Made by a program: the position numbers and the translations under genes. A stretch of 64,000 nt of DNA from a virus (Duplodnaviria; Caudoviricetes), in IMG/VR virus record IMGVR_UViG_2645727892_000011, positions 2,667 through 66,666 of that record. The stretch is one strand, 5' to 3'. Below, one piece after another: positions 1 through 64,000 of this stretch. A model generated the notes under the pieces. That model had not been told where the DNA came from. It made no database searches and was given only the letters and a program-made list of their open reading frames with translations. The first letter of the stretch is position 1. Each line of letters opens with the position of its first letter.

Positions 1-339
1 ATTGCGGGAACTGACTTGGTGTTCCCATCGCCACGCGGCGGGCAGTTGGCCGATATGGCTATGACGGCGCTCATGCGGCGCAAGGATCTTGAATACGTCC
101 CGCATGGCTTCCGGTCAACCTTTCGAGATTGGGCCGGAGACCATACGGAGTATCCGCGGGATGTTGTGGAAACTGCCCTGGCCCATACGGTGGGCAACCA
201 GACAGAGGCAGCGTATCGACGCAGCGATGCGCTAGAGCGGCGCCGGCCTCTCATGCAGGATTGGGCTGACTATCTTGACTCCAGCCCCCGCGCTGGCCGC
301 GTTGCCAGCGCTGCAGATCAGACTGCCGCCAAGCCTTAG
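1..339 (+). CDS. int: Tyrosine integrase, C-terminal part (5' end outside the window)
   Basis: HGFRSTFRDW (H-x-x-R), LAH and AY catalytic motifs; frame open from base 1. Confidence 0.95.
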   Translation: MAGTDLVFPSPRGGQLADMAMTALMRRKDLEYVPHGFRSTFRDWAGDHTEYPRDVVETALAHTVGNQTEAAYRRSDALERRRPLMQDWADYLDSSPRAGRVASAADQTAAKP

Positions 340-484
340 CCCGTAGGCCAATAGTCACAGCAGGGGGCGCAATGCCCGCTCTCACCCAGCGCCACCAGGT
401 GGTGCGGTGTACTGGCGCAAACTGAGCCAAAACCTGCTTCTCGCGGTACATCGGCTCGGGTTCGTTATTTATAGAGGTATTCAT
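251..484 (-). CDS. AlpA-family excisionase / recombination directionality factor
   Basis: YREKQVL...VHRTTWWRWVRAG.APP.V.IG.RA.AW AlpA-like HTH; convergent with int and overlapping it. Confidence 0.8.
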   Translation of the reverse strand: MNTSINNEPEPMYREKQVLAQFAPVHRTTWWRWVRAGIAPPAVTIGLRAKAWRQSDLQRWQRGQRGGWSQDSQPNPA

Positions 485-669
485 CGCATTCTTTCATTGG
501 GTGTTTGGGCCTCAAAGGCTTTGAGATAGGCTTCCCAGAGCAGAAGCCCATCGGGACAGCGCGCCTGCTTCCCCGGCGTGGCGCCGGCGGCAATGCAGGT
601 AGGGCAGTTGAAGTGGTGGGCTATGTAGGCCGCGTCTTCTGGCAGGCCCACGGTGCTGGCGCTGGTCAT
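481..669 (-). CDS. Small Cys/His-rich phage protein
   Basis: HHFNCPTC...RCPDG; ATGA-type overlaps with both neighbours. Confidence 0.6.
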   Translation of the reverse strand: MTSASTVGLPEDAAYIAHHFNCPTCIAAGATPGKQARCPDGLLLWEAYLKAFEAQTPNERMR

Positions 670-1247
670 CGCGGTTTCTCGATGCGCTTGAAGTCGATCA
701 CCCAGACCCAGGGATTCGCGGCCCAATCACCGCCGGTGGACTTCCACACCTCGGCAAACCAATCGCGCGGGTCTTCACCATCGGCCATGTTGGGGAGCGG
801 GCATCCTTCTGCCATGGCATCCCCTCGGCTGATGGACTGCAGGCGCTCCACGCGCAGGCCTGTGATTTCCAGCCAGATGCGGGCCAGCTTCCTGGGCATG
901 TGGATTGCTGGTGTCCATTTGGGAACCCAGAGAGCGCCATCACTATCTTCAAATTCCTCGCCTTCAGCTCGATAGGCCAAGTCGGCAAACTGAGGATGCT
1001 GAGCAAACGTCTCGCGCACATAGATGCGGTCGCCGGGCTGGCCCACCGGTGAAAACTGCTGCACATATGCAAGGTCGTTGGGCTGCAGGCTTCCCGCGTC
1101 CAGAAAGTGCGACACCTCACCAATGGCAGCAGCAGCGCGCATCTGCTTCATCATGTGCTCACTGAATGCACGGCGCGTCTGGGTTTTCAGGTCGCTCAGA
1201 ATGTCGCGCACCAGGGGCGCCTTGAACATCAAGCCGGTTTCTTTCAT
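666..1247 (-). CDS. ASCH/PUA-like phage protein
   Basis: KTQTRR, PGDRIYVRETF, W.P.IHMPR...RI.LEI...RVERLQ.I, NPWVWVIDF motifs; GGAG RBS. Confidence 0.75.
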   Translation of the reverse strand: MKETGLMFKAPLVRDILSDLKTQTRRAFSEHMMKQMRAAAAIGEVSHFLDAGSLQPNDLAYVQQFSPVGQPGDRIYVRETFAQHPQFADLAYRAEGEEFEDSDGALWVPKWTPAIHMPRKLARIWLEITGLRVERLQSISRGDAMAEGCPLPNMADGEDPRDWFAEVWKSTGGDWAANPWVWVIDFKRIEKPR

Positions 1248-1291
1248 ACGGGCTCCAAAAAAGGAACCCCGCACGGTGGCGGGGCTGGTTG

Positions 1292-2290
1292 TTAGGTCTG
1301 TGGGAACTCGTCCCAGGTGCGGCCATCAAGAAGGCGGCCAGCGGCCTTCTTACCGACGCGGGCCGTGCATGCGCCGTCTGGCCAGTCGTAGAACTCAGGG
1401 TTCGCGGGACCGTGCGGGCCGTCAATCGGGAAGGTCAGCTGCACCGTGTCGCCATCCTTTTCGCCGGGCATCCAGTCGCCCCACTGCTTGAAAAGAAAGT
1501 CCGTGCCAGCGTCCTGGCACTGATCGCGCAGGGAGCGCGCCCAGTCGGGGTGCATGGGGCGGGAGCCAGGCCCGGACTCGCCACCGACGATCACCCAGTC
1601 CAGCAAGGCCACACTTCCACGGCGAAGTGCTGCTGCGCATTTGATTGGGTCGGCCATATCCCGCCATGTCCCCTTGCAGACTTGGGCCTCAGCCAAATCG
1701 CACGCTTGCTCCAAGTTCACCGGGCCAAGTAGTGGCTCCATGCTCAGGAAGCGCACCTTGGCAGGAACGGCCAGCAGCTTGGGAATGTCCCGGTCTGCCT
1801 CTTCCTGATTCACCACCGTAGCCCCGATCCAGACATTGGGCAGCGGCATCATGTCCAGCAGACTCAGGTCTGGGTCATTGCCGTGGGCCATCTCGTCAAG
1901 CATGGGCTTCACGTTGCCTATGCGCTTGGTCAGCAGCAGCCAGTCAAGGTGCGGCGTTTTAAAAATCAGGCCGAACAGGTCAATGCGCCAGCTCGGGTTG
2001 ACCGCGTTGTCGAACACATCAGCCAGAGACGCGCAGAACACGCGCTGACGGCGGCCGTGCTCTGCGAAAAATGCTTCGTGGTTCGCGTTCCAGGCCAGAG
2101 GCTTGTTCCAGTTGCTGGCGCTGGTCAGGCGGCGCGGTGCACCAGGCCCCCAGTTCACGGCCTGGCCACCAGCAAATCGGGCATTGCGGGTTTCGGCGTA
2201 GCAGTGGTCGCAACCCGGGCCCACCTTCTGGCAGCCTTCCCAGGGGTTAAAAGTGTGGTCTGTCCACTCGATCTTGGTGTTTTCGGCCAT
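1292..2290 (-). CDS. DUF5131 (phage Gp37/Gp68) family protein
   Basis: TKIEWTDHTFNPW.GC.KV.PGCDHCYA, VFCASLADVFD, LLLTKR, DWVIVGGESG, GRLLDGRTWDEFP. Confidence 0.9.
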   Translation of the reverse strand: MAENTKIEWTDHTFNPWEGCQKVGPGCDHCYAETRNARFAGGQAVNWGPGAPRRLTSASNWNKPLAWNANHEAFFAEHGRRQRVFCASLADVFDNAVNPSWRIDLFGLIFKTPHLDWLLLTKRIGNVKPMLDEMAHGNDPDLSLLDMMPLPNVWIGATVVNQEEADRDIPKLLAVPAKVRFLSMEPLLGPVNLEQACDLAEAQVCKGTWRDMADPIKCAAALRRGSVALLDWVIVGGESGPGSRPMHPDWARSLRDQCQDAGTDFLFKQWGDWMPGEKDGDTVQLTFPIDGPHGPANPEFYDWPDGACTARVGKKAAGRLLDGRTWDEFPQT

Positions 2291-2394
2291 CTGGCCCTCC
2301 AGAAATGAAGAACCCCGCTCAGTGGCGGGGCTCGGGGTTGCGGTTTGCTGCTTCTCTTGGCGAGCGCGGCGGATCTCTCGTTTAGATGGACGGC

Positions 2395-2757
2395 TCATAG
2401 TTCACGGTTCCTTACGTCAATCACCGGCGCAACCTTGGCCTTGGCCGTTCTGATGCGAGCCTTCAGGCGGGCCTCTTCCTTTTTCAAGGACTCGACTCCA
2501 TCCCTGAGGTCATTCAGGCTTTTTTGAACATGCTTGTGGTCTTCCCAGGCGCGCTGTAAGCGAGTGACTTCCTTTTGCAAAAAGTCGAACGGGTCGAATA
2601 CCTGGTCGCAGGCGGCGCAGCGCACGGTGCGGCTGTGATCATCCAGGGAGATCTTTTTGTGTTCGCAGAAGTTGTGCCAGTTCTTATTGGCTGTTAGCGT
2701 CTGCTCCGGCAGCTCAGTCCCTGGGAACTTCCTGATGTTGGAGTCAGCAGTGCTCAT
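2395..2757 (-). CDS. Hypothetical protein (Zn-ribbon plus coiled coil)
   Basis: CEH...CAAC followed by a heptad-rich helix; coupled to neighbours. Confidence 0.65.
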   Translation of the reverse strand: MSTADSNIRKFPGTELPEQTLTANKNWHNFCEHKKISLDDHSRTVRCAACDQVFDPFDFLQKEVTRLQRAWEDHKHVQKSLNDLRDGVESLKKEEARLKARIRTAKAKVAPVIDVRNREL

Positions 2758-3101
2758 GCTTGGCCTTTCTGCACCTGGGCGCGAAAGGTTGATGGCCTGC
2801 TGTACAGGCGCTCATATCGGTAAGCCGCGTACTCCTTTTCCTTGCCGGCCATGTCATCCGGAGACTCAAACCAACGCATAGGTTTCAGCCATTGGGTGAC
2901 TTCAATGGGGCGATATCCGCAGTCAAACCAGCCGTCATATCCGTACAGCAGAAGACCTCGAGTCACGGTGCCGTCCTTGAGCTTGACGATCTCGGCAACG
3001 CCAGTCTTTGAAAACAGCTTCTGCTGATACCAATGCGACTGATCTACCCACCAGCCTTTTTCAGTCCTGTCGCGGACTGTCACTTCTATTGCTTCTGTCA
3101 T
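2754..3101 (-). CDS. Hypothetical phage protein
   Basis: ORF with ATGA overlaps in the leftward operon. Confidence 0.6.
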   Translation of the reverse strand: MTEAIEVTVRDRTEKGWWVDQSHWYQQKLFSKTGVAEIVKLKDGTVTRGLLLYGYDGWFDCGYRPIEVTQWLKPMRWFESPDDMAGKEKEYAAYRYERLYSRPSTFRAQVQKGQA

Positions 3102-3346
3102 GCCTGCTGCGCTCCTTCCTTGGCTGCTGCCTGGGCTACCCGGCGCGCTTCCTTATCGGGGTCAAGTTGAGCGCCGCGCTTGGCCTCCTCGAAAGCCTCC
3201 TTTGCGGTCTTCGATGCAGAGTCAGACCACCAGCCGTCATAGGCATACGATCCACAAGGGGCCGTCACCCGGATGTACCAGTTGTCCTTTCGGCTCTCGC
3301 GCTCGACTGTGATGGAGTGCTTCTTGAAAGTGCGTGTGTATTGCAT
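3098..3346 (-). CDS. Hypothetical phage protein
   Basis: ORF packed in the leftward operon. Confidence 0.6.
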   Translation of the reverse strand: MQYTRTFKKHSITVERESRKDNWYIRVTAPCGSYAYDGWWSDSASKTAKEAFEEAKRGAQLDPDKEARRVAQAAAKEGAQQA

Positions 3347-3350
3347 TCAC

Positions 3351-3542
3351 TCACCCCCCTTGCGCTGCCTGGGCGGCGCGCTGTGCGGCCTTGGCCTCAA
3401 GCTGTGCTGCAAGACTCTTATGCCATGCGAGCGCCTCCTCATCGCTTGCAAACGCAACGTGATAATTCCAGCCGGGCACCACTGCGCCGAGTATTGAAAG
3501 CAGAATAAAAACAGCGCCGATGATTGCGAGAGCATTTTTCAT
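3351..3542 (-). CDS. Small membrane protein
   Basis: Hydrophobic N-terminus ALAIIGAVFILLSILGAVV; overlaps the upstream stop. Confidence 0.55.
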   Translation of the reverse strand: MKNALAIIGAVFILLSILGAVVPGWNYHVAFASDEEALAWHKSLAAQLEAKAAQRAAQAAQGG

Positions 3543-5203
3543 TCCGACCCCTTTGCTGCCGCGATAGCGGCGTCGATGGCATCTTGAGGCGTCGCAAAGC
3601 GCGGCGCATCATTGGGGCCGACATATCCCCAAGTCGGTGCGAGCTGCACAGGATGGATCTGCTGTTCGCGGTTCGGCCATCCATTTTTGAGAGCGTATTG
3701 ATAGCGCGCCGCATCCCGCGCGTCTGCCTGCGCTGGCCCAGTGCAATCTGGGCAAGGTTCTGCCGTGAGGATGTTGCCAACCGCCCCATGGTCGTTGCAG
3801 GTGCTGCAATGAGGCTGTCGAGGAAGTCCGGCAGCAATAGCCAGCAGGGTGCGCACTTGCTGCTCTGTGAATAGGGCGTGTGGGCCGTCTATCTTGAATG
3901 CATCGATGCCCCAGGTGAATTCAACGGTGCCTTTGGTGGCCGATTCACGCTTGCTTATGGCGATGGCGGCAGGCTCAGGCAGCACCACTGGCTCGGCTGC
4001 TGCCGTGGTTTTGCCCAGGGCGCGCAATGCATGCTCCAGTGGCGCGATGGCTTCAGCATGGTTGCCTGCTCGGATGCGGGTCAGCGCGCTATTGATGCAC
4101 AGCGCTGCAGCTGCCTCAGCGTGCGTCTGCACGGCTGCCGGGGTGGCGGCAAGCGCGGCGCGGGCCTGCCATGCTTCCCACTGCACATCTATTCCGCCGA
4201 GGCCCCATTCACGCCACCACTTCTCAAACGCCGCGCGCTCATCAGGCACTGCCACGGCTGCGGGCGCTGATGCTGATGGGCACAGAGTCGAAATAGCGCT
4301 GTTGAAAGCATCGAGCGAGTTCAGCAGAAGAAGCTGGCGGCCATCCGCGAGAGCAATTCCGCCTGGCTTTTCACCATGGCCGCTGCAACTGGCAACGGTC
4401 TTTACTCCGCCAGAGTTGAGAGCCCCAACAATGTCGGCAATCTCAGGGTCGCACCACACTGTTGGAATGCCGTCGTTACCGCGCTTCAAGACAACCATGC
4501 GCTCCTCACGGCTTCCGTGTTCGGCTACGGCCGCGGGCGCTGCCGTCTTCCCTTCGTACACCCATTCAACACCGTACGACTCTCCGTACTTGGTGTTTGC
4601 CTCTGTAGAGGGCATGTCGTCTGGAACAACAACTGGCCGCGCAGCTTGTGCCCGACCCTCGTCCAGGCCTGCATGCCATGCGGCTTGCTCTGCTGCGGCT
4701 GGCTCTTGGTGCTTTGCGCGTTCCGAAAGTCCTCGGATGGCAGCAACAGCGCATTCGATGCCGTTCATGTTGCCCAGGCTCATGAACCCAGGCACAGCTT
4801 TTTCAAGCTCATCAACGCACGCGCGCCATGCTTCAGTATGCTCATCCATGTATGGCACCCGCACCGGATAGACATCGTGATTTCCAGCGGGCAGACCAGG
4901 TGAGTACAGCTTGGCGTTGGTGATCTTCCCGCTCTCGTCAACATCGATATTGACGCAGGGCCAGATGTCAGCTTCTGGCTCCTGGATCTGGTGCAGGCAG
5001 TGCGAAGTTGTTCGTCGGTTCCATGCCTCAGTCAGAATAGGTGTGGGGTCGTCACCGCAGGCGAATCGCAGGGCTGTGCTGGCGCCACATCCAGGGCACT
5101 CAATGAAATAGCCCCCGCTGTTGTCCTTGGGATTCTCGTTTTTGATGGCTATCTCTGCGTTGCTGCAGAACGGGCAGGGAAGTAGTTTGATGGTGCTGCT
5201 CAT
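3539..5203 (-). CDS. Mosaic protein with N-terminal Lar-family (restriction alleviation) zinc domain
   Basis: LLPCPFC...IECPGCG...AWNRR at the N-terminus; further modules separated by PAA-rich linkers. Confidence 0.75.
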   Translation of the reverse strand: MSSTIKLLPCPFCSNAEIAIKNENPKDNSGGYFIECPGCGASTALRFACGDDPTPILTEAWNRRTTSHCLHQIQEPEADIWPCVNIDVDESGKITNAKLYSPGLPAGNHDVYPVRVPYMDEHTEAWRACVDELEKAVPGFMSLGNMNGIECAVAAIRGLSERAKHQEPAAAEQAAWHAGLDEGRAQAARPVVVPDDMPSTEANTKYGESYGVEWVYEGKTAAPAAVAEHGSREERMVVLKRGNDGIPTVWCDPEIADIVGALNSGGVKTVASCSGHGEKPGGIALADGRQLLLLNSLDAFNSAISTLCPSASAPAAVAVPDERAAFEKWWREWGLGGIDVQWEAWQARAALAATPAAVQTHAEAAAALCINSALTRIRAGNHAEAIAPLEHALRALGKTTAAAEPVVLPEPAAIAISKRESATKGTVEFTWGIDAFKIDGPHALFTEQQVRTLLAIAAGLPRQPHCSTCNDHGAVGNILTAEPCPDCTGPAQADARDAARYQYALKNGWPNREQQIHPVQLAPTWGYVGPNDAPRFATPQDAIDAAIAAAKGSE

Positions 5204-5260
5204 GACAATGCTTGCTTTCAGAATGAGAAGGCCCGCTGCGGCGGGCAGGGGTGTTGGTGG

Positions 5261-7012
5261 TCAGGCGACTTTTCGGGCTTGGCCTGCTTCGCTGTAGTTC
5301 GCGGCCACGATCAGCCGCATGGGTAGGGGGCTGACGCTGTTGCCAGCCATCCGTACCTGCGCCGTTTTCGTCAGGGGCTTGCCTGCGGCCGTGCGGTCGA
5401 TGATGTAGTCCGGCGGGAAGTCCTGAGCGTTGTAGAGTTCGCGCGGCACCAGCATGCGCAGCGTGATGTCTACGATCACCCAGGGCTCGCCCTTGAGCCA
5501 GACGGTCACCAGTGCCAGGCGGTCGCGTGTGGTGATGGTCGTTGCCGGCTCGCGCAGATCCGACCATTGACCGCCGCTTCCGTGGTACCGCATGAGGAAT
5601 GCAGCGCAGCGCAGAGCGCCGGCTTCGTCCTCTTTCCCCAGCTCATAGCGCAGCAAGGCGTGATGCTCGCCGCCTGCTGCCACCACTGGCACCGGTTCGG
5701 TCATGGCCTTGCCAGTGCTGTTTCGGCGTAGCGTGGTCAGGTGAGCAACGGCCAACTGCTGCTGGCTTCCGCTCGTTGTGACTGTGGACATGCCGCCGCG
5801 CAGGTCACGTGCTGGGGTGGTGTTGAATCCGCCATTGGCTTGGACCATGAAAGCAGTTGCCAGGCTCTGGCCGCCACCGCTGGCGGTGATCGTGCCGATG
5901 GGACCCCTGATGTCGTTGGTGCCGTGGCTGCGGCGCTTTGTCGCGCCAGTGCCCTCGCCATGGCCCGCTTGCACAAGGTAGGCAGAAGCTGTTGCGAACT
6001 TGTTGCCACCAGCAACCACGGTACCGAAGGCCTGCTGCAGATCCAGAGCGCGCGGCTCTTGACCTTCTCGCTCTCCATAACCCATCTGAACCAAGGTGCG
6101 AGCCGCGCCCTCAACGATGAATGGATCCTTGCTGCCCAGCACGTATTTCTGCATGCCGTGGGCTATGCGGCGCATCGTGGCTTCGGCCAGATCCTTCTTG
6201 CGGCCGAATATGCTGGTACCGGGAATGCTCCAGTCGATGCACTCTGCAGACCATTTGTGCGGCTTGAGTTTGCCTACTGGCTTCTTGGCATGTGTCTTCT
6301 CGGGCCAAACGATGGGCAGACCGTCGCGGCGGGCGATCATATAGAGCCGGGTCCGGGTGCTCTTGCAGCCGACATCAGCGTTGCAGAGCACGCGCCACTG
6401 CACGACATAGCCCTGATTGCGCAGCATCTGCACAAAGCGATTCCAGGTCTTGCCTAGCTGCTTCTTGTCTGGCACCAGATACTGGTTATGGCGTGGCACA
6501 CGCTCGCCCGGGTCTGCAACCCGGTAGATGGTCTTGCCCTTGGCGTCCTTGATCTTGTCCAGGGTGATGACGCGGCCGGTTTCTGGGCAGCGCTTGGCAA
6601 TCAGCCTGCACCAGAGCAGCATCTGCTCCACGTTCTCCAGGGTGATGACATCGGGCTTGGCAATGCCGCCCCAGCGCGGTACCACCCAGGCCAGAGAGCG
6701 AATCTCCTTGCTGCGCGGTTGGCCGCCCAGCGCCTGGCTGTGGTGGGTGCAATCCGGGGAAGCATGCAGCAGGCCTACCGGCTGGCCGCCCGTGGCTTGG
6801 CGGGGGCAGACCTCCCAGATGTCGGCGCGGTAGTGGCGCGTCTGGGGGTGATTTGCCTCATGCATGCCGATGGCGTCGGCGTCGTGGTTGATCGCAATGT
6901 CAACCGGGCGGCCGATGGCCTGCTCAATGCCTGTGCTGGCTCCACCGCCACCGGCAAACAGGTCAATAACCAGCTTGGCAGACAGTGCCAACACAAATTG
7001 AGGGGTAAGCAT
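5261..7012 (-). CDS. Orphan C5-cytosine DNA methyltransferase
   Basis: DLFAGGGG (motif I), SPDC (IV), ENV (VI), R.RLY (VIII), GNSV (X). Confidence 0.92.
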   Translation of the reverse strand: MLTPQFVLALSAKLVIDLFAGGGGASTGIEQAIGRPVDIAINHDADAIGMHEANHPQTRHYRADIWEVCPRQATGGQPVGLLHASPDCTHHSQALGGQPRSKEIRSLAWVVPRWGGIAKPDVITLENVEQMLLWCRLIAKRCPETGRVITLDKIKDAKGKTIYRVADPGERVPRHNQYLVPDKKQLGKTWNRFVQMLRNQGYVVQWRVLCNADVGCKSTRTRLYMIARRDGLPIVWPEKTHAKKPVGKLKPHKWSAECIDWSIPGTSIFGRKKDLAEATMRRIAHGMQKYVLGSKDPFIVEGAARTLVQMGYGEREGQEPRALDLQQAFGTVVAGGNKFATASAYLVQAGHGEGTGATKRRSHGTNDIRGPIGTITASGGGQSLATAFMVQANGGFNTTPARDLRGGMSTVTTSGSQQQLAVAHLTTLRRNSTGKAMTEPVPVVAAGGEHHALLRYELGKEDEAGALRCAAFLMRYHGSGGQWSDLREPATTITTRDRLALVTVWLKGEPWVIVDITLRMLVPRELYNAQDFPPDYIIDRTAAGKPLTKTAQVRMAGNSVSPLPMRLIVAANYSEAGQARKVA

Positions 7013-7135
7013 AGGGCTCCAGAAAGCAAAAAGCCCGCTCAGTGGCGGGCCGTAATTCATTGATATGGGCATGCCGCACCATTCATGAACATCTATGAAT
7101 AGGTGTGCATCCGCTGGCGCTGGATGGCTACAGGC

Positions 7136-7729
7136 TTAAAACCAAAGTCCTGAGAATGGGGTGGCGGTGTAGTCGCGGTAGGTTCGATTAGTTCGGCATA
7201 AATGAACGACCTTGGGACAAACGTTCATCTGCCTGGCCAGCTCGCGCGCCGAGGTGGTGGTTTCGGTGCGAATGCGCTGGACCTGCTCATCATTCAGCAC
7301 GCGGGTGTGTATGCGGGATGCGGAAATCTTCTTGCCACGTAGCAGGCTGGTCGCCGCGTCCATGTTCACCAGGCCGTGGCGTTGGGGCACGCCTCGATCC
7401 TGGTAAGCGGCGCAGTCAGGGCACACGCATGCGCTGTTGCGGCAAGTGGGGGTGACGACGATGGAATGCTCGGTCTTGGCCTGTTTGGGTGGGCGCTTGC
7501 GGGTGAACAGCTCCAGCATCAAGCCGCGCACTCGGATATGGCATGGTGGGTTCGGCAGCCTTGAATCGCGGCCCAGGCGGCGCATGGGCATTGCAATGAC
7601 GGGCGAGCCGTTGTCGCTGGCGCCCAGCCAGTTCAGGCACTTTCCCTCTTCAACCGTGTTCTTGTCGATCTTCTGCAGAACCAGGACAAGCAGGTGGTAG
7701 TAAAGGGCCAGGACGACAAACTGCGACAT
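7136..7729 (-). CDS. Degenerate HNH-like protein with C-terminal HTH
   Basis: CLNWLGA...G, CRNSACVCP, LNDEQVQRIR...SARELARQMNV. Confidence 0.55.
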   Translation of the reverse strand: MSQFVVLALYYHLLVLVLQKIDKNTVEEGKCLNWLGASDNGSPVIAMPMRRLGRDSRLPNPPCHIRVRGLMLELFTRKRPPKQAKTEHSIVVTPTCRNSACVCPDCAAYQDRGVPQRHGLVNMDAATSLLRGKKISASRIHTRVLNDEQVQRIRTETTTSARELARQMNVCPKVVHLCRTNRTYRDYTATPFSGLWF

Positions 7730-7788
7730 GGTGAGTTCTCCGGGGAAGCGAAAAGCCCGGCGCTGGGCCGGGCTGGATGGGGCAGGGA

Positions 7789-8628
7789 TTACTTGCTGGG
7801 CGCGCCGTTCAGCACCTGCAAGTCGGTTTGTGCGGCAATGTGGGCGCGCAGCTGCTTCACCGCGTCTTCGATCACCTTATGGGGGCGGATCAGCTCCAGC
7901 CACATGACCAACTGGCCGCCTTCCTGAATGCGGTAGCGGAAACGCACGTCCTGGCGGTATTTCTCGCCGTTCTCGAAAACCGGCACACCAATCGAGAATT
8001 GCTCGGGAATGGCCATGGTGCCTTTGACGGCGCTGCCAGCAACATCCTCGTCATAGGTGAACTGAGTGGAGCCGTCAGCCAGACGCACGCTGCTCTTGAA
8101 GTTCACCTTCTTGGTGGCTTCCAGGGTGCGGCAGATTTCCAGCAAAGTCGCGCCGTCCGGGCTGCCAGGTTCGCCTTGCGTGGCTGCGATGTAGGCCACA
8201 TCCACCATATTCGATTCCAGGAACTGGGCCATATCCACCTGATTGCGCTTCACCGCATCCGCTTCTGTCCAGGCCTTCCATTCCGGAGACAGAGGCGCGT
8301 TGTACTGGGCCTTGTGATCGCCCCAGCCTGCGCCATCAGCGTTGTGGTTGAACACAGCGGTGAAGGTGGGAGGGTTGATGGTGGAGAACAGGCGGGTGTT
8401 TTCGTTGGCTTGGTCGATAACCACCGCGATGAAGGATTCGGCATCGTTCAGCACGGCGGTACCGCGCTTGCGGATGGGGGCCGCCAACGTCTCTTCCAGC
8501 TTTTGAACTTGGAAGCCTTCGGGCAGGATGACAGCAGGAACTCCAGCGCCGAGCAGACGGACGTCCTGATGGCTGGCTGCCATGACGGCGCGGGCTACGG
8601 CTTCGGTTTGGATTTCAGAGGTTTCCAC
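7789..8628 (-). CDS. DUF2303 (YfdQ-like) protein
   Basis: AVFNH...WGDHKA.Y...SPEW.AW, Q..AQFLE, PEQFSIGVPVFENG. Confidence 0.85.
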   Translation of the reverse strand: METSEIQTEAVARAVMAASHQDVRLLGAGVPAVILPEGFQVQKLEETLAAPIRKRGTAVLNDAESFIAVVIDQANENTRLFSTINPPTFTAVFNHNADGAGWGDHKAQYNAPLSPEWKAWTEADAVKRNQVDMAQFLESNMVDVAYIAATQGEPGSPDGATLLEICRTLEATKKVNFKSSVRLADGSTQFTYDEDVAGSAVKGTMAIPEQFSIGVPVFENGEKYRQDVRFRYRIQEGGQLVMWLELIRPHKVIEDAVKQLRAHIAAQTDLQVLNGAPSK

Positions 8629-8685
8629 AGAATGCTCCTTTGATGTGGATGGGGTGAGAAATGGCTTGGTTGACGATGGCGCGGG

Positions 8686-9102
8686 TCAATGGACGGCGCG
8701 CAGCGGTGCGGCTTCGCTGGTGTCTTTGGGCGCCTCGCGCAGCGCGGTTTGCGCCTTGGCTTCGTCGTCGGCAGTTCGCAGGCCTTCCAGCGTCTGCTGC
8801 TTGGGGTTCTCGCGCTGCAGGTTGTTGTTCGGCGTCGTGAACATGAGCGTTTTGCCGCGCGTGGGCTGGGGCAGCTTCGACTTCACATCTGTGTCCAGCT
8901 CCACCTGGCCGGAGGTCCCGGGCAGCGGCTTGAGCTTGATCTTCAATGTGAGCTCGCTGAGCTTCCCCGTCTCGGTGCTGGCGTGCACCATGTCGTTGAG
9001 CGCGTCGGCCAGTTCTTCGCCCAGGTCGGGGAAAGAGGCCAGGAAGTCGGCAAAGGACTTGCGATCCACCTTCTTGGTGGGGTTGATGAGTTTTTGAGCC
9101 AT
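8686..9102 (-). CDS. YfdP-like protein (usual partner of DUF2303)
   Basis: TGK..ELTLKI.LKP...VKSKLP...FTTPNNNLQRENPKQ. Confidence 0.7.
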   Translation of the reverse strand: MAQKLINPTKKVDRKSFADFLASFPDLGEELADALNDMVHASTETGKLSELTLKIKLKPLPGTSGQVELDTDVKSKLPQPTRGKTLMFTTPNNNLQRENPKQQTLEGLRTADDEAKAQTALREAPKDTSEAAPLRAVH

Positions 9103-9131
9103 GCGGGCCTCCAAAAGAAAAAGCCCGCTGG

Positions 9132-9425
9132 TCAGCGGGCGGGCGGGTGACTGGGTTCGGCGTCGGTGAACGGAATTCGTTGACCATCGGGATAGTTCAG
9201 ATGGCCATGGGCCCGGCTGGGGAGCTCAAAGGCCCGGAAGCGGGAATCTGGAATACCAGGGGTGCGCTGCAGCTCCTTGCCGTCATAGCAATCCGAGGGC
9301 GGCGTGTAGCGCTCGCGGTCTGGCTGGCGCTGCTGGCTTTCGCGCTCGGCACGCTCGGCATGGGAGAGGACTTGCCAGCCGCGCACATTGAAATCGCGGC
9401 TTGCTTCACTGGGATTTCTGCTCAT
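9132..9425 (-). CDS. Hypothetical phage protein
   Basis: ORF with an ATGA overlap; YDGKEL...AFELPSR. Confidence 0.55.
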   Translation of the reverse strand: MSRNPSEASRDFNVRGWQVLSHAERAERESQQRQPDRERYTPPSDCYDGKELQRTPGIPDSRFRAFELPSRAHGHLNYPDGQRIPFTDAEPSHPPAR

Positions 9426-9640
9426 TGAGTCACTTTCAGGCATTGAACGGTCTTTTCATCCAGCCACTCGGCATGCATGCCAGGGCAGACGAAGGCATCG
9501 CGGGCGGCCATACGGACGGTGCCGGCGGGGGAGGGGGGCTCACTGGTTTCCTCTTCTGCTTGTGCAGGGGAAGTCACCCACAGCAGCAGCAAGACAACGG
9601 AGCAAATTGCGATCGCGATGGCTATGAGGGCTTTATTCAT
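9422..9640 (-). CDS. Small exported/membrane protein
   Basis: Signal-like N-terminus; C-terminal CPGMHAEWLD...QC. Confidence 0.55.
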   Translation of the reverse strand: MNKALIAIAIAICSVVLLLLWVTSPAQAEEETSEPPSPAGTVRMAARDAFVCPGMHAEWLDEKTVQCLKVTQ

Positions 9641-9971
9641 GGTCTTCATCCTCTTTGGGGTCGTCATCGCAATGCAGGGCGCTGCGATGGATGAGAAGGG
9701 AGCAATAGCCGGGGCTGTCGCCAGCTGTCCGGCAGTCAATGCGGTGGACGGTGCCGCCGGCGCGGGTGCGGCTTGTGACGGCGAAGGCTGGAAGCCCGGG
9801 CAAGTGCTCCAGGCCGGGGATGGGTTTTTCACTGAGCAGGGGCGAGTGGCCGTTCTGCTTCGCCATGCGGGCAGCGATCTTTGGAGAAACGCCGATGGCT
9901 TGACCTAGCCGCGCGGCGGTTGCGCCAGAGCCGAAGACTCTCAGGAATTCAAAGGGATCTTGAAAACGCAT
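9633..9971 (-). CDS. Hypothetical phage protein
   Basis: GAGG RBS; overlaps the next gene. Confidence 0.55.
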   Translation of the reverse strand: MRFQDPFEFLRVFGSGATAARLGQAIGVSPKIAARMAKQNGHSPLLSEKPIPGLEHLPGLPAFAVTSRTRAGGTVHRIDCRTAGDSPGYCSLLIHRSALHCDDDPKEDEDHE

Positions 9972-10034
9972 GAAATTGACCTCTAGCGCATATCTATAAA
10001 GCGCTTGCAGCTATCAAAATTGAGTCGATCGCGC

Positions 10035-10214
10035 TCACATGGGCCAGGCGTCAGGAGTCTTTGCGATCACCACGGCCACGCCAATCAGGCAGAAGAAGCC
10101 GAAGAGCGTCAGCGCCCACTGCAGGGCGATCAGTAGCTTTGTTCCAGGGTCGGGGCGATCAGAAGCAGGGCGGCGATCAGCAGCACGAGGGCGATGGTGG
10201 GGATGCGCGGCCAT
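10035..10214 (-). CDS. Small membrane protein
   Basis: LLIALQWALTLFGFFCLIGVAVVIA transmembrane segment. Confidence 0.45.
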   Translation of the reverse strand: MAAHPHHRPRAADRRPASDRPDPGTKLLIALQWALTLFGFFCLIGVAVVIAKTPDAWPM

Positions 10215-10506
10215 TTCACAGGCCCCCCTTCTCGCGCAGGCGTTGCACGATGTCGTCATCAATGGGCTGGGGGTCGGCGTTGAGGTGCATGGAATCTCCT
10301 GTGGGCAAAGAAAAAGCCCGCGAGCGTTTGCTGCGGGCTTGAATAAAGAGCCGGTGACCTTTCGGGTCTGCCTGGGGAATGGTTCAGAGAGGGACGGCGG
10401 AGGAGAAGCCCCAGACCCGGCTGAAAAGTTAGATGGCGCAGCTTCCTTCTGCCCGATGAGGGTCAGGCAGAAGAAATGCGCACTTGGGTTAATAAAAGGT
10501 TGCTGC

Positions 10507-10834
10507 GCCATCTGGCGTGACCACTGTCGCCACGACGCAAAGCGCCGAGTTCGTGACTGCCGCCAGCCCAGGCCCATTCCTGTGCTGCCGTACCTGCTCG
10601 AGCAGTCACGCCAGATAGCCCCCGCTACTTTCCCGGGGTGTTCATGATGGGCACCTAAGACCGGTGCGATTACCCTCTTGCAGTAGTCCAGCCGGGCCTT
10701 GCAGGCCTGGTTTGTAAGAACCGGGGAGCCGACCCCCGGCACCATCATCTAGGAGGCTGACACACATGCCGTTTCCGCCTTGCGTTTCCGTAGAGGGCTT
10801 TGGTTCAGTCAGTGCGCAGCCGCCTAGATGATGG
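10507..10834 (-). ncRNA. Candidate structured leader RNA (three long-stem elements)
   Basis: 19-bp stem 10507-10619 that is fully paired only on the minus strand (G-U pairs); 17/18-bp stem 10742-10834; multibranch element 10644-10748. Confidence 0.5.
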
Positions 10835-10924
10835 CCCCGCTAAAGCCCTGCGGGGGAAGGCACATGCATGCCGCATGCTGGCTAAACGCTCACATTTTTG
10901 AATCTCCGTTGCTCACATGGGCGC

Positions 10925-11482
10925 CTATGCATTCAGCAAGTGCGCCTTGATGAAGGGCCCGAAAAATGGGTTGTCGCCTTTTTTGTATTCCAGGCGGATG
11001 CGGTCGCCGGGGTGGAAGCCACCAGGCGGCGCGATATGGGCATCCACTCGAACGTCAAATCCCATGTCTCCACTGCGCACAGTCAGGCTCCAGGCTCCGC
11101 TGACGAATTGCTCGGCGCATTGCACTGTGGCGCCCAGGAAAGAGGTCTGCAGGGTGGCTGTCACCACCTCGTCCTGCTTTTTGGCAGGCATCAGGTTGCC
11201 CACCTTCTTAGGCAGCTCAGCCCACGCAAGGGTTTCGTCGGGGCCCTCGTTGTCGCGCAGAGGGCGAAGTTCGATATCACGATAGACGACGGTATTTCGC
11301 GGGTCGGGAGGGCAAGTGCGGTCGCCAAACTTGAAGGTGGAGAGGGGGCGCCCAACCCAGTCGGCAGGGATCGAGTGAGCTCCCGGTGTGGCGCGGCCGA
11401 GGATTTCCAGTAGACAGCCGTTGTTGACGGGGTACTCCAAGTCGTTGACGACGATAGCCAAATCACCAGGCTTGCACTGCAT
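10925..11482 (-). CDS. Hypothetical protein, probably SOS-regulated
   Basis: GGAGAG RBS before MQCKPGDLAIVV; LexA box just upstream. Confidence 0.7.
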   Translation of the reverse strand: MQCKPGDLAIVVNDLEYPVNNGCLLEILGRATPGAHSIPADWVGRPLSTFKFGDRTCPPDPRNTVVYRDIELRPLRDNEGPDETLAWAELPKKVGNLMPAKKQDEVVTATLQTSFLGATVQCAEQFVSGAWSLTVRSGDMGFDVRVDAHIAPPGGFHPGDRIRLEYKKGDNPFFGPFIKAHLLNA

Positions 11483-11496
11483 TTTCTCTCCAATCA

Positions 11497-11512
11497 CTGT
11501 GTATTTGTACAG
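11497..11512. promoter_or_regulatory. LexA (SOS) box
   Basis: CTGT-GTATTTGT-ACAG matches CTGT-N8-ACAG. Confidence 0.8.
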
Positions 11513-11549
11513 TATCTTAGAGCGAGGTATGGGCCTGGTCAACGTTTAA

Positions 11550-11563
11550 ATATCACTTGATAC
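11550..11563. promoter_or_regulatory. Distal repressor operator
   Basis: ATATCACTTGATAC, same palindrome as the OL/OR sites. Confidence 0.6.
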
Positions 11564-11950
11564 GGTCGGGTTCTGAGTACTAAAACGATCATTTAGCTTG
11601 AAAAGTTGCATATCTGTAGCGATCAACCCGCAGCCCCGCACGCGATGCTGTGGGTTGATCCCGGGTAACGCTCCGGGCGGCGCCGCTGTCGCGGTGGGCT
11701 TTTCTTTTCTTGGCATCCCTGTATGCCTCACCCCCGTACTTAGCCCCAGGGTCTGGACTTCGCGTGACCTTTGATGTTCCTGTTGCCGATCCCATCCAGG
11801 GGCAGAGCAGTACTGACTACAGCGCACGACGACCTTTTGTATCCCGCTATCGCCCGCGGTGCCCTGTGTTTACCCAGCCGTGCGGCTGCATGATCCTGGG
11901 CGCTGGCTCGATCACTTTGCACCCGTCGCGCTGGTTTGGCGACGGGATTT

Positions 11951-11992
11951 AATGTATCAAATGATATTGATTGATGCAATATCAAAAGATAC
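11951..11992 (-). promoter_or_regulatory. pL promoter with two operators
   Basis: Minus strand TTGCAT-N17-TACATT; operators GTATCAAATGATAT (11954-11967) and ATATCAAAAGATAC (11979-11992). Confidence 0.8.
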
Positions 11993-12002
11993 TTTTTTGA
12001 CG

Positions 12003-12027
12003 AAAAAAAAGCCGACAACTGTCGGCT
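12003..12027 (-). terminator. Intrinsic terminator downstream of cI and the SOS-box gene
   Basis: AGCCGACA/TGTCGGCT stem followed by a T8 run on the minus strand. Confidence 0.75.
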
Positions 12028-12045
12028 GGTTACATCATTAGGTCT

Positions 12046-12288
12046 TTAACTTCCGGTGGTCATGGCTTCATTGGCTTCGTGAAGCATGCTGGCAATGAGG
12101 CGCAGAGTTGTGTGCAGACTGGCGTTCTCGTCCTTGATGTTCATTGCGCAGAGCTCGGCCAAGTCTGCAGCCGTTTCCAGCCGCCCTCGGCAGAATGCTT
12201 CCCGCTCTTGCTTGGTAGCAAGGCACAGCGTCCCTCCTCCATGGTGGAAAAGCTGTATGGACTCCTCTGAGGAGGGGCTGCTGCTCAC
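12046..12288 (-). CDS. Small LexA-controlled protein, candidate antirepressor
   Basis: GAGGT RBS plus GTG start; has its own SOS box; lies directly downstream of cI. Confidence 0.6.
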   Translation of the reverse strand: MSSSPSSEESIQLFHHGGGTLCLATKQEREAFCRGRLETAADLAELCAMNIKDENASLHTTLRLIASMLHEANEAMTTGS

Positions 12289-12306
12289 AAATACCTCATG
12301 AAAATA

Positions 12307-12322
12307 CTGTTGTTACGTACAG
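12307..12322. promoter_or_regulatory. LexA (SOS) box
   Basis: TA-CTGT-TGTTACGT-ACAG-TA. Confidence 0.85.
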
Positions 12323-12376
12323 TATTCATGGGCGAAGCGAGTTTGTCAATTTGTCGGAATGTCAAAAAATCGGGTG

Positions 12377-12712
12377 TTACGCGCGTGTTTGTGGCAGATC
12401 CAGCATGCCGCGCAGCAGGTTTTCTATGCGTCGAACCTCAGCGGGCTCCAGTTTTGCGATGGCTGCTACCACTTCCCGCGAGAGTGCCCGCTCCTGGAAT
12501 TTTGTGTCGCTAAACCAGCCTGTGGCGCCAGGAAGTTGCTCGCAGAGAACGATAGTTTTTTCAGTGATCGGCCGAATGCCTGAAATCATGTGGTTCACAT
12601 AACCACCATCTTTGTACCCCAGCGCACGACCCAAGGCGGCGCGCCCACCCATGTGATCAGCTAACGCAGCTAGGCGCTCGCGTCTAAAGGTGTCAACAGC
12701 ATCTTTGTCCAT
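12377..12712 (-). CDS. CI-like repressor (HTH only, no S24 peptidase domain)
   Basis: RRERLAAL..GGRAALGRALG...VNHMISG.RPITEKT...GWF; divergent from cro; probably leaderless (TATCCT-N6-ATG). Confidence 0.8.
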   Translation of the reverse strand: MDKDAVDTFRRERLAALADHMGGRAALGRALGYKDGGYVNHMISGIRPITEKTIVLCEQLPGATGWFSDTKFQERALSREVVAAIAKLEPAEVRRIENLLRGMLDLPQTRA

Positions 12713-12732
12713 CCGAACAGGATAGACAGGCC

Positions 12733-12798
12733 GTATCTTATGGTACAGATCTGACAACATATCAAAAGGTACGCAATAAGTATCAAAAGATATAGAAT
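12733..12798. promoter_or_regulatory. OR operators / pR-pRM region
   Basis: GTATCTTATGGTAC (12733), ATATCAAAAGGTAC (12759), GTATCAAAAGATAT (12780); -10 TAGAAT 6 nt before the cro ATG. Confidence 0.8.
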
Positions 12799-12804
12799 CT
12801 GGGT

Positions 12805-13086
12805 ATGAGCAAACTTAAGCCATGCCCTGAACTGAGGACGTACCTTGAGTCCGAAGGTGCGCTATCCATAGCCCAGCTCCGTGAGAGCGTTGGCGCGAAG
12901 AAAGACGACCAGATTCGTCATTGGCGGGATGGCATTCGTCGTCCGAAGCCGATAACTGCGGTTGCCATTGAGCAGGCAACGCAGGGAGCAGTCCCGCGCC
13001 AAGTCTGGTATCCCAAAGACTGGGAGCAAATTTGGCCTGAGCTGGCGCAGCCATCCACCTCGACGAAGGAGGGCGGCAATGTCTGA
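12805..13086 (+). CDS. cro: Cro/YdaS-like repressor
   Basis: QIRHW..G.RRP....AVAIEQATQGAVPR...PKDWEQIWPELA. Confidence 0.85.
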   Translation: MSKLKPCPELRTYLESEGALSIAQLRESVGAKKDDQIRHWRDGIRRPKPITAVAIEQATQGAVPRQVWYPKDWEQIWPELAQPSTSTKEGGNV

Positions 13087-13166
13087 TTCCCGCTTCCCTG
13101 CTGAATTAACGCCAGCAGAAATCATTCGAGAAAAGCTGGCTGCCAGCTTGGCGCTAGTGGATGGCG

Positions 13167-13436
13167 TCAGCCCTTGTTCTCTGGAATCGCGCCCAGCCAC
13201 TCCACCAAAGTCCTGGTTGCCTCTTGCTGGGCTGGGGATAGGTTTTTCATCAGCGCTTGCGCTTCTGGCGCTGCTTGTAGCTCTAGATATCGCGACAGGA
13301 ACAGGTGGAACTTCGTCTGATCGGGATGGTTCGCGATGAGAGCGATCACCGCCATCTGCAGCCCCGCACTTTCGGCTTCGAGCAAGTTGATGCGCTCCTT
13401 CATTTCCATGAACTGCTGCGTTTCTTCTGGAGTCAT
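13167..13436 (-). CDS. Antisense small helical protein
   Basis: Amphipathic protein-like sequence; overlaps plus-strand ORF 13079-13339. Confidence 0.45.
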   Translation of the reverse strand: MTPEETQQFMEMKERINLLEAESAGLQMAVIALIANHPDQTKFHLFLSRYLELQAAPEAQALMKNLSPAQQEATRTLVEWLGAIPENKG

Positions 13437-13525
13437 TTTTTCGTCCGCCCTTCGCGGGAATGGTTGTGTAGGAACTTCCATTCTGCCCTGCGAGGTGGCG
13501 GGCACCCATTTCAAGGAGGTCACAC

Positions 13526-13972
13526 ATGGCTGACTCCACCAAGCGCATAGCGCCACTCACTCACCTGTCCAAGGCTCAGAACACTGCGCTTGCTGCTGTA
13601 GTCGATGCGCTCAAGGGTCTGCCCCCCGAGGACGCGCAGGAGGTCTTGGACCATGCGATCGAGCACCTGGCTGGTGACGAGCCCGCCCCCATGTTTGCCC
13701 GCGGCATTGCCGGTCCTCTGGGCAAGCTGACCTGCGACGCCAAGACCAAGATTGATGAAGTCACGCACGAACTGTGGCTGCAGCACTGCAACCAGCGCGG
13801 GCAGGACACGGCTGGTGTGCTGCGCGACTGCATCTACGCCCTGGTGCACGGCAAGACCTACAGGCAAATGGTGGTGGAGAAGATCAACCATGACGACAAG
13901 CGTATCGGAGCGCTTGCCCAGCTCATAGGTCCATTTGGGGCCCCCGAACTCATGGGGGAGCGCAAGCAATGA
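13526..13972 (+). CDS. CII-position regulatory protein (RHH-like)
   Basis: AAGGAGGT RBS; LGKLT...KTKIDE...AGVLRDCIYALVHG; located between cro and replication genes. Confidence 0.6.
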   Translation: MADSTKRIAPLTHLSKAQNTALAAVVDALKGLPPEDAQEVLDHAIEHLAGDEPAPMFARGIAGPLGKLTCDAKTKIDEVTHELWLQHCNQRGQDTAGVLRDCIYALVHGKTYRQMVVEKINHDDKRIGALAQLIGPFGAPELMGERKQ

Positions 13973-14823
13973 ATCTGACTTCGACCATGGTGTCATCTGG
14001 GCTCAAAAATGAGCCGACATTCAACCGGCTCAAATCTGAGCCCGTCTTACAGGTTAGCGGAGCGACCATCACTATGACCAGCCTGGAGCTGGTGGACTTC
14101 ATCAACGAAGACCGCAAGGCGCGCGCTGAGGCTGTTGGCGCGCAATTCCCGTCCCCTGGCTTTGCCAAGCTGGAGCACAAGGATTTCCTCGCCAAAGTGC
14201 CCCAGGTATTGGGCCTCGACACATCGGAGAAATTTTCCGCCGATCTGCCTGACAGCTACGGACGCTCGCGCCGCGGCTACCGTTTCCCCAAGCGCGAAGC
14301 CTGTTTGATGGCCATGAGCTACAGCTACGAGTTGCAGGCCAAGGTCTTTGATCGCATGACGGCCTTGGAGCAATGTGGCCAGGCGCCCAAGATCGATAGC
14401 CACGAGGGCGCATTGTTGGCGCTTCAGCAGCTGACCGTCCAGCAACTTGCGCTGATTCAGGAAAACAAGCGCACGGCAGCCGAGCTGGCGCTGGCAGCAC
14501 CTAAAGCGGAGTACGTAGACCGCTACGTGGCGGCAAACGGCTCCATGGGCTTCAGGCAGGTTGCCAAGCTGCTGAACGCCAAGGAGCCGGAATTTCGCGC
14601 CTTCCTGGAGGACAGCAAGATCCTCTACCGCCTGGCTGGTGTGCTGACCCCGTACCAGAACCACATTGAGGCGGGCCGCTTTTCCATCAAGACCGGCGTC
14701 AGCCAAGTCAGCGAGCACGCCTTTGCACATGCGCGCTTCACCCCCAAGGGCGTTCAGTGGATTGCAGGCCTGTGGAGCCAGCACCAGGTGCGTCTGAAGC
14801 AGAGCGGCGAGGTGACAGCATGA
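13969..14823 (+). CDS. Rha-like N-terminus plus ANT/KilAC antirepressor protein
   Basis: MTSLELVDFIN...FPKREACLMAMSYS; APKAEYVDRYV...FRQVAKLL...FTPKG..WI. Confidence 0.85.
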   Translation: MNLTSTMVSSGLKNEPTFNRLKSEPVLQVSGATITMTSLELVDFINEDRKARAEAVGAQFPSPGFAKLEHKDFLAKVPQVLGLDTSEKFSADLPDSYGRSRRGYRFPKREACLMAMSYSYELQAKVFDRMTALEQCGQAPKIDSHEGALLALQQLTVQQLALIQENKRTAAELALAAPKAEYVDRYVAANGSMGFRQVAKLLNAKEPEFRAFLEDSKILYRLAGVLTPYQNHIEAGRFSIKTGVSQVSEHAFAHARFTPKGVQWIAGLWSQHQVRLKQSGEVTA

Positions 14824-15794
14824 GCACGATCAGCACCTATCTGGATCGCCCAATCGCATTTCAGCGTGTCTTTGTGGCTCTTGGCGCAGGCATCACCGGC
14901 GCCCTGCTGCTGAGCCAAGCCGTCTACTGGTCGCGCCGCAGTGGCGATGACTCGGGCTGGTTCTTCAAGACCCAGGTTGAATGGGAAGAAGAAACAGGCC
15001 TGACACGCCGCGAACAGGAGGGGGCCCGCAGCCGCTTGCAGTCGATGGGCCTGCTGCGCGAAGAGCGCCGAGGAATCCCCGCCAAGCTGTTCTACCGCGT
15101 GGACTTTGATGCCTTGCAATCAAGCTTGGACGAATGCGCCAAACAAGATTGCACGAAACCGCCAATCAAGGATGAGCAAAGCGAGCAAACAGGTACGCAC
15201 AAAACCGCCAAACAGGATCGCGCAAAACGTACAAGCAGGGCTGCGCAAAACCGCCAATCTAAATTAAGTAAGACTACAACAGAGACTACTTCAGAGACTA
15301 CGGCAGAGAGTAGTGCAGCCCTGGCTGAAGCCAAGGCTGAGCCGATGAGGGTGGAGGCTGGCGACGGGACGATCTACGAGATTCCCGCAGAGCTGCGTTA
15401 CCCCGGGCCTCACACCAAGAGCCACAAGGCGTGGGTGGCATACGCCATTGCCTACGAGAAGCGCTACGGCAGCTGGCCCCTCTGGAATGCCACGGTAGGC
15501 GGCCAGTTCATGAACTTCATCGACCGCGTGGGCGCCGAACTCGCTCCCCGTGTGGCTGTGCACTACGTTCGCCGCGTCAACGAGGAATTCGTTGTGAAGC
15601 AGATGCACCCGGTCAAGCTGCTGCAGTCGGATGCCGAGAAATGGGCGACCCAGCACCACACCGGCGCCAGCATGACCAGCACCCGTGCGAAGCAAGCCGA
15701 CCAGCTTGAGGCAAACGCCAGCGTGGCCGATGAGGCCATGGCCATCATCCGTGCCCAGCGTGCTGCGCAGCAAGGAGGCCTTGATGCTGAATGA
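14820..15794 (+). CDS. Phage replication initiator (O-like)
   Basis: DRPIAFQR...GALLLSQAVYW...WFFKT..EWEEETGLTRREQEGAR; internal iterons. Confidence 0.85.
   Translation: MSTISTYLDRPIAFQRVFVALGAGITGALLLSQAVYWSRRSGDDSGWFFKTQVEWEEETGLTRREQEGARSRLQSMGLLREERRGIPAKLFYRVDFDALQSSLDECAKQDCTKPPIKDEQSEQTGTHKTAKQDRAKRTSRAAQNRQSKLSKTTTETTSETTAESSAALAEAKAEPMRVEAGDGTIYEIPAELRYPGPHTKSHKAWVAYAIAYEKRYGSWPLWNATVGGQFMNFIDRVGAELAPRVAVHYVRRVNEEFVVKQMHPVKLLQSDAEKWATQHHTGASMTSTRAKQADQLEANASVADEAMAIIRAQRAAQQGGLDAE
15128..15262 (+). repeat. Replication-origin iterons, six copies at a 23-bp period
   Basis: Degenerate GCRCAAAACCGCCAAWCARG units at 15128, 15151, 15174, 15197, 15220 and 15243, then an A-rich tract. Confidence 0.8.
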
Positions 15795-16560
15795 TGCAGA
15801 GTTGGCCCGCTTGTGCGCGCAGCTGGCACTGACTGCGGAAGCCATGGGGCATGCCGTATCGGCCACCGCGGCCGCCATGATGGCCGATGACCTGAGCATT
15901 TACCCGCTGCCAGCCCTTGAGCGTGCCCTGAAGCGCGTTCGTGCTCAGCACACGGGCAAGCTCACCCTGAAGGCGGTCCTGGACCAGCTGGAGACACTGG
16001 CAGGCCGCCTGGCTCCAAGCGAAGCATGGGCGCTGGCGCTGAAATCCGCCGACGAGGCCGCCACGGTGGTATGGAGCGATGAGATCCAGCGCGCCTTTGA
16101 GCAAGCGCGCGGGATGCTGTCCGCTGGCGACAAGGTGGGCGCACGCATGGCCTTCATTGCCGCCTACGAGCGAATCACCACCACGGCCCGCGAGCAGCGC
16201 CAGCTGCCCGTGATTCAAGTCTCTATCGGCTGGGACGGCGCCCAGCGCCAGGAGGCCCTGACTCAAGCAGTCAATGCAGGCCTGTTGCCGCCGGCTGTGG
16301 CTGCAGAGCACTTGGATCGCCTGTCTCTTCCGGCACCTGTGTTCAACCCGATGGCATTACTGGAGGGCAAGCCCAGCACCACCATCGCGGCCCCATCCGA
16401 GCTGCGTGCTCGCCTTGATGACCTGCGCGACCAGTTCGCCCGCAAGGCAGGGCGCTTCACTAAGGCTCAGGTCCAGGCGCGTGCAGACCGCATTCGGCTG
16501 CTTCAGGACAAGCGCAGGGCCGCCGCCGCTGTGCAGGCCTACCAGCAGGAGGGCAGGTGA
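15784..16560 (+). CDS. Replication protein (P-position, helicase-loader-like)
   Basis: EAWA...DE..TVVW..EI...GDKVGARMAF..AYER; follows the initiator. Confidence 0.65.
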   Translation: MLNDAELARLCAQLALTAEAMGHAVSATAAAMMADDLSIYPLPALERALKRVRAQHTGKLTLKAVLDQLETLAGRLAPSEAWALALKSADEAATVVWSDEIQRAFEQARGMLSAGDKVGARMAFIAAYERITTTAREQRQLPVIQVSIGWDGAQRQEALTQAVNAGLLPPAVAAEHLDRLSLPAPVFNPMALLEGKPSTTIAAPSELRARLDDLRDQFARKAGRFTKAQVQARADRIRLLQDKRRAAAAVQAYQQEGR

Positions 16561-17120
16561 TGAATGCCAAACGATCTACCAACGCACTACCGCGCAGCCA
16601 GGGACCATCTGGTGCGGCTGGCAATGACGCCGGGATGGTGGCACTACTCAAGGCAAAGGGCTTTGGAGTTGGAAGAGGAATCCGTGACACATGGGCACGG
16701 CCTGTGGCCGGGAATGCGGGAAGCGGTGCGAGCCGAGCTCAAGCGCCTGGGGTTCAAGCCGCGGCCAAGCGATCTGGAGCCGGTGGAGCCAAGTACGGCA
16801 ACAAAAAGACCGTCACCCCCGATGGGGTGAAGTTCGACAGCAGGGCCGAGGCCCGCCGCTGGGGGCATCTGTGCATGCAGTTGCGCGCAGGGGAAATCAG
16901 CGAGCTGCGCCGCCAGGTGGCCTATGAGCTGGTGCCCGCTGTGAAGTACTCCGATGCGAGCCGCGTCAAGCCCGCTATCCGCTACGTGGCCGATTTCGTC
17001 TATGTGGAAAAGGGCGTGGAGGTGATCGAGGACGTGAAGGGCGTGCTGACCACCGAATTCAAGCTCAAGCGCCACCTGATGAAGGCTCTGCTGGGCCTGG
17101 AAGTGAGGTTGGTCAAATGA
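16557..17120 (+). CDS. DUF1064 endonuclease (true start uncertain)
   Basis: KYGNKKT...DG.KFDSRAEARR...YVADFVY...VIEDVKG. Confidence 0.85.
   Translation: MMNAKRSTNALPRSQGPSGAAGNDAGMVALLKAKGFGVGRGIRDTWARPVAGNAGSGASRAQAPGVQAAAKRSGAGGAKYGNKKTVTPDGVKFDSRAEARRWGHLCMQLRAGEISELRRQVAYELVPAVKYSDASRVKPAIRYVADFVYVEKGVEVIEDVKGVLTTEFKLKRHLMKALLGLEVRLVK
16564..16830 (+). CDS. Hypothetical protein overlapping the DUF1064 5' region
   Basis: Protein-like composition (HLVRLAMTPGWWHYSRQRALELE); GGAGG upstream. Confidence 0.5.
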   Translation: MPNDLPTHYRAARDHLVRLAMTPGWWHYSRQRALELEEESVTHGHGLWPGMREAVRAELKRLGFKPRPSDLEPVEPSTATKRPSPPMG

Positions 17121-17374
17121 TCAAGCCTTTGAACCCCGCCTTCTTTGGCAAGGTTGTGCCGCTGGCTGGCCAGCGCAAGCCGCCCAGCGCCTCGCGCATC
17201 ACGCGGCTGGTGTGGCCGGAATATGACCGCCTGCCGGATGGGCGCTACCTCATTGAGCGCTGGATGGAAAACCGCTGCTGCAACCGCATGCAGGTCGGCG
17301 CTCGCACTGTCTACGTGGTCAACGACTACGGTTTTTTGGTGCCTGTAGAGGACTGGGGGCGCGCATGGTACTGA
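17117..17374 (+). CDS. Hypothetical protein
   Basis: ATGA overlap; GC3-rich codons. Confidence 0.5.
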   Translation: MIKPLNPAFFGKVVPLAGQRKPPSASRITRLVWPEYDRLPDGRYLIERWMENRCCNRMQVGARTVYVVNDYGFLVPVEDWGRAWY

Positions 17375-17634
17375 GCCGCATTGACCAAGCCTTAGAGATT
17401 GAGCGCGAGCTCACCCGGGAGCGAGAGACGCGCGAGAGGATGCTGCGTGACTGGATGAAGCCACGCATCAAGCGGGTGGATGGCATTTGGGTTTGCACTG
17501 GGCGCGGTACCACAGCGACAGGGTTCAGCCCCTTGGCGGCCTACAGCAAGTGGTTGATGGCGCAGTCGCAAAGCTTCATCTACACGACAACGAATGCCGC
17601 ATATGGCACGGCATTGGAGAGGGGGTCATGCTGA
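17365..17634 (+). CDS. Hypothetical protein
   Basis: Overlapping operon ORF; KPRIKRVDGIWVC. Confidence 0.5.
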   Translation: MVLSRIDQALEIERELTRERETRERMLRDWMKPRIKRVDGIWVCTGRGTTATGFSPLAAYSKWLMAQSQSFIYTTTNAAYGTALERGSC

Positions 17635-18203
17635 TGCGCCGCTCCCCCCTCAAGCCCGGCAAGGGCTTCAAGTCTCGCGGTGGCTGGGCTGGCGCTGGGC
17701 TCCGTGATGAGCAGGACGAAGGCCACCATTACGAACCCGGTCAGGCTGGCAGCCGTGAGCAGCGCCTTGCCGAACGCGCCGCCCGCCAGATCGAGAGCGC
17801 CCTTGCAACGGCCAGCATGGTTCCCGAGAACGTCACCATGGCCCCCGGGGCTGGAACGACAGGCATAGCTGTGCTGAAAGAGAACGCCATCGAGAGCGAG
17901 CCCTACCGCCGCCTGGTGGCTGAGCTGCCTTGCTTTTGGTGCGGCATCAGCGGCTATAGCCAGCATGCCCATCTCAACTACGGCAAGGGCCTGGGCCTCA
18001 AGACAGACGACCGTACGGGGTTCCCCCTCTGCTGCAGCCGCCCTGGTATTGAGGGCTGCCATGTGGCCTATGACAACTACCGGCTGCTGGAGTCCGGAGG
18101 GCGCGAGGCCCACCGCGAGTACGGCATCGAAGCCGGCCGCTTTACCCGCGAGCAAATCCTGAAGGCTGGGCTCTGGCCCAAGAAGCTGCCCCTGTGGGGC
18201 TGA
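17634..18203 (+). CDS. Zn-binding HNH-like nuclease (DUF968/Ref-like)
   Basis: YRRLVAELPCFWCG...SQHAH...GLKTDD...PLC...CH..YD. Confidence 0.7.
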   Translation: MRRSPLKPGKGFKSRGGWAGAGLRDEQDEGHHYEPGQAGSREQRLAERAARQIESALATASMVPENVTMAPGAGTTGIAVLKENAIESEPYRRLVAELPCFWCGISGYSQHAHLNYGKGLGLKTDDRTGFPLCCSRPGIEGCHVAYDNYRLLESGGREAHREYGIEAGRFTREQILKAGLWPKKLPLWG

Positions 18204-18236
18204 TAAGCGTATCGAACCGATCATCCTGGAGCATCA

Positions 18237-18800
18237 ATGAATTCCACACAAGCAAAGCAAACCTCTGGAACATCGACACACCGCGCCCGTGATGGTGGCG
18301 TGGATCTGGGAACCACGGAGGAGACGCCGACGCTCATGCTGGTGTTTGAGGCAATCAGGCAAATTCACGACGCTGGTGGAGAGCCCACGCGTGAGCGCAT
18401 TGTGTCTATGACGGGGCTCAAGCCCACCACAGTGGATGACCGCATCAAGGTGCTGCGGGGCGAGGGCATGATCAGCCCGCTGAAGCAGTGCTACCGCCCG
18501 CTGCACCAGCATGTGGCCGCACAGGCTGTCTCGTGCACGGTCATGCCCAACGGGATTTACAAGATCGAAAAGGGCGACGAGGTGATGACGCTGGTACCGG
18601 CAGAGGCGCGACAGCTGGCGCCCATGTTGGCGGGCAAGGCGCTCGAGGCTTCTGCACTGGAACGAGTGCAGGAGATGGAAGCCCGCATGGTGGAGATGGC
18701 GCAACAGGTCAGGGATGTTGAGCGCCGGTACAAAGCGCTCAAAGCATCTCAGTCGGTGAATATGGCGCAGCAAAGTCTGGGCTTGGCGCTGCCGTCATAG
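18237..18800 (+). CDS. Winged-helix protein in the Q position, candidate late-gene activator
   Basis: TRERIVSMTGLKPTTVDDRIKVLRGEG HTH; C-terminal coiled coil. Confidence 0.6.
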   Translation: MNSTQAKQTSGTSTHRARDGGVDLGTTEETPTLMLVFEAIRQIHDAGGEPTRERIVSMTGLKPTTVDDRIKVLRGEGMISPLKQCYRPLHQHVAAQAVSCTVMPNGIYKIEKGDEVMTLVPAEARQLAPMLAGKALEASALERVQEMEARMVEMAQQVRDVERRYKALKASQSVNMAQQSLGLALPS

Positions 18801-18841
18801 GGTGGCCTAAATAGCCCGTGCCCGGCTTCTGGTCCACCTAT

Positions 18842-18876
18842 TTGCATAAATGCTCCTGCTGTCGTACATTTGTACG
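18842..18876 (+). promoter_or_regulatory. Sigma70 promoter with a palindromic operator (moron promoter)
   Basis: TTGCAT-N17-TACATT; CGTACA-TT-TGTACG overlaps the -10. Confidence 0.65.
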
Positions 18877-18909
18877 GCAACACGGCATTTCGCCGGAGAG
18901 GAGGTTGTT

Positions 18910-19590
18910 ATGGCAAAAACCGAGAGAGTCGAAGTTCGTCTTGATGAGGCGCTGCTGGGGCGACTGGACGAATGGATAGAGCAAACGGGTCAGTCCAGTT
19001 CGCGCTCCGACGCGATGCGCCAGCTAGTTGAGCTGGGGCTCAATACCGCAACAGGCAGGAGCGTCCAGATCAGTGATGGTGAGAAGCTGAACTTCATGCT
19101 GCTGAGGGATCTCGTTAAGCACCTCAACGTGCAAACGGAGACCGATGTAGATTTCATCGCCGACACGATTTATGGCGGTCACTATTGGGCTCCAACTTGG
19201 GAGATGCAGGGGCTTTTTCACAATCACTCTGATCGCCCAGAGGATGTGTCGTTTGTTGTTGCCGTGCTTGACGCATGGACATTCATCGAAGAGGGATTGG
19301 AAAAGCTATCCACCGAAGAGCGGGAAGCAATCAAGGCCAGTAACTATGGGCACATTCCATCTTTCCACGGTTTCGATGGCAACAACGAATCAGAATTGAT
19401 GAGCATTGCTCGCTTCTTAGTTGAGAAGATGCAGCGCTTTACGCGTTTTAAGGGCCGAGACTTTGATTCGCATGCTCCCAAAATCGAGAGCTATCGGAGA
19501 CTGGTACAGTACTTTGAGGTGATCCGCCCAACTCTTGGCTTCGGCAAGTCACTCAACGCGGAGCAAATCATCGCTCTTGCGCGTGCCTAA
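18910..19590 (+). CDS. RHH/CopG-YfbU fusion protein (moron)
   Basis: RVEVRLDE...LDEW...SRSDAMRQLVE RHH; GGHYWA and F.GFDGNNE...IARFLVE YfbU motifs. Confidence 0.8.
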   Translation: MAKTERVEVRLDEALLGRLDEWIEQTGQSSSRSDAMRQLVELGLNTATGRSVQISDGEKLNFMLLRDLVKHLNVQTETDVDFIADTIYGGHYWAPTWEMQGLFHNHSDRPEDVSFVVAVLDAWTFIEEGLEKLSTEEREAIKASNYGHIPSFHGFDGNNESELMSIARFLVEKMQRFTRFKGRDFDSHAPKIESYRRLVQYFEVIRPTLGFGKSLNAEQIIALARA

Positions 19591-19596
19591 CACTTA

Positions 19597-19614
19597 AACC
19601 CTCTAGGGTTCGAC
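19597..19614 (+). promoter_or_regulatory. Late-promoter motif copy 1 (terS)
   Basis: AACCCTCTAGGGTTCGAC-N18-CAGCAT-N7-ATG. Confidence 0.7.
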
Positions 19615-19645
19615 ACCCAAAGCCATGCCCAGCAGCATCCTGGGC

Positions 19646-20554
19646 ATGGCACCCATTCCAGCGGGTAAGAGGCCCGGAGAACCCCCTAAAAAATCGAAGT
19701 CCCCCAAGCAGCCTGCAGGCAAGAGGAAGCCAGCAGGCAAAGCTGCGCCCATGCGGGATGCGCACCATAGCCGCCTGACCGTCAAGCAGCAGCGTTTTGT
19801 CGATGAGTACCTGGTCGATTGCAATGCGACCCAGGCCGCCATTCGTGCGGGCTACAGCAAGGCCACCGCCAACGAGCAAGCAGGCCGCCTGTTGGTAAAT
19901 GTTAGTGTTCAAGCTGCGATTTCGATAGCAAGGCAAGAGCAGCAGAAGCGTACCCAGATCACCGCAGACCGAGTAGTCACAGAAGCCTGGCACATCGCCA
20001 CGGCCGACGCCCGTGAGCTGGTGGAGGTCAAGATCGGCTGCTGCCGCCACTGCCATGGCGAGGGCCACAAGTGGCAGCGCACTGTGGCGGAAATGAACTA
20101 TGACGTTGAGCAGTGGGTTTCTTCTGGCAATGACCTTGAGGCCTTCGAGCACCAAGGCGGCATTGGCTACACCCCCCTCAAACCGCCGCACCCTACCTGC
20201 CCCGAGTGCTTTGGTGACGGGCAAAGTCGCGTGGTGCTCAAGGACACCAGAACGCTGTCGCCGGCGGCACTGTCCCTCTATGCGGGCGCCAAGCACGGCA
20301 AGCACGGCATAGAGATCCAGGTGCATGACAAGGCCGCTGCCATGGAGAAGCTGTTCAAGCACCTTGGCCTGTACGAGCGCGACAACGAGCAGAAGACCGA
20401 CCCGCTCAAGGCCTTGCTGATGCGTGTGGCCTCAAACAGCAATAACGGCTTCACTCCGATTGCCGAGGATCCGGAGCGCCCGACTCAGCAGGCCGCGCCT
20501 TCGTCGTTGCAGGTCAACCCCAATCCGGCCGCGCAGGAAGACGAGGACGATTGA
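19646..20554 (+). CDS. terS: Terminase small subunit (with Cys-rich insert)
   Basis: LTVKQQRFVDEYLVDCNATQAAIRAGYS; HDK..A.EKL.KHLGLY. Confidence 0.92.
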   Translation: MAPIPAGKRPGEPPKKSKSPKQPAGKRKPAGKAAPMRDAHHSRLTVKQQRFVDEYLVDCNATQAAIRAGYSKATANEQAGRLLVNVSVQAAISIARQEQQKRTQITADRVVTEAWHIATADARELVEVKIGCCRHCHGEGHKWQRTVAEMNYDVEQWVSSGNDLEAFEHQGGIGYTPLKPPHPTCPECFGDGQSRVVLKDTRTLSPAALSLYAGAKHGKHGIEIQVHDKAAAMEKLFKHLGLYERDNEQKTDPLKALLMRVASNSNNGFTPIAEDPERPTQQAAPSSLQVNPNPAAQEDEDD

Positions 20555-20556
20555 CC

Positions 20557-22161
20557 ATGGCCGGCCTGGTGCACACCACCCCCTTGAACCAGATCCCCGC
20601 CAACCCGGAGGAGCTGGAGCGGTGCTTGGCGGATCCTGAGTGGCGCATCTTCTCGGGGTGCCTCTACAAGATCATGATCAAGGGCGACGGGGAAGATGAT
20701 GGGGACGCATATTCCGTTCCCTTCAAGCCCAATCGCGCCCAAAAGCGCTTTCTCAAGCGGCTCTGGCATCGCAACATCATTCTCAAGGCGCGCCAGTTGG
20801 GCTTTACAACCCTGATCGCGATTCTCTGGCTGGATCACGCGCTTTTCAATGCGGACCAGCGTTGCGGCATCATCGCGCACGACCGAGAAGCTGCCGAAAT
20901 CATCTTTCGGGACAAGGTGCGCTATGCGTATAACAACCTGCCCGAAGAGATCCGCGAGCGCTTTCCTCTGAAGCGCGACAGCGCTGTTGAGTTGCTGTTT
21001 GCTCACAACAATAGCTCTGTGCGTGTGGCGACATCCATGCGCTCGGGGATGATTCACCGCCTGCATATCTCTGAGTTCGGCAAGATTTGCGCGAAGTATC
21101 CGGAGAAAGCCAAGGAAGTGATGACGGGCTCAATCCCGGCGGTGCCCACTAACGGCATTCTCGTGATCGAGAGCACTGCAGAGGGGGCCAACGGCGAGTT
21201 CTACGACCTTTCAAGCCGCGCCGAAACGCTGCACTACACGCACGCCAAGCTGACTGTGCGCGACTATCGGTTCCACTTCTACGCCTGGTGGCAAGAGCCG
21301 AACTACCGCATGGACAGCTCCCTGGTGGAAATCACGCCAGAGCAGCATGAATACTTTGAGCGCATCGAGCAAGAGGCGGGTTGCACCATCGACCTGGACC
21401 AGCGCGCCTGGTATGTGGCTACACAGAAAGCCGACTTCGCAGGGCGCGAAGAACGGATGTGGCAGGAATATCCAAGCACGCCTACAGAGGCGTTCCAGCA
21501 GTCCACCGAAGGGCACTATCTCACCAAGGTGCTGCAGGTGGTCACCAAGCGCGGCGGCATCTGCAAGGTGCCGGTGCTGGATTTGCCCGTGTACACCTTC
21601 TGGGACATTGGAGCGAGCGATGGCTGCGCTATCTGGTTTGCCCAGTCCCTGCGCGGCGAGGACCGCTTCATCAACTACTACGAGGCCCACGACGAGGACT
21701 TGCGCCATTACGTGACCCACCTTCAGGGCTTGGGCTATGTGTTTGGCAAGCACTTCCTGCCTCATGACGCTGACCACAAGCGCCTGGGCGACTACAACCG
21801 CAGCACGCGCGAGCAGCTACAGCAGCTGATGCCAGGGCAGAGCTTTGTCATCGTGCCGCGCATCACAGAGCTGCAGACCGGCATCAACACCCTGCGCAAG
21901 CACATGAAGGGCGCCTGGTACGACAAGGAGCGTTGCGCCTTTGGGGTCGAGCGCCTGCGCGGCTACAAGAAGAAATACAGCACCGCCTTGGCCAAGTTCA
22001 TCAATGAGCCAGACAAGGCCAATGGATGCACTGAAGGCGCTGACGCGCACCGGCAGTGGGCCCAAGCGAAGGAAACCGGGCTGTACATCCCGAACGATGA
22101 CAGCTACGGCTCCAGCCATTCCAGCTACGAAGAACCTGAAGCGCCCGATTGGCGCGCGTGA
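20557..22161 (+). CDS. terL: Terminase large subunit
   Basis: ILKARQLGFTT Walker A, LHISEFG Walker B, IESTAEG, WDIG nuclease domain, LPHDA. Confidence 0.95.
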   Translation: MAGLVHTTPLNQIPANPEELERCLADPEWRIFSGCLYKIMIKGDGEDDGDAYSVPFKPNRAQKRFLKRLWHRNIILKARQLGFTTLIAILWLDHALFNADQRCGIIAHDREAAEIIFRDKVRYAYNNLPEEIRERFPLKRDSAVELLFAHNNSSVRVATSMRSGMIHRLHISEFGKICAKYPEKAKEVMTGSIPAVPTNGILVIESTAEGANGEFYDLSSRAETLHYTHAKLTVRDYRFHFYAWWQEPNYRMDSSLVEITPEQHEYFERIEQEAGCTIDLDQRAWYVATQKADFAGREERMWQEYPSTPTEAFQQSTEGHYLTKVLQVVTKRGGICKVPVLDLPVYTFWDIGASDGCAIWFAQSLRGEDRFINYYEAHDEDLRHYVTHLQGLGYVFGKHFLPHDADHKRLGDYNRSTREQLQQLMPGQSFVIVPRITELQTGINTLRKHMKGAWYDKERCAFGVERLRGYKKKYSTALAKFINEPDKANGCTEGADAHRQWAQAKETGLYIPNDDSYGSSHSSYEEPEAPDWRA

Positions 22162-22169
22162 GAGCAACC

Positions 22170-24455
22170 ATGCAATACATCAAGCCCCCTCAAAACGCGG
22201 ATCTGGGCGAGCCCATGACCGTGCTCGAATACGCCAAGATCGTGCAGGAATGCATTGACCAGCCACCATGGCGCGCGGCAGCGGACAAGGAGGCCGACTA
22301 TGCCGATGGCAACCAGCTGAGCACCGAGCTGCTCAAGCGACTGCAAGCCACGGGCGTGCCGCCGGCCAAAGAGAACGTGATTGGCCCGGCCATCGCGGCG
22401 ATCTGCGGGTTTGAGGCCAAGACGCGCACAGACTGGCGTGTGACTCCAGACGGCGACCCCACGGGCAAGGATGTGGCCGATGCGCTGAACTACCGGCTCA
22501 ACCAGGCCGAGCGGTTTTCCAAGGCAGACGCGGCCATGAGCGAGGCATTCAAGCCCCAGGCGGCCGTGGGCCTGGGCTGGGTCGAGGTAGCGCGCAGCAG
22601 CAACCCGCTGGAGTACAAGACCCGCTGCCATTACATCCACCGCAATGAAATCCATTGGGATATGCGCTCCTCTGAAAAGGATCTGTCCGATGCGCGCTGG
22701 CTGCTGCGCGAGCGCTTCATCAGCAAGGAGCGAACTGCGCGCGCCTTTGAGAACATGGCGCAGCTGATCCTGCAGGCGCAGACCGTCAGTGGCCTGGGCG
22801 GATACGGTGGCTATGTGACCGAAGGTGGCGTATCGACCGGGTTGCTCTCGGCTGCCGATGCCAATCGCGCCTGGACCACGCGCGAGCAGGCCTGGTACCG
22901 TCATGAGTCGGACGAGGTGTGCCTGGGCGAGCTCTGGTACCGGCGCTGGGTGAATGTGGTGCTGCTCAAGATGCGCGGCGGCCGGGTGGTCGAGTTTGAT
23001 GCGGCCAACCCAGCCCATCGGGCCGCTGTGGCTGCCGGCCAGGGCAAGCTGGAGCGCGCCACCGTGGCACGCATGCGCCGCTCCTATTGGATGGGGCCGC
23101 ACATGCTGCATGACAGCGCCAGCCCCTATCCGCACCCGCATTTCCCATATGTGCCGTTCTGGGGCTACCGCGAGGACATGACGCGCGTACCGTTCGGCCT
23201 GGTGCGCGACATGATCTTCCCGCAGGACAACCTCAATAGCTCCATTGCCAAGCTGCGTTGGGGCATGGCCAGCACCCGGACCGAGCGCACCAAGGGAGCG
23301 GTGGCGATGACGGACGATCAATTCCGGCGCCAGATTGCCCGCCCAGATGCGGACATCATTCTCAATCCAGATGAAATGTCCAGGCCGGGCGCGCGCTTTG
23401 AGGTCAAGCGCGACTTTCAGCTCAACAACCAGCAGCTGCAGATGATGGCCGACAGCCGCGCGTCGCTGCAGCGTGTCGGATCCATCACCGCAGCTTTCCA
23501 GGGGCAGAAGGGCAATGCCACCAGCGGGGTGCAGGAGCAGACCCAGGTGGAGCAGTCGCAGATCAGCATTGCCGACCTGATGGACAACTTCAAGGAAGGG
23601 CGCGCCATGGTGGGCGAGCTGATCCTGGCGCTGGAGATCGAGGACCTGGGCGAGGAACGCGAGGTGATTGTGATCGAGGGCGACACCATCAACCCCCCGC
23701 GCACCGTGGTGCTCAATGAAACCGTGGAAGAGGGCGGGCTGCGCTATCTGTCCAATGATGTGCAGCGCACCCGCCTCAAGGTGGCCTTGTCGGATGTGCC
23801 ATCGTCATCCAGCTTCCGCGCTCAGCAGCTCTCGGCCCTGTCCGAAGCGGTCAAGGCGCTGCCGCCTCAGATGCAGCAGGTGGTGATGCCGTTCATGCTG
23901 GATCTGATGGACTTGCCACGCAAGGAAGAAATCATCGCGGTCATCAAGAATGCCACCCAGCAGACCGACCCCGAGCAGCTGCGCAAGCAGATCGAGCAGG
24001 AGCTGCAGCGCGACCTCAAGATGCGAGAGCTGGACCTGCGCGAGCGCGAAGTGGCGGCGCGCGAGAAGCTGCTGGGCGCCCAGCAAGTGCAGGTCGGCGT
24101 GCAGGCGGCCTACAGCGCAATGCAAGGCGGCGCCCAGGTGGCTCAGATGCCGATGATCGCGCCCATCGCGGACGAGATCATGAAGGGAGCCGGCTACCAA
24201 GCCCCCAATCCTGGCGGCGATGACCCGAATTTCCCCACAGCCAGCCAAACGGCAGCCATGAACATCAAGAGCCCTTACATCCAGGGTCAAGGACCGGAAG
24301 GCGCGGGCGCGGCTGCAGCAGGTGCTGGTACCGAAGCCGGCGCGGCCCCAGAGGTGCGCGAAAACACCAGCCCAGCCTATCCGCCGGTGCCGCAGGATGC
24401 CGGCACCGGGATGCAGGGCATAGAGACTCCGCGCACTGGCGACAACCTGGGTTAG
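22170..24455 (+). CDS. Portal protein
   Basis: DYADGNQL...EN.IGP.I...GLGWVEV...FPYVPFWGYR...PQD; follows terL. Confidence 0.88.
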   Translation: MQYIKPPQNADLGEPMTVLEYAKIVQECIDQPPWRAAADKEADYADGNQLSTELLKRLQATGVPPAKENVIGPAIAAICGFEAKTRTDWRVTPDGDPTGKDVADALNYRLNQAERFSKADAAMSEAFKPQAAVGLGWVEVARSSNPLEYKTRCHYIHRNEIHWDMRSSEKDLSDARWLLRERFISKERTARAFENMAQLILQAQTVSGLGGYGGYVTEGGVSTGLLSAADANRAWTTREQAWYRHESDEVCLGELWYRRWVNVVLLKMRGGRVVEFDAANPAHRAAVAAGQGKLERATVARMRRSYWMGPHMLHDSASPYPHPHFPYVPFWGYREDMTRVPFGLVRDMIFPQDNLNSSIAKLRWGMASTRTERTKGAVAMTDDQFRRQIARPDADIILNPDEMSRPGARFEVKRDFQLNNQQLQMMADSRASLQRVGSITAAFQGQKGNATSGVQEQTQVEQSQISIADLMDNFKEGRAMVGELILALEIEDLGEEREVIVIEGDTINPPRTVVLNETVEEGGLRYLSNDVQRTRLKVALSDVPSSSSFRAQQLSALSEAVKALPPQMQQVVMPFMLDLMDLPRKEEIIAVIKNATQQTDPEQLRKQIEQELQRDLKMRELDLREREVAAREKLLGAQQVQVGVQAAYSAMQGGAQVAQMPMIAPIADEIMKGAGYQAPNPGGDDPNFPTASQTAAMNIKSPYIQGQGPEGAGAAAAGAGTEAGAAPEVRENTSPAYPPVPQDAGTGMQGIETPRTGDNLG

Positions 24456-24462
24456 CGGCTGT

Positions 24463-24480
24463 ACCCCACTAGAGTTAGAC
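24463..24480 (+). promoter_or_regulatory. Late-promoter motif copy 2 (scaffold-capsid)
   Basis: ACCCCACTAGAGTTAGAC-N18-GACACT. Confidence 0.6.
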
Positions 24481-24673
24481 CGCCGCGCGACGACCGGAGA
24501 CACTTCATTCCATCGAAGCGCGAAAGCGAAGAGATACAGCCCACTCGTGATGAGTCGGCCCATTCCCACCGCTGGAGAGTGTGATGGTCAGGGCTTCGGC
24601 CCTGGCCTGATCCTCGAATCGGTGTGCCCCACCAACAGGCCCAGCCGGATAGCTGGGAACGGAGCACAACAGA

Positions 24674-25702
24674 GTGAACGAAGCTCAAAAACTCTTGGCA
24701 GCAGCCTTTGCAGGCGAATTGGATCTGGATGCGGATGCTTCCGGGTCTTCTGGCGTTTCTGCACCCGAAGGCGCGGCCGCCCCGGCAAATGCCGAGAGCA
24801 CCCAGGCAGCGATTGAAGCTGCCGCCACAGCCACCGCAGCAGGCACTGCCGCAAACGCATCGGCTCAGGAAGAGCACGAAGGCGCGCCCATTGCCAGCAA
24901 GTCCGGTGGTTACACCATTCCCTATGAAAAGCTGACAGAGGCACGCACCGCGCGCGACTCGGCTATTGCCGAGCGCGACCAACTACGCGCCCAGCTGGAG
25001 CAGATGACGGCCGCACAGGCTGCCAATCTGCAGCAAGCCCAGGCCGAAGCCCAAGCCCGTGCGGATGCCGGGAAGGCACCGACCCAGGCCGACCAGAACC
25101 TGGCAGCGGCCAAGAGCCTGGTGGACGGTGGCGCTGACGCCTCTCTGTTCGGGAGCTTTTCCGAAGAAGACATTGCAGCCGGCATTAACAAGCTGGTTGC
25201 TGATCAAGTCGCCGCGCGAGTGGAGGCCGCATTAGCACCCCAACGCGAGGCGCAAGCCCGTGAGCAGGCCGTGACGGCAGAGCAGTTGCACGCCCAGAAG
25301 ATTCTGGACGCGCACAAGGATGCCTTTGAAGTCTCTGAATCCAAGGAGTTCGCCAGCTGGAAGTCTGGTCAGCCTGGATACATGCAAGCCGCCATCGACC
25401 GCACCCTGCAAGCGGGTACCGCCCAGGATGTGATTGAGCTGCTCGGCCAGTTCAAGCAGTTCCATGCGGGCACGGCCGGCGCGGCGGCTGGTGATCCCAC
25501 GGCCGAAGCAGTGGCCAAGGCCCTGGCCAACGCCAAGACCGAGCCGCCCGTGAGCCTGTCGAGCCTGCCCGGAGCGGCAGCTGCGGGCGCCACGGAGGCT
25601 GAGCGCGTGATGGAGTTGGCCGGCGACCCAGCGGCCCTGCTGGCGTACATGCAAAGCCTGCCGCCCGAGCGTCAGATGCGATTGATGAATAGCGTGGTGT
25701 AG
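24674..25702 (+). CDS. Scaffolding protein
   Basis: Acidic, Ala-rich coiled coil between portal and capsid; TIPYEKL..AR. Confidence 0.75.
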   Translation: MNEAQKLLAAAFAGELDLDADASGSSGVSAPEGAAAPANAESTQAAIEAAATATAAGTAANASAQEEHEGAPIASKSGGYTIPYEKLTEARTARDSAIAERDQLRAQLEQMTAAQAANLQQAQAEAQARADAGKAPTQADQNLAAAKSLVDGGADASLFGSFSEEDIAAGINKLVADQVAARVEAALAPQREAQAREQAVTAEQLHAQKILDAHKDAFEVSESKEFASWKSGQPGYMQAAIDRTLQAGTAQDVIELLGQFKQFHAGTAGAAAGDPTAEAVAKALANAKTEPPVSLSSLPGAAAAGATEAERVMELAGDPAALLAYMQSLPPERQMRLMNSVV

Positions 25703-25780
25703 CCGCTAGGCGCGCCACAAACCATTTCCCGGGCCATCTCGTGATGAGAGCGCCCTTGTCCCATAGCAGGAGGACTCGAT

Positions 25781-27073
25781 ATGTCCGGCAAAACCAATGT
25801 AAGCGCTGGCTCGTCCAATGCGCAGTTCGTACAAGCTGCGGGTCTGTTTGCGCAGTCCATGCAGCGAAACTCCAAGCTCAACAAGATGGTGGGCACCATG
25901 CCTAAGGGCGAGGGTGAAGCCGCAACCACCTTGCGCAACCAGACCACCACGGATATGCCCATCGTGCGTACCGTGGACCTGGGGCGCGGCAAGGGTGACG
26001 AAGTGGAGTTTCACTTCATTCAGCCCGTGGGCGCCTACCCCATCATGGGCAGCCGCATGGCCGAGGGTAAGGGCACTGGCATTTCGCTGGACAAGGCCCG
26101 TGTGCGTGTTCAGCAAGCCCGTTTCCCCGTGGATGTGGGCGATGCCATGACCGACATTCGCTCGCCTGTGCAATTTCGCAAGGTGGGTCGCCCCATTGCC
26201 CAAGGCCTGATGGATCGATACCAGGATCAGGGCTCTCTGATGCACCTGGCCGGCGCGCGCGGCTTCCATGACAACATCGAGTGGGCCATCCCCACTGAGG
26301 GCCATGCGGATTTTGACGCCATTGCGGTCAATCCCGTGCTGGCTCCCACCAAGAACCGCCACTATGTGGCCGATGGTGATGCGATCAAGGGCTTTGCCGT
26401 CAATGCCGGTGAAATGGACATTGCTTCCACAGATGCCTTGAGCATGACCATTGTGGATGCGGTTCGCACACTGGTGGAGTCCATCGCACTGCCGCCCCCT
26501 GCAATCCGTCTGCCTGGCGACCAAGCGGCCGACGATTCCCCACTGCGCATGCTGATGGTGAGCCCCGCTCAATATCACCAGTTCTCGCAGGACAAGGATT
26601 TCCGCCAGTTCCAGGCCAACGCGCTGACCCGCGCCAGCCAGGCCGAGCGTCATCCTCTGTTTATGGGTGAAGTGGGCCTGTGGAACGGCATTCTGATCTG
26701 CAAGCAGCCCCGCCCCATCCGCTTCTACGCCGGCGATACGGTGCGCTACTGCGCTCAATACACCAGCGATGCGGAGAGCACTTGCGTGGTGCCCGCCAGC
26801 TTTGGCACAACCCACGCCGTGGACCGTGCGCTGTTGCTGGGTGGTCAGGCGCTGGCTCAGGCCTTCGCGGCTTCCAAGCATGGTGGCATGCCCTTCTTCT
26901 GGAAAGAGAAGGAGTTCGACCATGACGACAAGGCTGAGCTGCTGATCGGTGCCGTCCAGGGCACATCCAAAGTGCGCTGGGCCGTGGACCAAGGCAATAA
27001 CACCAAGCACTTCACCGACCATGGCGTGATGGCCATCGACACGGCCGTGCCCATCATCGGTGCGCGCCAGTAA
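25781..27073 (+). CDS. Major capsid protein (DUF4043-like)
   Basis: PIVR..DL...KGD.V.F, PIMG....EG.G, HPLF.G..GLWNGIL, RALLLG.QALA, DHGV.AIDTA; AGGAGG RBS. Confidence 0.88.
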   Translation: MSGKTNVSAGSSNAQFVQAAGLFAQSMQRNSKLNKMVGTMPKGEGEAATTLRNQTTTDMPIVRTVDLGRGKGDEVEFHFIQPVGAYPIMGSRMAEGKGTGISLDKARVRVQQARFPVDVGDAMTDIRSPVQFRKVGRPIAQGLMDRYQDQGSLMHLAGARGFHDNIEWAIPTEGHADFDAIAVNPVLAPTKNRHYVADGDAIKGFAVNAGEMDIASTDALSMTIVDAVRTLVESIALPPPAIRLPGDQAADDSPLRMLMVSPAQYHQFSQDKDFRQFQANALTRASQAERHPLFMGEVGLWNGILICKQPRPIRFYAGDTVRYCAQYTSDAESTCVVPASFGTTHAVDRALLLGGQALAQAFAASKHGGMPFFWKEKEFDHDDKAELLIGAVQGTSKVRWAVDQGNNTKHFTDHGVMAIDTAVPIIGARQ

Positions 27074-27158
27074 TCCGGCAGAGCAGGGCGCGGCCACAGG
27101 GCGGCGCCTTGCCTGACCCGATGGGGTGATTCCTCTCGTTTCAATCTAGGAGCCGACC

Positions 27159-27635
27159 ATGGCCACCGTGACCAACTCTCAAAAGCACCGCAACCAACTC
27201 GGTGCGACTCCCTGGGGCAACCTCAATGTCCTGCATTTCATCCTGAAGACGGGCGCCAATGGTGGCGCGCTGGACGCTGACTCCAATGTGCCTTTGGCCG
27301 TCGGAGACAAGGTGCGTCTGGGCGTGCTGCCTGCCGGCTCCACGCTGGTGGACTCCGCTGCCATTGTCTCTGTAGGCCTGACCGCGACAGTCAAGGGCGA
27401 TCTGGGCTTTGAGTATGTGGACGGCGTGGACGACGCCAAGGTGCCCCAGGACGCAGCCTACTTTGGCGCGGCTCTGGATCTGGCCGCGGCAGCGCGTCTG
27501 CGCAATGCCACGACCAAGGCGCCGGTGACGCTGCCCAAGGATGCATTTCTGGTGCTGACCACTTCGGGCGCGGCCAATGCCAAGGCCGCCCGCGTCGATG
27601 TGGTGGTGCAGGCCATCTCCACCGGCGCCCTGTAA
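27159..27635 (+). CDS. Capsid decoration/cement-like protein
   Basis: GDKVRLG.LPAG...D; directly after the capsid gene. Confidence 0.65.
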   Translation: MATVTNSQKHRNQLGATPWGNLNVLHFILKTGANGGALDADSNVPLAVGDKVRLGVLPAGSTLVDSAAIVSVGLTATVKGDLGFEYVDGVDDAKVPQDAAYFGAALDLAAAARLRNATTKAPVTLPKDAFLVLTTSGAANAKAARVDVVVQAISTGAL

Positions 27636-27707
27636 AGAGCGCTCCCAGGATGCGGGCCTGCCTTCGGGTAGCGCCCGCATTCGTCCATCTGAATACTCCC
27701 CAGCATC

Positions 27708-28208
27708 ATGAACTTTGTACGCATTACCTATACCGGCCGCAAAATCTACCGCGACCGCGCCACTGGCCACATCTGGCAGCCCGAAGAGGAGCGCCTGGTG
27801 AGCGAGGCCATCGCCAAGCCGCTGCTCAAGTTTGTGGAGTTCAAGCGCACTGCAGACCTCAAGCCCGCGGCTTCTGAACAGCAGCAACTGGGCCAGGAGC
27901 AGACCGGCACAGAAGGCCTGGAACTGGGCGCGATGCTGACTGCAGATCAAAGCAGCGACCCGTCCAATGCACAGAAACCCGAGCTCAGCGAGCAAGAGAT
28001 TGCAGCGCTCGAGCAGCAAGCGCTGGACGACAAGGCCAAGGAAGTGGACGACCAGCGCGAAGCCATGTTGATCACCGTGCAAGGCATGAACAAAACAGCG
28101 CTTACCGAGTACGCCAAGAAGTACGACCACGCCTTTGACGCCAAGGTCAAGGTGGACGACATGCGTATCACCGTCAACGGCCTGATTCACCAGTTCGGGG
28201 TGCGCTGA
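27708..28208 (+). CDS. Virion-module hypothetical protein
   Basis: GC3-rich ORF; MNK.AL.EYA..Y short helical repeat. Confidence 0.65.
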   Translation: MNFVRITYTGRKIYRDRATGHIWQPEEERLVSEAIAKPLLKFVEFKRTADLKPAASEQQQLGQEQTGTEGLELGAMLTADQSSDPSNAQKPELSEQEIAALEQQALDDKAKEVDDQREAMLITVQGMNKTALTEYAKKYDHAFDAKVKVDDMRITVNGLIHQFGVR

Positions 28209-28882
28209 TGAACCTCGAGGACCTGATTGCCTCTTTCCGCGATGACTCCACCGACAAGCTGGAGCCCTATCTGTGGGAAGACGACACCGTGACCCGCTGG
28301 CTCAATGAAGCCCAGGACGAGGCTGCCGTGCGCGGCCGTCTGCTGCTCGATGACAGCACGCCGGCGGTGACCACCATAGCGGTGAATGCGGGTCAGGCCT
28401 CGTATCAGCTCCACGCCAAGGTTTATGAAATCGCGCATCTGCACTGGCAGCCGAGCGCGGCGGCCCATCGTGGCAAGGCCGTGGATCTGGTGACGCGGGA
28501 ATGGCTGGACCGCCAGCACCCCGACTGGCGCGTGCGCATGGACTGCGATGCGATGTATGCCATCCAGACCGAGGGCGCGCTGCGCCTGGTGCCCACGCCG
28601 CGCGAGGCCGGGGTGCTGACGCTAGAGGCCTACCGCCTGCCGCTCAAGCCCCTGGCCAACGATCCCGACAAGCCGGAGATCCACGCGGCCAGCCACCCCT
28701 ATTTGGTGTATTGGGCACTGCACCGAGCTTTCAGTCAGCCTGATAGCGACGGGTTTGACCCGCAGCGCGCGGCCACGGCCGAGGCGGCCTTTACCGGCTA
28801 CTTTGGCGCGCGGCCAGATGCGGATCTGCGCCGCGCCACTCGCCACGATGTTCCCCAGGTCAACGCGACCTACATTTTTTAA
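28208..28882 (+). CDS. Head-tail adaptor protein
   Basis: LI..FR....D...PYLW.D......LNEAQ.EA..R; PEI....H..LV.WAL.RAFS..D. Confidence 0.75.
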   Translation: MNLEDLIASFRDDSTDKLEPYLWEDDTVTRWLNEAQDEAAVRGRLLLDDSTPAVTTIAVNAGQASYQLHAKVYEIAHLHWQPSAAAHRGKAVDLVTREWLDRQHPDWRVRMDCDAMYAIQTEGALRLVPTPREAGVLTLEAYRLPLKPLANDPDKPEIHAASHPYLVYWALHRAFSQPDSDGFDPQRAATAEAAFTGYFGARPDADLRRATRHDVPQVNATYIF

Positions 28883-28890
28883 GGTGCCGC

Positions 28891-30657
28891 ATGTTCGGAC
28901 TGTCCAAACCCATCCCCAAAGACAAGGGCGCGAAGCTGGCACAGGCCCAGAACCAGGCACCCGACAGCATTCCCGGCATGTTCAAACCGGGCGAATTCGT
29001 ACTGCCGCCCGATACTGTGCATGCGATGGGCGGTAAGCAAGCACTCCAAGGTGTGGTGGATGCCACGCATACGCCTGTGGCTGCATACGGTCTGAATGCG
29101 CCGCGCGCCAGCAGTTCGCAATCCAAGGCTGAGCCACAGTTGGGGCTCAAGCCCGAAGTGTTCTTTGCCAACGGCGGCGCCCCAGAGGACCAACTGCCTG
29201 GGCTGGGCCTGAAGCCGAGCGCGGCTCCCAGCCCCAGTAATACCTTCCCAGGCAACCGCCTGCCGGGTAACAGCGGATTCAGCAGCGCGCCACCCAGCGC
29301 GCCAGTGGTCAGTCCTACACCAGCGCCAGCCGGCATGACGGACGGCCAGCGCGCTGATGCTTTGGCTCAGATTCCAACCGGCGGGCCGAAGGCACCCGCT
29401 GCAGATGGTTCGCAGGACTCTTGGAGCAACACCGAAGCGGGCCGCAATATTGGCAATGCCGTGGCTTCCCTGCCCGGGCTGGGCGGTGTTGGCCGTGTTG
29501 CATCAACTGGCGGCGCAATCAGCCGCGGCCTCAACGCGGCATCCACCGCAGTGAATAACGCCGGCCGTGCGGCAAATGCAGTTCCAGCTATTGGTGCAGG
29601 CCTCTATGGCAGCGCTTCGCCGGCAGCGGCTGCATCCGTGGCAGCCACACCTCCTGCGACTTTTCGCGGTTCCGCCAATCCCGCTCTTGCGGGCTCAGCA
29701 GGCCCTACGACCTCTGCAGACTCAGCGGCAGAAACGCCGAGCAACCAGGTGATGGACGGCGTGTACAGCCATGGGCGCGGACAGTACAGCGATCAAGCCA
29801 GCGGCATGGGTTTTCCGGCTGGATTCACTGGCAAGCCCAATGCACGGAATTTGGCTGCAGCCGACAACCTTGCCGCTTCCAATGCGGCCCCGGCTGCTGC
29901 CGGCGGCACCACCGATGAGGGGGGCTTTGGTCTGCGCGCGCCATCCGTGGCGCACAGCGGCAATGACTGGGCGGCGCGCCAGCGGCTCAAGAATCTGGAG
30001 ACTTCGGCCAGCTCGATCATGAATACCCAGCGCTGGGGTGGCAAAGGTGCGGCCAGCAACCCGGCAGCGCAGAACTTCTTGGACGCAAGTCGCGCCGACC
30101 TGGCTGCGCAGGGCAAAGTGCCTGATTTTCAGATGCGTACCAATGAAATCAATGCCGGCCTGCGCCGTGCGGCCATGGCCGAGGCTGGAGCAGACCGCCG
30201 TGCACAGGGACAGATCGGCCTGGGGCTGGGGCAGTTGGCACTCGGTGCCCAGCGCAACGAACTGGATGCCCGACGAGTCGGCAGCGATGAACGTCTGCGC
30301 GCGCCGCAGATCCGAGCGGCCGAGCGCCTTGGGCAGCTGCAGGAGGCATACATCAACGCCAAGACTCCCGAAGAGCAGACTGCGATTGCAGGCCAGATTC
30401 GTGCCTACTCAGGCAAGAACGAGGACGAATGGCAGGCTGTCGCCCTGCAAGGCGGTACAGATGCGGCAGGCAACAAGACCGAGGGCATGCTGGCAGCTGT
30501 CAACAAGCGCAATGGTGAAATGAGGCGGATGGGGGCGCAGCAGCCGTCTGCCGGAGTCGTCATCACCAATGACGCTGCAGGCAGAGCTGTCTTTGCTCAA
30601 CTTCCACCTGGGTCCACGTACACAGGCCCGGATGGCAAGCAGTACAAGAAGGACTAG
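28891..30657 (+). CDS. Internal virion / ejection protein
   Basis: DSIP..F.PGEFVLP.D.V motif; Ala/Gly-rich; C-terminal LPPGSTYTGPDGK; lies before the giant protein. Confidence 0.65.
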   Translation: MFGLSKPIPKDKGAKLAQAQNQAPDSIPGMFKPGEFVLPPDTVHAMGGKQALQGVVDATHTPVAAYGLNAPRASSSQSKAEPQLGLKPEVFFANGGAPEDQLPGLGLKPSAAPSPSNTFPGNRLPGNSGFSSAPPSAPVVSPTPAPAGMTDGQRADALAQIPTGGPKAPAADGSQDSWSNTEAGRNIGNAVASLPGLGGVGRVASTGGAISRGLNAASTAVNNAGRAANAVPAIGAGLYGSASPAAAASVAATPPATFRGSANPALAGSAGPTTSADSAAETPSNQVMDGVYSHGRGQYSDQASGMGFPAGFTGKPNARNLAAADNLAASNAAPAAAGGTTDEGGFGLRAPSVAHSGNDWAARQRLKNLETSASSIMNTQRWGGKGAASNPAAQNFLDASRADLAAQGKVPDFQMRTNEINAGLRRAAMAEAGADRRAQGQIGLGLGQLALGAQRNELDARRVGSDERLRAPQIRAAERLGQLQEAYINAKTPEEQTAIAGQIRAYSGKNEDEWQAVALQGGTDAAGNKTEGMLAAVNKRNGEMRRMGAQQPSAGVVITNDAAGRAVFAQLPPGSTYTGPDGKQYKKD

Positions 30658-31319
30658 TTGAGAGGGGTGGAGCCTCTTTTCCACCACTCTTTGTCGCCAC
30701 CTTGAGCGTCGAGCTGACCCGTGAAAGGGGTCAAGCCGCTATTCTGGGTTTTGTACTCGCTCATAAGACGAATGATCTGCTGCGTGGTTCCGCTTGTCAG
30801 GATTTTTGCTTTGGCTTTGTCATTGACCCACCAGGCCTGAAAGCTTTTGCTGGCAAAAAGTGCATCAGCATCCGGATGCGCAGCATAAATCTTCCGGTAG
30901 TGGGTCTCGACATTCAAAAGCTGCTCGTCATTTTGATAGGTGTGCTGACCGAGGATTTCGGCAGGTAGTCGATACCGCATGCACATGTCTGTGCTTCCGT
31001 TCGACTTGGTGTAAAGGCAATCACATGACTGCTTGATCAGCGCGGCTGCTGGTTGCCATGCCGTGTCTTTCGTTTTTTCCAGGGTGCATTGATCAGGAGA
31101 TGTGTTGTTGAGAAGTCCGCGCGCAGAGCCACGACGGATTTCGTAGAACTTATCGGGAAATCGTTGGCTGCATATGTTGAGCGCTGCTGTGTACGCCATG
31201 GCATTTTTGACACCAGCCATGTTTTCAACGACACATGTCGCGAAGTTTGCTGCTTGCGCTTGCGCGGCCACCAGCGCCAGCAGTGCGCCACCTAGCATCG
31301 CTCTCATCTTCTTTTGCAT
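30654..31319 (-). CDS. Secreted moron protein: Cys-rich domain, scaffold-like domain and ejection-protein-like tail
   Basis: Signal peptide ending AQA-A; AGGAGG RBS; alignments given in findings. Confidence 0.8.
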   Translation of the reverse strand: MQKKMRAMLGGALLALVAAQAQAANFATCVVENMAGVKNAMAYTAALNICSQRFPDKFYEIRRGSARGLLNNTSPDQCTLEKTKDTAWQPAAALIKQSCDCLYTKSNGSTDMCMRYRLPAEILGQHTYQNDEQLLNVETHYRKIYAAHPDADALFASKSFQAWWVNDKAKAKILTSGTTQQIIRLMSEYKTQNSGLTPFTGQLDAQGGDKEWWKRGSTPLN

Positions 31320-31427
31320 GTTCCCTCCTGCAAAGGGACTGTAGCAGAGCAGATTGATTTCATTGGGTATTTGCGCCTCTCAATCGCGGCATCGATTGAG
31401 CTTCACATAGGCCTGGGCAGCACAGAC

Positions 31428-32258
31428 TCAGCGGGCGGCTTGTGCGGCTTGCAATTGACGCTGCCGGAAATCAAGCCAGCTCTGACGTTTGGCTGTGATC
31501 CTGCGCACGATGCGAGGCCATTCCTGTTCGGCGAACCCTTTTCCGGCGTAGGCGATCGCTTCAGCCGGAATTGCATCAAGTGCGTCGAGCTGGAAGTTCA
31601 TGAAGCAATAGCGCCCGGCTTTGTATTCCGCTAGCTCCGCGATTTGACGTATCGCTTTAGCTACCTGTGCGGGGTCTTCAGCAGATTGGAGCAGAGTCAG
31701 AAGGAACTTATTGGCTATAGCAATCATCCACTGCGCTTGCAGGGGGCCATTGCCCAAGCGCTTGGAGGCGATGAGTTCGAGATTTGCGAAGCGACTCTCC
31801 AGGCAAAGCAGTGGATGCATGACTTGCAGGCGCCCACCCTCGAGCTCCACAGAGACGGCGAATTTGACAATATCCTCAACTGCTAAACCGGCGATGGCTC
31901 TCAGAAAGTCCATCAGAAGCACACGCTTCCCATCGCGTAGCAAATACACGATCGCCGCGCTGGGCGTTGCATCAAAGTCTCCAGCAAGGTGAAGTTCTAC
32001 GTCGGAGGGCGCGCCTAGGCGGCTGGATAGCCACTTGGCATCCAACTTTCCACCAAGCCAATCCGCGTCCTCGGTAAGAGTTTGGTGCGCGCCCAGAGGG
32101 GAAGGCACGTCAAAAATGATTCCCCAAACGGCAATAGCCTGACCGCCTACAAGAATGAGACGGTCAGGATCTTCTGCAATCTTAGAGGTTACAAACTTGA
32201 AGTCTTCTACAGTAAAACTGTCGAGGCCCTGCTTTTTCAGCAGTTCGCGAAGGATCAT
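31428..32258 (-). CDS. Nucleotidyltransferase-fold protein (AbiEii/MenT-like)
   Basis: LILVGGQA...LTEDADW (GG...DxD), LMDFL; lower GC. Confidence 0.7.
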   Translation of the reverse strand: MILRELLKKQGLDSFTVEDFKFVTSKIAEDPDRLILVGGQAIAVWGIIFDVPSPLGAHQTLTEDADWLGGKLDAKWLSSRLGAPSDVELHLAGDFDATPSAAIVYLLRDGKRVLLMDFLRAIAGLAVEDIVKFAVSVELEGGRLQVMHPLLCLESRFANLELIASKRLGNGPLQAQWMIAIANKFLLTLLQSAEDPAQVAKAIRQIAELAEYKAGRYCFMNFQLDALDAIPAEAIAYAGKGFAEQEWPRIVRRITAKRQSWLDFRQRQLQAAQAAR

Positions 32259-32270
32259 GCTGCGGAGAAC

Positions 32271-32480
32271 TTAGAGCTTGGGCCAGGCGATAACGCGCGC
32301 AGAAATGCCCATAGGCATGAAGCTGGCAAAGCTGCGGACGTCCTCATCGGGCTGAAGGTGTTTTGCAGACGCAGAGATCTTGCGCGCTGCATTTTTTGCG
32401 GCCCCCAATGAATAGTGACCTGGCGCGTGCTTGAGTCCGCGCGAACGGCGAACAACATCGCTAGCAATAAATTTGGCCAT
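32271..32480 (-). CDS. Small basic protein upstream of the nucleotidyltransferase
   Basis: 69-aa ORF ending 12 nt before the NTase start; promoter TTGCAA-N17-TAATAT upstream. Confidence 0.5.
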   Translation of the reverse strand: MAKFIASDVVRRSRGLKHAPGHYSLGAAKNAARKISASAKHLQPDEDVRSFASFMPMGISARVIAWPKL

Positions 32481-32667
32481 GGCTAAAGAGGGCGTGAAAC
32501 CAAAGAGGTGGTGCGGGAATATTAGCACCACTATTTGCAACTTGCAATTTGAGCTACCTAAAAAAGCCTTTGAAATCAATCTGTTAAAACATTTTACTCG
32601 AGTTGCTGTAAAAAAATACCTTTGTAAAACAAGCGCTTAGGACTCGAACCTAAGGCGGTCTGTGATA

Positions 32668-32685
32668 CCCCTTCTAGGGCTCGAC
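32668..32685 (+). promoter_or_regulatory. Late-promoter motif copy 3
   Basis: CCCCTTCTAGGGCTCGAC-N19-TGTCAT-N6-ATG. Confidence 0.65.
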
Positions 32686-32716
32686 AAAGCTCCCTAGCTT
32701 GAGGTGTCATTGGCTC

Positions 32717-32980
32717 ATGAGCACTTACTTTATCGCCTTGGCCTTTGCCCTGAGTCTGGCTACCTCTGTTGTTGCTGTTGTCGTTGCCCTGCGGGCGATG
32801 GCTGAAGCCCAGCGAGTCCATGCCAGCAAAGATGCGGATCTCGAATATCTGCTGTGGCTGCAGGATCACATTGCGCGCGGCGTTGAGTTGCTCGCGCGCG
32901 GATGTGCCTCAAACCATGATCAAGCGGGCCTCAGAGCCTGGGAGAGCGCCGTAGATCAGTACGAGAGCAGCCTTCATTGA
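32717..32980 (+). CDS. Small membrane-anchored protein
   Basis: N-terminal transmembrane segment; ATG at the predicted +1 of motif copy 3. Confidence 0.55.
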   Translation: MSTYFIALAFALSLATSVVAVVVALRAMAEAQRVHASKDADLEYLLWLQDHIARGVELLARGCASNHDQAGLRAWESAVDQYESSLH

Positions 32981-33021
32981 CCCGCCTGGGAAGTTCATGA
33001 ACTCCCCGCCCTTGTGAGTCC

Positions 33022-33039
33022 ACCCTGCTAGGGTTCGAC
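33022..33039 (+). promoter_or_regulatory. Late-promoter motif copy 4 (giant gene)
   Basis: ACCCTGCTAGGGTTCGAC-N18-TGTCAT-N6-ATG. Confidence 0.7.
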
Positions 33040-33069
33040 CCGCCGGCAGGGGTGAGGTGTCATTGGGGG

Positions 33070-36000
33070 ATGGCAAATACCAATGACTGGTGGAAAAGCG
33101 GCGCCACCCCTGTTGAACAGCCGTCGACAACGCAGGATGACGGCTGGTGGAAGGCTGGTGCTAAAGAGATAGCGCCTGAGTCACCATCGCGTGGCGTGAA
33201 GGGCTGGGCGCAGGACATTGCTGGAGTTGCAATCAACAGCGCCATCGGCATCCCTGAGGCAGTTGTCGGTTTGGCGGACATCCCCACTGGCGGTCGTGTC
33301 GGCAAATTCCTGGAGAACCAGGGTGGTGCGGTGGGCTTCCGTCCCAAGGAAGCCAAGCAGTTCGTTAACGAGAATATCAAGTCGGACGCATCGCGTGAGG
33401 CGCGGCGCAAGTTCCAAGAGGCCGATGGCGTCGTCGACAAGGCCGTTGTGGCGGCCCAGAACCCTAGCCTAATCCTTGAGGGTGTTGGCGAATCGCTGGG
33501 CGCTATGGGCGCGGGAGGGGTGGTCTCCCGTGGTCTGATGGCCGCCACCCGCCTGGGTCAGATGGGCGCCAAGGGCGCGGCCATCGCTGGCGCTGCTGGT
33601 GAGGGTGTGGTGGGCGCTGGCTCGGCCGCAGAGCAGATCCGCCAGCAGACCGCAGACGGCGAGCTGACCGCCAAGCAGGCTGCCCTGGCCGCCGGTACCG
33701 GCCTGGCTACGGGTGCGCTGGGCTTTGCGGGCAACAAGGTTGCCAACCGCCTGGGCATTGGCGATGCCGACATGATGCTGGCCCAGGGCACCAAGGGAAT
33801 GGCCAAGGATGCCGCAGAGCGCGCCACGGCCGCAGCCGTCAATCCTCTGGCCCAGCCTGCGCAAAAGAGCATCCTGCGCCAGATGGGCGAGGGCGCGATC
33901 ACCGAGGGCGTGCTCGAGGAGCTGCCCCAGTCGGTATCTGAGCAGATCCTGCAGAACGAGGCATTGGGCAAGTCTTGGAGCGATGGCCTGGATGACGCCA
34001 TTGTGATGGGCATCCTGTCGGGCGGCGCCATGGGTGCAGGCGCGGCGGGCTATCGCGGCTTCAAGGACAAGCAAATCGATGATGCAGCGGCCAATGCCAG
34101 GAGCGCTGCAGCCAATGCCCCGGGCGCTACCCCCGGTCAAGATCAGGCCGCTGGTGCTGTGCCGCCCGCAGCTTGGACGACTTCGGCCGGCGCGGCAGCC
34201 AAGGTGGAGCCCGGCACGGCACCGGCATCCCCGGCCAATGCTCCAAATCTGGATTATGAAACCCTGCCAGGTGCGGCTCCCGAGGCTGTCGGCAAGGAAA
34301 TTCCCTTTGAGCGCGAGTTTGATACCGGTGGCCTGAGCCTGCAAAGCACGCAGCCGGCGGCTGTGCCCCCCGTACTGGATCACGACGTTCTGCGAGACAA
34401 AGCCGGCGTGATGATGGCGCCCCAACTGGATGCCGGCCGCATTGAGGTCGAAACCGGCCTGCATCCGCTGTCCAACGAGCAGCCACCACGCCAATGGGAT
34501 ACGGGCAATCTGAGCCTGTTGGGCGAGGGGCAGCCCCAGGCGCCGCTGAGCCAACGCATGGGCCTGGATCCGAAGGCCGGCGCGCTGTCCAAGGCGGCAG
34601 CCATGGCGGTGGATTCAGGCGCTTCCCCAGTGCTGCAGCCCCAGGCCGCTCCAGTGCTGGAGCAGCAGCAGGCCGCGCCCCAAGTGCCGGCCGGAGTGGA
34701 TCCGGATACCGGCGAGATATCGCTGCAGTCCCAGATGGACGAGCTCAAAAGCCGCATTGCCTTCATGAATCAGCAGGGCGCGACGCAGGGCTGGGACGGC
34801 AATAGGGCTGCCCAGCGCAATGCGCTGCAGACCCAGCTCACCCGGCTGGAGCTGCAGGCCGCCGGCGGGCAGGACCGCGGCGCCTCGACCGCCGGCGCGC
34901 CAGCACCGGTGCAGCTGACCGGCATCAACCAGATCCTGGCCAAGCAGGTCCCTGACATGAACGAGCAGGAGTTACAGCAGGCCATCGCCCATTACGGACC
35001 CAACCACAAGCGCACCAAGAAACTCGAAAAAGCACTCCAAGCGCTTGCGCAAAAACCGCTAACAGCTATTGAATCAGGAGCGAATGGCAATGTCTCTCAA
35101 GCCGATCAAACCCAGCAAGGCAGCGCGCAACCTGCGCAAGCAGGAGCAGCGAAAGCTGGCCAAGATGCAGGCCAAGGGGTAGGCAATGGCACCACCCCAG
35201 CTGCGAACCTTGGAGCGCAAGAGCAGGGCGCGAGCCTTGCGAAAGCTCAAGCGCAAGTCTCGGAAGCAGCCGGCGCGGCCCAGGAAGCCGTAGGCAAGGC
35301 GGCGCAGATCGCGCGTGAAGGCAATGCAGAACGTGAAGCCCAGCGCCAGCGACAGCTCGATGCCAGCGAACGCTGGACCCGCATGACCACGGTTGAGCGC
35401 CAGGCCGTGACGGCCACCGCGCCAGGCCTGAACCCCATCGCACGCAAGAACCTGCACACCCGTGCATGGCCGGACATTGGCGAGAAGATCCGCGACAAAC
35501 TGCTGGATTCGCTGGTGGAGCCGCTTGTGGCGCCAGCCGGTCAAGGGCCAGATGCTGCACAAAGCGTAGCAAATGCAGCGCCTCCTGCTGTCTCCGCAGA
35601 GGCGCCGGCGAAGCCTGCCGCGCAGCCCGTAGGCGATGAAAAGCCGTTCGCGGCAGAGACTGGCACGCTGGGGATTCCACGCGCCGAGATGCCCCAGGTG
35701 CCTACGGCCAACCATGGCGGCCTGGTCAAGCACCTGAATGCCCAGGGCATTGCCCACGAAACCACGACCGTGGACGCGGCCCAGCTCAAGCCTACCCAGG
35801 CTGAATATTCGCCGTCCAAGGTGGAGGCAGCCAAGAGCGCGACCGGCGACCGCGCGGTGATCGTGTCGAGTGATGGCCACATCATTGACGGCCACCACCA
35901 GGCAGTCGCGGCAGCCGAGGAAGGCAAGCAGGTCAAGGCCATTGTGCTGGATGCACCAGTGGAGCAGGCTCTTGCAGCGGTGAAGGCTTCGCCAAGCGCG

Positions 36001-39000
36001 AATGCCGCTTCTGTGCAGGAGCAGCCTGATAGTGGCGACTTTCCTATGTCCGAAGCTGTGCAAAGCTACAGCGGCATTTCCCACTCAGGCCGCAGTCGCG
36101 CCGATGGGGACAAGCAGGCCTTTGACAAGTTCATGGAGTCGGCACGTTCAGCTGCTGAAAAGCTCGCCACCAGCGATGCCCAGCGCGATGCCTTGGCAGC
36201 AGCTACAGAAAGCCTGCGCGCTGACTACCTGAAGCAGTACCGATCCCTGATGAGTGTGCGAGCAGGCGCTTACAGTGGGTTTGTTGCTGGGCGCGGCAAC
36301 CTCAACAGCAAGCAGGCCAACAGCCGCAATAGCGCGCTGGACAAGGCCATGGAGCGCTTTGATAGCTGGGTCGGTGACAACGCGGATCGCGTGAGCAAGG
36401 CCGTGCTGGCCGCGCGCACCCCTGAGCAGGTAAAGGCTGACCGGGACGCAGTAGCCGCGAAGAGTAAGGAGAAGGCCGACAAAAAGGCCGCTGACCTCAA
36501 GGCAACGCTGCTCAAGTTCCTGAGCTTCAAGAGCGGCGACAACATGCCCTATGGCAAGAGCGCCATCATTACCAAGGTCAGCTATGACCGTGACGGCTAC
36601 CCCAGCAGCCTGACTTTCAAGATGGCCGATGGCTCGCCGTTGACTGATGACAGTTTGGACCTGTTGGGCACACTCAAGGACAAAGGCGAAACCTTGGAAC
36701 AGGCCAAGGCCCGGATTCGTGGGCTGGTCGATGAGGTGCGTGCTGAGAATCCGGAGCTGACCAAAGGCATCGGTGCGATGCGCGCGGCGGCATCCGCCAA
36801 AGTCGCCAAGTCAGCCACGGAGCCTGCACCATCGCCAGCAGCAAGCTCTTTCCTTGAACGTCATAACAAGATCGAGGACGGCATCAGCGCTGGCACGCTG
36901 GCGCTGGATGACTACAAGAGCACCTTTGCCGAGCTGGAATCTAACCAGGATGCGGTGCTTTCCGAGCTGCAGCAATTGACAAAGGACAAGCTGCTGCGCG
37001 CCGGAGGCCCGGCGTTTGCCTATCGGATGGGGAGCGAGAAGAAGGACGCCATTGTCCTGGCTGCCTATCAAAAGATGCTGGATACCTACGCGCTGGGGCG
37101 CAGCTATGGGCCAGGCATTCAATTCCTGTCTGCAGCCAATATTGCCAAGAACAAGGCCGACAAGGCCCAGGCACTGCGCGAGCTGGTGGGCAACACCACG
37201 GCCGAAGACCTGGCTGCCCGGGCTGCTGAAATCAAGGCGCTGCGCGAGGAATTCAAAGCACAGCGGACTGCAGAGGCAGAGGCGCTGGCCAACCCCAAGA
37301 CCTTGCAGGACTTCCGCGGCTTCATGAGCCATTGGGTCGATCAAGGGGAAACCAGCCAAGCGGCCTATCTGCGCCTGACACCCGAGCAGCGCCAGCAGTT
37401 TGATGCCCTGGAGGCCGAGCAGACGAAGGACCAACGCGAGGCAGAGAAGCGCCGGGCCCGGGTCACGGTGCAAAGCGCCGGCAACACCACGGCCGGCGAA
37501 CTCATCGCCACCAAACACACCAAGCATGGGCATGACCTGTTTGTGGTGCAGCTGGCCGAGCGCGTTGAGCGCGATGCTTACGACACCCTCAACGGCAGCG
37601 CCAAGCGCCTGGGCGGCAGCTACAGCAGCTATCGTGGCAATGGCGCGGTACCGGGCTTTCAGTTCCGTACCCGTGAAGCGGCCGAGGCGTTCCAGAAGCT
37701 GGTGGCCGGCGATACAGCCCAGGCCCAGGATCTAGCCAACCAGCGCCGCGACGCTTTCGAGGATGACAAGAGCCAGACCACGGTAGAGCGCTTGCGCGCG
37801 ATGGCGGAAGCCTTGGACCAAGGTGCCGACGAGCAGCTTGGGGCCGACCGCAAGACCAATACCGCCCGCCGGGCACGCATGGCCAATGCGGCCGAGGACG
37901 CAGCGCGCGGCAGCAAGGCCTACGCAGGCACCATGCGCAATCTGGCGGATGCCATCGAGGCGGACAAGGTCCAGTTCTTGGATGGTGTTCGCACCAAGAC
38001 GCAACTGTCTCAATTGCTGCAGGCTCTGGGATCGGCCAAGGTGCAGCAGTTGATGGCCAAGCATGGCTCTTGGGCCGCAGTCGAAGAGAACAAGCACGCG
38101 CCAATGGATGCCCAGACGGTGGACTTTGCCGAGTTTCCCCGCTTCTCTATGTACCGCAGCGACCTTGCCGGCCTGGCGCGCCAGTTGCTGGAAATTGAGG
38201 GTGGCAAGAAGATGGGCGCGGCTTTGGCCCGTCTTGCGGATGATGTGACTGACGCCTACACGAGCTGGGCGAAAGACAACCTGCTCAGTGTGAGCCACTT
38301 CGGCAACAAGACCAAGGGCGGCTTTGCAGACTACGCCAGCAAGGATCTGGCCGAGCGCGCCATTAAGCGTAGTGGTCTGGTGGGCAAAGCCGTGGTCTTG
38401 CAGATCAAGCGCGGCCAAAACCGCGTGATTCTGTCGCCCGGTGAGGCGATGCAGCAGGGGCTATGGCAGGGTGATGGCGACAAGCGCATTCAACTGGGCA
38501 TGCCGTTTGTGGAGGATCTTGCCAAGCTGGGCAAGCGCAAGGGATCCAAGGCGCTGGCCCTGCCTTGGCAGCTGGAGAGCACACTGGAGAAGCGCCAGCG
38601 CCTGCAGCGCATGGGCATTCAAACCCCCGCCGAATTCCGCAGCGCCCTGCGCGAGCTGCAGAACTTGCGCCAGGAGCGTGCCGAGCCTGACCGCATCAAG
38701 CAGCTCGAGCGTTCCATGGTGGGGCGCGCCAATGATGGCCTGGACTTCTTCCCAACCGGCGCGGCAGCGACAGCGGCAGCCATCGATGCGGCGGAGATTC
38801 AGCCGGGTATGGAGGTTCTGGAGCCACACGCAGGCATGGCGCACATTGCTGATGCCATTCGTGAACAAACCGGCGTGGAGCCTGATGTGGGTGAGCTGTC
38901 CAACGCCCGCCGCGAGCTGCTGGAGGCCAAAGGTTACAACCTGGTGAGCTCGGATTTCCTGGAGCTGCAAGGTAAGCAGTACGACCGGATCGTTATGAAC

Positions 39001-42000
39001 CCGCCGTTTTCTGACGGGCGCGACATTCAGCATGTGCAGCATGCCTATGGTCTGCTCAAGCCCGGCGGCCGTCTGGTTGCTATCGTGGGAGAGGGCGCAT
39101 TCTTCCAGTCCAACAAGCGCGCCGAGGGCTTCCGCGAGTGGCTGGACGAGCGTGGCGCCACAAATGAAAAGCTGCCCGATGGCTCATTCATGGACCCGAG
39201 CCTGCCGGTTAACACCAGCGTTTCTGCCCGTATGGTGGTTATCGACAAGCCTGCCACCGAGTTGGTCACGGATGGAGATAGCACGGATGCGCCCAGCTTC
39301 CGCCGCCAGGAGGCCGAGCAATTGGCCGGCGCGGATTTTGATGTGGAGAGCTTCCTGCAGGGCATGAACGAGGGCCAGCCAGCTGCTGCCGTAGCCGCTC
39401 AAGCACCGACCACGAACGTGCGCCCCAGCTATTCGCCGGCGGCCCGCGCCGAGGCGGTGCGCGCGGTCAAGGGCACGGCCGATGCCATTCGGCAGGCCTG
39501 GGCCAACGGGCCCGAGGTGATCGTGGCTTTTGACATGCATGACTCGGTGGTGCCCGAGAGCGCGCGGCGAGCTGACCTGAAGCAGCGCAGCGGCGGCGCC
39601 CGGGGCGCTCCGGAGGGCTTTTACTATCAGGGCAAGGTGTACCTGATGGCGTCCAAGCTCAAGACGCCCAACGATGCTGCGCGCGTGCTGTTCCATGAGG
39701 CCTTGGGCCACCATGGCCTGCGCGGTCTATTTGGCAAGGATCTGGGCCTGATTCTGAATCAGGTGGCCACCATGCGTAAGGCTGATGTGGATGCGAAGAT
39801 CGCGGAATACGGTCTGCGCCGCGTCAATCGCTTGGACCGCCGCACGGCCGCCGAGGAAGTGCTGGCCGAGATGGCGCAGAACACGCCTCAGATTGGCTTT
39901 GTGCGCCGTGCCGTGGCCGCAATCCGTACCTGGCTGCGCACCAATGTGCCGGGCTTCAAGTCGTTGGCGCTGACGGATGCTGAGCTGATTCGCAACTTCA
40001 TCCTGCCGGCGCGCGCTTGGGTGGAGCGTGGTGGTCCCGATGGAGGCAACAAGGCCGATGCGACTTTCAGCCGAGAAGCCGCGCCCGAGCTGCGCATCGC
40101 CACCAACTTCACCGAAGCGCGCGAGGCTGCCAAGGCGTTTCAGGGCAAAGCGTTGCTCAACGCGGAAACCGGCCTGGAGGCCCGTGTATCTCGCAATACG
40201 CTGGACAAGATGCTGAGCCGCAAGGCGGTGGAGCAATCCACCAATGCGCGGGATCAGTCCATGGCTGTTGCCAATGTGGACCGACTCTATGAATCAGCAA
40301 TGTTCGGGTGGAGTAAGGAGGACCGCGATAGCAACTCCAACCTGAAAGCGATTCATCGCTTCTTTGCCCCCATCGAGGTGGATGGGCGCATGCTGCTGGC
40401 GAAGTTGACGGTCAAGGAAACCGTAGACCCCACTCACGGTAACCCGCTGTACACGGTCGAAACCGTGGAGTTCAACGAAGAAACCCCCGCAGCTCAGTGG
40501 GTGGACGCATCTGCCAAGGCCGATGGCCAAGACCTGACTTCCATCCGCTCTGCGGGGGCACTGGTAAGTCTAGCCGAAGGTCTGGAGCAGCGCAATGCGA
40601 CCGGCGGTGACAGTGCTACGGACGAGCCCATGTTCAGCCGCTCGCGCTTCGCGGACCTCAAGGACAGCGCCCTTGACCAGCTGACCAAGACCTTTACCCA
40701 CGAGGGCAAGGTGTCGCTCTGGGACAAGTCCGTGGGCACCATGCGCCACCTGGCAGAGCGCGCACCAAGCTTCAAGCCTGTTTACGAGTCGGCCCAGCAA
40801 AACATCGACGATGTGAGCATGCTGGCCAACGATGCGGCCGATATGGCGCCGCGCATCTTGCCGCGTGTGGAGTCGCTGGGCGACCTCAAGAAAAAGCCTG
40901 TCTCTGCTGCCGACAACAAGGCCGTGGCCCGCCCGCTCTTTGAGGGCACGCTGATCTGGGCGCGCGACGAGAACGGCAAGCCGACCCTGGTCGACGACCT
41001 GCAAAAGCGCTATGCCAATCTGTCGGCCCACAACAAGGCCGCCATGCTGCTCAAGCACGGCAAGATTGATGCGGGTGTGCTGGCCATGTGGCAAGGCCTG
41101 CCCGCGCAGCAGTACGAAAACATGATCAACTCCCGTTTTGAGAGCAAGATTCTCAAGGCTGGCGTAGTGTGGAGCGATAACGAGCTGCAATCTCAGTTCG
41201 GCGCGACCGCTGATCAAATCAGCCTGTACCGCGAGGCGCGCGCGGCCATTGATCGCTCCATCGACATGACGGCTCGCACCGACATGCTGCGCGTGGTGGG
41301 TGAGAAGTACGAGCCCATGCGCGATGCGGTGCTGGCGCAGCCCTCCGTGGAAGCCGCGGCCCAGTTGCTGCTGGACACCCTGGAGCAGGACGCCAAGGCC
41401 GACCCGGACTCGCGCGACCGCCTGGCGGGCTATATGCAGCTGATCAATCGCCGCCTGGACACGGCCGTGGACCTGCAGCAGGGTGGCTATGCCCCACTGT
41501 CACGCTTTGGCCGCTACACCGTGGATGTGGTCGACGCCAACGGCGAGCGCCTGTACTTCGGCATGTACGAAACCGCGCGCGACTCCAACCGGGCCAAGAT
41601 GCAACTCGAGCACGAGTTCAAAGGCGCGACCGTCACCACGGGCACCATGAGTGCCGAGGCCTACAAGCTGTTTGCCGGTGTGACTCCCGAGACTCTCGAG
41701 CAGTTCGGGGAGATGCTGGGCCTCAAGGCCGAGGGCAATGAAGCCCAGGACAAGGCTTTTCAGGAGTTCCTGAAGCTGACCAAGAACAACCACAGCGCCA
41801 TGAAGCGGTTGATTCACCGCAAGGGCATCGCCGGTTTTAGCGAGGATGTGGGGCGAGTGGTGGCGAACTTTGTCTACTCCAACGCACGTGCCGGGGCCAT
41901 GGGCCTGAATGCGGGCAAGATGGAAACGGCCATCGGCAAGATCCCCAAGGAGCAGGGCGAGCTCAAGGATCTGGCCATGGGCCTGCGCGACTACATCCGC

Positions 42001-43515
42001 GACCCGCAGGAGGAAGGGCAGGCCGTGCGCGGCATGCTGTTTGCCCAGTATCTGGGTGGCTCCATCGCTTCGGCCTTTGTGAATACGACGCAGCCCTTTG
42101 CAGTCACGCTGCCCTGGCTGAGCCAGTACGGTGGCATGAAGAAGGCCGGTGCGCAGCTGGCCCGCGCGCTCAAGGACATGGGAAGGTCCGTCGCTGATAA
42201 GGGCTTCAAGTACGAGGCCGACCTAGCCAAGGCCCTGCAATCAGCCGAGGATGATGGCGTGGTCAGCCCCCAGGAAATCCACCAACTGATGGCCCAGGCC
42301 CGCGGCGCTGGCATGCTGCGATCGGGCGACGGCACCAAGGCGGGTGATCTGCGCGCCAAGGCCGGCAATCTGTGGGAGCAAGGCAAGGTGCTCTGGGGTC
42401 AGCCCTTCGCACTGGCTGAGCAGTTCAACCGCCGCAGCACGTTTATTGCGTCCTACCGCATTGCCAAGGAGCAGGGCATGGCCGACCCGGCAGCGTTCGC
42501 ACGCAAGGCCGTGCTGGAAACGCAGTTCGTCTACTCCAAGGCCAATAAACCCAAGTGGGCGCGCGGTGCGGTGGGCGGCACGCTGTTCACCTTCAAGACC
42601 TACTCGGTCAGCTATCTGGAGCTGATGCAGCGCATGTGGAACCAGGGCGGGCCAGAAGGCAAGCGCGCCGTGGGCTGGGCCCTGGCCATGCTGCTGCTGA
42701 TGAGCGGCGCCGGCGGCGTGCCCTTCATGGAGGACGCCGAGGACCTGATCGATGGCGCGGGCCAGATGATGGGCTACAACATCAGCGCCAAGCAATGGCG
42801 CAAGGAGCTGCTGGCCAACGTGGTGGGCAAGGAACTGGGTGAGTTCATGGAGCAAGGCCTGTCAGGCCTGCCGGGCGCGCCCATCGATGTGTCCGGGCGC
42901 TTGGGTATGGGCAACCTGCTGCCCGGTACCGGCCTGTTCCTCAACAAGCCCAACCGCGAGCGGGATCTGATGGAGATTGTGGGCCCTGCCGGGGATCTGG
43001 TGGCGCGCGGCTTCACCGGTGCGCGCAAGCTGTTGGGAGGCGATGTGGCCGGCGCGGCGCTGGAAGTCTCGCCCACCGCAGTGCGCAATCTGGCCAAGGG
43101 CGCCGATATGACAGCCACGGGCATGTACCGCGATACCAAAGGCTACAAGGTGATCGACACGACGCTGGCTGAAGCCGCAGCCAAGGCCATCGGCTTTCAG
43201 CCCAAGAGCGTGGCCGAGGTACAGGAGGCCAATAGCTTTATGCAACGCAGCAAGTCGTTCTATACCCAGACCAGCAGTGAAATCAAAGCGCAGTGGGCAG
43301 ACGCTCTATTCCGCAAGGATGAGGCCGCCGTGCAGCGGGTGCGCGAGCGCCTGGCCGACTGGAACCGTGACAACCCCGAGCAGCCTATCGTGGTGAAGAT
43401 GCCCGATGTGTGGAAGCGCGTGCGCGAGATGGGTAAGGATCGCAGCGACCGCATTGCCGATACTGCGCCCAAGGCGCTGCGGGCGCAAATGCACAAAGAG
43501 ACCGCCGCCTTGTGA
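33070..43515 (+). CDS. Giant polyvalent ejection protein (ParB-like, amino-MTase, metallopeptidase, LPD3-like and PLxRFG domains)
   Basis: 3481-aa ORF; IIDGHH (~35881), EPHAG...VMNPPF (~38820-39010), HEALGH (~39694), YAPLSRFG (~41490). Confidence 0.88.
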   Translation: MANTNDWWKSGATPVEQPSTTQDDGWWKAGAKEIAPESPSRGVKGWAQDIAGVAINSAIGIPEAVVGLADIPTGGRVGKFLENQGGAVGFRPKEAKQFVNENIKSDASREARRKFQEADGVVDKAVVAAQNPSLILEGVGESLGAMGAGGVVSRGLMAATRLGQMGAKGAAIAGAAGEGVVGAGSAAEQIRQQTADGELTAKQAALAAGTGLATGALGFAGNKVANRLGIGDADMMLAQGTKGMAKDAAERATAAAVNPLAQPAQKSILRQMGEGAITEGVLEELPQSVSEQILQNEALGKSWSDGLDDAIVMGILSGGAMGAGAAGYRGFKDKQIDDAAANARSAAANAPGATPGQDQAAGAVPPAAWTTSAGAAAKVEPGTAPASPANAPNLDYETLPGAAPEAVGKEIPFEREFDTGGLSLQSTQPAAVPPVLDHDVLRDKAGVMMAPQLDAGRIEVETGLHPLSNEQPPRQWDTGNLSLLGEGQPQAPLSQRMGLDPKAGALSKAAAMAVDSGASPVLQPQAAPVLEQQQAAPQVPAGVDPDTGEISLQSQMDELKSRIAFMNQQGATQGWDGNRAAQRNALQTQLTRLELQAAGGQDRGASTAGAPAPVQLTGINQILAKQVPDMNEQELQQAIAHYGPNHKRTKKLEKALQALAQKPLTAIESGANGNVSQADQTQQGSAQPAQAGAAKAGQDAGQGVGNGTTPAANLGAQEQGASLAKAQAQVSEAAGAAQEAVGKAAQIAREGNAEREAQRQRQLDASERWTRMTTVERQAVTATAPGLNPIARKNLHTRAWPDIGEKIRDKLLDSLVEPLVAPAGQGPDAAQSVANAAPPAVSAEAPAKPAAQPVGDEKPFAAETGTLGIPRAEMPQVPTANHGGLVKHLNAQGIAHETTTVDAAQLKPTQAEYSPSKVEAAKSATGDRAVIVSSDGHIIDGHHQAVAAAEEGKQVKAIVLDAPVEQALAAVKASPSANAASVQEQPDSGDFPMSEAVQSYSGISHSGRSRADGDKQAFDKFMESARSAAEKLATSDAQRDALAAATESLRADYLKQYRSLMSVRAGAYSGFVAGRGNLNSKQANSRNSALDKAMERFDSWVGDNADRVSKAVLAARTPEQVKADRDAVAAKSKEKADKKAADLKATLLKFLSFKSGDNMPYGKSAIITKVSYDRDGYPSSLTFKMADGSPLTDDSLDLLGTLKDKGETLEQAKARIRGLVDEVRAENPELTKGIGAMRAAASAKVAKSATEPAPSPAASSFLERHNKIEDGISAGTLALDDYKSTFAELESNQDAVLSELQQLTKDKLLRAGGPAFAYRMGSEKKDAIVLAAYQKMLDTYALGRSYGPGIQFLSAANIAKNKADKAQALRELVGNTTAEDLAARAAEIKALREEFKAQRTAEAEALANPKTLQDFRGFMSHWVDQGETSQAAYLRLTPEQRQQFDALEAEQTKDQREAEKRRARVTVQSAGNTTAGELIATKHTKHGHDLFVVQLAERVERDAYDTLNGSAKRLGGSYSSYRGNGAVPGFQFRTREAAEAFQKLVAGDTAQAQDLANQRRDAFEDDKSQTTVERLRAMAEALDQGADEQLGADRKTNTARRARMANAAEDAARGSKAYAGTMRNLADAIEADKVQFLDGVRTKTQLSQLLQALGSAKVQQLMAKHGSWAAVEENKHAPMDAQTVDFAEFPRFSMYRSDLAGLARQLLEIEGGKKMGAALARLADDVTDAYTSWAKDNLLSVSHFGNKTKGGFADYASKDLAERAIKRSGLVGKAVVLQIKRGQNRVILSPGEAMQQGLWQGDGDKRIQLGMPFVEDLAKLGKRKGSKALALPWQLESTLEKRQRLQRMGIQTPAEFRSALRELQNLRQERAEPDRIKQLERSMVGRANDGLDFFPTGAAATAAAIDAAEIQPGMEVLEPHAGMAHIADAIREQTGVEPDVGELSNARRELLEAKGYNLVSSDFLELQGKQYDRIVMNPPFSDGRDIQHVQHAYGLLKPGGRLVAIVGEGAFFQSNKRAEGFREWLDERGATNEKLPDGSFMDPSLPVNTSVSARMVVIDKPATELVTDGDSTDAPSFRRQEAEQLAGADFDVESFLQGMNEGQPAAAVAAQAPTTNVRPSYSPAARAEAVRAVKGTADAIRQAWANGPEVIVAFDMHDSVVPESARRADLKQRSGGARGAPEGFYYQGKVYLMASKLKTPNDAARVLFHEALGHHGLRGLFGKDLGLILNQVATMRKADVDAKIAEYGLRRVNRLDRRTAAEEVLAEMAQNTPQIGFVRRAVAAIRTWLRTNVPGFKSLALTDAELIRNFILPARAWVERGGPDGGNKADATFSREAAPELRIATNFTEAREAAKAFQGKALLNAETGLEARVSRNTLDKMLSRKAVEQSTNARDQSMAVANVDRLYESAMFGWSKEDRDSNSNLKAIHRFFAPIEVDGRMLLAKLTVKETVDPTHGNPLYTVETVEFNEETPAAQWVDASAKADGQDLTSIRSAGALVSLAEGLEQRNATGGDSATDEPMFSRSRFADLKDSALDQLTKTFTHEGKVSLWDKSVGTMRHLAERAPSFKPVYESAQQNIDDVSMLANDAADMAPRILPRVESLGDLKKKPVSAADNKAVARPLFEGTLIWARDENGKPTLVDDLQKRYANLSAHNKAAMLLKHGKIDAGVLAMWQGLPAQQYENMINSRFESKILKAGVVWSDNELQSQFGATADQISLYREARAAIDRSIDMTARTDMLRVVGEKYEPMRDAVLAQPSVEAAAQLLLDTLEQDAKADPDSRDRLAGYMQLINRRLDTAVDLQQGGYAPLSRFGRYTVDVVDANGERLYFGMYETARDSNRAKMQLEHEFKGATVTTGTMSAEAYKLFAGVTPETLEQFGEMLGLKAEGNEAQDKAFQEFLKLTKNNHSAMKRLIHRKGIAGFSEDVGRVVANFVYSNARAGAMGLNAGKMETAIGKIPKEQGELKDLAMGLRDYIRDPQEEGQAVRGMLFAQYLGGSIASAFVNTTQPFAVTLPWLSQYGGMKKAGAQLARALKDMGRSVADKGFKYEADLAKALQSAEDDGVVSPQEIHQLMAQARGAGMLRSGDGTKAGDLRAKAGNLWEQGKVLWGQPFALAEQFNRRSTFIASYRIAKEQGMADPAAFARKAVLETQFVYSKANKPKWARGAVGGTLFTFKTYSVSYLELMQRMWNQGGPEGKRAVGWALAMLLLMSGAGGVPFMEDAEDLIDGAGQMMGYNISAKQWRKELLANVVGKELGEFMEQGLSGLPGAPIDVSGRLGMGNLLPGTGLFLNKPNRERDLMEIVGPAGDLVARGFTGARKLLGGDVAGAALEVSPTAVRNLAKGADMTATGMYRDTKGYKVIDTTLAEAAAKAIGFQPKSVAEVQEANSFMQRSKSFYTQTSSEIKAQWADALFRKDEAAVQRVRERLADWNRDNPEQPIVVKMPDVWKRVREMGKDRSDRIADTAPKALRAQMHKETAAL

Positions 43516-43610
43516 TAGCGGTCCATTTGCTATTTATATTCTTATGTGATATGAAATTTTGCTTTTGGGAAAGGGGACATATTTATAATTATTATTATGT
43601 CCCTTAATTC

Positions 43611-44297
43611 TTAAATTGCTAGATCGCTTGTAGCATTAAGTACGCGAACATACTGGTCTGACAGCACCTTCAGAAAGTTCTTGCCGTTGGCAATTTCATT
43701 AACTTGTGCCAGTCCGAATGGAATCACCCGGTCTCCTTTCATCCCGTGCAGTTGTATCAAATGACGGTGATCAGCCCGGAGTACTTTGGAGGGCGATGCT
43801 GTAAAAAGAATGCTGTGTGTCGTGCTATGAGCTTGCATTAGACCCACAAGCTCATTCACCCACTCTGACTTAAATCCGGACTTGTAGCACTTCGCTTCTC
43901 CAATGAGGTGAGTGGCTGCCGACTTGAAAATCGGAATAATAAATGCGGTTGGGCCCACCTGTACCATGAAATCGATCTCTGAAGTGGTCGAGCGGAGATT
44001 TGCTCCTACAGAGATCCCGTGACAACCTCGTAGCAGTGTGAGCATGACTATTTCAAGGATTTTCCCAAGAAGTTTTGTCTGCTGGCCTTGTGTCGCCTTT
44101 TTGGCTTTGTGCTTATGGCTAGCAGGCCGCAGTTTTGCCAATTGTGTTACATCCAACGAACGGACTTTATCTAAGCGAGCGAGGAGTGTTTTTAGCCTAG
44201 GTAAATCTGTCGTCGAGAGGTACGAGTAGATCTGATCATTAGGAGGAATATCTTTTTCCACGAGATCGCGCAGGAATTCATTCATTCCGTATGTCAT
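43611..44297 (-). CDS. PD-(D/E)xK restriction-endonuclease-like protein (Mrr-like)
   Basis: GKILE...EIDFMV...LIGEAKCYK; low GC. Confidence 0.75.
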   Translation of the reverse strand: MTYGMNEFLRDLVEKDIPPNDQIYSYLSTTDLPRLKTLLARLDKVRSLDVTQLAKLRPASHKHKAKKATQGQQTKLLGKILEIVMLTLLRGCHGISVGANLRSTTSEIDFMVQVGPTAFIIPIFKSAATHLIGEAKCYKSGFKSEWVNELVGLMQAHSTTHSILFTASPSKVLRADHRHLIQLHGMKGDRVIPFGLAQVNEIANGKNFLKVLSDQYVRVLNATSDLAI

Positions 44298-45649
44298 TAC
44301 GCGACCTCCGATTCTGCCGAAACGCGCCTAAATGCAACTTCAAGATTATCTGGTTTGGAACCGTCGATTTCGTTGCCATTTACTGTTAAAAGAATGCGTC
44401 GGAATTTGCTCAAATCCGTGGACCAATCGTTAAAAAAATCTTCCAAAATTTCTGTTGTCGCGAGGCGATAAACCGGCTCAACCAAGCCGACCTTCAACGC
44501 TGTAAGTAAAGAAGATCGCGCTTCCCCTGGGGCAAGCTGAAATATTTGGGATAGCTCTGCTGGCAAAATGATCGACAGCGATGGCTTCAAAGAAACCCAT
44601 GCCAAGGGATTTTCCTCGGGCCCTGAACCACCTGCAAGAGCATTGCTGGCTTCGCTCAATGTGTAGGTGATCTCATCAACTAACAAATATGATGCGGACT
44701 CTTTGTTCCATACAAAATGGAGCTCTGTCCCGATATCCCAGAAACGTAAACGAGTAAACAAGCTTTCTTGAATCCAAAAAAGCACCATAGAATTTGGTGT
44801 GGCATTGCTAAAAGCCTTTTTTGAGGCCGCAATAAGCTCAGCTTTATCTACGTTCGGTAAATGCTCAGAGATAAAGGATGCAAGAGCTTCTTCAATATTA
44901 TTTAGCTCTCCCTTTGCACTGACATCAAAGCGTGCGAGCTCAGTATCTACATCCGCTTGTACTTGAAGAACTCGCTTGTTTGTTCCCTCAACAAAGTACC
45001 GCAGTGCATTCTGGATCGGGAGGTTGGTCAGGCTCCAGTTGTAGTTGCTGAGCAGAACACGAAGCAAGCAGCTGAGTACCTTTTCATACCCGTTTACATT
45101 TACTCCTGAAGAGTTGCTTGTGTAGCCAGGATAACTTAGCGTCAGAAGATGACGAGTCGGCTGGACGCGAACGACAATTGGATGACGCTTAAAGACCTTT
45201 TGCCGTACTCGATGGTCTTTGCTCACTTCGACCCATTCTTCTAGCTCAACGGAATGTTCAAAAGTTAGCGTAAGTGTTGAGCCCCGGTTGATATGGGACA
45301 GTTTGAACCTGAAGTCACCGGATGCGTAGATTGTTCCGATTTCAGGGCTGATTTCAGGTAGCTGTTCTGAAGCAACTCGCAGCAGTAAGCAATGCTTGAA
45401 GGGGTACTTGCTTTCTACATCAAGTAGTGTTGCTTCGATAACGTCAGTTGTTGCTCCAGTGCTAAGCACTGCCTCAAGCGATTGAGCGTGAGCACGTAGT
45501 GAGATCCTCTTCGAGGGCGCAAGCCGATAAACTACTTCTCGAATCTGCTCTAGTGATAGCGAGTTAAGAAGCGTCTGTATGTTGCTTCCCTCTGAGTCAA
45601 TTTGCCTGCGCCGCGTCTTGACGGCAGGATCGTCGAGCTTGTCCACCAA
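44297..45649 (-). CDS. Uncharacterised 450-aa protein coupled to the nuclease
   Basis: Low-GC long ORF; TAATG stop-start overlap; GAGGGGAG RBS. Confidence 0.75.
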   Translation of the reverse strand: MVDKLDDPAVKTRRRQIDSEGSNIQTLLNSLSLEQIREVVYRLAPSKRISLRAHAQSLEAVLSTGATTDVIEATLLDVESKYPFKHCLLLRVASEQLPEISPEIGTIYASGDFRFKLSHINRGSTLTLTFEHSVELEEWVEVSKDHRVRQKVFKRHPIVVRVQPTRHLLTLSYPGYTSNSSGVNVNGYEKVLSCLLRVLLSNYNWSLTNLPIQNALRYFVEGTNKRVLQVQADVDTELARFDVSAKGELNNIEEALASFISEHLPNVDKAELIAASKKAFSNATPNSMVLFWIQESLFTRLRFWDIGTELHFVWNKESASYLLVDEITYTLSEASNALAGGSGPEENPLAWVSLKPSLSIILPAELSQIFQLAPGEARSSLLTALKVGLVEPVYRLATTEILEDFFNDWSTDLSKFRRILLTVNGNEIDGSKPDNLEVAFRRVSAESEVA

Positions 45650-45767
45650 TTTTCTCCCCTCATGTTAGGCGCAGTCATCATGAATTGATGCTGACCGTTT
45701 TTATCTTGGTGCATTATGGCTGCAATATCAGCGGTTTCTCAAATTGAGGTGGCATGCCATTTGAGGC

Positions 45768-45785
45768 ACCCCTCTAGGGTTCGCC
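45768..45785 (+). promoter_or_regulatory. Late-promoter motif copy 5 (tail operon)
   Basis: ACCCCTCTAGGGTTCGCC-N18-GACATT. Confidence 0.7.
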
Positions 45786-45833
45786 AGCGAGCCCTGATTC
45801 TTGGACATTGGCTGCAATCTCTGGAGAGCAGCC

Positions 45834-46634
45834 ATGTCCAACACCGCATACCCCAAGGGTGCCGAGAAGATTCTTTCGGGTGCCATCAACTTTGCCGCAG
45901 CCACCATCAAGGTGGCACTGGTATCTGACGCCTATACCTACAGCGCGGCGCATGAGTTTCTGTCGGCCGTCACCCGTGTCGGTACCGATCAGACGCTGAC
46001 GAGCAAGAGCGTGACCGGTGGCGTGTTCGACGCAGCCCCCGCTGAATTTGGCATTCTTGCTCCCGGCAGCAAGATCAAGGCTGTGGTGCTCTATATGGAC
46101 ACCGGCAGCCCATCAACTTCGCCGCTGCTGTTCTATATGGATTCGGTGCAGGGCCTGCCCATGGATACCAACGGCGGCGAGGTGCGTGTGCCCTGGGATA
46201 CCGGCCCCAACAAGATCGCGGCGGTGGGTCTGCCTTTCTATCCCAAGGCGGCGCAGCGCCTGCTGTCTGCTGACCTGCCTTTGACTGGAGCGACGCTCAA
46301 GGCGGTCATGCTGCCCAGCAGCTATGTCTATTACGCGGCCCATGAGTTTCTGCCGGACCTGGGCGCGGTGGTGGGCTCAGCCGTTACCTTGACGGGCGTC
46401 ACGGTGGCAGGCGGCGTGCTAGATGCCAACGATGTGGACTTTGGCGCGGTCGCAGCAGGTTCTACGGCGTCTTACATCGCCCTCTACGCCGACACAGGCA
46501 CGGCTGCCACTTCCCCGGTGGTGCTGTATTTGCCCAGCGTGGTGGGCTTCCCCATGACGACCAACGGCAGCGGCGTGGTGGTGCAATGGTCGAACGCGGC
46601 CGCCAAGATCGTCAGCCTGCTGGGCGCGGCGTAA
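45834..46634 (+). CDS. Tail-module protein made of two tandem homologous domains
   Basis: YPK...L.......K..L....Y.Y.AAHEFL...GGV.DA...FG...GS......LY.DTG...TSP...G.PM.TNG occurs twice. Confidence 0.75.
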   Translation: MSNTAYPKGAEKILSGAINFAAATIKVALVSDAYTYSAAHEFLSAVTRVGTDQTLTSKSVTGGVFDAAPAEFGILAPGSKIKAVVLYMDTGSPSTSPLLFYMDSVQGLPMDTNGGEVRVPWDTGPNKIAAVGLPFYPKAAQRLLSADLPLTGATLKAVMLPSSYVYYAAHEFLPDLGAVVGSAVTLTGVTVAGGVLDANDVDFGAVAAGSTASYIALYADTGTAATSPVVLYLPSVVGFPMTTNGSGVVVQWSNAAAKIVSLLGAA

Positions 46635-46650
46635 GGGGAAGGGGAGCGCC

Positions 46651-47880
46651 ATGGCCCGCAAGATGCTTTTTAGCAATAGCGCTGAAGCTGCGCTGCAGAC
46701 CCCGTTGCTGGACACCCCTCCACCTTATTACACCCTCATGCCGGATGGCAGCCAGTATGAAGATCTGCCGGAGTCCTGGGTTCCTGGTGATGGCAGTTAC
46801 TACGTATTTGAGGTGAGTGATCCAGCGCATGCGGACCTGTTTGTAGAAGGTACTGGTCAGCTGGATCGCGCCCAGCCCGTCACGCTCACCCATGACAGCA
46901 TGCCCGGTGTGTGTGAAATCGTGCATGTATACACCCGCTTTACCAATATCTTTGAGGTATTTCGCGCCCAAGAGGGGACCTTGGCCAAGGCGTGGCCTGT
47001 TGGCACCAAGGTCAGCGCCAATGTGACTGCCGGCATGCTGGAGTCGTTCTTGCAGGACGATGGCACGGTGGCGCGCATTGGTGGCGAGAACCAGTCGGTA
47101 TTGCTCGGTACTGCGGTCGAGGCAGGCGAGAAGCGCCCCGCTGGAACCAACAGTTTTGTGTTCAGGTCACGTTCGCTCGTCGATTGGGCGGTGCAGTTCG
47201 GTGCTTACCCCGTGCTGCAGCCCTTGCCCGCTCAGCGCCCAAAAGACAGGGAGTACAGCGGTAACCATTACCGGATCTGGCAGGACCTGGCGCTGGCGCA
47301 TGAAAGTACCGGAGGCTTTTGGCCGGCAGACATTGGGGTGCCCAAGGCTTGGGCTGCTGGTGGCTACAACAACTTCAAGCAAGGCGCGGTGTTCACGCCT
47401 TCCACGCCCAACGGCTATCAATACTGGGCCGATGTGGTGGTCGAGAAAGCGATTGATTCCCTGACCTTCAGCGAAGAACCCGCATTGATCCCCGGCGAAA
47501 TTTTGTCGGTGCTTGATACCGAGGACAACTCGCTGCGCGGGAACCTGGTGCCGCAGGTCATGCCGGTGGTGCAGAGCACCAACTTTCGCCACCCCCTGAT
47601 GGTGACCGAGGTGGGCTTTATGGGGCGCGCGAGCATGGGTGTGACGCAGATGCCCGTGGTCTCCATTGGCACCGAGGCCGATCCCACCCGCTTTGCCAAT
47701 GCCGTAAGCCTGGATTCGCTGGTGGCCAGCGGGAACTTGAGCGTCCATCGCATCCCGATTGCCGCAGGTGGCGCGCTGGTCGAAGACATTAAAGTCACGG
47801 TCACTCAAGCCGGCGTCGGTGGCCCCATCCCTGGGCGCTTCTATTGGCGCGGTGTCTTTATGGTGGATGGCGGTTCATGA
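46651..47880 (+). CDS. Tail-module structural protein
   Basis: EIVHV...V.RAQEGT.A.AW..G..V...TAG.L motif; PNGYQY. Confidence 0.7.
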   Translation: MARKMLFSNSAEAALQTPLLDTPPPYYTLMPDGSQYEDLPESWVPGDGSYYVFEVSDPAHADLFVEGTGQLDRAQPVTLTHDSMPGVCEIVHVYTRFTNIFEVFRAQEGTLAKAWPVGTKVSANVTAGMLESFLQDDGTVARIGGENQSVLLGTAVEAGEKRPAGTNSFVFRSRSLVDWAVQFGAYPVLQPLPAQRPKDREYSGNHYRIWQDLALAHESTGGFWPADIGVPKAWAAGGYNNFKQGAVFTPSTPNGYQYWADVVVEKAIDSLTFSEEPALIPGEILSVLDTEDNSLRGNLVPQVMPVVQSTNFRHPLMVTEVGFMGRASMGVTQMPVVSIGTEADPTRFANAVSLDSLVASGNLSVHRIPIAAGGALVEDIKVTVTQAGVGGPIPGRFYWRGVFMVDGGS

Positions 47881-48755
47881 GTTATCCGCTCATCAATGGC
47901 GCTTCCATCAATAGCTCAGGAGGCTCGTCCGAAGCACCGCTGGTACCTACGCGCGGCATTCCCATGGCGCTCAGCGGCACGCAAACCGCTGTACGGGTGT
48001 TGCTGGCGCCATCGGCCGACGCGCTGGCTCTGGGCGGGCACAGGATTCAGCAGCCAATTCGCCCGCCTTCGCTGGCACTGGCGCAGGCCGGCGTGCCCAC
48101 GGCCAAGTTCCAGGCCACGCTGTACCCGGCGCCATTGCAAATGGCCGTTGAAGGGCAGGCCCACTTGGTGTTGACGGTCTTCCCCGAGCCTGCCGACGCG
48201 CTGGCGCTGGGCGCGGCCAAGGTCAAGACCGGCACCGATGTGGAGCTCAAGCCCTGGGGCCTGGGCATGTGCGTGACTGGTCAGGCGACTGTGACTCAGA
48301 CTCAGCCACAGCCTTCGGTGACCTACCAGGTGCCGGCGGCGCGCGCGATGCGCTATGGCGCGGCGGCTATCGAATTGCCGTCCATCGTGCTCAGGCCGCA
48401 GGGCTCGGATGCATTGCGCATGGGCAGCGCGCGGATGGTGCAGGTAGCCAAGGCTGCACCCAGCCAAGCCATGGCCTTGGGCCAGCCGCGCACGGTACAG
48501 GTCGTCAAGCCACTGGCTGCACAGGCCTTGACTCTGGGGCGGCCAGGCATCCACACCGGCCTGCGGCCGGCAGGCATCCCTCTGGCCGTGGGTGGCGTGC
48601 CTTCCGTCAGGCTGGCGCAAATGGTGGTGCAGGTTGAGTCGGCAGATGCCCTGCACCTTGGCCATCACGGCCCGCTGGCCTACGCCTTCCATGTTCGCCA
48701 GAGCTTTGCCCTGGAGCTGGGGCGCCCGACCGTTGCAAGGACGAATCAATGCTGA
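47877..48755 (+). CDS. Tail-module protein with beta repeats
   Basis: INGASIN N-terminus; repeated (AD)ALxLG units. Confidence 0.65.
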   Translation: MSYPLINGASINSSGGSSEAPLVPTRGIPMALSGTQTAVRVLLAPSADALALGGHRIQQPIRPPSLALAQAGVPTAKFQATLYPAPLQMAVEGQAHLVLTVFPEPADALALGAAKVKTGTDVELKPWGLGMCVTGQATVTQTQPQPSVTYQVPAARAMRYGAAAIELPSIVLRPQGSDALRMGSARMVQVAKAAPSQAMALGQPRTVQVVKPLAAQALTLGRPGIHTGLRPAGIPLAVGGVPSVRLAQMVVQVESADALHLGHHGPLAYAFHVRQSFALELGRPTVARTNQC

Positions 48756-49918
48756 CCTTCAAGAGCTTTACCGGTATCAACAATGTGCAGCCCGAGCATC
48801 GTCTGAAAGCCTCTGACTTGCTGGCCGCCAAGGATGTGGACATTGGCCTGGATGGCGAGGTATCGCGCCGCGGTGGCTACCAGCGGCTGTCCGAGGTCTG
48901 TCATAAGAACCTCTGGCAGGCTGCCGGTTTTCAGCTGGCGACGACCGAGGGGGCACTGGTTTCGATTGCTGCGGGCGGAGTTACCACGGTGCTATGGCCC
49001 AATATTGGCCCCGAGCGCGTCTGGTACTGCAATCTGCCTGACGGTCGCACGCTGTTTTCGACGGGGCTGCAGCGCGGCATCACGGATGGGGTCACGGCCC
49101 ACATGCTCACGGTGCCGGAGCCGGCATCGCTTGGCGCGCTGGATTTTGCCTTTGGCGAGCTGGAGCAAGGCCAGTACCGCTATGGCGTGAGCCATGTGCG
49201 CCTGAGCGACCGTGCCGAGGGGCCGGTGCGGGTGTCCGAGCCGGTGTCGGTACTGCAAGGCGGCCTGCGCCTGGATGGGCTGCCGCAGCTGCCGGGCCAT
49301 GCCCTCAATGTCTACCTGAGTGGGCGCGATGGCGAGGGCATGTTCTTTGCCGGTACCACGGTGGAGCGCAGCTTTGAATTCGGCGGGCGCAATAGTGCGC
49401 TGGTGCTGCCGGCCCGCACGCTGGGAGCCCAGGTGCTGCCCGATGGCACGCTGATGGCGTTCTGGCGCGGCCGTGTGCTGGTGGCCCAGGGCAAGGTGCT
49501 GTGGGCCAGCCGGCCCGCCGTGCCGCATCTGAGCGACTGGCGCGACTTCAAGCCCATGACGGGAGAGATTACGGCCCTCGTGCCGGTGGATACGGGCATT
49601 TATGTGGGCACGACCCAGGATCTGATTTTTCTGGGTGGGGAAACCTTCGACAGCCTGGTCTATACGGCGACTATGCGCGGCCCGGTGGTGTTGGGATCGG
49701 GCATCGAGGCGCCAGGCCATCGGCTGGCGCTGGGCGACGGCACCGGGGCGGGCGCGGCCATGCTGTGCATTGCCGGCGGCGAGGTGGTGGCCGGCTTTGA
49801 TGGCGGGCAGACCACCAGCCTGACGGTCAACCGGTTCAAGACGGCAGCCAAGGAGGTAAGCGCGGCCTTCCGCGAGGTGAATGGCATTCCCCAGTACATG
49901 GCGGTACCGCATGGCTGA
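48749..49918 (+). CDS. Tail nozzle/stabilisation-like protein
   Basis: F.GINNV....RL....L..A.DVDI..DG...RR.G; beta-propeller-like composition. Confidence 0.7.
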   Translation: MLTFKSFTGINNVQPEHRLKASDLLAAKDVDIGLDGEVSRRGGYQRLSEVCHKNLWQAAGFQLATTEGALVSIAAGGVTTVLWPNIGPERVWYCNLPDGRTLFSTGLQRGITDGVTAHMLTVPEPASLGALDFAFGELEQGQYRYGVSHVRLSDRAEGPVRVSEPVSVLQGGLRLDGLPQLPGHALNVYLSGRDGEGMFFAGTTVERSFEFGGRNSALVLPARTLGAQVLPDGTLMAFWRGRVLVAQGKVLWASRPAVPHLSDWRDFKPMTGEITALVPVDTGIYVGTTQDLIFLGGETFDSLVYTATMRGPVVLGSGIEAPGHRLALGDGTGAGAAMLCIAGGEVVAGFDGGQTTSLTVNRFKTAAKEVSAAFREVNGIPQYMAVPHG

Positions 49919-52178
49919 GTTGTTCAATCCCTTCAATCGCCGGGTGACGGGCGAGGCCTTCAACGGGCTGGCGCCGGTGCAGCTGCGGGTGGAGGAGGGC
50001 AGTGCTTCGCGCGACCAGGTGAGGGCGGTGCAGGATGCTTTCGCGCGCTTTGCGCGGCGTGCAACGTTTTCCCATGTGCCCAACCCCACGGAAAGCGGGG
50101 TGCTGGGCGACGGCAGCCCCTACCGCATCACGGCGGTGGGCAATACCACCATCGTGCAGCTGTGGCCTGAGCAGCCCGATCTGGAAAGCGGGGATCGAGG
50201 CGTTCTGGTTCGCACTGAGGCGCAGCTGTACCTGGTTGGCTATCACGCAGGTCGCTGGCGCTATCGCAAGGTGAACCGGGCATTTGGCGGCACGGGGGCC
50301 TGGATCTCCAGCCGCAGCGCGCGCTATTTCACGGACGCGACGAACCGAGGGGACGGCATTGAAGAAATGCCCAATCGCAAGCACCGACTGCGCGATTCCG
50401 TGCTGCCACAGCCCAGAAGCGCGAGCAGCATTGCCCTGGGTATGGCCTACGGTGATGCCAATGGCGGCCTGGGCTTTATCGGTGTCCATGGTACCTATGT
50501 CCAGGCGAAACTAGACAAGCAGAGCGTGAGTGTGGCCGAGGCGCCGCTGGTGTCCGATGCGTCTTTTATCATCAGCCCGAATGACGTGTTTGCCGTGCCC
50601 GAAGTGGTTGCGACCTTTGCGCCCGTGCTCCCTGCCGACTCCGTGATTGCCGATGTGAACGGGGTAGCGCGCGAGAGCCGGCTGCGCGGCGGTACCGGCG
50701 TGAGTGTGGGCGTGGTGACTCCCAATCAAAGCATAGGCCTGAATGAATTGCCGACCCTGGCGCAGCGCAAGTGGATTGCCGAGCAGGCTCTTACCCACGA
50801 GCTCAAGCTGCGCGTCAATGACGCAGGCGGCTATGAGCTTGAAACAGTGCCCGTGGGCTCGGCCAGCATGACGGTCGTCATACCGGCTGGCGCGAGCTTT
50901 CCGCCCACCGCGCCCCAATGGCAGCAGACTTCGCAAGGCTCGATGAGGTCGAGTCAATCCGGCGTGTTCGTGATGCCGTTCCGCGAGGGCGGCATCGCTC
51001 CGGCGCAGGTGAATTTCACGAGGCAGGTGGCCTGGGATTGGGTCTATCAGTATGAGTTCACCCGCAGCGCGCCGGTGCTGTTGGGCTATGGCTGGAATGA
51101 TGACCGGCAAGTCTTTAGCCTGCAGTCGCAGGACAGCCAGCATGTGGCGGTGCGCCTGGATCGCCCGGAGGCAGACACGCAGGCATTGGCGCGGGCAGAC
51201 GGCATATATTTCTACCGCTATATCAACGTCGAGAACATCGAAGATCCGCCAGAAGGCGGCCGCGTCAGCCTCTTGTTTCAGCTACCCGAGGGTGAAGCTG
51301 GTGCCGCTGTATTGCAGGAGTGGCGTGACTTTATTGCCAGTGGGGCGATCAGCCAGGCGGCGGTCAAGACGCGCAGCGGCCAGCTGGTTTCCAAGAAGCA
51401 GTTGCAGACGCCCTGGGGCTCGATAGCCCTTCTGGATGTCAATGTGCAGGTTGTCACTGAGTACCGCTATGAAGTGCGAAACAACAACGAGTTGTTGCAG
51501 CCGGAGCTGTTTACGATCCGTGCCGTCGAAGGCATCGCGGCGCGCAGGCAGTTGCTCTATATCGACCCCTTGCTGGAATTCGTGGCCTATCTGGAGGTGG
51601 TGACACAGGCCTTTGTGCCTGCTGGTTTCAATGACGCGAGCACGGTCACGACCAGCGGCACCAAGACGGCCGTGGTGTTTGAGCGTAAGGGGCAGGTGTT
51701 CTTTCGCCAGGCGCTGGCCGGCGTTGCCGAAGCATCGGTGACCGGCGGCAAAGGCTCTTGGCTGGCTACCCAGGATCTGGAGCGGTCCGTGCCGCCCGAA
51801 TACCAGTCCATGTCCGAGAAAGGGCAGCTTCCGGCGACGGGCCCCGAAGGCGAGCAGCTGATTGTGGGCTGCGATGTGCCTTATTACGTGCCCTCCTACG
51901 ACGCGCCGCTGGAAGTCGTGACCACTGGCGCCACGCTCACTCCCCAGAACTACCCCATCCCCTGGCCCAGTTTGGAGGCCCTGCCATCGCTGGCGGTGCG
52001 CGCCGCCATCGATCCGGGGAGCTGGCAGGGCAGCAGTGCCGCCGGCGTTGTGGAGCTTCTGCAGGAGGACAAAGTGATTGCGGCCTGGGCACTTCCGCCC
52101 CGGGGCTCGCCCGTTCCGCTGGCGTCCATCGCCCCCATCAACCCGGCCCAGATGACCGGATTCATAGCTTCTGCCTAG
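49911..52178 (+). CDS. Large tail-module protein (possible receptor-binding protein)
   Basis: 755-aa beta-rich ORF in the tail operon. Confidence 0.65.
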   Translation: MAELFNPFNRRVTGEAFNGLAPVQLRVEEGSASRDQVRAVQDAFARFARRATFSHVPNPTESGVLGDGSPYRITAVGNTTIVQLWPEQPDLESGDRGVLVRTEAQLYLVGYHAGRWRYRKVNRAFGGTGAWISSRSARYFTDATNRGDGIEEMPNRKHRLRDSVLPQPRSASSIALGMAYGDANGGLGFIGVHGTYVQAKLDKQSVSVAEAPLVSDASFIISPNDVFAVPEVVATFAPVLPADSVIADVNGVARESRLRGGTGVSVGVVTPNQSIGLNELPTLAQRKWIAEQALTHELKLRVNDAGGYELETVPVGSASMTVVIPAGASFPPTAPQWQQTSQGSMRSSQSGVFVMPFREGGIAPAQVNFTRQVAWDWVYQYEFTRSAPVLLGYGWNDDRQVFSLQSQDSQHVAVRLDRPEADTQALARADGIYFYRYINVENIEDPPEGGRVSLLFQLPEGEAGAAVLQEWRDFIASGAISQAAVKTRSGQLVSKKQLQTPWGSIALLDVNVQVVTEYRYEVRNNNELLQPELFTIRAVEGIAARRQLLYIDPLLEFVAYLEVVTQAFVPAGFNDASTVTTSGTKTAVVFERKGQVFFRQALAGVAEASVTGGKGSWLATQDLERSVPPEYQSMSEKGQLPATGPEGEQLIVGCDVPYYVPSYDAPLEVVTTGATLTPQNYPIPWPSLEALPSLAVRAAIDPGSWQGSSAAGVVELLQEDKVIAAWALPPRGSPVPLASIAPINPAQMTGFIASA

Positions 52179-52182
52179 ACCC

Positions 52183-52620
52183 ATGAACACCATTGTTTGC
52201 AACACCTTGAGCGGCGCCGTCACTGAGTACACGCGCCATGATTTTGATAGCGTCACGGCCACGCACTGTGCAGGTGTGGATGGTCTTTTTGCCTTTGGCG
52301 GCGATAACGATGCAGGCCTGCCGATCACGACCGAGCTGCGCCTGCCAGCCACGCTGCGCGAGAACACCCTCAAGCAGCAGATTGCCATGGTCTATCTGTC
52401 CATGCGCGGGCAGGGCGAAGCCCGGTTTACGGTGTTCGGGCCTGGCCAGAGCTGGAGTTACCCGTTTCCCCTGCGCGAGAGCGACCAGACGCGCTGCCCG
52501 GTGGGCAAGGGCATCCGCGAGAACTATCTGGGCTTCGGCCTGAGCACCCCAGACGGCCAGGCCTTCACGCTGGACCGCGTGGAGGTGATGAGCGTGAAGT
52601 CCAAAACACGGAGAGTTTGA
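52183..52620 (+). CDS. Tail-module protein
   Basis: NT..GAVTEY....F.S; R..VGKG.R..Y..F. Confidence 0.65.
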   Translation: MNTIVCNTLSGAVTEYTRHDFDSVTATHCAGVDGLFAFGGDNDAGLPITTELRLPATLRENTLKQQIAMVYLSMRGQGEARFTVFGPGQSWSYPFPLRESDQTRCPVGKGIRENYLGFGLSTPDGQAFTLDRVEVMSVKSKTRRV

Positions 52621-52621
52621 G

Positions 52622-54442
52622 ATGGCAGAGTTTGATTTCAACGGCCCGGCCGAGATTGTTCAGGATAAGTACCAGCGCTCGATTGCACTGGCCGACCAGG
52701 CCTTGCGCGAGTCCAAGTCCATGCAGGACGCATTCAACAACCTGGTGCTGCCGACCCCCACCATCAGCGTGCGCTGGGGCACGATTGCGGCACCATCTTT
52801 GCCCGAAGTGCCGGACCTGCCCACGCTGCCGCAGGTGGGCTTTGCGGTGCCGGGCGATATGCCTGGCCAGCTGGATCTGGCCAGCCTGCCCGATGTGGAG
52901 GTGCCCGGCTTTGAGCTGCAGCCACCGGCCATGGACTTTGGCGCCGCGCCTGAGCTGGTGATCGGCCAGGCCCCGGCTTTGCCCCAGATGCGCGAGGTGG
53001 CGATTCCCGATGCCCCCGATGTGAGCCTGCCGGACGCGCCGGCGTTTCTGGCGCTGACCACGCATAACTTTGGCGGCGTGAATCTGCACGAGGACTGGCT
53101 GGCCAAGCTGGACGACATGCCCGAGCTGCAACTGCTGGAGCCCGCGCCCTTTGAGTTCAAGCGCGCGCCGGGCTATGCATCGGCCTTGCTCGATAACCTC
53201 AAAGCCGTGATTGCGGCCCGCATTCAGGGCGGTACCGGGCTGAAGCCCGAAGCAGAGCAGGCTATCTGGGATCGATCGCGCGACCGCGAAACCCAGGTGG
53301 CACTGGCGCGTGAGCAGGAAGTGATGCGCTCGGCCGAGGTGCTGGGATTTCCGCTGCCGTCCGGGGTGCTGGTCGGCCAGCTGGCCGATGCCCGCCGTGA
53401 GTTCCACGACAAGCTATCGGGTCTGTCGCGCGACATTGCCATCAAACAGGCCGAGATGGAGCAGAGCAACGTCAAGGACGCGATTACACAGGGGCTGGCG
53501 CTGGAAGGGCAGTTGATGGACCAGGCCATGCAGCTCGATCGCCTATCGTTTGAGGCGGCCAAGGCGACGGCAGACCATGGCATTGCGACCCATAACGCGG
53601 CGCTCGAGCGCTTCAAGGCGCTGCTGGACGGCTACCGCGCCTATGCCATGGCCTATGAGACTGTTATCAAGGCCGAGATGAACAAGGTGGAGGTCTACAA
53701 GGCCATGCTGCAGGCCGAGCAGACCAAGGCCGAGATCAATCAGTCACTGGTGGCGCGCTACAAGGCCGAGATTGAGGGGCGCATGGCGGCCGTGGAGATC
53801 TACAAGACCCGCGTGCAGGCCGCCCAGACCCTGGTGAGCCTGGAGCAGACCCGCATCCAGGCCGGTGGCGAGGCAATCCGCGCCTTTGTGGCGACCATCA
53901 ATGCCGAGACTTCCAAGGTGGAGCTCTACAAGGCCCGCGCCCAGGGCGAGGCCATCAAGCAGGATGCCTACAAGTCCCAGGTGCAGGCCTACAGTGCCTT
54001 TGCCAGCGCCCAGGCCGAGCGCGCCCGGGTGGCGGTTGCCCAGACCCAGGCCAAGATTGCCGCCAAGGGTCTGGAGTGGGATGGCTGGAAGGCGCGCCTG
54101 TCGGCCGAAGTAGCCAAGATGGACGCCGCGGCCAAGCAGTCGGCCATTCTGGTGGACGGCTACAAGGTGAGCGCCAATGCCATCGAGGCTACGGCCGCGA
54201 ACTATACGCGCCGCTGGGAGGCCGACATCAAGCAGTACGAGGCCGGCAGCAACATCAGCCTGCAGACAGCCAAGCTCAATGCCGATGTGGCGATCCAGAG
54301 CAATGCCGTGCGGCTGGAGGCGGCCAAGATTGGCCTCACGACCTCGGCTCAGCGCGTGGCCAGCGCCTGGAGCATGGTGTCTGCGTCGGCGGGTATCTCT
54401 GGCTCGTCCAGCTGGAGCTACAGCGGCTCATTGGATCAGTAA
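52622..54442 (+). CDS. Pro-rich plus long coiled-coil virion protein
   Basis: GTGL....EQAIW.R.RDRE...GFPLPSG; repeats of the type E.YKA. Confidence 0.7.
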   Translation: MAEFDFNGPAEIVQDKYQRSIALADQALRESKSMQDAFNNLVLPTPTISVRWGTIAAPSLPEVPDLPTLPQVGFAVPGDMPGQLDLASLPDVEVPGFELQPPAMDFGAAPELVIGQAPALPQMREVAIPDAPDVSLPDAPAFLALTTHNFGGVNLHEDWLAKLDDMPELQLLEPAPFEFKRAPGYASALLDNLKAVIAARIQGGTGLKPEAEQAIWDRSRDRETQVALAREQEVMRSAEVLGFPLPSGVLVGQLADARREFHDKLSGLSRDIAIKQAEMEQSNVKDAITQGLALEGQLMDQAMQLDRLSFEAAKATADHGIATHNAALERFKALLDGYRAYAMAYETVIKAEMNKVEVYKAMLQAEQTKAEINQSLVARYKAEIEGRMAAVEIYKTRVQAAQTLVSLEQTRIQAGGEAIRAFVATINAETSKVELYKARAQGEAIKQDAYKSQVQAYSAFASAQAERARVAVAQTQAKIAAKGLEWDGWKARLSAEVAKMDAAAKQSAILVDGYKVSANAIEATAANYTRRWEADIKQYEAGSNISLQTAKLNADVAIQSNAVRLEAAKIGLTTSAQRVASAWSMVSASAGISGSSSWSYSGSLDQ

Positions 54443-54445
54443 CGC

Positions 54446-54463
54446 ACCCCGCTAGGGTTCGAC
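54446..54463 (+). promoter_or_regulatory. Late-promoter motif copy 6
   Basis: ACCCCGCTAGGGTTCGAC-N18-CACACT-N7-ATG. Confidence 0.7.
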
Positions 54464-54494
54464 GGAGCAGGGGCGGTCACTCACACTGCCGCCC

Positions 54495-54857
54495 ATGCCT
54501 GCCCACAAAGTCAAACTTGAAATCGACCAGGGTGCTACGTTCGACAAGACATTCACTTGGAAGACGGGCACCAAGACCAATGCCGTTCCCGTGGATCTGA
54601 CCGGCTGCAAGGCGCGCGCCCAGATTCGTGAGGAACTGGAGAGCGATGCGGTGCTGCTGGAGCTGACCACGGAGAACCAGCGCATTGTGCTGGGCGGCCC
54701 CACCGGCGAGATCCGCCTTCTGGTCAATGCCACGGATACGGCCGCGCTTGGCTGGGCCTCGGGCGTCTACGACCTGGAAATTGAGTTCCCAGACGGCACA
54801 GTGGTGCGCCGCATGGCTGGCTCCGTGGTGGTTTCGCCGGAGGTGACTCGTGTCTGA
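54495..54857 (+). CDS. Virion structural protein
   Basis: I.QGATF...PVDLTG..AR.QIR...GVYDLE...G.V.VSPEVTR. Confidence 0.75.
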   Translation: MPAHKVKLEIDQGATFDKTFTWKTGTKTNAVPVDLTGCKARAQIREELESDAVLLELTTENQRIVLGGPTGEIRLLVNATDTAALGWASGVYDLEIEFPDGTVVRRMAGSVVVSPEVTRV

Positions 54858-55431
54858 TCTGCTGGAAATCCCGCAGGAGCAACTGCTGCAGGAGCAGGTG
54901 CAGACCGTGGTGCTGCTGGAGCCCCAAGGCTCTGACGACATTGTGGAGGTGCCTACCGAGCAGGTGTTGCTGGAGGCCGGCCAAGACAACACCCTGCTTG
55001 AGACTGAGCAGGAGTTGGTGCTGCTGACCGAGTGCCTGCAGGGCCCGCCTGGGCCTCCCGGTATCCCCGGGCCAACTGGTGGCCAAGTGCTACAGCGCTC
55101 TGCAGGCATGGACACCAGTGCGCTGCTGGTGGTCTACGAAGACCTGTTCGGGTCGGTGTGGCCGGCAGATCCCGATGCGGAAAGCGATGTGCTGGCTCTG
55201 CTGGGCGTGACGGTGAGCGCGGCCGTGGCCGGCCAGCCCATCAACGTGCAGCGCATGGGCCACATCGATGACGCGGCCTGGCAGCTGCAACCGGGCAAGC
55301 GCGTTTTTCTGGGCGGGCAGGGGAGGCTCACGCAGGAGCCCCCGCAGGCTGGCTATGACGTTCTGATCGGCATGGCCATCACCTCAACCCGCCTGCTTCT
55401 CAATATTCAAGACCCCATAGAACTGGAGTAA
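54850..55431 (+). CDS. Virion protein with a short collagen-like segment
   Basis: QGPPGPPGIPGP; G...W...PG..VFLG..G.LTQ.PP. Confidence 0.7.
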   Translation: MSDLLEIPQEQLLQEQVQTVVLLEPQGSDDIVEVPTEQVLLEAGQDNTLLETEQELVLLTECLQGPPGPPGIPGPTGGQVLQRSAGMDTSALLVVYEDLFGSVWPADPDAESDVLALLGVTVSAAVAGQPINVQRMGHIDDAAWQLQPGKRVFLGGQGRLTQEPPQAGYDVLIGMAITSTRLLLNIQDPIELE

Positions 55432-55434
55432 GCC

Positions 55435-55965
55435 ATGGCAACTCAGGCGACCCAAGGATTTTTAGCCCGCGTTTCGGGCAAGACCAAGCAGCTGTTTGGC
55501 CTGGCCGTATCGGCAGGCGCGGCGGATGCCGGCAAGCTGGTTGCGACCGACTCGGCGGGCAAGCTGGATATGAGCCTGATGCCCGTGGGCATTGGCGCCA
55601 ATACCATCATCGCGCTCGCCAGCGAGGCCATCGGCGCGGGCAAGTTCGTCAACTTCTATAGCAATGAAGGCGCCATGAATGTGCGTCTAGCCGACAACAG
55701 CAACGGCCGCCAGGCGGACGGCTATGTGAAGGATGCGGTTGCCAATGCTGCATCGGCCACGGTCTACCCACTAGACACCACCAACACGGCCCTGGCAGGG
55801 CTTACGCCTGGTGGGCGCTACTGGCTGGGCACGGCGGGCGGCGTGATCGCAGCCGCGCTCGATGCGACGGATGTAGACAACGCTGGCAAGGTTTGTCAGG
55901 AGCTGGGCGTGGCCAAGAGCGCTACAGAACTGGTGACGGACGACCTGGGCTTTGTGGTGCTCTGA
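55435..55965 (+). CDS. Virion structural protein
   Basis: SAGAADAGK; ASEAI.AG.FVN; GLTPG..Y.L; Q.LG.A.SAT. Confidence 0.7.
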   Translation: MATQATQGFLARVSGKTKQLFGLAVSAGAADAGKLVATDSAGKLDMSLMPVGIGANTIIALASEAIGAGKFVNFYSNEGAMNVRLADNSNGRQADGYVKDAVANAASATVYPLDTTNTALAGLTPGGRYWLGTAGGVIAAALDATDVDNAGKVCQELGVAKSATELVTDDLGFVVL

Positions 55966-56168
55966 TGGCTACGCGCCGCCCGCTTGTACGTATTGACGGA
56001 CGAATTCGACAGTTGCCTGCGGGCGATGTGCTGGCGGGTGGAGAGGTGCGACTTCCCGTGTTTCAGACGGATGTGGCGCTTGTATTGATTGACCTGAACG
56101 CCAGACCGGAAGGGGCCGCGCTTCCTGTGTATCAGTCCAACGGTGAAATTGTTGAGGTTCCTTTGTAA
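55965..56168 (+). CDS. Small protein sharing its N-terminus with the tail fibre
   Basis: RRPLV....RQLP.GD.L; TGATG overlap. Confidence 0.55.
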   Translation: MATRRPLVRIDGRIRQLPAGDVLAGGEVRLPVFQTDVALVLIDLNARPEGAALPVYQSNGEIVEVPL

Positions 56169-57097
56169 TGACTGAACGCCGCCCCCTCATACTTCGCGCG
56201 GATACTGCTCCCCCCAGGCTGCAAGAGCTTCCTGTGGGTGATCTATTGCCTACTGACACATTAGGCAATGCGCTCAAGGTGCTGCTTCAAGGGCTTGTGA
56301 CCGGCAATAACGCTGGCATTACGTCTACTGATACGGTGCTGCAAGCGCTTGGAAAGCTGCAAGCGCAAGCCAGTGCGAAGGTCGATAAAGACGGCGCGAA
56401 GGTTCTTAGCGATAACAACTTCACCAATGCAGAGCGCGTGAAGCTCGCAAATGTTGCCGAAAATGCCAGCGCAAACAGCAGCGATGCGTTTTTGCTAAAT
56501 CGGTCCAATCATTCCGGCCCCCTCAACTGGGCCTGGTCGACATATGGTGGTACGGCAAACACGATCACGCTGACGCCGGCATTTGCCCGGGAGGCCTATG
56601 CCACAGGGGATCAGTTCCGGTTTCGCGCAGCTGTAACCAATACCGGGGCCGCGACAATCAATGTCGGTGGTCTGGGGGTGAAATCTGCAGTGACGGTAAC
56701 CGGCGCAGCGCTTCCGGCTGGCTACATCCGCACCGATGTGGATACGGTTTGCGTGTATGACGGCACTCGATTTGTTGTACAGCGAGAGGCTGAGTTTGGG
56801 AGCAACGCAAATGGGACATTTGTGCGGCATGCCAATGGAGTTCTCGAGTGTCACTGCGCCAATCAAAATACGGTGGCCTCAAATGCATTTGGCTCAGTTT
56901 TTGGCTCCAATCCCGCAAATTTTATTTTTCCTGCTGTTTTTTCTGCAGCTCCGAAGCTTGTGCCCTTTTCCAACTCCTCTGGCGGGTGGGCAATCTCTGA
57001 CGCTGCAACGACAAACGCCGTAGCCATGTTTTCAATTAGCCCCCTGTCAGGAACGACAGTGCAGATTGGATGCTTGGCAAATGGGAAGTGGTACTAA
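56168..57097 (+). CDS. Tail fibre protein
   Basis: TD.VL.ALGKLQAQ, K.LSDNNFT..E..KL, NTG.ATIN..GLG, GSNANG.FVR..NG.LEC, G.W C-terminus. Confidence 0.8.
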   Translation: MTERRPLILRADTAPPRLQELPVGDLLPTDTLGNALKVLLQGLVTGNNAGITSTDTVLQALGKLQAQASAKVDKDGAKVLSDNNFTNAERVKLANVAENASANSSDAFLLNRSNHSGPLNWAWSTYGGTANTITLTPAFAREAYATGDQFRFRAAVTNTGAATINVGGLGVKSAVTVTGAALPAGYIRTDVDTVCVYDGTRFVVQREAEFGSNANGTFVRHANGVLECHCANQNTVASNAFGSVFGSNPANFIFPAVFSAAPKLVPFSNSSGGWAISDAATTNAVAMFSISPLSGTTVQIGCLANGKWY

Positions 57098-57390
57098 TGC
57101 TGCTATTAACTCTTTCCCCGCAGCGGCGGGATGACATGCTGCTGGTTGCGATTGCTGGCGATGTGCTGGCCATCAATGGCCAGCCGTTTGATTTCACGCC
57201 ACTCACTGAGGGGGCAACGCTGCCGCGAGCAGCCATCGACTCTCCTTGGATCGCAGGTGACGTGCAGCGCATTGACGGCGTTCTGCAGGTGTCCTTGCTA
57301 CTGCCTATCGCTGCGGATGCGAGTAATGCCGCCCGTTTCCCTCACCCCATCACCGTCACGCAAGACGGGCCTGTGGAGTTGCCCCAATGA
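57097..57390 (+). CDS. Tail-fibre-associated protein
   Basis: LSPQR.D...GD.L.ING..FDF..L.EGATLP..AI..PW. Confidence 0.7.
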   Translation: MLLLTLSPQRRDDMLLVAIAGDVLAINGQPFDFTPLTEGATLPRAAIDSPWIAGDVQRIDGVLQVSLLLPIAADASNAARFPHPITVTQDGPVELPQ

Positions 57391-57800
57391 CCAACATCGA
57401 CTGGACACAGTGCAAGGCCGCGCCCACGGCTGCAGAGCTGCTGCAGGCGGAAAGAGAGCGCCTGCACCGGCTCGTCAATGAGCAATATGCCCAGCGCATG
57501 AGTGCAGTGGCGCTGCCCTATCCGCAATACGAGCGCGAGTCCTGGCCCATACAGCTGCAGGAGGCTCAGAGTCTGGCTGCAGATCCTGCGGCCGCAACGC
57601 CCTGGATTGATGCCTGTGCTGCCCAGCGCGGCCTGGAGTGCCGAGAGCTGGCCCAGCGCATCCTGGCCAAGGATTCCGCTTACCGCTTTATTTCAGGGCA
57701 ACTCACAGGAGCGCGCCAGGCGCATGAGGACGCTATCGAGGCGCTGCAGGATCTTACGGATCTACGCCTCTATGACGTCACAACGCTTTGGCCACAGTAG
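57387..57800 (+). CDS. Tail fibre assembly chaperone
   Basis: YP..ERESW..Q..EA......A.TP.....A..RG....LA.RI. Confidence 0.7.
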   Translation: MTNIDWTQCKAAPTAAELLQAERERLHRLVNEQYAQRMSAVALPYPQYERESWPIQLQEAQSLAADPAAATPWIDACAAQRGLECRELAQRILAKDSAYRFISGQLTGARQAHEDAIEALQDLTDLRLYDVTTLWPQ

Positions 57801-57801
57801 C

Positions 57802-57819
57802 ACCCCTCTAGGGTTCGAC
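57802..57819 (+). promoter_or_regulatory. Late-promoter motif copy 7 (lysis cassette)
   Basis: ACCCCTCTAGGGTTCGAC-N18-AACACT-N7-ATG. Confidence 0.75.
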
Positions 57820-57850
57820 CGCTGAGCTAGTCCCCGGAACACTCCGGGGT

Positions 57851-58147
57851 ATGAAAAAAGCTCTCGCATCAATGCTGGCGCTGCTGGGCATTCACCAGCA
57901 TCTGAGTGCCGAGCAGAAACAAGACATTGTGGTCGCGGCCGCACAAGCCACGCCGGGGGCGGTAACTGCCGGGGGTTTCCGGCTCGCAGGCCTGCCCCTC
58001 AGTGACTGGCTGGTCCTGGCATCGATTGCCTTTGTGGCATTGCAGGCGGCCTACCTGGTCTGGAAATGGCGCCGTGACTATGTGCATGAGCAGGCGCGCC
58101 AGGAGCTGCGCGATAAGGCCAAGGCTGCCGTAGGGGGCACGCCATGA
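57851..58147 (+). CDS. Holin
   Basis: Transmembrane segment LSDWLVLASIAFVALQAAYLVWKW with a basic tail; precedes the endolysin. Confidence 0.7.
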   Translation: MKKALASMLALLGIHQHLSAEQKQDIVVAAAQATPGAVTAGGFRLAGLPLSDWLVLASIAFVALQAAYLVWKWRRDYVHEQARQELRDKAKAAVGGTP

Positions 58148-58779
58148 GCAAGATTCCAGCGCAGTTACGCGCCAGCATTGTTGCCTTGCTGGTGTTGACC
58201 GGTCTGGGCGGTGGCAGCTACTACGTGGATCAGGCCGCGACGGCCGAGGCCCAGCAGAATCAATACATCCAGGCAGTAGCGGCCGACCCTGACATGCCCG
58301 ATGGCATGCGTATTGCCATGGTCATGGCCGCGTTCTACGAATCCAGCAATCGCCACATTGGCACGCCCTACGTGGACAAGGTGGGCAAGGGCCAGCCGCT
58401 GACGGTTTGCAACGGACTGACCGGCAAGGATGTGGTCGCCGGTAAGTGGTACAGCCCTGCCGAATGCTTCCGTCTGGAGAAAAGGCGCTATGTGCAGTAT
58501 GAGCAGACCGCCAAGCGCTCACTGACTTACTGGGGCACCTACAACCCATTCCAGCAGGCCACGTTCTACGACTTCCTGCACAACAAGGGCGACGGCAATT
58601 TCCAGACCAGCACCATGCGGCGCGACGCGAACGCGGGCAACTGGGTCAAGGCCTGCCGTGAAAACGTCCGCTGGAACAAGGGCACGGTCAATGGCGTGTC
58701 CACGGTGCTGCCCGGCCTGAAGATCCGCGGCGATGCGAATGCCGAGATCTGCGAGTGGGGCCTGTCATGGCGCGGCTGA
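58144..58779 (+). CDS. GH24 lysozyme-type endolysin, probably SAR-type
   Basis: N-terminal hydrophobic anchor; E...PYVD...TVCNG.T; ST+RR..NAG....AC; LPGL..R. Confidence 0.88.
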   Translation: MSKIPAQLRASIVALLVLTGLGGGSYYVDQAATAEAQQNQYIQAVAADPDMPDGMRIAMVMAAFYESSNRHIGTPYVDKVGKGQPLTVCNGLTGKDVVAGKWYSPAECFRLEKRRYVQYEQTAKRSLTYWGTYNPFQQATFYDFLHNKGDGNFQTSTMRRDANAGNWVKACRENVRWNKGTVNGVSTVLPGLKIRGDANAEICEWGLSWRG

Positions 58780-59264
58780 CCATCTACACAGCCCTGGCCG
58801 CCGCTGCTGCCGGCGCGGCGCTGGCGTGGTCCTTCCAGGCTGCTCGACTGGGTGCCGAGCTGGCCGACGAGCGCATGCAGGCCAGCCAGTACCGCGAGCA
58901 GATCGCGGATGAACGCACGGCCGCCGGCCGCCGCGTGCTGGCCGCTGAACGCACGGTCAACGCCACATACCAAGGAGCCCTGAATGACGCCATCCAGAAG
59001 CAGGCCGGCTTGCAGGCTGCTGCTGATCGCGCTCGCCGCGAGCGTGACGGCCTGCGCAAGCAACTGTCCGATGCCGAGCAACGACTTGCCGACGCTTCCC
59101 CCGCCGCCCTCATCGAGTACGCCCGTTCCCTCAACAACGTATTCGGACAGTGCAGCCAGCGATATGCGGAGCTGGCAATCCGAGCTGATGGCCACGCAGC
59201 TGATGCAGCAACCTGCCGCGCAGCCTGGCCAGTGATACCCCAAACCAAGGAGAACCCTCAATGA
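58767..59264 (+). CDS. Rz-like inner spanin
   Basis: N-terminal transmembrane segment, coiled coil, C-terminal Cys. Confidence 0.8.
   Translation: MARLTIYTALAAAAAGAALAWSFQAARLGAELADERMQASQYREQIADERTAAGRRVLAAERTVNATYQGALNDAIQKQAGLQAAADRARRERDGLRKQLSDAEQRLADASPAALIEYARSLNNVFGQCSQRYAELAIRADGHAADAATCRAAWPVIPQTKENPQ
58984..59235 (+). CDS. Rz1-like outer spanin lipoprotein embedded in Rz
   Basis: LLLIALAASVTAC lipobox followed by a Pro-rich segment, in an alternate frame. Confidence 0.75.
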   Translation: MTPSRSRPACRLLLIALAASVTACASNCPMPSNDLPTLPPPPSSSTPVPSTTYSDSAASDMRSWQSELMATQLMQQPAAQPGQ

Positions 59265-59722
59265 ATTTCGGTGACGCCATCAAGGAATTGAAGCTGGGCA
59301 AGCGCCTGCAACGTACCGGCTGGAACGGCAAAGGCCTGTTCATCTATCTGGTGCCTGCTGCCAGCTACCCAGCGCAGACAGGTGCAGCCAAGGCGCATTT
59401 TGGCGAGGGCGCGATGGTGCCCTATGCGGCTTACCTTGCCCTCAAGAACGTGGACGAGACAGTCAGCACCTGGGCGCCGAGTATCAATGACACCCTGGCC
59501 GAAGACTGGCAGGTAGTGGGTTGCACGGTCCCACCCCACCAGCAGCGCGTGCTGGACGAAAAGCAGGATACGGACATCCGTATCACCAGGCTGGACGAGT
59601 TCATTCTGCGCAATGCCCTGTTCCGCGAACTGGACCCCGAAGAGCAAGCCCGTATGCGCCGTCAGCTCGATGTGATGCGCGAGCTGTCTGTGATCCTGGG
59701 CGAGCGCATCTCTGCTTTCTAA
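59261..59722 (+). CDS. DUF2829/Tad2-like protein fused to a helical-hairpin domain
   Basis: MNFGDAI..LK.GKR..R.GWNGKG.F...W.PS..D.LAEDW; then PPHQQRV..E...RI.AF. Confidence 0.8.
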   Translation: MNFGDAIKELKLGKRLQRTGWNGKGLFIYLVPAASYPAQTGAAKAHFGEGAMVPYAAYLALKNVDETVSTWAPSINDTLAEDWQVVGCTVPPHQQRVLDEKQDTDIRITRLDEFILRNALFRELDPEEQARMRRQLDVMRELSVILGERISAF

Positions 59723-59766
59723 GCCTTCCGGCCCGCACCGGCCGGCTGCCGGAATCTGGAGTAACC

Positions 59767-60303
59767 ATGCAATTCATCAAGAAGCACGCGACAGCCATTC
59801 TCTATGTGGTCATCGCCTTGTTCCTGGCCGTGTTCGGCTACCGCCTTTGCAGCGATTCGGCCCTGGTGATCGACATCATGCTGTTTGCGCTGTTCAGCTC
59901 CGCGCTGCTGGCGCTTCCCATCGTGGAAGTGGGCGACAAGATCCTGAAGAAGCTCAAGGAGCTGGAACCCAAGACGGGTGGCACACTAGGGTCGAACGTG
60001 GTCGGGGTGCAGCGCAATCACCGTAACGACCTGGAGTATTCCCTTGTACATGCGCTGGCGCCTCATTTGGTGAACACCAAGAGCGCGGATGAACTGGGGG
60101 CATTTATCCGGGATGTGGTCAACTCAATTCAGGGCCGCGGATCTCAGACGCTTACAGCGGTCTGCACCTGTGGCCCGAATGCCGGCTGCACCAATTGCCC
60201 TACTGGTGGCGGGCAGAGTCTGCAGGCCGCCCAGGATTGCCTGTCGCAGTCAGCTACAAGGACCGCAGAGGCTTGGGCTAAAAGTCTGAACCTGCCCTCA
60301 TAA
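59767..60303 (+). CDS. Two-TM membrane protein with a Cys cluster
   Basis: Two hydrophobic helices; CTCGPNAGCTNC; GGAG RBS. Confidence 0.55.
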   Translation: MQFIKKHATAILYVVIALFLAVFGYRLCSDSALVIDIMLFALFSSALLALPIVEVGDKILKKLKELEPKTGGTLGSNVVGVQRNHRNDLEYSLVHALAPHLVNTKSADELGAFIRDVVNSIQGRGSQTLTAVCTCGPNAGCTNCPTGGGQSLQAAQDCLSQSATRTAEAWAKSLNLPS

Positions 60304-60316
60304 GCTTGCTGCTTCC

Positions 60317-60571
60317 TCAATAGCCTTCAACCAAAGGCATTTCCGTCCCATCGACCGCAATCATCACGCCCGTGGTGTTGGGGTCGATTTCAATTGGGAC
60401 GCCCCACATTTCATTGGGCTTGGCATAGGCGTTGACGATGTTGAACTGCCGCAACTCTTCCGGCGTCATCTTGATCAGCTTGGGATAGGCGTTGTTGTGG
60501 GCCTTCCAGTGCCTCAGAAAGGTATGGCAAACGCGCTTGTGGACTGTGTGGATCGGTGATTCATCGGTCAT
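60317..60571 (-). CDS. Hypothetical protein
   Basis: 84-aa protein-like ORF, convergent with the late operon. Confidence 0.6.
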   Translation of the reverse strand: MTDESPIHTVHKRVCHTFLRHWKAHNNAYPKLIKMTPEELRQFNIVNAYAKPNEMWGVPIEIDPNTTGVMIAVDGTEMPLVEGY

Positions 60572-60621
60572 GGCGCGATTGTTACCGATTCGTTGCGCCG
60601 ACTGATTTGAGCACCGAGGCG

Positions 60622-60825
60622 TTAGAACGGGGCGGGGGACCTCACCACACTTGCCGGGCCCGGCCCGAAGTACACAAGCCCGTCATCAAGGGTGACAACA
60701 AGCACCCATCCGGGGTGGACTGCTTCTGTGATGTAGTCGCTGGCGCTGCCAGGCAGGATGCGCTCATTGGGAAAGCCATATCGTCCAGGCGTGCGCAGCA
60801 GGGTTGGGTGACTAGGGTTGTGCAT
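60622..60825 (-). CDS. Hypothetical protein (SOS operon, gene 2)
   Basis: Overlaps the upstream ORF; VY.GPGP..VV.SPAPF. Confidence 0.55.
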   Translation of the reverse strand: MHNPSHPTLLRTPGRYGFPNERILPGSASDYITEAVHPGWVLVVTLDDGLVYFGPGPASVVRSPAPF

Positions 60826-61144
60826 CGTGCGCGCGCCCCAGCGCTGGCCCTGGCACGCACCACCAGCTTTGTCTTATGTGTCGATGGTGGACATTCCACT
60901 CTTGTCCACTCAGTCGCAGGCCGCCACCATTGATCAGCATGAGGTGGCAGTGCTCAAGCGGCTTGATCAGCTGTGGCACCGTGGGGGCATCCGGTTCGGG
61001 CAGCAGATAGGCCTTGCATAGAGGCATGCCGACCACTGGCGTCTTTGAGTGCATATATAGCCATCCATAGACGCCATTGGCCTTTGCGACCTCTGGCGGC
61101 AGTCTCGTGCCGTCTAGATACAGCTGATAGATAGTGCACCACAT
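60812..61144 (-). CDS. Hypothetical protein (SOS operon, gene 1)
   Basis: MWCTIYQL..DG.RLP...Q.WWC.P; LexA box abuts the start. Confidence 0.65.
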   Translation of the reverse strand: MWCTIYQLYLDGTRLPPEVAKANGVYGWLYMHSKTPVVGMPLCKAYLLPEPDAPTVPQLIKPLEHCHLMLINGGGLRLSGQEWNVHHRHIRQSWWCVPGPALGRAHDAQP

Positions 61145-61145
61145 A

Positions 61146-61161
61146 CTGTGCATTTATACAG
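61146..61161. promoter_or_regulatory. LexA (SOS) box
   Basis: TA-CTGT-GCATTTAT-ACAG-TA. Confidence 0.85.
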
Positions 61162-61235
61162 TATTTCATTTCACCCAATTGCAAGCGAGCGCTTGCGATC
61201 ACGCGCGGATCTCTTGCGGGGGTTGCCTGAGATGC

Positions 61236-61272
61236 AAAAAAGCCCCGACACCTAGCGATGTTGGGGCTCTTT
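61236..61272. terminator. Intrinsic terminator downstream of tRNA-Ser
   Basis: AAAAAAGCCCCGACA...TGTTGGGGCTCTTT. Confidence 0.7.
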
Positions 61273-61276
61273 CTAA

Positions 61277-61327
61277 TGTGGGCAGGTTTGTGGGCATGCC
61301 ATCAAACCAAGCTGCAAGTAGTTGAAT
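61277..61327. promoter_or_regulatory. Putative att arm: integrase arm-type repeats and an IHF-like site
   Basis: TGTGGGCA twice (61277, 61289); minus strand ATTCAACTACTTG, one mismatch to WATCAANNNNTTR; next to the tRNA 3' end. Confidence 0.5.
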
Positions 61328-61339
61328 TTATTGATCAAC

Positions 61340-61429
61340 TGGCGGAGGCTGTGAGATTCGAACTCACGGAAGGATCACTCCTTCGGCAGTTTTCAAGACT
61401 GCTGGTTTAAACCACTCACCCAAACCTCC
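61340..61429 (-). tRNA. tRNA-Ser (anticodon TGA), probable integration site
   Basis: GGAGGTT acceptor stem, CT-TGA-AA anticodon loop, long variable arm, GTTCGAATC, encoded CCA. Confidence 0.96.
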
Positions 61430-61637
61430 GAATGGCAGGATTCTACACAAGGATTGTGCGCCGTTCGGCATTGCGCGCATTTTGCTTTGTCTATGAAAAC
61501 CATAGCGTATGGCGCTTGCTGTATCTCGACTGGCATTCACTTTTCACCATGGCGTTTGCCATGATCGTTTGCTGCGCGCGTTATAGGCCGCCGTGAATGA
61601 ACGCAGGGTTCAAAGCTCAAGGCTCGGCATGGGGCAA

Positions 61638-61665
61638 AACAAAACGCCCCTAAGGGCGTTTTGTT
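61638..61665. terminator. Terminator downstream of maeB
   Basis: AACAAAACGCCC/GGGCGTTTTGTT inverted repeat. Confidence 0.7.
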
Positions 61666-61702
61666 GCAGCCTCGGGCGGGATGCCCGAGAGATTGCGCAG
61701 GA

Positions 61703-64000
61703 TCAGCTGCGCAGTGCGATGGCCTGAGCTGCTGCCAGAGCGGTCATGTTGACCACGCGGCGCACGGTGGAGGAGGGGGTCAGCACGTGGGCGGAAGCCG
61801 AGCAGCCCATCAGGATGGGGCCGATGGTAGTGCCATGGCCGCCCGTGGTCTTGAGCACGTTGAACAGGATGTTCGCGGCGTCGAGGTTGGGGCAGATCAG
61901 CACGTTGGCTGCGCCGGTCAGCGAGGACTCCAGCAGCGAGTGGCTGCGCACATTGGCGTCCAGGGCCGCATCGCCATGCATTTCGCCATCGCATTCGATG
62001 CCGGGGTTGGCGGCAGCGAACAGGTCGCGTGCAGCGCGCATCTTGCGGGCCGAGCCGCGTGTGGACGAACCGTAGTTGCTGTGCGAGAGGAAGGCAACCT
62101 TGGGTGGCAGGCCGAAGCGGGCCACTTCGTCGGCAGCCATCTTGGCGATCTCTGCCAGCTCTTCGGCGCTGGGAGCGTCGTTGATGTAGGTGTCGGCCAC
62201 GAACAGCGTGCCCGATTCCAGCATGACGGCGTTCACCGTTGCGAACTCGTTGGCGCCCTTTTTCAGGCCCAGCACGTCTTCCAGATGGGCCAGGTGGCTG
62301 TCGAAACGGCCCACCAGGCCGCACAGCATGGCATCGGCATCACCCAGGTGCACCATCAGGGCGGCGATCAGGGTGTTGGAGCGGCGCACCGCAGCCTTGG
62401 CGGCTTCGGGAGTGACGCCGTTGCGGCCCATCAGCTTGTGATAGGTTTCCCAGTACTGGCGGAAGCGAGGGTCGTCTTCGGGGTTGCAGATTTCCACGTC
62501 CTTGCCCAGCTGCATGCGCAGGCCGGCCTTGGCAATGCGGGCTTCGATGACGGCGGGGCGACCGATCAGGATGGGCTTGGCCAGGCCGTCGTCCACGGCA
62601 ACCTGCACGGCACGCAGCACGCGCTCGTCTTCACCTTCGGCATAGGCCACGCGCTGCAGATTGGCCTTGGCGGCTGCAAACACGGGGCGCATGAACATGC
62701 TGGTCTGGTAGACGAAGCGGGTCAGGCTTTCGCGGTATGCGGCGATGTCTTCGATGGGGCGGGTGGCGACACCGGATTCGGCGGCAGCCTGGGCCACGGC
62801 GGGAGCGATGCGCAGGATCAGGCGCGTATCGAAGGGCGTGGGGATCAGGTAGTCGGGGCCGAAGGTCAGCTCCTTGCCCTGGTAGGCGGCGGCGACTTCG
62901 TCGCTGACGTCCTGCTTGGCCAGGGCGGCGATTTCACGCACGCAGGCCAGCTTCATGGCTTCGGTGATCTTGGTGGCGCCGCAGTCCAGCGCGCCACGGA
63001 AGATGTAGGGGAAGCACAGGACGTTGTTGACCTGGTTGGGATAGTCGGAGCGGCCGGTGGCCACGATGCAGTCCGGACGGATGGCCTTGGCCAGTTCGGG
63101 GCGGATTTCGGGCTCGGGGTTGGCCAGGGCCAGGATGATTGGCTTGTCTGCCATGGTCTTGACCATGTCGGCAGTCAGCACGCCAGGAGCCGAGCAGCCC
63201 AGGAACACGTCGGCGCCGTCGACCACGTCGGCCAGGGTACGGGCTTCGGTGTTCTGAGCGTAGCGCTGCTTGGAGGCGTCCAGACCACCGGGGCGGCCTT
63301 CGTAGATCACGCCCTTGGAGTCCACCATGTAGACATTGGAGCGCTTGATGCCCAGGCCCACCATCACGTCGACGCAGGCAATGGCTGCCGCGCCGGCGCC
63401 GGAGACGGCCACCTTGACGGAGCCGATGTCCTTGCCAACCAGTTCCAGGCCATTGAGCAAAGCGGCGCTGGAGATGATGGCCGTGCCGTGCTGGTCGTCA
63501 TGGAACACCGGAATGTTCATGCGCTTGGACAGCTCCTGCTCGATGTAGAAGCACTCGGGAGCCTTGATGTCTTCCAGGTTGATGCCGCCCAGGGTGGGTT
63601 CCATCGAGGCAATGATGTCGATGAGCTTGTCGGGATCGCGCTCGGCCAGTTCGATGTCGAACACGTCCACGCCGGCAAACTTCTTGAACAGGCAACCCTT
63701 GCCTTCCATCACGGGCTTGGAAGCCAGCGGGCCGATATCGCCCAGACCCAGCACGGCGGTACCGTTGGTGATCACGCCGACCAGGTTGCCGCGCGAGGTG
63801 TACTCGGCTGCGGTCGAGGGGTCTGCCTCAATGTCCAGGCAGGGATAGGCCACGCCCGGCGAATAGGCCAGGGACAGGTCACGCTGGTTGGACAGGGGCT
63901 TGGTAGGAGTGACGGAAATCTTGCCTTTGACGGGGCTGCGGTGGTATTCGCGGGCCGCATCGCGCAGGGCTTGTTCGGCGGAGGACAGGTTTTGTGTCAT
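61703..64000 (-). CDS. maeB: NADP-dependent malic enzyme with a PTA-like C-terminal domain (host gene)
   Basis: [55 protein letters not shown], plus the PTA domain. Confidence 0.97.

Follow-up and report, generated by a model that had tools for sequence, protein, structure and literature searches.

Closest described systems

Superinfection exclusion at the stage of DNA entry is already known, and its molecular logic is mostly obscure. Llp of phage T5 and Ltp of S. thermophilus phage TP-J34 are reportedly small exported phage lipoproteins that stop entry at the envelope, of which Llp is said to bind the host receptor FhuA and Ltp to act on the tape measure protein. [quoted passage not shown] The sections of that paper on which we draw report no virion-protein mimicry for SieA, and specificity was equal among the SieA types. 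HxsA of the HXS system is a host-encoded, broad-spectrum periplasmic effector that stops phage DNA from entering; it needs maturation by rSAM enzymes and, as proposed, binds to DNA by electrostatic interaction (PMC13128918). Besides, polyvalent proteins are encoded among virion genes and injected with the DNA, and the part of that study used here describes no doubled N-terminal motif, upstream-protein pairing or decoy (Iyer et al. 2017, PMC5512222).

Here we describe a gene found in the window, by which we mean the whole stretch of 64,000 nucleotides of phage DNA that was analysed.

30654..31319, minus strand: ORF221, exported decoy candidate of 221 aa (ORF listing, RBS)

Like SieA, whose exclusion is aimed at ejection proteins, ORF221 is prophage-encoded; unlike SieA, as the latter is described, it is predicted to be soluble and periplasmic, with a specificity that would be readable from its tail motif. 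Like Llp and Ltp, it is small, phage-encoded and (by prediction) exported, whereas it lacks the lipobox of these lipoproteins and copies a phage peptide. Compared with HxsA, which is a broad-spectrum host protein in the cited account, ORF221 is a prophage protein proposed to be motif-specific. We propose that ORF221 is a periplasmic peptide decoy, which would cause superinfection exclusion by capping a docking site on the putative ejection protein p588, and we give this reading a probability of about 0.6.

Gene structure and predicted export of ORF221

The gene starts with ATG, and GGAGG is found 6-7 nt upstream, which agrees with the earlier note in giving this antisense ORF an RBS of its own. 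The N-terminal half of the protein is covered by two features.

31251..31319, minus strand: Sec-type signal peptide, residues 1-23, predicted cleavage between AQA and AN (sequence rule)
30966..31250, minus strand: Cys-rich VF_A0006 domain (PF28034 / NF041602), residues about 24-118 (six invariant Cys)

The signal peptide was called by a simple rule (n-h-c regions plus small residues at -3 and -1), which was checked in 16 family members. Residues 1-23 of ORF221 consist of MQKKMR, a hydrophobic core and then AQA before the AN of the mature part. It turned out that the rule was satisfied in all of these members (16/16), each of which has 6 Cys in the mature part. By inspection, there is no further hydrophobic segment beyond the predicted cleavable signal peptide. 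A lipobox at the cleavage site is absent, and the sequence ANFATC after AQA puts the first Cys at +6, which is the same in 16/16 members.

The Cys-rich domain mentioned in the earlier note is assigned to VF_A0006 (PF28034), with six invariant Cys (C29, C50, C78, C99, C101 and C113). NF041602 (NCBIfam) matched ORF221 at E 2.5e-8 with 33.6 bits, which is under its 65-bit cut-off, and PF28034 is precomputed on 14 of the 15 ORF221 homologues found at E <= 1e-61, one of them 98% identical. The two characteristics of the VF_A0006 family, a small exported protein and conserved Cys, are both found in ORF221, the signal peptide being called by rule. Among 482 relatives, most of the listed members are proteins of 110-135 aa. 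Compared with typical members of this four-cysteine family (PF28034, NF041602), to which its N-terminal domain is assigned, ORF221 has in addition a domain of scaffold type and a tail with two motifs, and the whole order is Sec signal peptide, six-Cys VF_A0006 domain, scaffold-homologous helical domain and disordered tail.

A literature search for 'PF28034' or 'VF_A0006' found no paper, and the family name carries no function in the libraries searched. With ORF221 as query, a copy of Pfam without the PF28034 model gave a sub-threshold Annexin match as the sole match, the PADLOC models gave no family at E <= 0.1, and the sequence search of PDB gave only chance-level matches to ribosomal proteins. 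The AF2 model of the full protein is poor (pLDDT 53, pTM 0.44), and Foldseek of this model (pLDDT 53) against BFVD returned nothing at E < 1.

The scaffold-like domain

Between the Cys-rich domain and the tail, ORF221 shares a domain with the scaffold protein encoded in the same window.

30738..30926, minus strand: scaffold-like helical 'AHPDAD' domain of ORF221, residues 132-194 (BLASTP, hhalign, AF2)
25265..25468, plus strand: homologous domain in own scaffold protein (24674-25702), residues 198-265 (BLASTP, hhalign)

BLASTP of ORF221 against the window scaffold 24674-25702 gave a significant alignment (E 4e-8, 26/80 identical residues). The family of this scaffold, phrog_479, matched ORF221 at E 3.4e-4, and the match is limited to ORF221 residues 134-170, corresponding to profile positions 182-218 of 333. 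When the ORF221 family was aligned to 27 scaffolds with hhalign, the probability was 98.5% and the alignment was again significant (E 2.8e-15), with ORF221 residues 132-194 placed on scaffold residues 198-265 over 63 columns. AF2 predicts five helices in this domain with pLDDT 66-85. The earlier note had regarded this piece as copied from the phage's own scaffold, of which the homology stands and the copying does not. Since its identity is 33% to the window scaffold and up to 49% to proteins elsewhere, the domain is, on these values, an old shared domain and no copy of the scaffold of this phage.

Like the phrog_479 scaffolds, ORF221 contains the one helical domain of about 63 residues that they have in common; unlike them, it lacks the rest of the scaffold and is predicted to be exported, and its gene is antisense and 5 kb downstream of the scaffold gene, which is not the portal-to-major-capsid interval. 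Within the family, the scaffold-like domain is an optional part. By this comparison, the constant feature is the motif tail on a predicted exported carrier, and the scaffold-like domain is dispensable in many relatives. The scaffold was also considered as the partner of the tail motif and rejected, because its subtypes (A, B and C) are freely reassorted among the motif types and show no co-variation with them.

The domain in common with the scaffold and the position of the gene among structural genes would also suit a cytoplasmic scaffold-like chaperone, which would keep p588 bound up to the moment when the procapsid receives the giant protein. Such a role is extremely improbable in view of the signal peptide in 16/16 members and the six invariant Cys; the gene and the structural operon are on opposite strands, otherwise intact relatives often have the gene truncated or lack it, and foreign motifs are present in the tail.

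Match between the ORF221 tail and the giant protein

The extreme C-terminus of ORF221 resembles the start of a giant protein encoded downstream of p588.

30657..30689, minus strand: own-type motif EWWKRGSTPLN at the end of the tail, residues 211-221 (matches giant repeat 1 at 22/24 nt and 6/10 aa)
33070..43515, plus strand: polyvalent giant protein of 3,481 aa from ATG 33070, putatively ejected (LPD3 match)
33085..33117, plus strand: giant N-terminal motif repeat 1, DWWKSGATPVE (alignment with ORF221 tail)
33142..33171, plus strand: giant N-terminal motif repeat 2, GWWKAGAKEI (sequence)

The giant protein contains LPD3 (PF18798, E 2.3e-19) and gives a weak methyltransferase match. Like the polyvalent proteins, as far as these are characterized in the part of the literature cited above, it combines LPD3, a methyltransferase-like region and a virion-gene setting, and the RefSeq note on its homologue in phage H66 reads 'verified by mass spectrometry as part ...'. 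By homology, its gene most likely starts at ATG 33070, and not at GTG 33052 as had been assumed before. The motif is doubled, and both repeats are found in every motif type tabulated.

The similarity of the ORF221 C-terminus to these repeats, noticed earlier, was recovered at exactly the same coordinates. Positions 30663-30686 (minus strand) and 33088-33111 (plus strand) form a 24-nt match with 2 mismatches, and at the protein level EWWKRGSTPL aligns with DWWKSGATPV (6/10 aa). No 24-nt match of that quality (22/24) was obtained in 100 shuffles, and 0 are expected by chance.

Over a longer span, the repeat in the window is identical at 25/30 nt with zero synonymous differences. This similarity, the inverted arrangement of the two copies at the borders of a variable island and the opposite orientation of the ORF221-homologue gene in three relatives (L034, L035 and L058) are points in favour of a by-product of recombination, in which the tail and the giant N-terminus are inverted repeats at the borders of a mobile island, kept similar by gene conversion or serving in inversion, and the peptide is functionless. 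We regard this as very improbable. Many synonymous differences exist in other loci, where identical residues often come from different codons (for example 6/11, 5/10 and 6/9), and therefore recent gene conversion is no explanation of the match. The island replacement junctions at 31356 and 33048 are located in 5' untranslated regions, away from the repeats; the same motifs occur on unrelated carriers and within tails; and no recombinase is a constant neighbour and no inversion joints were seen. Judging by these codons and by the pairings given below, the mimicry is real and maintained at the protein level.

Co-variation of tail and giant N-terminus in related phages

The tail was expected by the earlier note to co-vary with the N-terminus of the neighbouring giant protein, and this holds in two sets of loci. 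The first set comprises 24 loci with an intact ORF221 homologue and a giant N-terminus, which gave 18 distinct pairs. By our own reading, tail and giant share a motif in 17 of these 18, and 9 motif types are represented. The summed self-score is 842 versus 434 +/- 50 in permuted pairs, and 0/100,000 permutations reached 842. For each type (9/9), the terminal 16 aa of the tail scored best against the giant of its own type.

For the second, independent set, which served as a prospective test, three short VF_A0006-only proteins, chosen by their tails, were used as search queries. Among the 41 loci obtained, a giant N-terminus was found in 15, and these yielded 12 distinct pairs. With ties counted as first, the own giant took first place in 12/12 pairs; it was the unique best in only 4/12, the other 8 being tied with near-identical giants of the same type. 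Again, the score was reached by 0/100,000 permutations, and 7/7 types were correct, three of them new. Taken together, the two sets of related phages cover about a dozen motif types. Besides, a motif of the catalogue is present in the last 45 aa of 23 of 149 family representatives, versus 0.62 +/- 0.81 in shuffled tails. With representative P0162 as query against viral contigs, no locus was found.

The single exception in the first set (1/18) is L004, whose giant N-terminus differs in type from both the decoy and the p588 C-terminus of the same locus. It is 98.7% identical to L003 outside the giant N-terminal patch. If L004 is a real phage, strict pairing of p588 and giant is not obligatory; L003 and L004 are metagenome-assembled genomes, for which chimeric assembly is possible.

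The C-terminal module of p588

The C-terminal ~30 aa of p588 form a third co-varying partner, beside the decoy tail and the giant N-terminus.

28891..30657, plus strand: p588 (phrog_11341), putative ejection protein encoded upstream of the giant and convergently to ORF221
30562..30654, plus strand: type-specific p588 C-terminal module ITNDAAGRAVFAQLPPGSTYTGPDGKQYKKD, candidate docking site (identity within and between types)

p588 is homologous to H66 gp59 (E 1.5e-10), and its stop codon and that of ORF221 overlap by 4 nt. Among p588 proteins of one motif type, the last 30 aa have an identity of 0.84 (n=11), compared with 0.19 between types (n=125). For example, the window and L019 have a conserved module in common, although tblastn over most of p588 gives about 35% identity between them and the last 110 aa are just 33% identical. 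In most loci the p588 C-terminus adjoins the decoy tail, so part of the co-variation between p588 and decoy could be linkage. The pairing of p588 and giant also holds in L042, where the decoy is a pseudogene, in L034, L035 and L058, where the decoy does not adjoin p588, and in the cultured Pseudomonas phages H66, 8P, USP_25 and PA8, in which no decoy was found. On this pattern, the p588 C-terminus is the likeliest binding target of the decoy.

Alternatively, the tail may saturate a periplasmic or membrane entry factor of the host that is bound by the giant N-terminal motif, in place of p588. The giant motif is doubled and lies in a disordered region at the leading end of the ejected protein, in which it resembles the translocation epitopes of colicins; exclusion would follow equally, and the mismatch of L004 with its own p588 C-terminus would be easier to accept. 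We consider this rather unlikely, because a host site would constrain the motif, yet about a dozen unrelated motifs are found in phages of the same few host genera, even in phages that are 98.7% identical. The co-variation of p588 and giant in L042 with its decoy pseudogene, in the cultured phages in which no decoy was found and across genera also argues against a host target.

Inner tail motifs and other carriers

The tail of ORF221 contains one more motif before the terminal one.

30708..30734, minus strand: inner foreign-type tail motif LTPFTGQLD, residues 196-204 (L017 giant N-terminus DSTLKPFSGELD, p = 0.002)

This motif had been suspected of mimicking a related phage, and two results support that suspicion: the inner motif NSGLTPFTGQLD matches the start of the L017 giant protein MANDSTLKPFSGELD with p = 0.002 against shuffles, and PFxGxLD begins giant proteins of related phages. 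In total, 6 of 10 distinct inner segments match giants of other types at p < 0.01, and the other 4/10 have no match to any known giant protein. A part in the assembly of the phage itself does not explain why inner motifs copy giants of other types. The inner motifs could be fossils of past cassette swaps and not working decoys.

Such motifs are also found on other carriers. L037 encodes a TM-anchored protein with NPFADPNYG, and the giant of the same phage is of the NPF type. L007, located in a Pseudomonas genome, has a carrier with SNPFGEPNYGK outside prophage structural modules, and representative P0137 is another carrier. A single giant query retrieved no giant homologue in the genomes of L006, L007 and L016. 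A Cys-loop tail class (C..MT.ADY.ACGI.PP) was tried as a further mimic and rejected; in the loci examined, it is confined to the C-termini of proteins of this kind.

Proposed decoy mechanism

In the mechanism that we propose, ORF221 would be made in the lysogen and sent to the periplasm by its Sec signal peptide. The disulfide-bonded VF_A0006 domain would serve as a stable carrier, here fused to the scaffold-type helical domain, and the flexible C-terminal tail would show one or more short peptides that copy the motif repeated at the N-terminus of the polyvalent giant, a protein which F116-like phages, the group in question, probably eject. The probable docking site of the giant motif is the type-specific module at the p588 C-terminus, and docking would take place either in the virion or in the conduit across the envelope. 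When a phage with the same motif type ejects its p588, the module would be taken up by the resident decoy, whereupon conduit assembly would fail and no DNA would enter, and the inner motifs would extend the decoy action to other phage types. A periplasmic protein would meet virion proteins only if the cell was already producing it at the time of their ejection, which favours exclusion. As the match of tail and giant holds across about a dozen motif types, ORF221 probably blocks the entry of incoming related phages.

More tentatively, and with somewhat less than even odds, the whole VF_A0006/PF28034 family may work as a programmable system for displaying peptide decoys, consisting of an exported disulfide-bonded carrier and a peptide array, with one peptide for the leading-end motif of each phage type's giant. 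The tail would then be a list of the phages excluded, and an arms race would drive the cassette-like replacement of the docking pair, p588 C-terminus and giant N-terminus, in F116-like phages. If the logic suggested by the sequence is true (a leading-end peptide of the ejected giant, matched by a p588 module and copied by an exported prophage protein), it would be a first readable specificity code of an exclusion system; it would pinpoint a docking contact within the ejection apparatus of F116-like podophages, about which little is known, explain the cassette-like swapping of that contact and provide the VF_A0006 family with a function. The cultured P. aeruginosa phages LKA5, phiC725A and JBD90 have a copy of the gene that is not annotated (L140:3201-3548); LKA5 and H66 are of the KPWEEF motif type, and PA8 is of a different one. 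Bench testing is feasible since cultured phages of P. aeruginosa PAO1 carry such copies.

Genomic neighbourhood and transcription

Upstream of ORF221, a putative defence gene is encoded in the same orientation.

31428..32258, minus strand: p276, AbiEii/AbiGii-like nucleotidyltransferase, co-oriented with ORF221 (structure clusters)

The Atlas feature score of p276 is 0.98, with TM 0.84-0.85 to clusters named AbiEii/AbiGii, and searches against Pfam and PADLOC gave no match. In relatives, the same island contains PDC-M02A/B, RmrA, HEC-01A/B, SoFic, M78+DUF4411 and Fic genes. Going by these gene assignments, the ORF221 gene is located in a defence-gene hotspot.

This location also bears on the idea that ORF221 is a superinfection sensor, which binds ejected proteins and whose output is a signal for delayed lysis or prophage induction. 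Delayed lysis would be of the kind caused by T4 RI, and there is reportedly a preprint on lysis inhibition in N4. A sensor would use the same binding logic as the decoy, the periplasmic location would suit sensing, and the conserved VF_A0006 domain could touch another partner. It is nevertheless quite improbable, in that ORF221 has no output domain, the gene lies outside any lysis cassette and among defence genes, and the L007 form is found outside prophage structural modules.

For transcription, contigs from RNA libraries of two studies are identical to the window on ORF221 and p276, which is a weak hint of ORF221 expression. In runs X1, X2 and X3, contigs are located on 30619-32703 only, with none on 27000-30600 or 32719-36000; stretches without contig cover were not taken as silence of the structural genes. 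The search for tRNA and Rfam families in 30000-34000 found none, and the scan for promoters and terminators did not exceed what shuffled sequence gave. On the plus strand, the single terminator-like hairpin (30666-30685) is the DNA of the WWK motif itself.

The candidate decoy gene and its surroundings

The candidate decoy gene (ORF221) belongs to the following part of the 66,666-base virus record (window coordinates):

28891-30657, plus strand: p588, putative ejection protein of 588 aa
30654-31319, minus strand: ORF221, 221 aa, ATG start with GGAGG 6-7 nt upstream
31428-32258, minus strand: p276, similar to clusters of AbiEii/AbiGii nucleotidyltransferases (Atlas score 0.98, TM 0.84-0.85)
33070-43515, plus strand: giant protein of 3,481 aa, putatively ejected

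ORF221 and p588 are convergent, with stop codons overlapping by 4 nt, and ORF221 is antisense to the giant gene (end at 43515), 1.75 kb upstream of it. Upstream are the genes for the portal, the scaffold (phrog_479) and the major capsid protein. The G+C content is 46-58% across 30600-32850 versus 60-71% in the flanking structural genes. The DNA of the WWK motif at 30666-30685 (plus) is a short palindrome (GGTGGA...TCCACC), which the terminator scan flags directly 3' of the p588 stop codon.

Judging from its LPD3 match (E 2.3e-19), together with a weak one to a methyltransferase, the giant protein is a polyvalent protein; such proteins are thought, as described in PMC5512222, to enter by injection along with the DNA. 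Its closest cultured relatives are found in F116-like Hollowayviruses of Pseudomonas, and the RefSeq note of the H66 homologue includes the words 'verified by mass spectrometry as part ...'. Comparison with all homologous relatives puts the most likely start of the giant gene at the ATG at 33070 (MANTNDWWK...). Immediately 5' of it on the same strand is a small ORF (32699-32980, plus) whose N-terminus contains a hydrophobic segment, and similar ORFs (MAHLPILILSGAL...) also precede the giant gene in four related loci (L001, L017, L029 and L052). In F116 (L094, 4890-5220), the annotated giant N-terminus is unlike that of H66 and lacks the KPWEEF repeats up to the conserved EEGRG, which points to a wrong start or an error of frame in this old record.

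Domains of ORF221

All elements that the earlier note had described in ORF221 were found. By sequence rule the N-terminus reads as a Sec-type signal peptide: in 16 of 16 aligned family members the core is hydrophobic and positions -3 and -1 are occupied by small residues, and the mature part of each contains six Cys. A cytoplasmic role in assembly is the least probable of the alternatives weighed here. The Cys-rich domain is VF_A0006 (PF28034 in Pfam 38.1; NF041602), whose entry states no function, and we found no paper in the literature under the names PF28034 or VF_A0006. The resemblance to the scaffold proved significant both as a single pair (E 4e-8, 26 of 80 identical) and in profile comparison with 27 scaffolds (probability 98.5%, E 2.8e-15), where residues 132-194 of ORF221 align with scaffold residues 198-265. 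The scaffold homology is real, but the domain is not a copy of the phage's own scaffold as had been proposed, since it shares 33% identity with the window's scaffold and 41-49% with scaffolds and membrane proteins of unrelated bacteria. In the AF2 structure model this domain forms five helices (pLDDT 66-85), while the model is poor elsewhere (overall pLDDT 53) and the tail has low confidence.

The tail motif matches the giant protein of the same locus

Homologues of ORF221 are syntenic in prophages of Delftia, Acidovorax and Comamonas (core 50-57% identical to ORF221), and the family alignment is hypervariable in the tail behind the scaffold-like domain. The short motif that occurs twice at the N-terminus of the giant protein recurs, locus by locus, in the tail of the neighbouring homologue. 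Among 36 loci with an intact tail, 24 also contain the giant N-terminus, giving 18 distinct pairs, of which 17 have the motif in common. The summed self-score was 842 versus 434 +/- 50 for permuted pairs, and none of 100,000 permutations reached 842. Because related loci have types in common, it is fairer to count by type, and the terminal 16 residues of the tail scored best against the own-type giant in nine of nine types (NPFxDPxYG, SEIxxxLxxAP, PWxxY, SYEDAF, PFxGxLD, WWK, FDPxTA, WLDxxST and DRFGG). Competition for a host factor would be another explanation of the copied peptide, which we consider unlikely given that many unrelated motifs occur within the same host genera.

A second set, which served as a prospective test, was obtained from short proteins consisting of VF_A0006 only. 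A catalogue motif ends 23 of 149 such representatives, versus 0.62 +/- 0.81 in shuffled tails. We searched viral contigs with four of the motif-ending proteins, three of which gave loci (41 in total); 15 of these contain the giant N-terminus, yielding 12 distinct pairs. With ties counted as first, 12 of 12 tails had their own giant at the top of the ranking; as near-identical giants of the same type tie with the own giant in 8 of 12 rows, the fairer count is by type, where 7 of 7 were correct, including the new types DWExG, DLFDELGI and NFFDxF. Again no permutation of 100,000 reached the observed score. In loci of this set without the giant N-terminus, the tail type agrees with the type previously catalogued for the p588 C-terminus. 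The co-variation that the earlier note had envisaged is thus borne out in both sets.

The 24-nt DNA match between ORF221 and the giant gene (30663-30686 minus, 33088-33111 plus) lies where it had been reported and contains 2 mismatches; 100 shuffles produced no match of this kind. In the window, none of the 6 identical residues uses a different codon. In most loci, identical residues of tail and giant protein have different codons at 4 to 6 of 8 to 11 positions; going by these codons, the likeness is maintained at the protein level. A mere by-product of recombination is very improbable in view of these synonymous differences, of replacement junctions outside the repeats, and of the motif's presence on other carriers.

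The p588 C-terminus as a third co-varying partner

At its C-terminus, p588 sorts into the same motif types: over the last ~30 residues, identity averages 0.84 for comparisons inside a type (n=11, minimum 0.53), as against 0.19 across types (n=125, maximum 0.43). In the comparison of the window with L019, identity over the final 110 aa of p588 is only 33%, yet the two agree at 25 of the 33 terminal residues. Linkage could explain part of the co-variation between p588 and the tail, because the p588 C-terminus abuts the decoy tail. The pairing of p588 C-terminus and giant N-terminus persists where the decoy is truncated (L042) and where it is encoded on the opposite strand at a distance from p588 (L034, L035, L058). 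In the cultured Pseudomonas phages H66, 8P and USP_25, RGGYRFKGGNPADQNNWEK is paired with KPWEEF or KPWESF repeats, and PA8 has a different p588/giant pair. Between L003 and L031, a joint exchange affected the p588 C-terminus and the motif at the end of the tail, and the giant N-terminus was exchanged as a separate patch, with 81-86% identical sequence between the patches. Tail, giant N-terminus and p588 C-terminus co-vary.

One case counts against the decoy mechanism proposed below. The metagenome-assembled L003 and L004 are 98.7% identical over 9.6 kb, and the giant N-terminus of L004 is of a different type from its own decoy and p588 C-terminus. The differing patch (around 4380-4700) begins right behind the first codons of the giant gene and is nearly identical to that of L028; the two explanations are a chimeric assembly and a swap of the motif in the very recent past.

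The scaffold was ruled out as specificity partner, because its subtypes recombine freely with the motif types. Scaffold N-termini (window 24674-24740; L002, L009, L011, L017) have a conserved motif (AFAGELD, SFEGNLS, SLEGELT), whose resemblance to the PFxGxLD type may be due to chance.

Superinfection exclusion as the probable function

We infer that ORF221 would be expressed and exported, and that the doubled motif of the giant protein would dock on the C-terminal module of p588 during formation of the ejection conduit. The decoy tail would take up this module on incoming p588, so that the conduit fails, no DNA enters and the superinfecting phage is excluded; we put the probability of this reading at roughly 0.6. 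Virion proteins come within reach of an exported protein only when they are ejected by a phage into a cell already making it, which also speaks for defence. A sensor of superinfection is a less probable role than competition for a host factor. The nearest precedent for the decoy is SieA of P22, for which PMC10883804 describes escape mutations that map toward the C-termini of ejection proteins. Window-identical RNA-library contigs from two studies map on ORF221 and p276, weakly suggesting expression of ORF221. The ORF221 homologue is frequently a pseudogene in otherwise intact relatives, and the gene is probably dispensable, which was counted toward defence.

Also in favour of a role in defence, the island that separates the decoy gene from the giant gene is, in relatives, a hotspot of known or candidate defence genes:

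L029: 3707-5424
L057: 5625-6707
L002: 3931-5699
L031: 4131-5492
L001: 4208-5865
L034: 5107-5544

Across these loci they comprise PDC-M02A/B (E 1e-65 and 5e-140), RmrA (8e-161), HEC-01A/B, SoFic with GNAT, M78 with DUF4411, and Fic. In the window, the AbiEii-like p276 is upstream of ORF221 and co-oriented, with homologues at the same place in L003, L004, L005 and L030; it had no match in Pfam or PADLOC.

Foreign motifs and other carriers of the motifs were likewise counted toward defence. Of 10 distinct inner motifs in the tails, 6 match giants that belong to other types (p < 0.01). The suspected foreign motif of the window, NSGLTPFTGQLD, is one such match, to the giant protein of L017 (p < 0.01). 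A point against the decoy is that the inner motifs may be relics left by past swaps. Other carriers exist: in L037, where the VF_A0006 gene is truncated, a TM-anchored protein bears the motif of the locus's own NPF type, and SNPFGEPNYGK forms the end of a membrane protein encoded in a Pseudomonas genome, away from any structural module that could be recognised.

Family members and cultured phages

Searching 1.84 billion representatives by profile gave 482 relatives at E <= 0.001; among the matches listed, most are exported-type proteins of 110-135 aa and about a dozen are two-domain. The short VF_A0006 forms have no scaffold-like domain, which was weighed against the decoy reading. Ten cultured P. 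aeruginosa phage records contain a short copy (96-99% identical), and in PAO1 phages LKA5, phiC725A, F1Pa, E220, Atpa001, JBD90 and F_ET605sp it ends in KPWEEY. The LKA5 copy is as follows:

L140:3201-3548 (LKA5 record 45458-45805), minus strand: 115-aa VF_A0006 ORF, export predicted, ending KPWEEY

No CDS is annotated beneath the match in 7 of the 10 records, those of LKA5, phiC725A, F1Pa and E220. In LKA5 the copy sits in a 535-nt gap with only predicted promoters and terminators; Atpa001 has hypothetical proteins at the match, and the JBD90 and F_ET605sp records are without any annotation. The LKA5 giant protein starts with two KPWEEF repeats, and the prediction is therefore directly testable. 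Exclusion at the entry step is already known; what would be new is exclusion by copying a virion peptide, with a specificity readable from sequence, and literature searches on the family names and on exclusion by mimicry or decoy found no such system described.

Other family members (P0019-P0038, P0046-P0092; L061, L072, L078) end in conserved Cys-loop tails, either C..MT.ADY.ACGI.PP or C.W.T...W.C behind a different helical domain, with no counterpart at the start of any neighbouring large protein in the loci examined. Besides, two membrane proteins (L006:3158-4366, L007:5434-6210) have the scaffold-like domain behind a pilin-like segment (LPAYQDY, IPEYQNY), which we take to read like the N-terminal helix of type IV pilin.

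Two contigs from the RNA-library run X6 concern the same region. A soil contig, from a 90-95% identical relative, diverges from the window at 33072, right behind the giant ATG, and continues with codons for SKNPFADPNF, an NPF-type start. In the other contig, 31356-33048 is replaced by 1,140 other letters.
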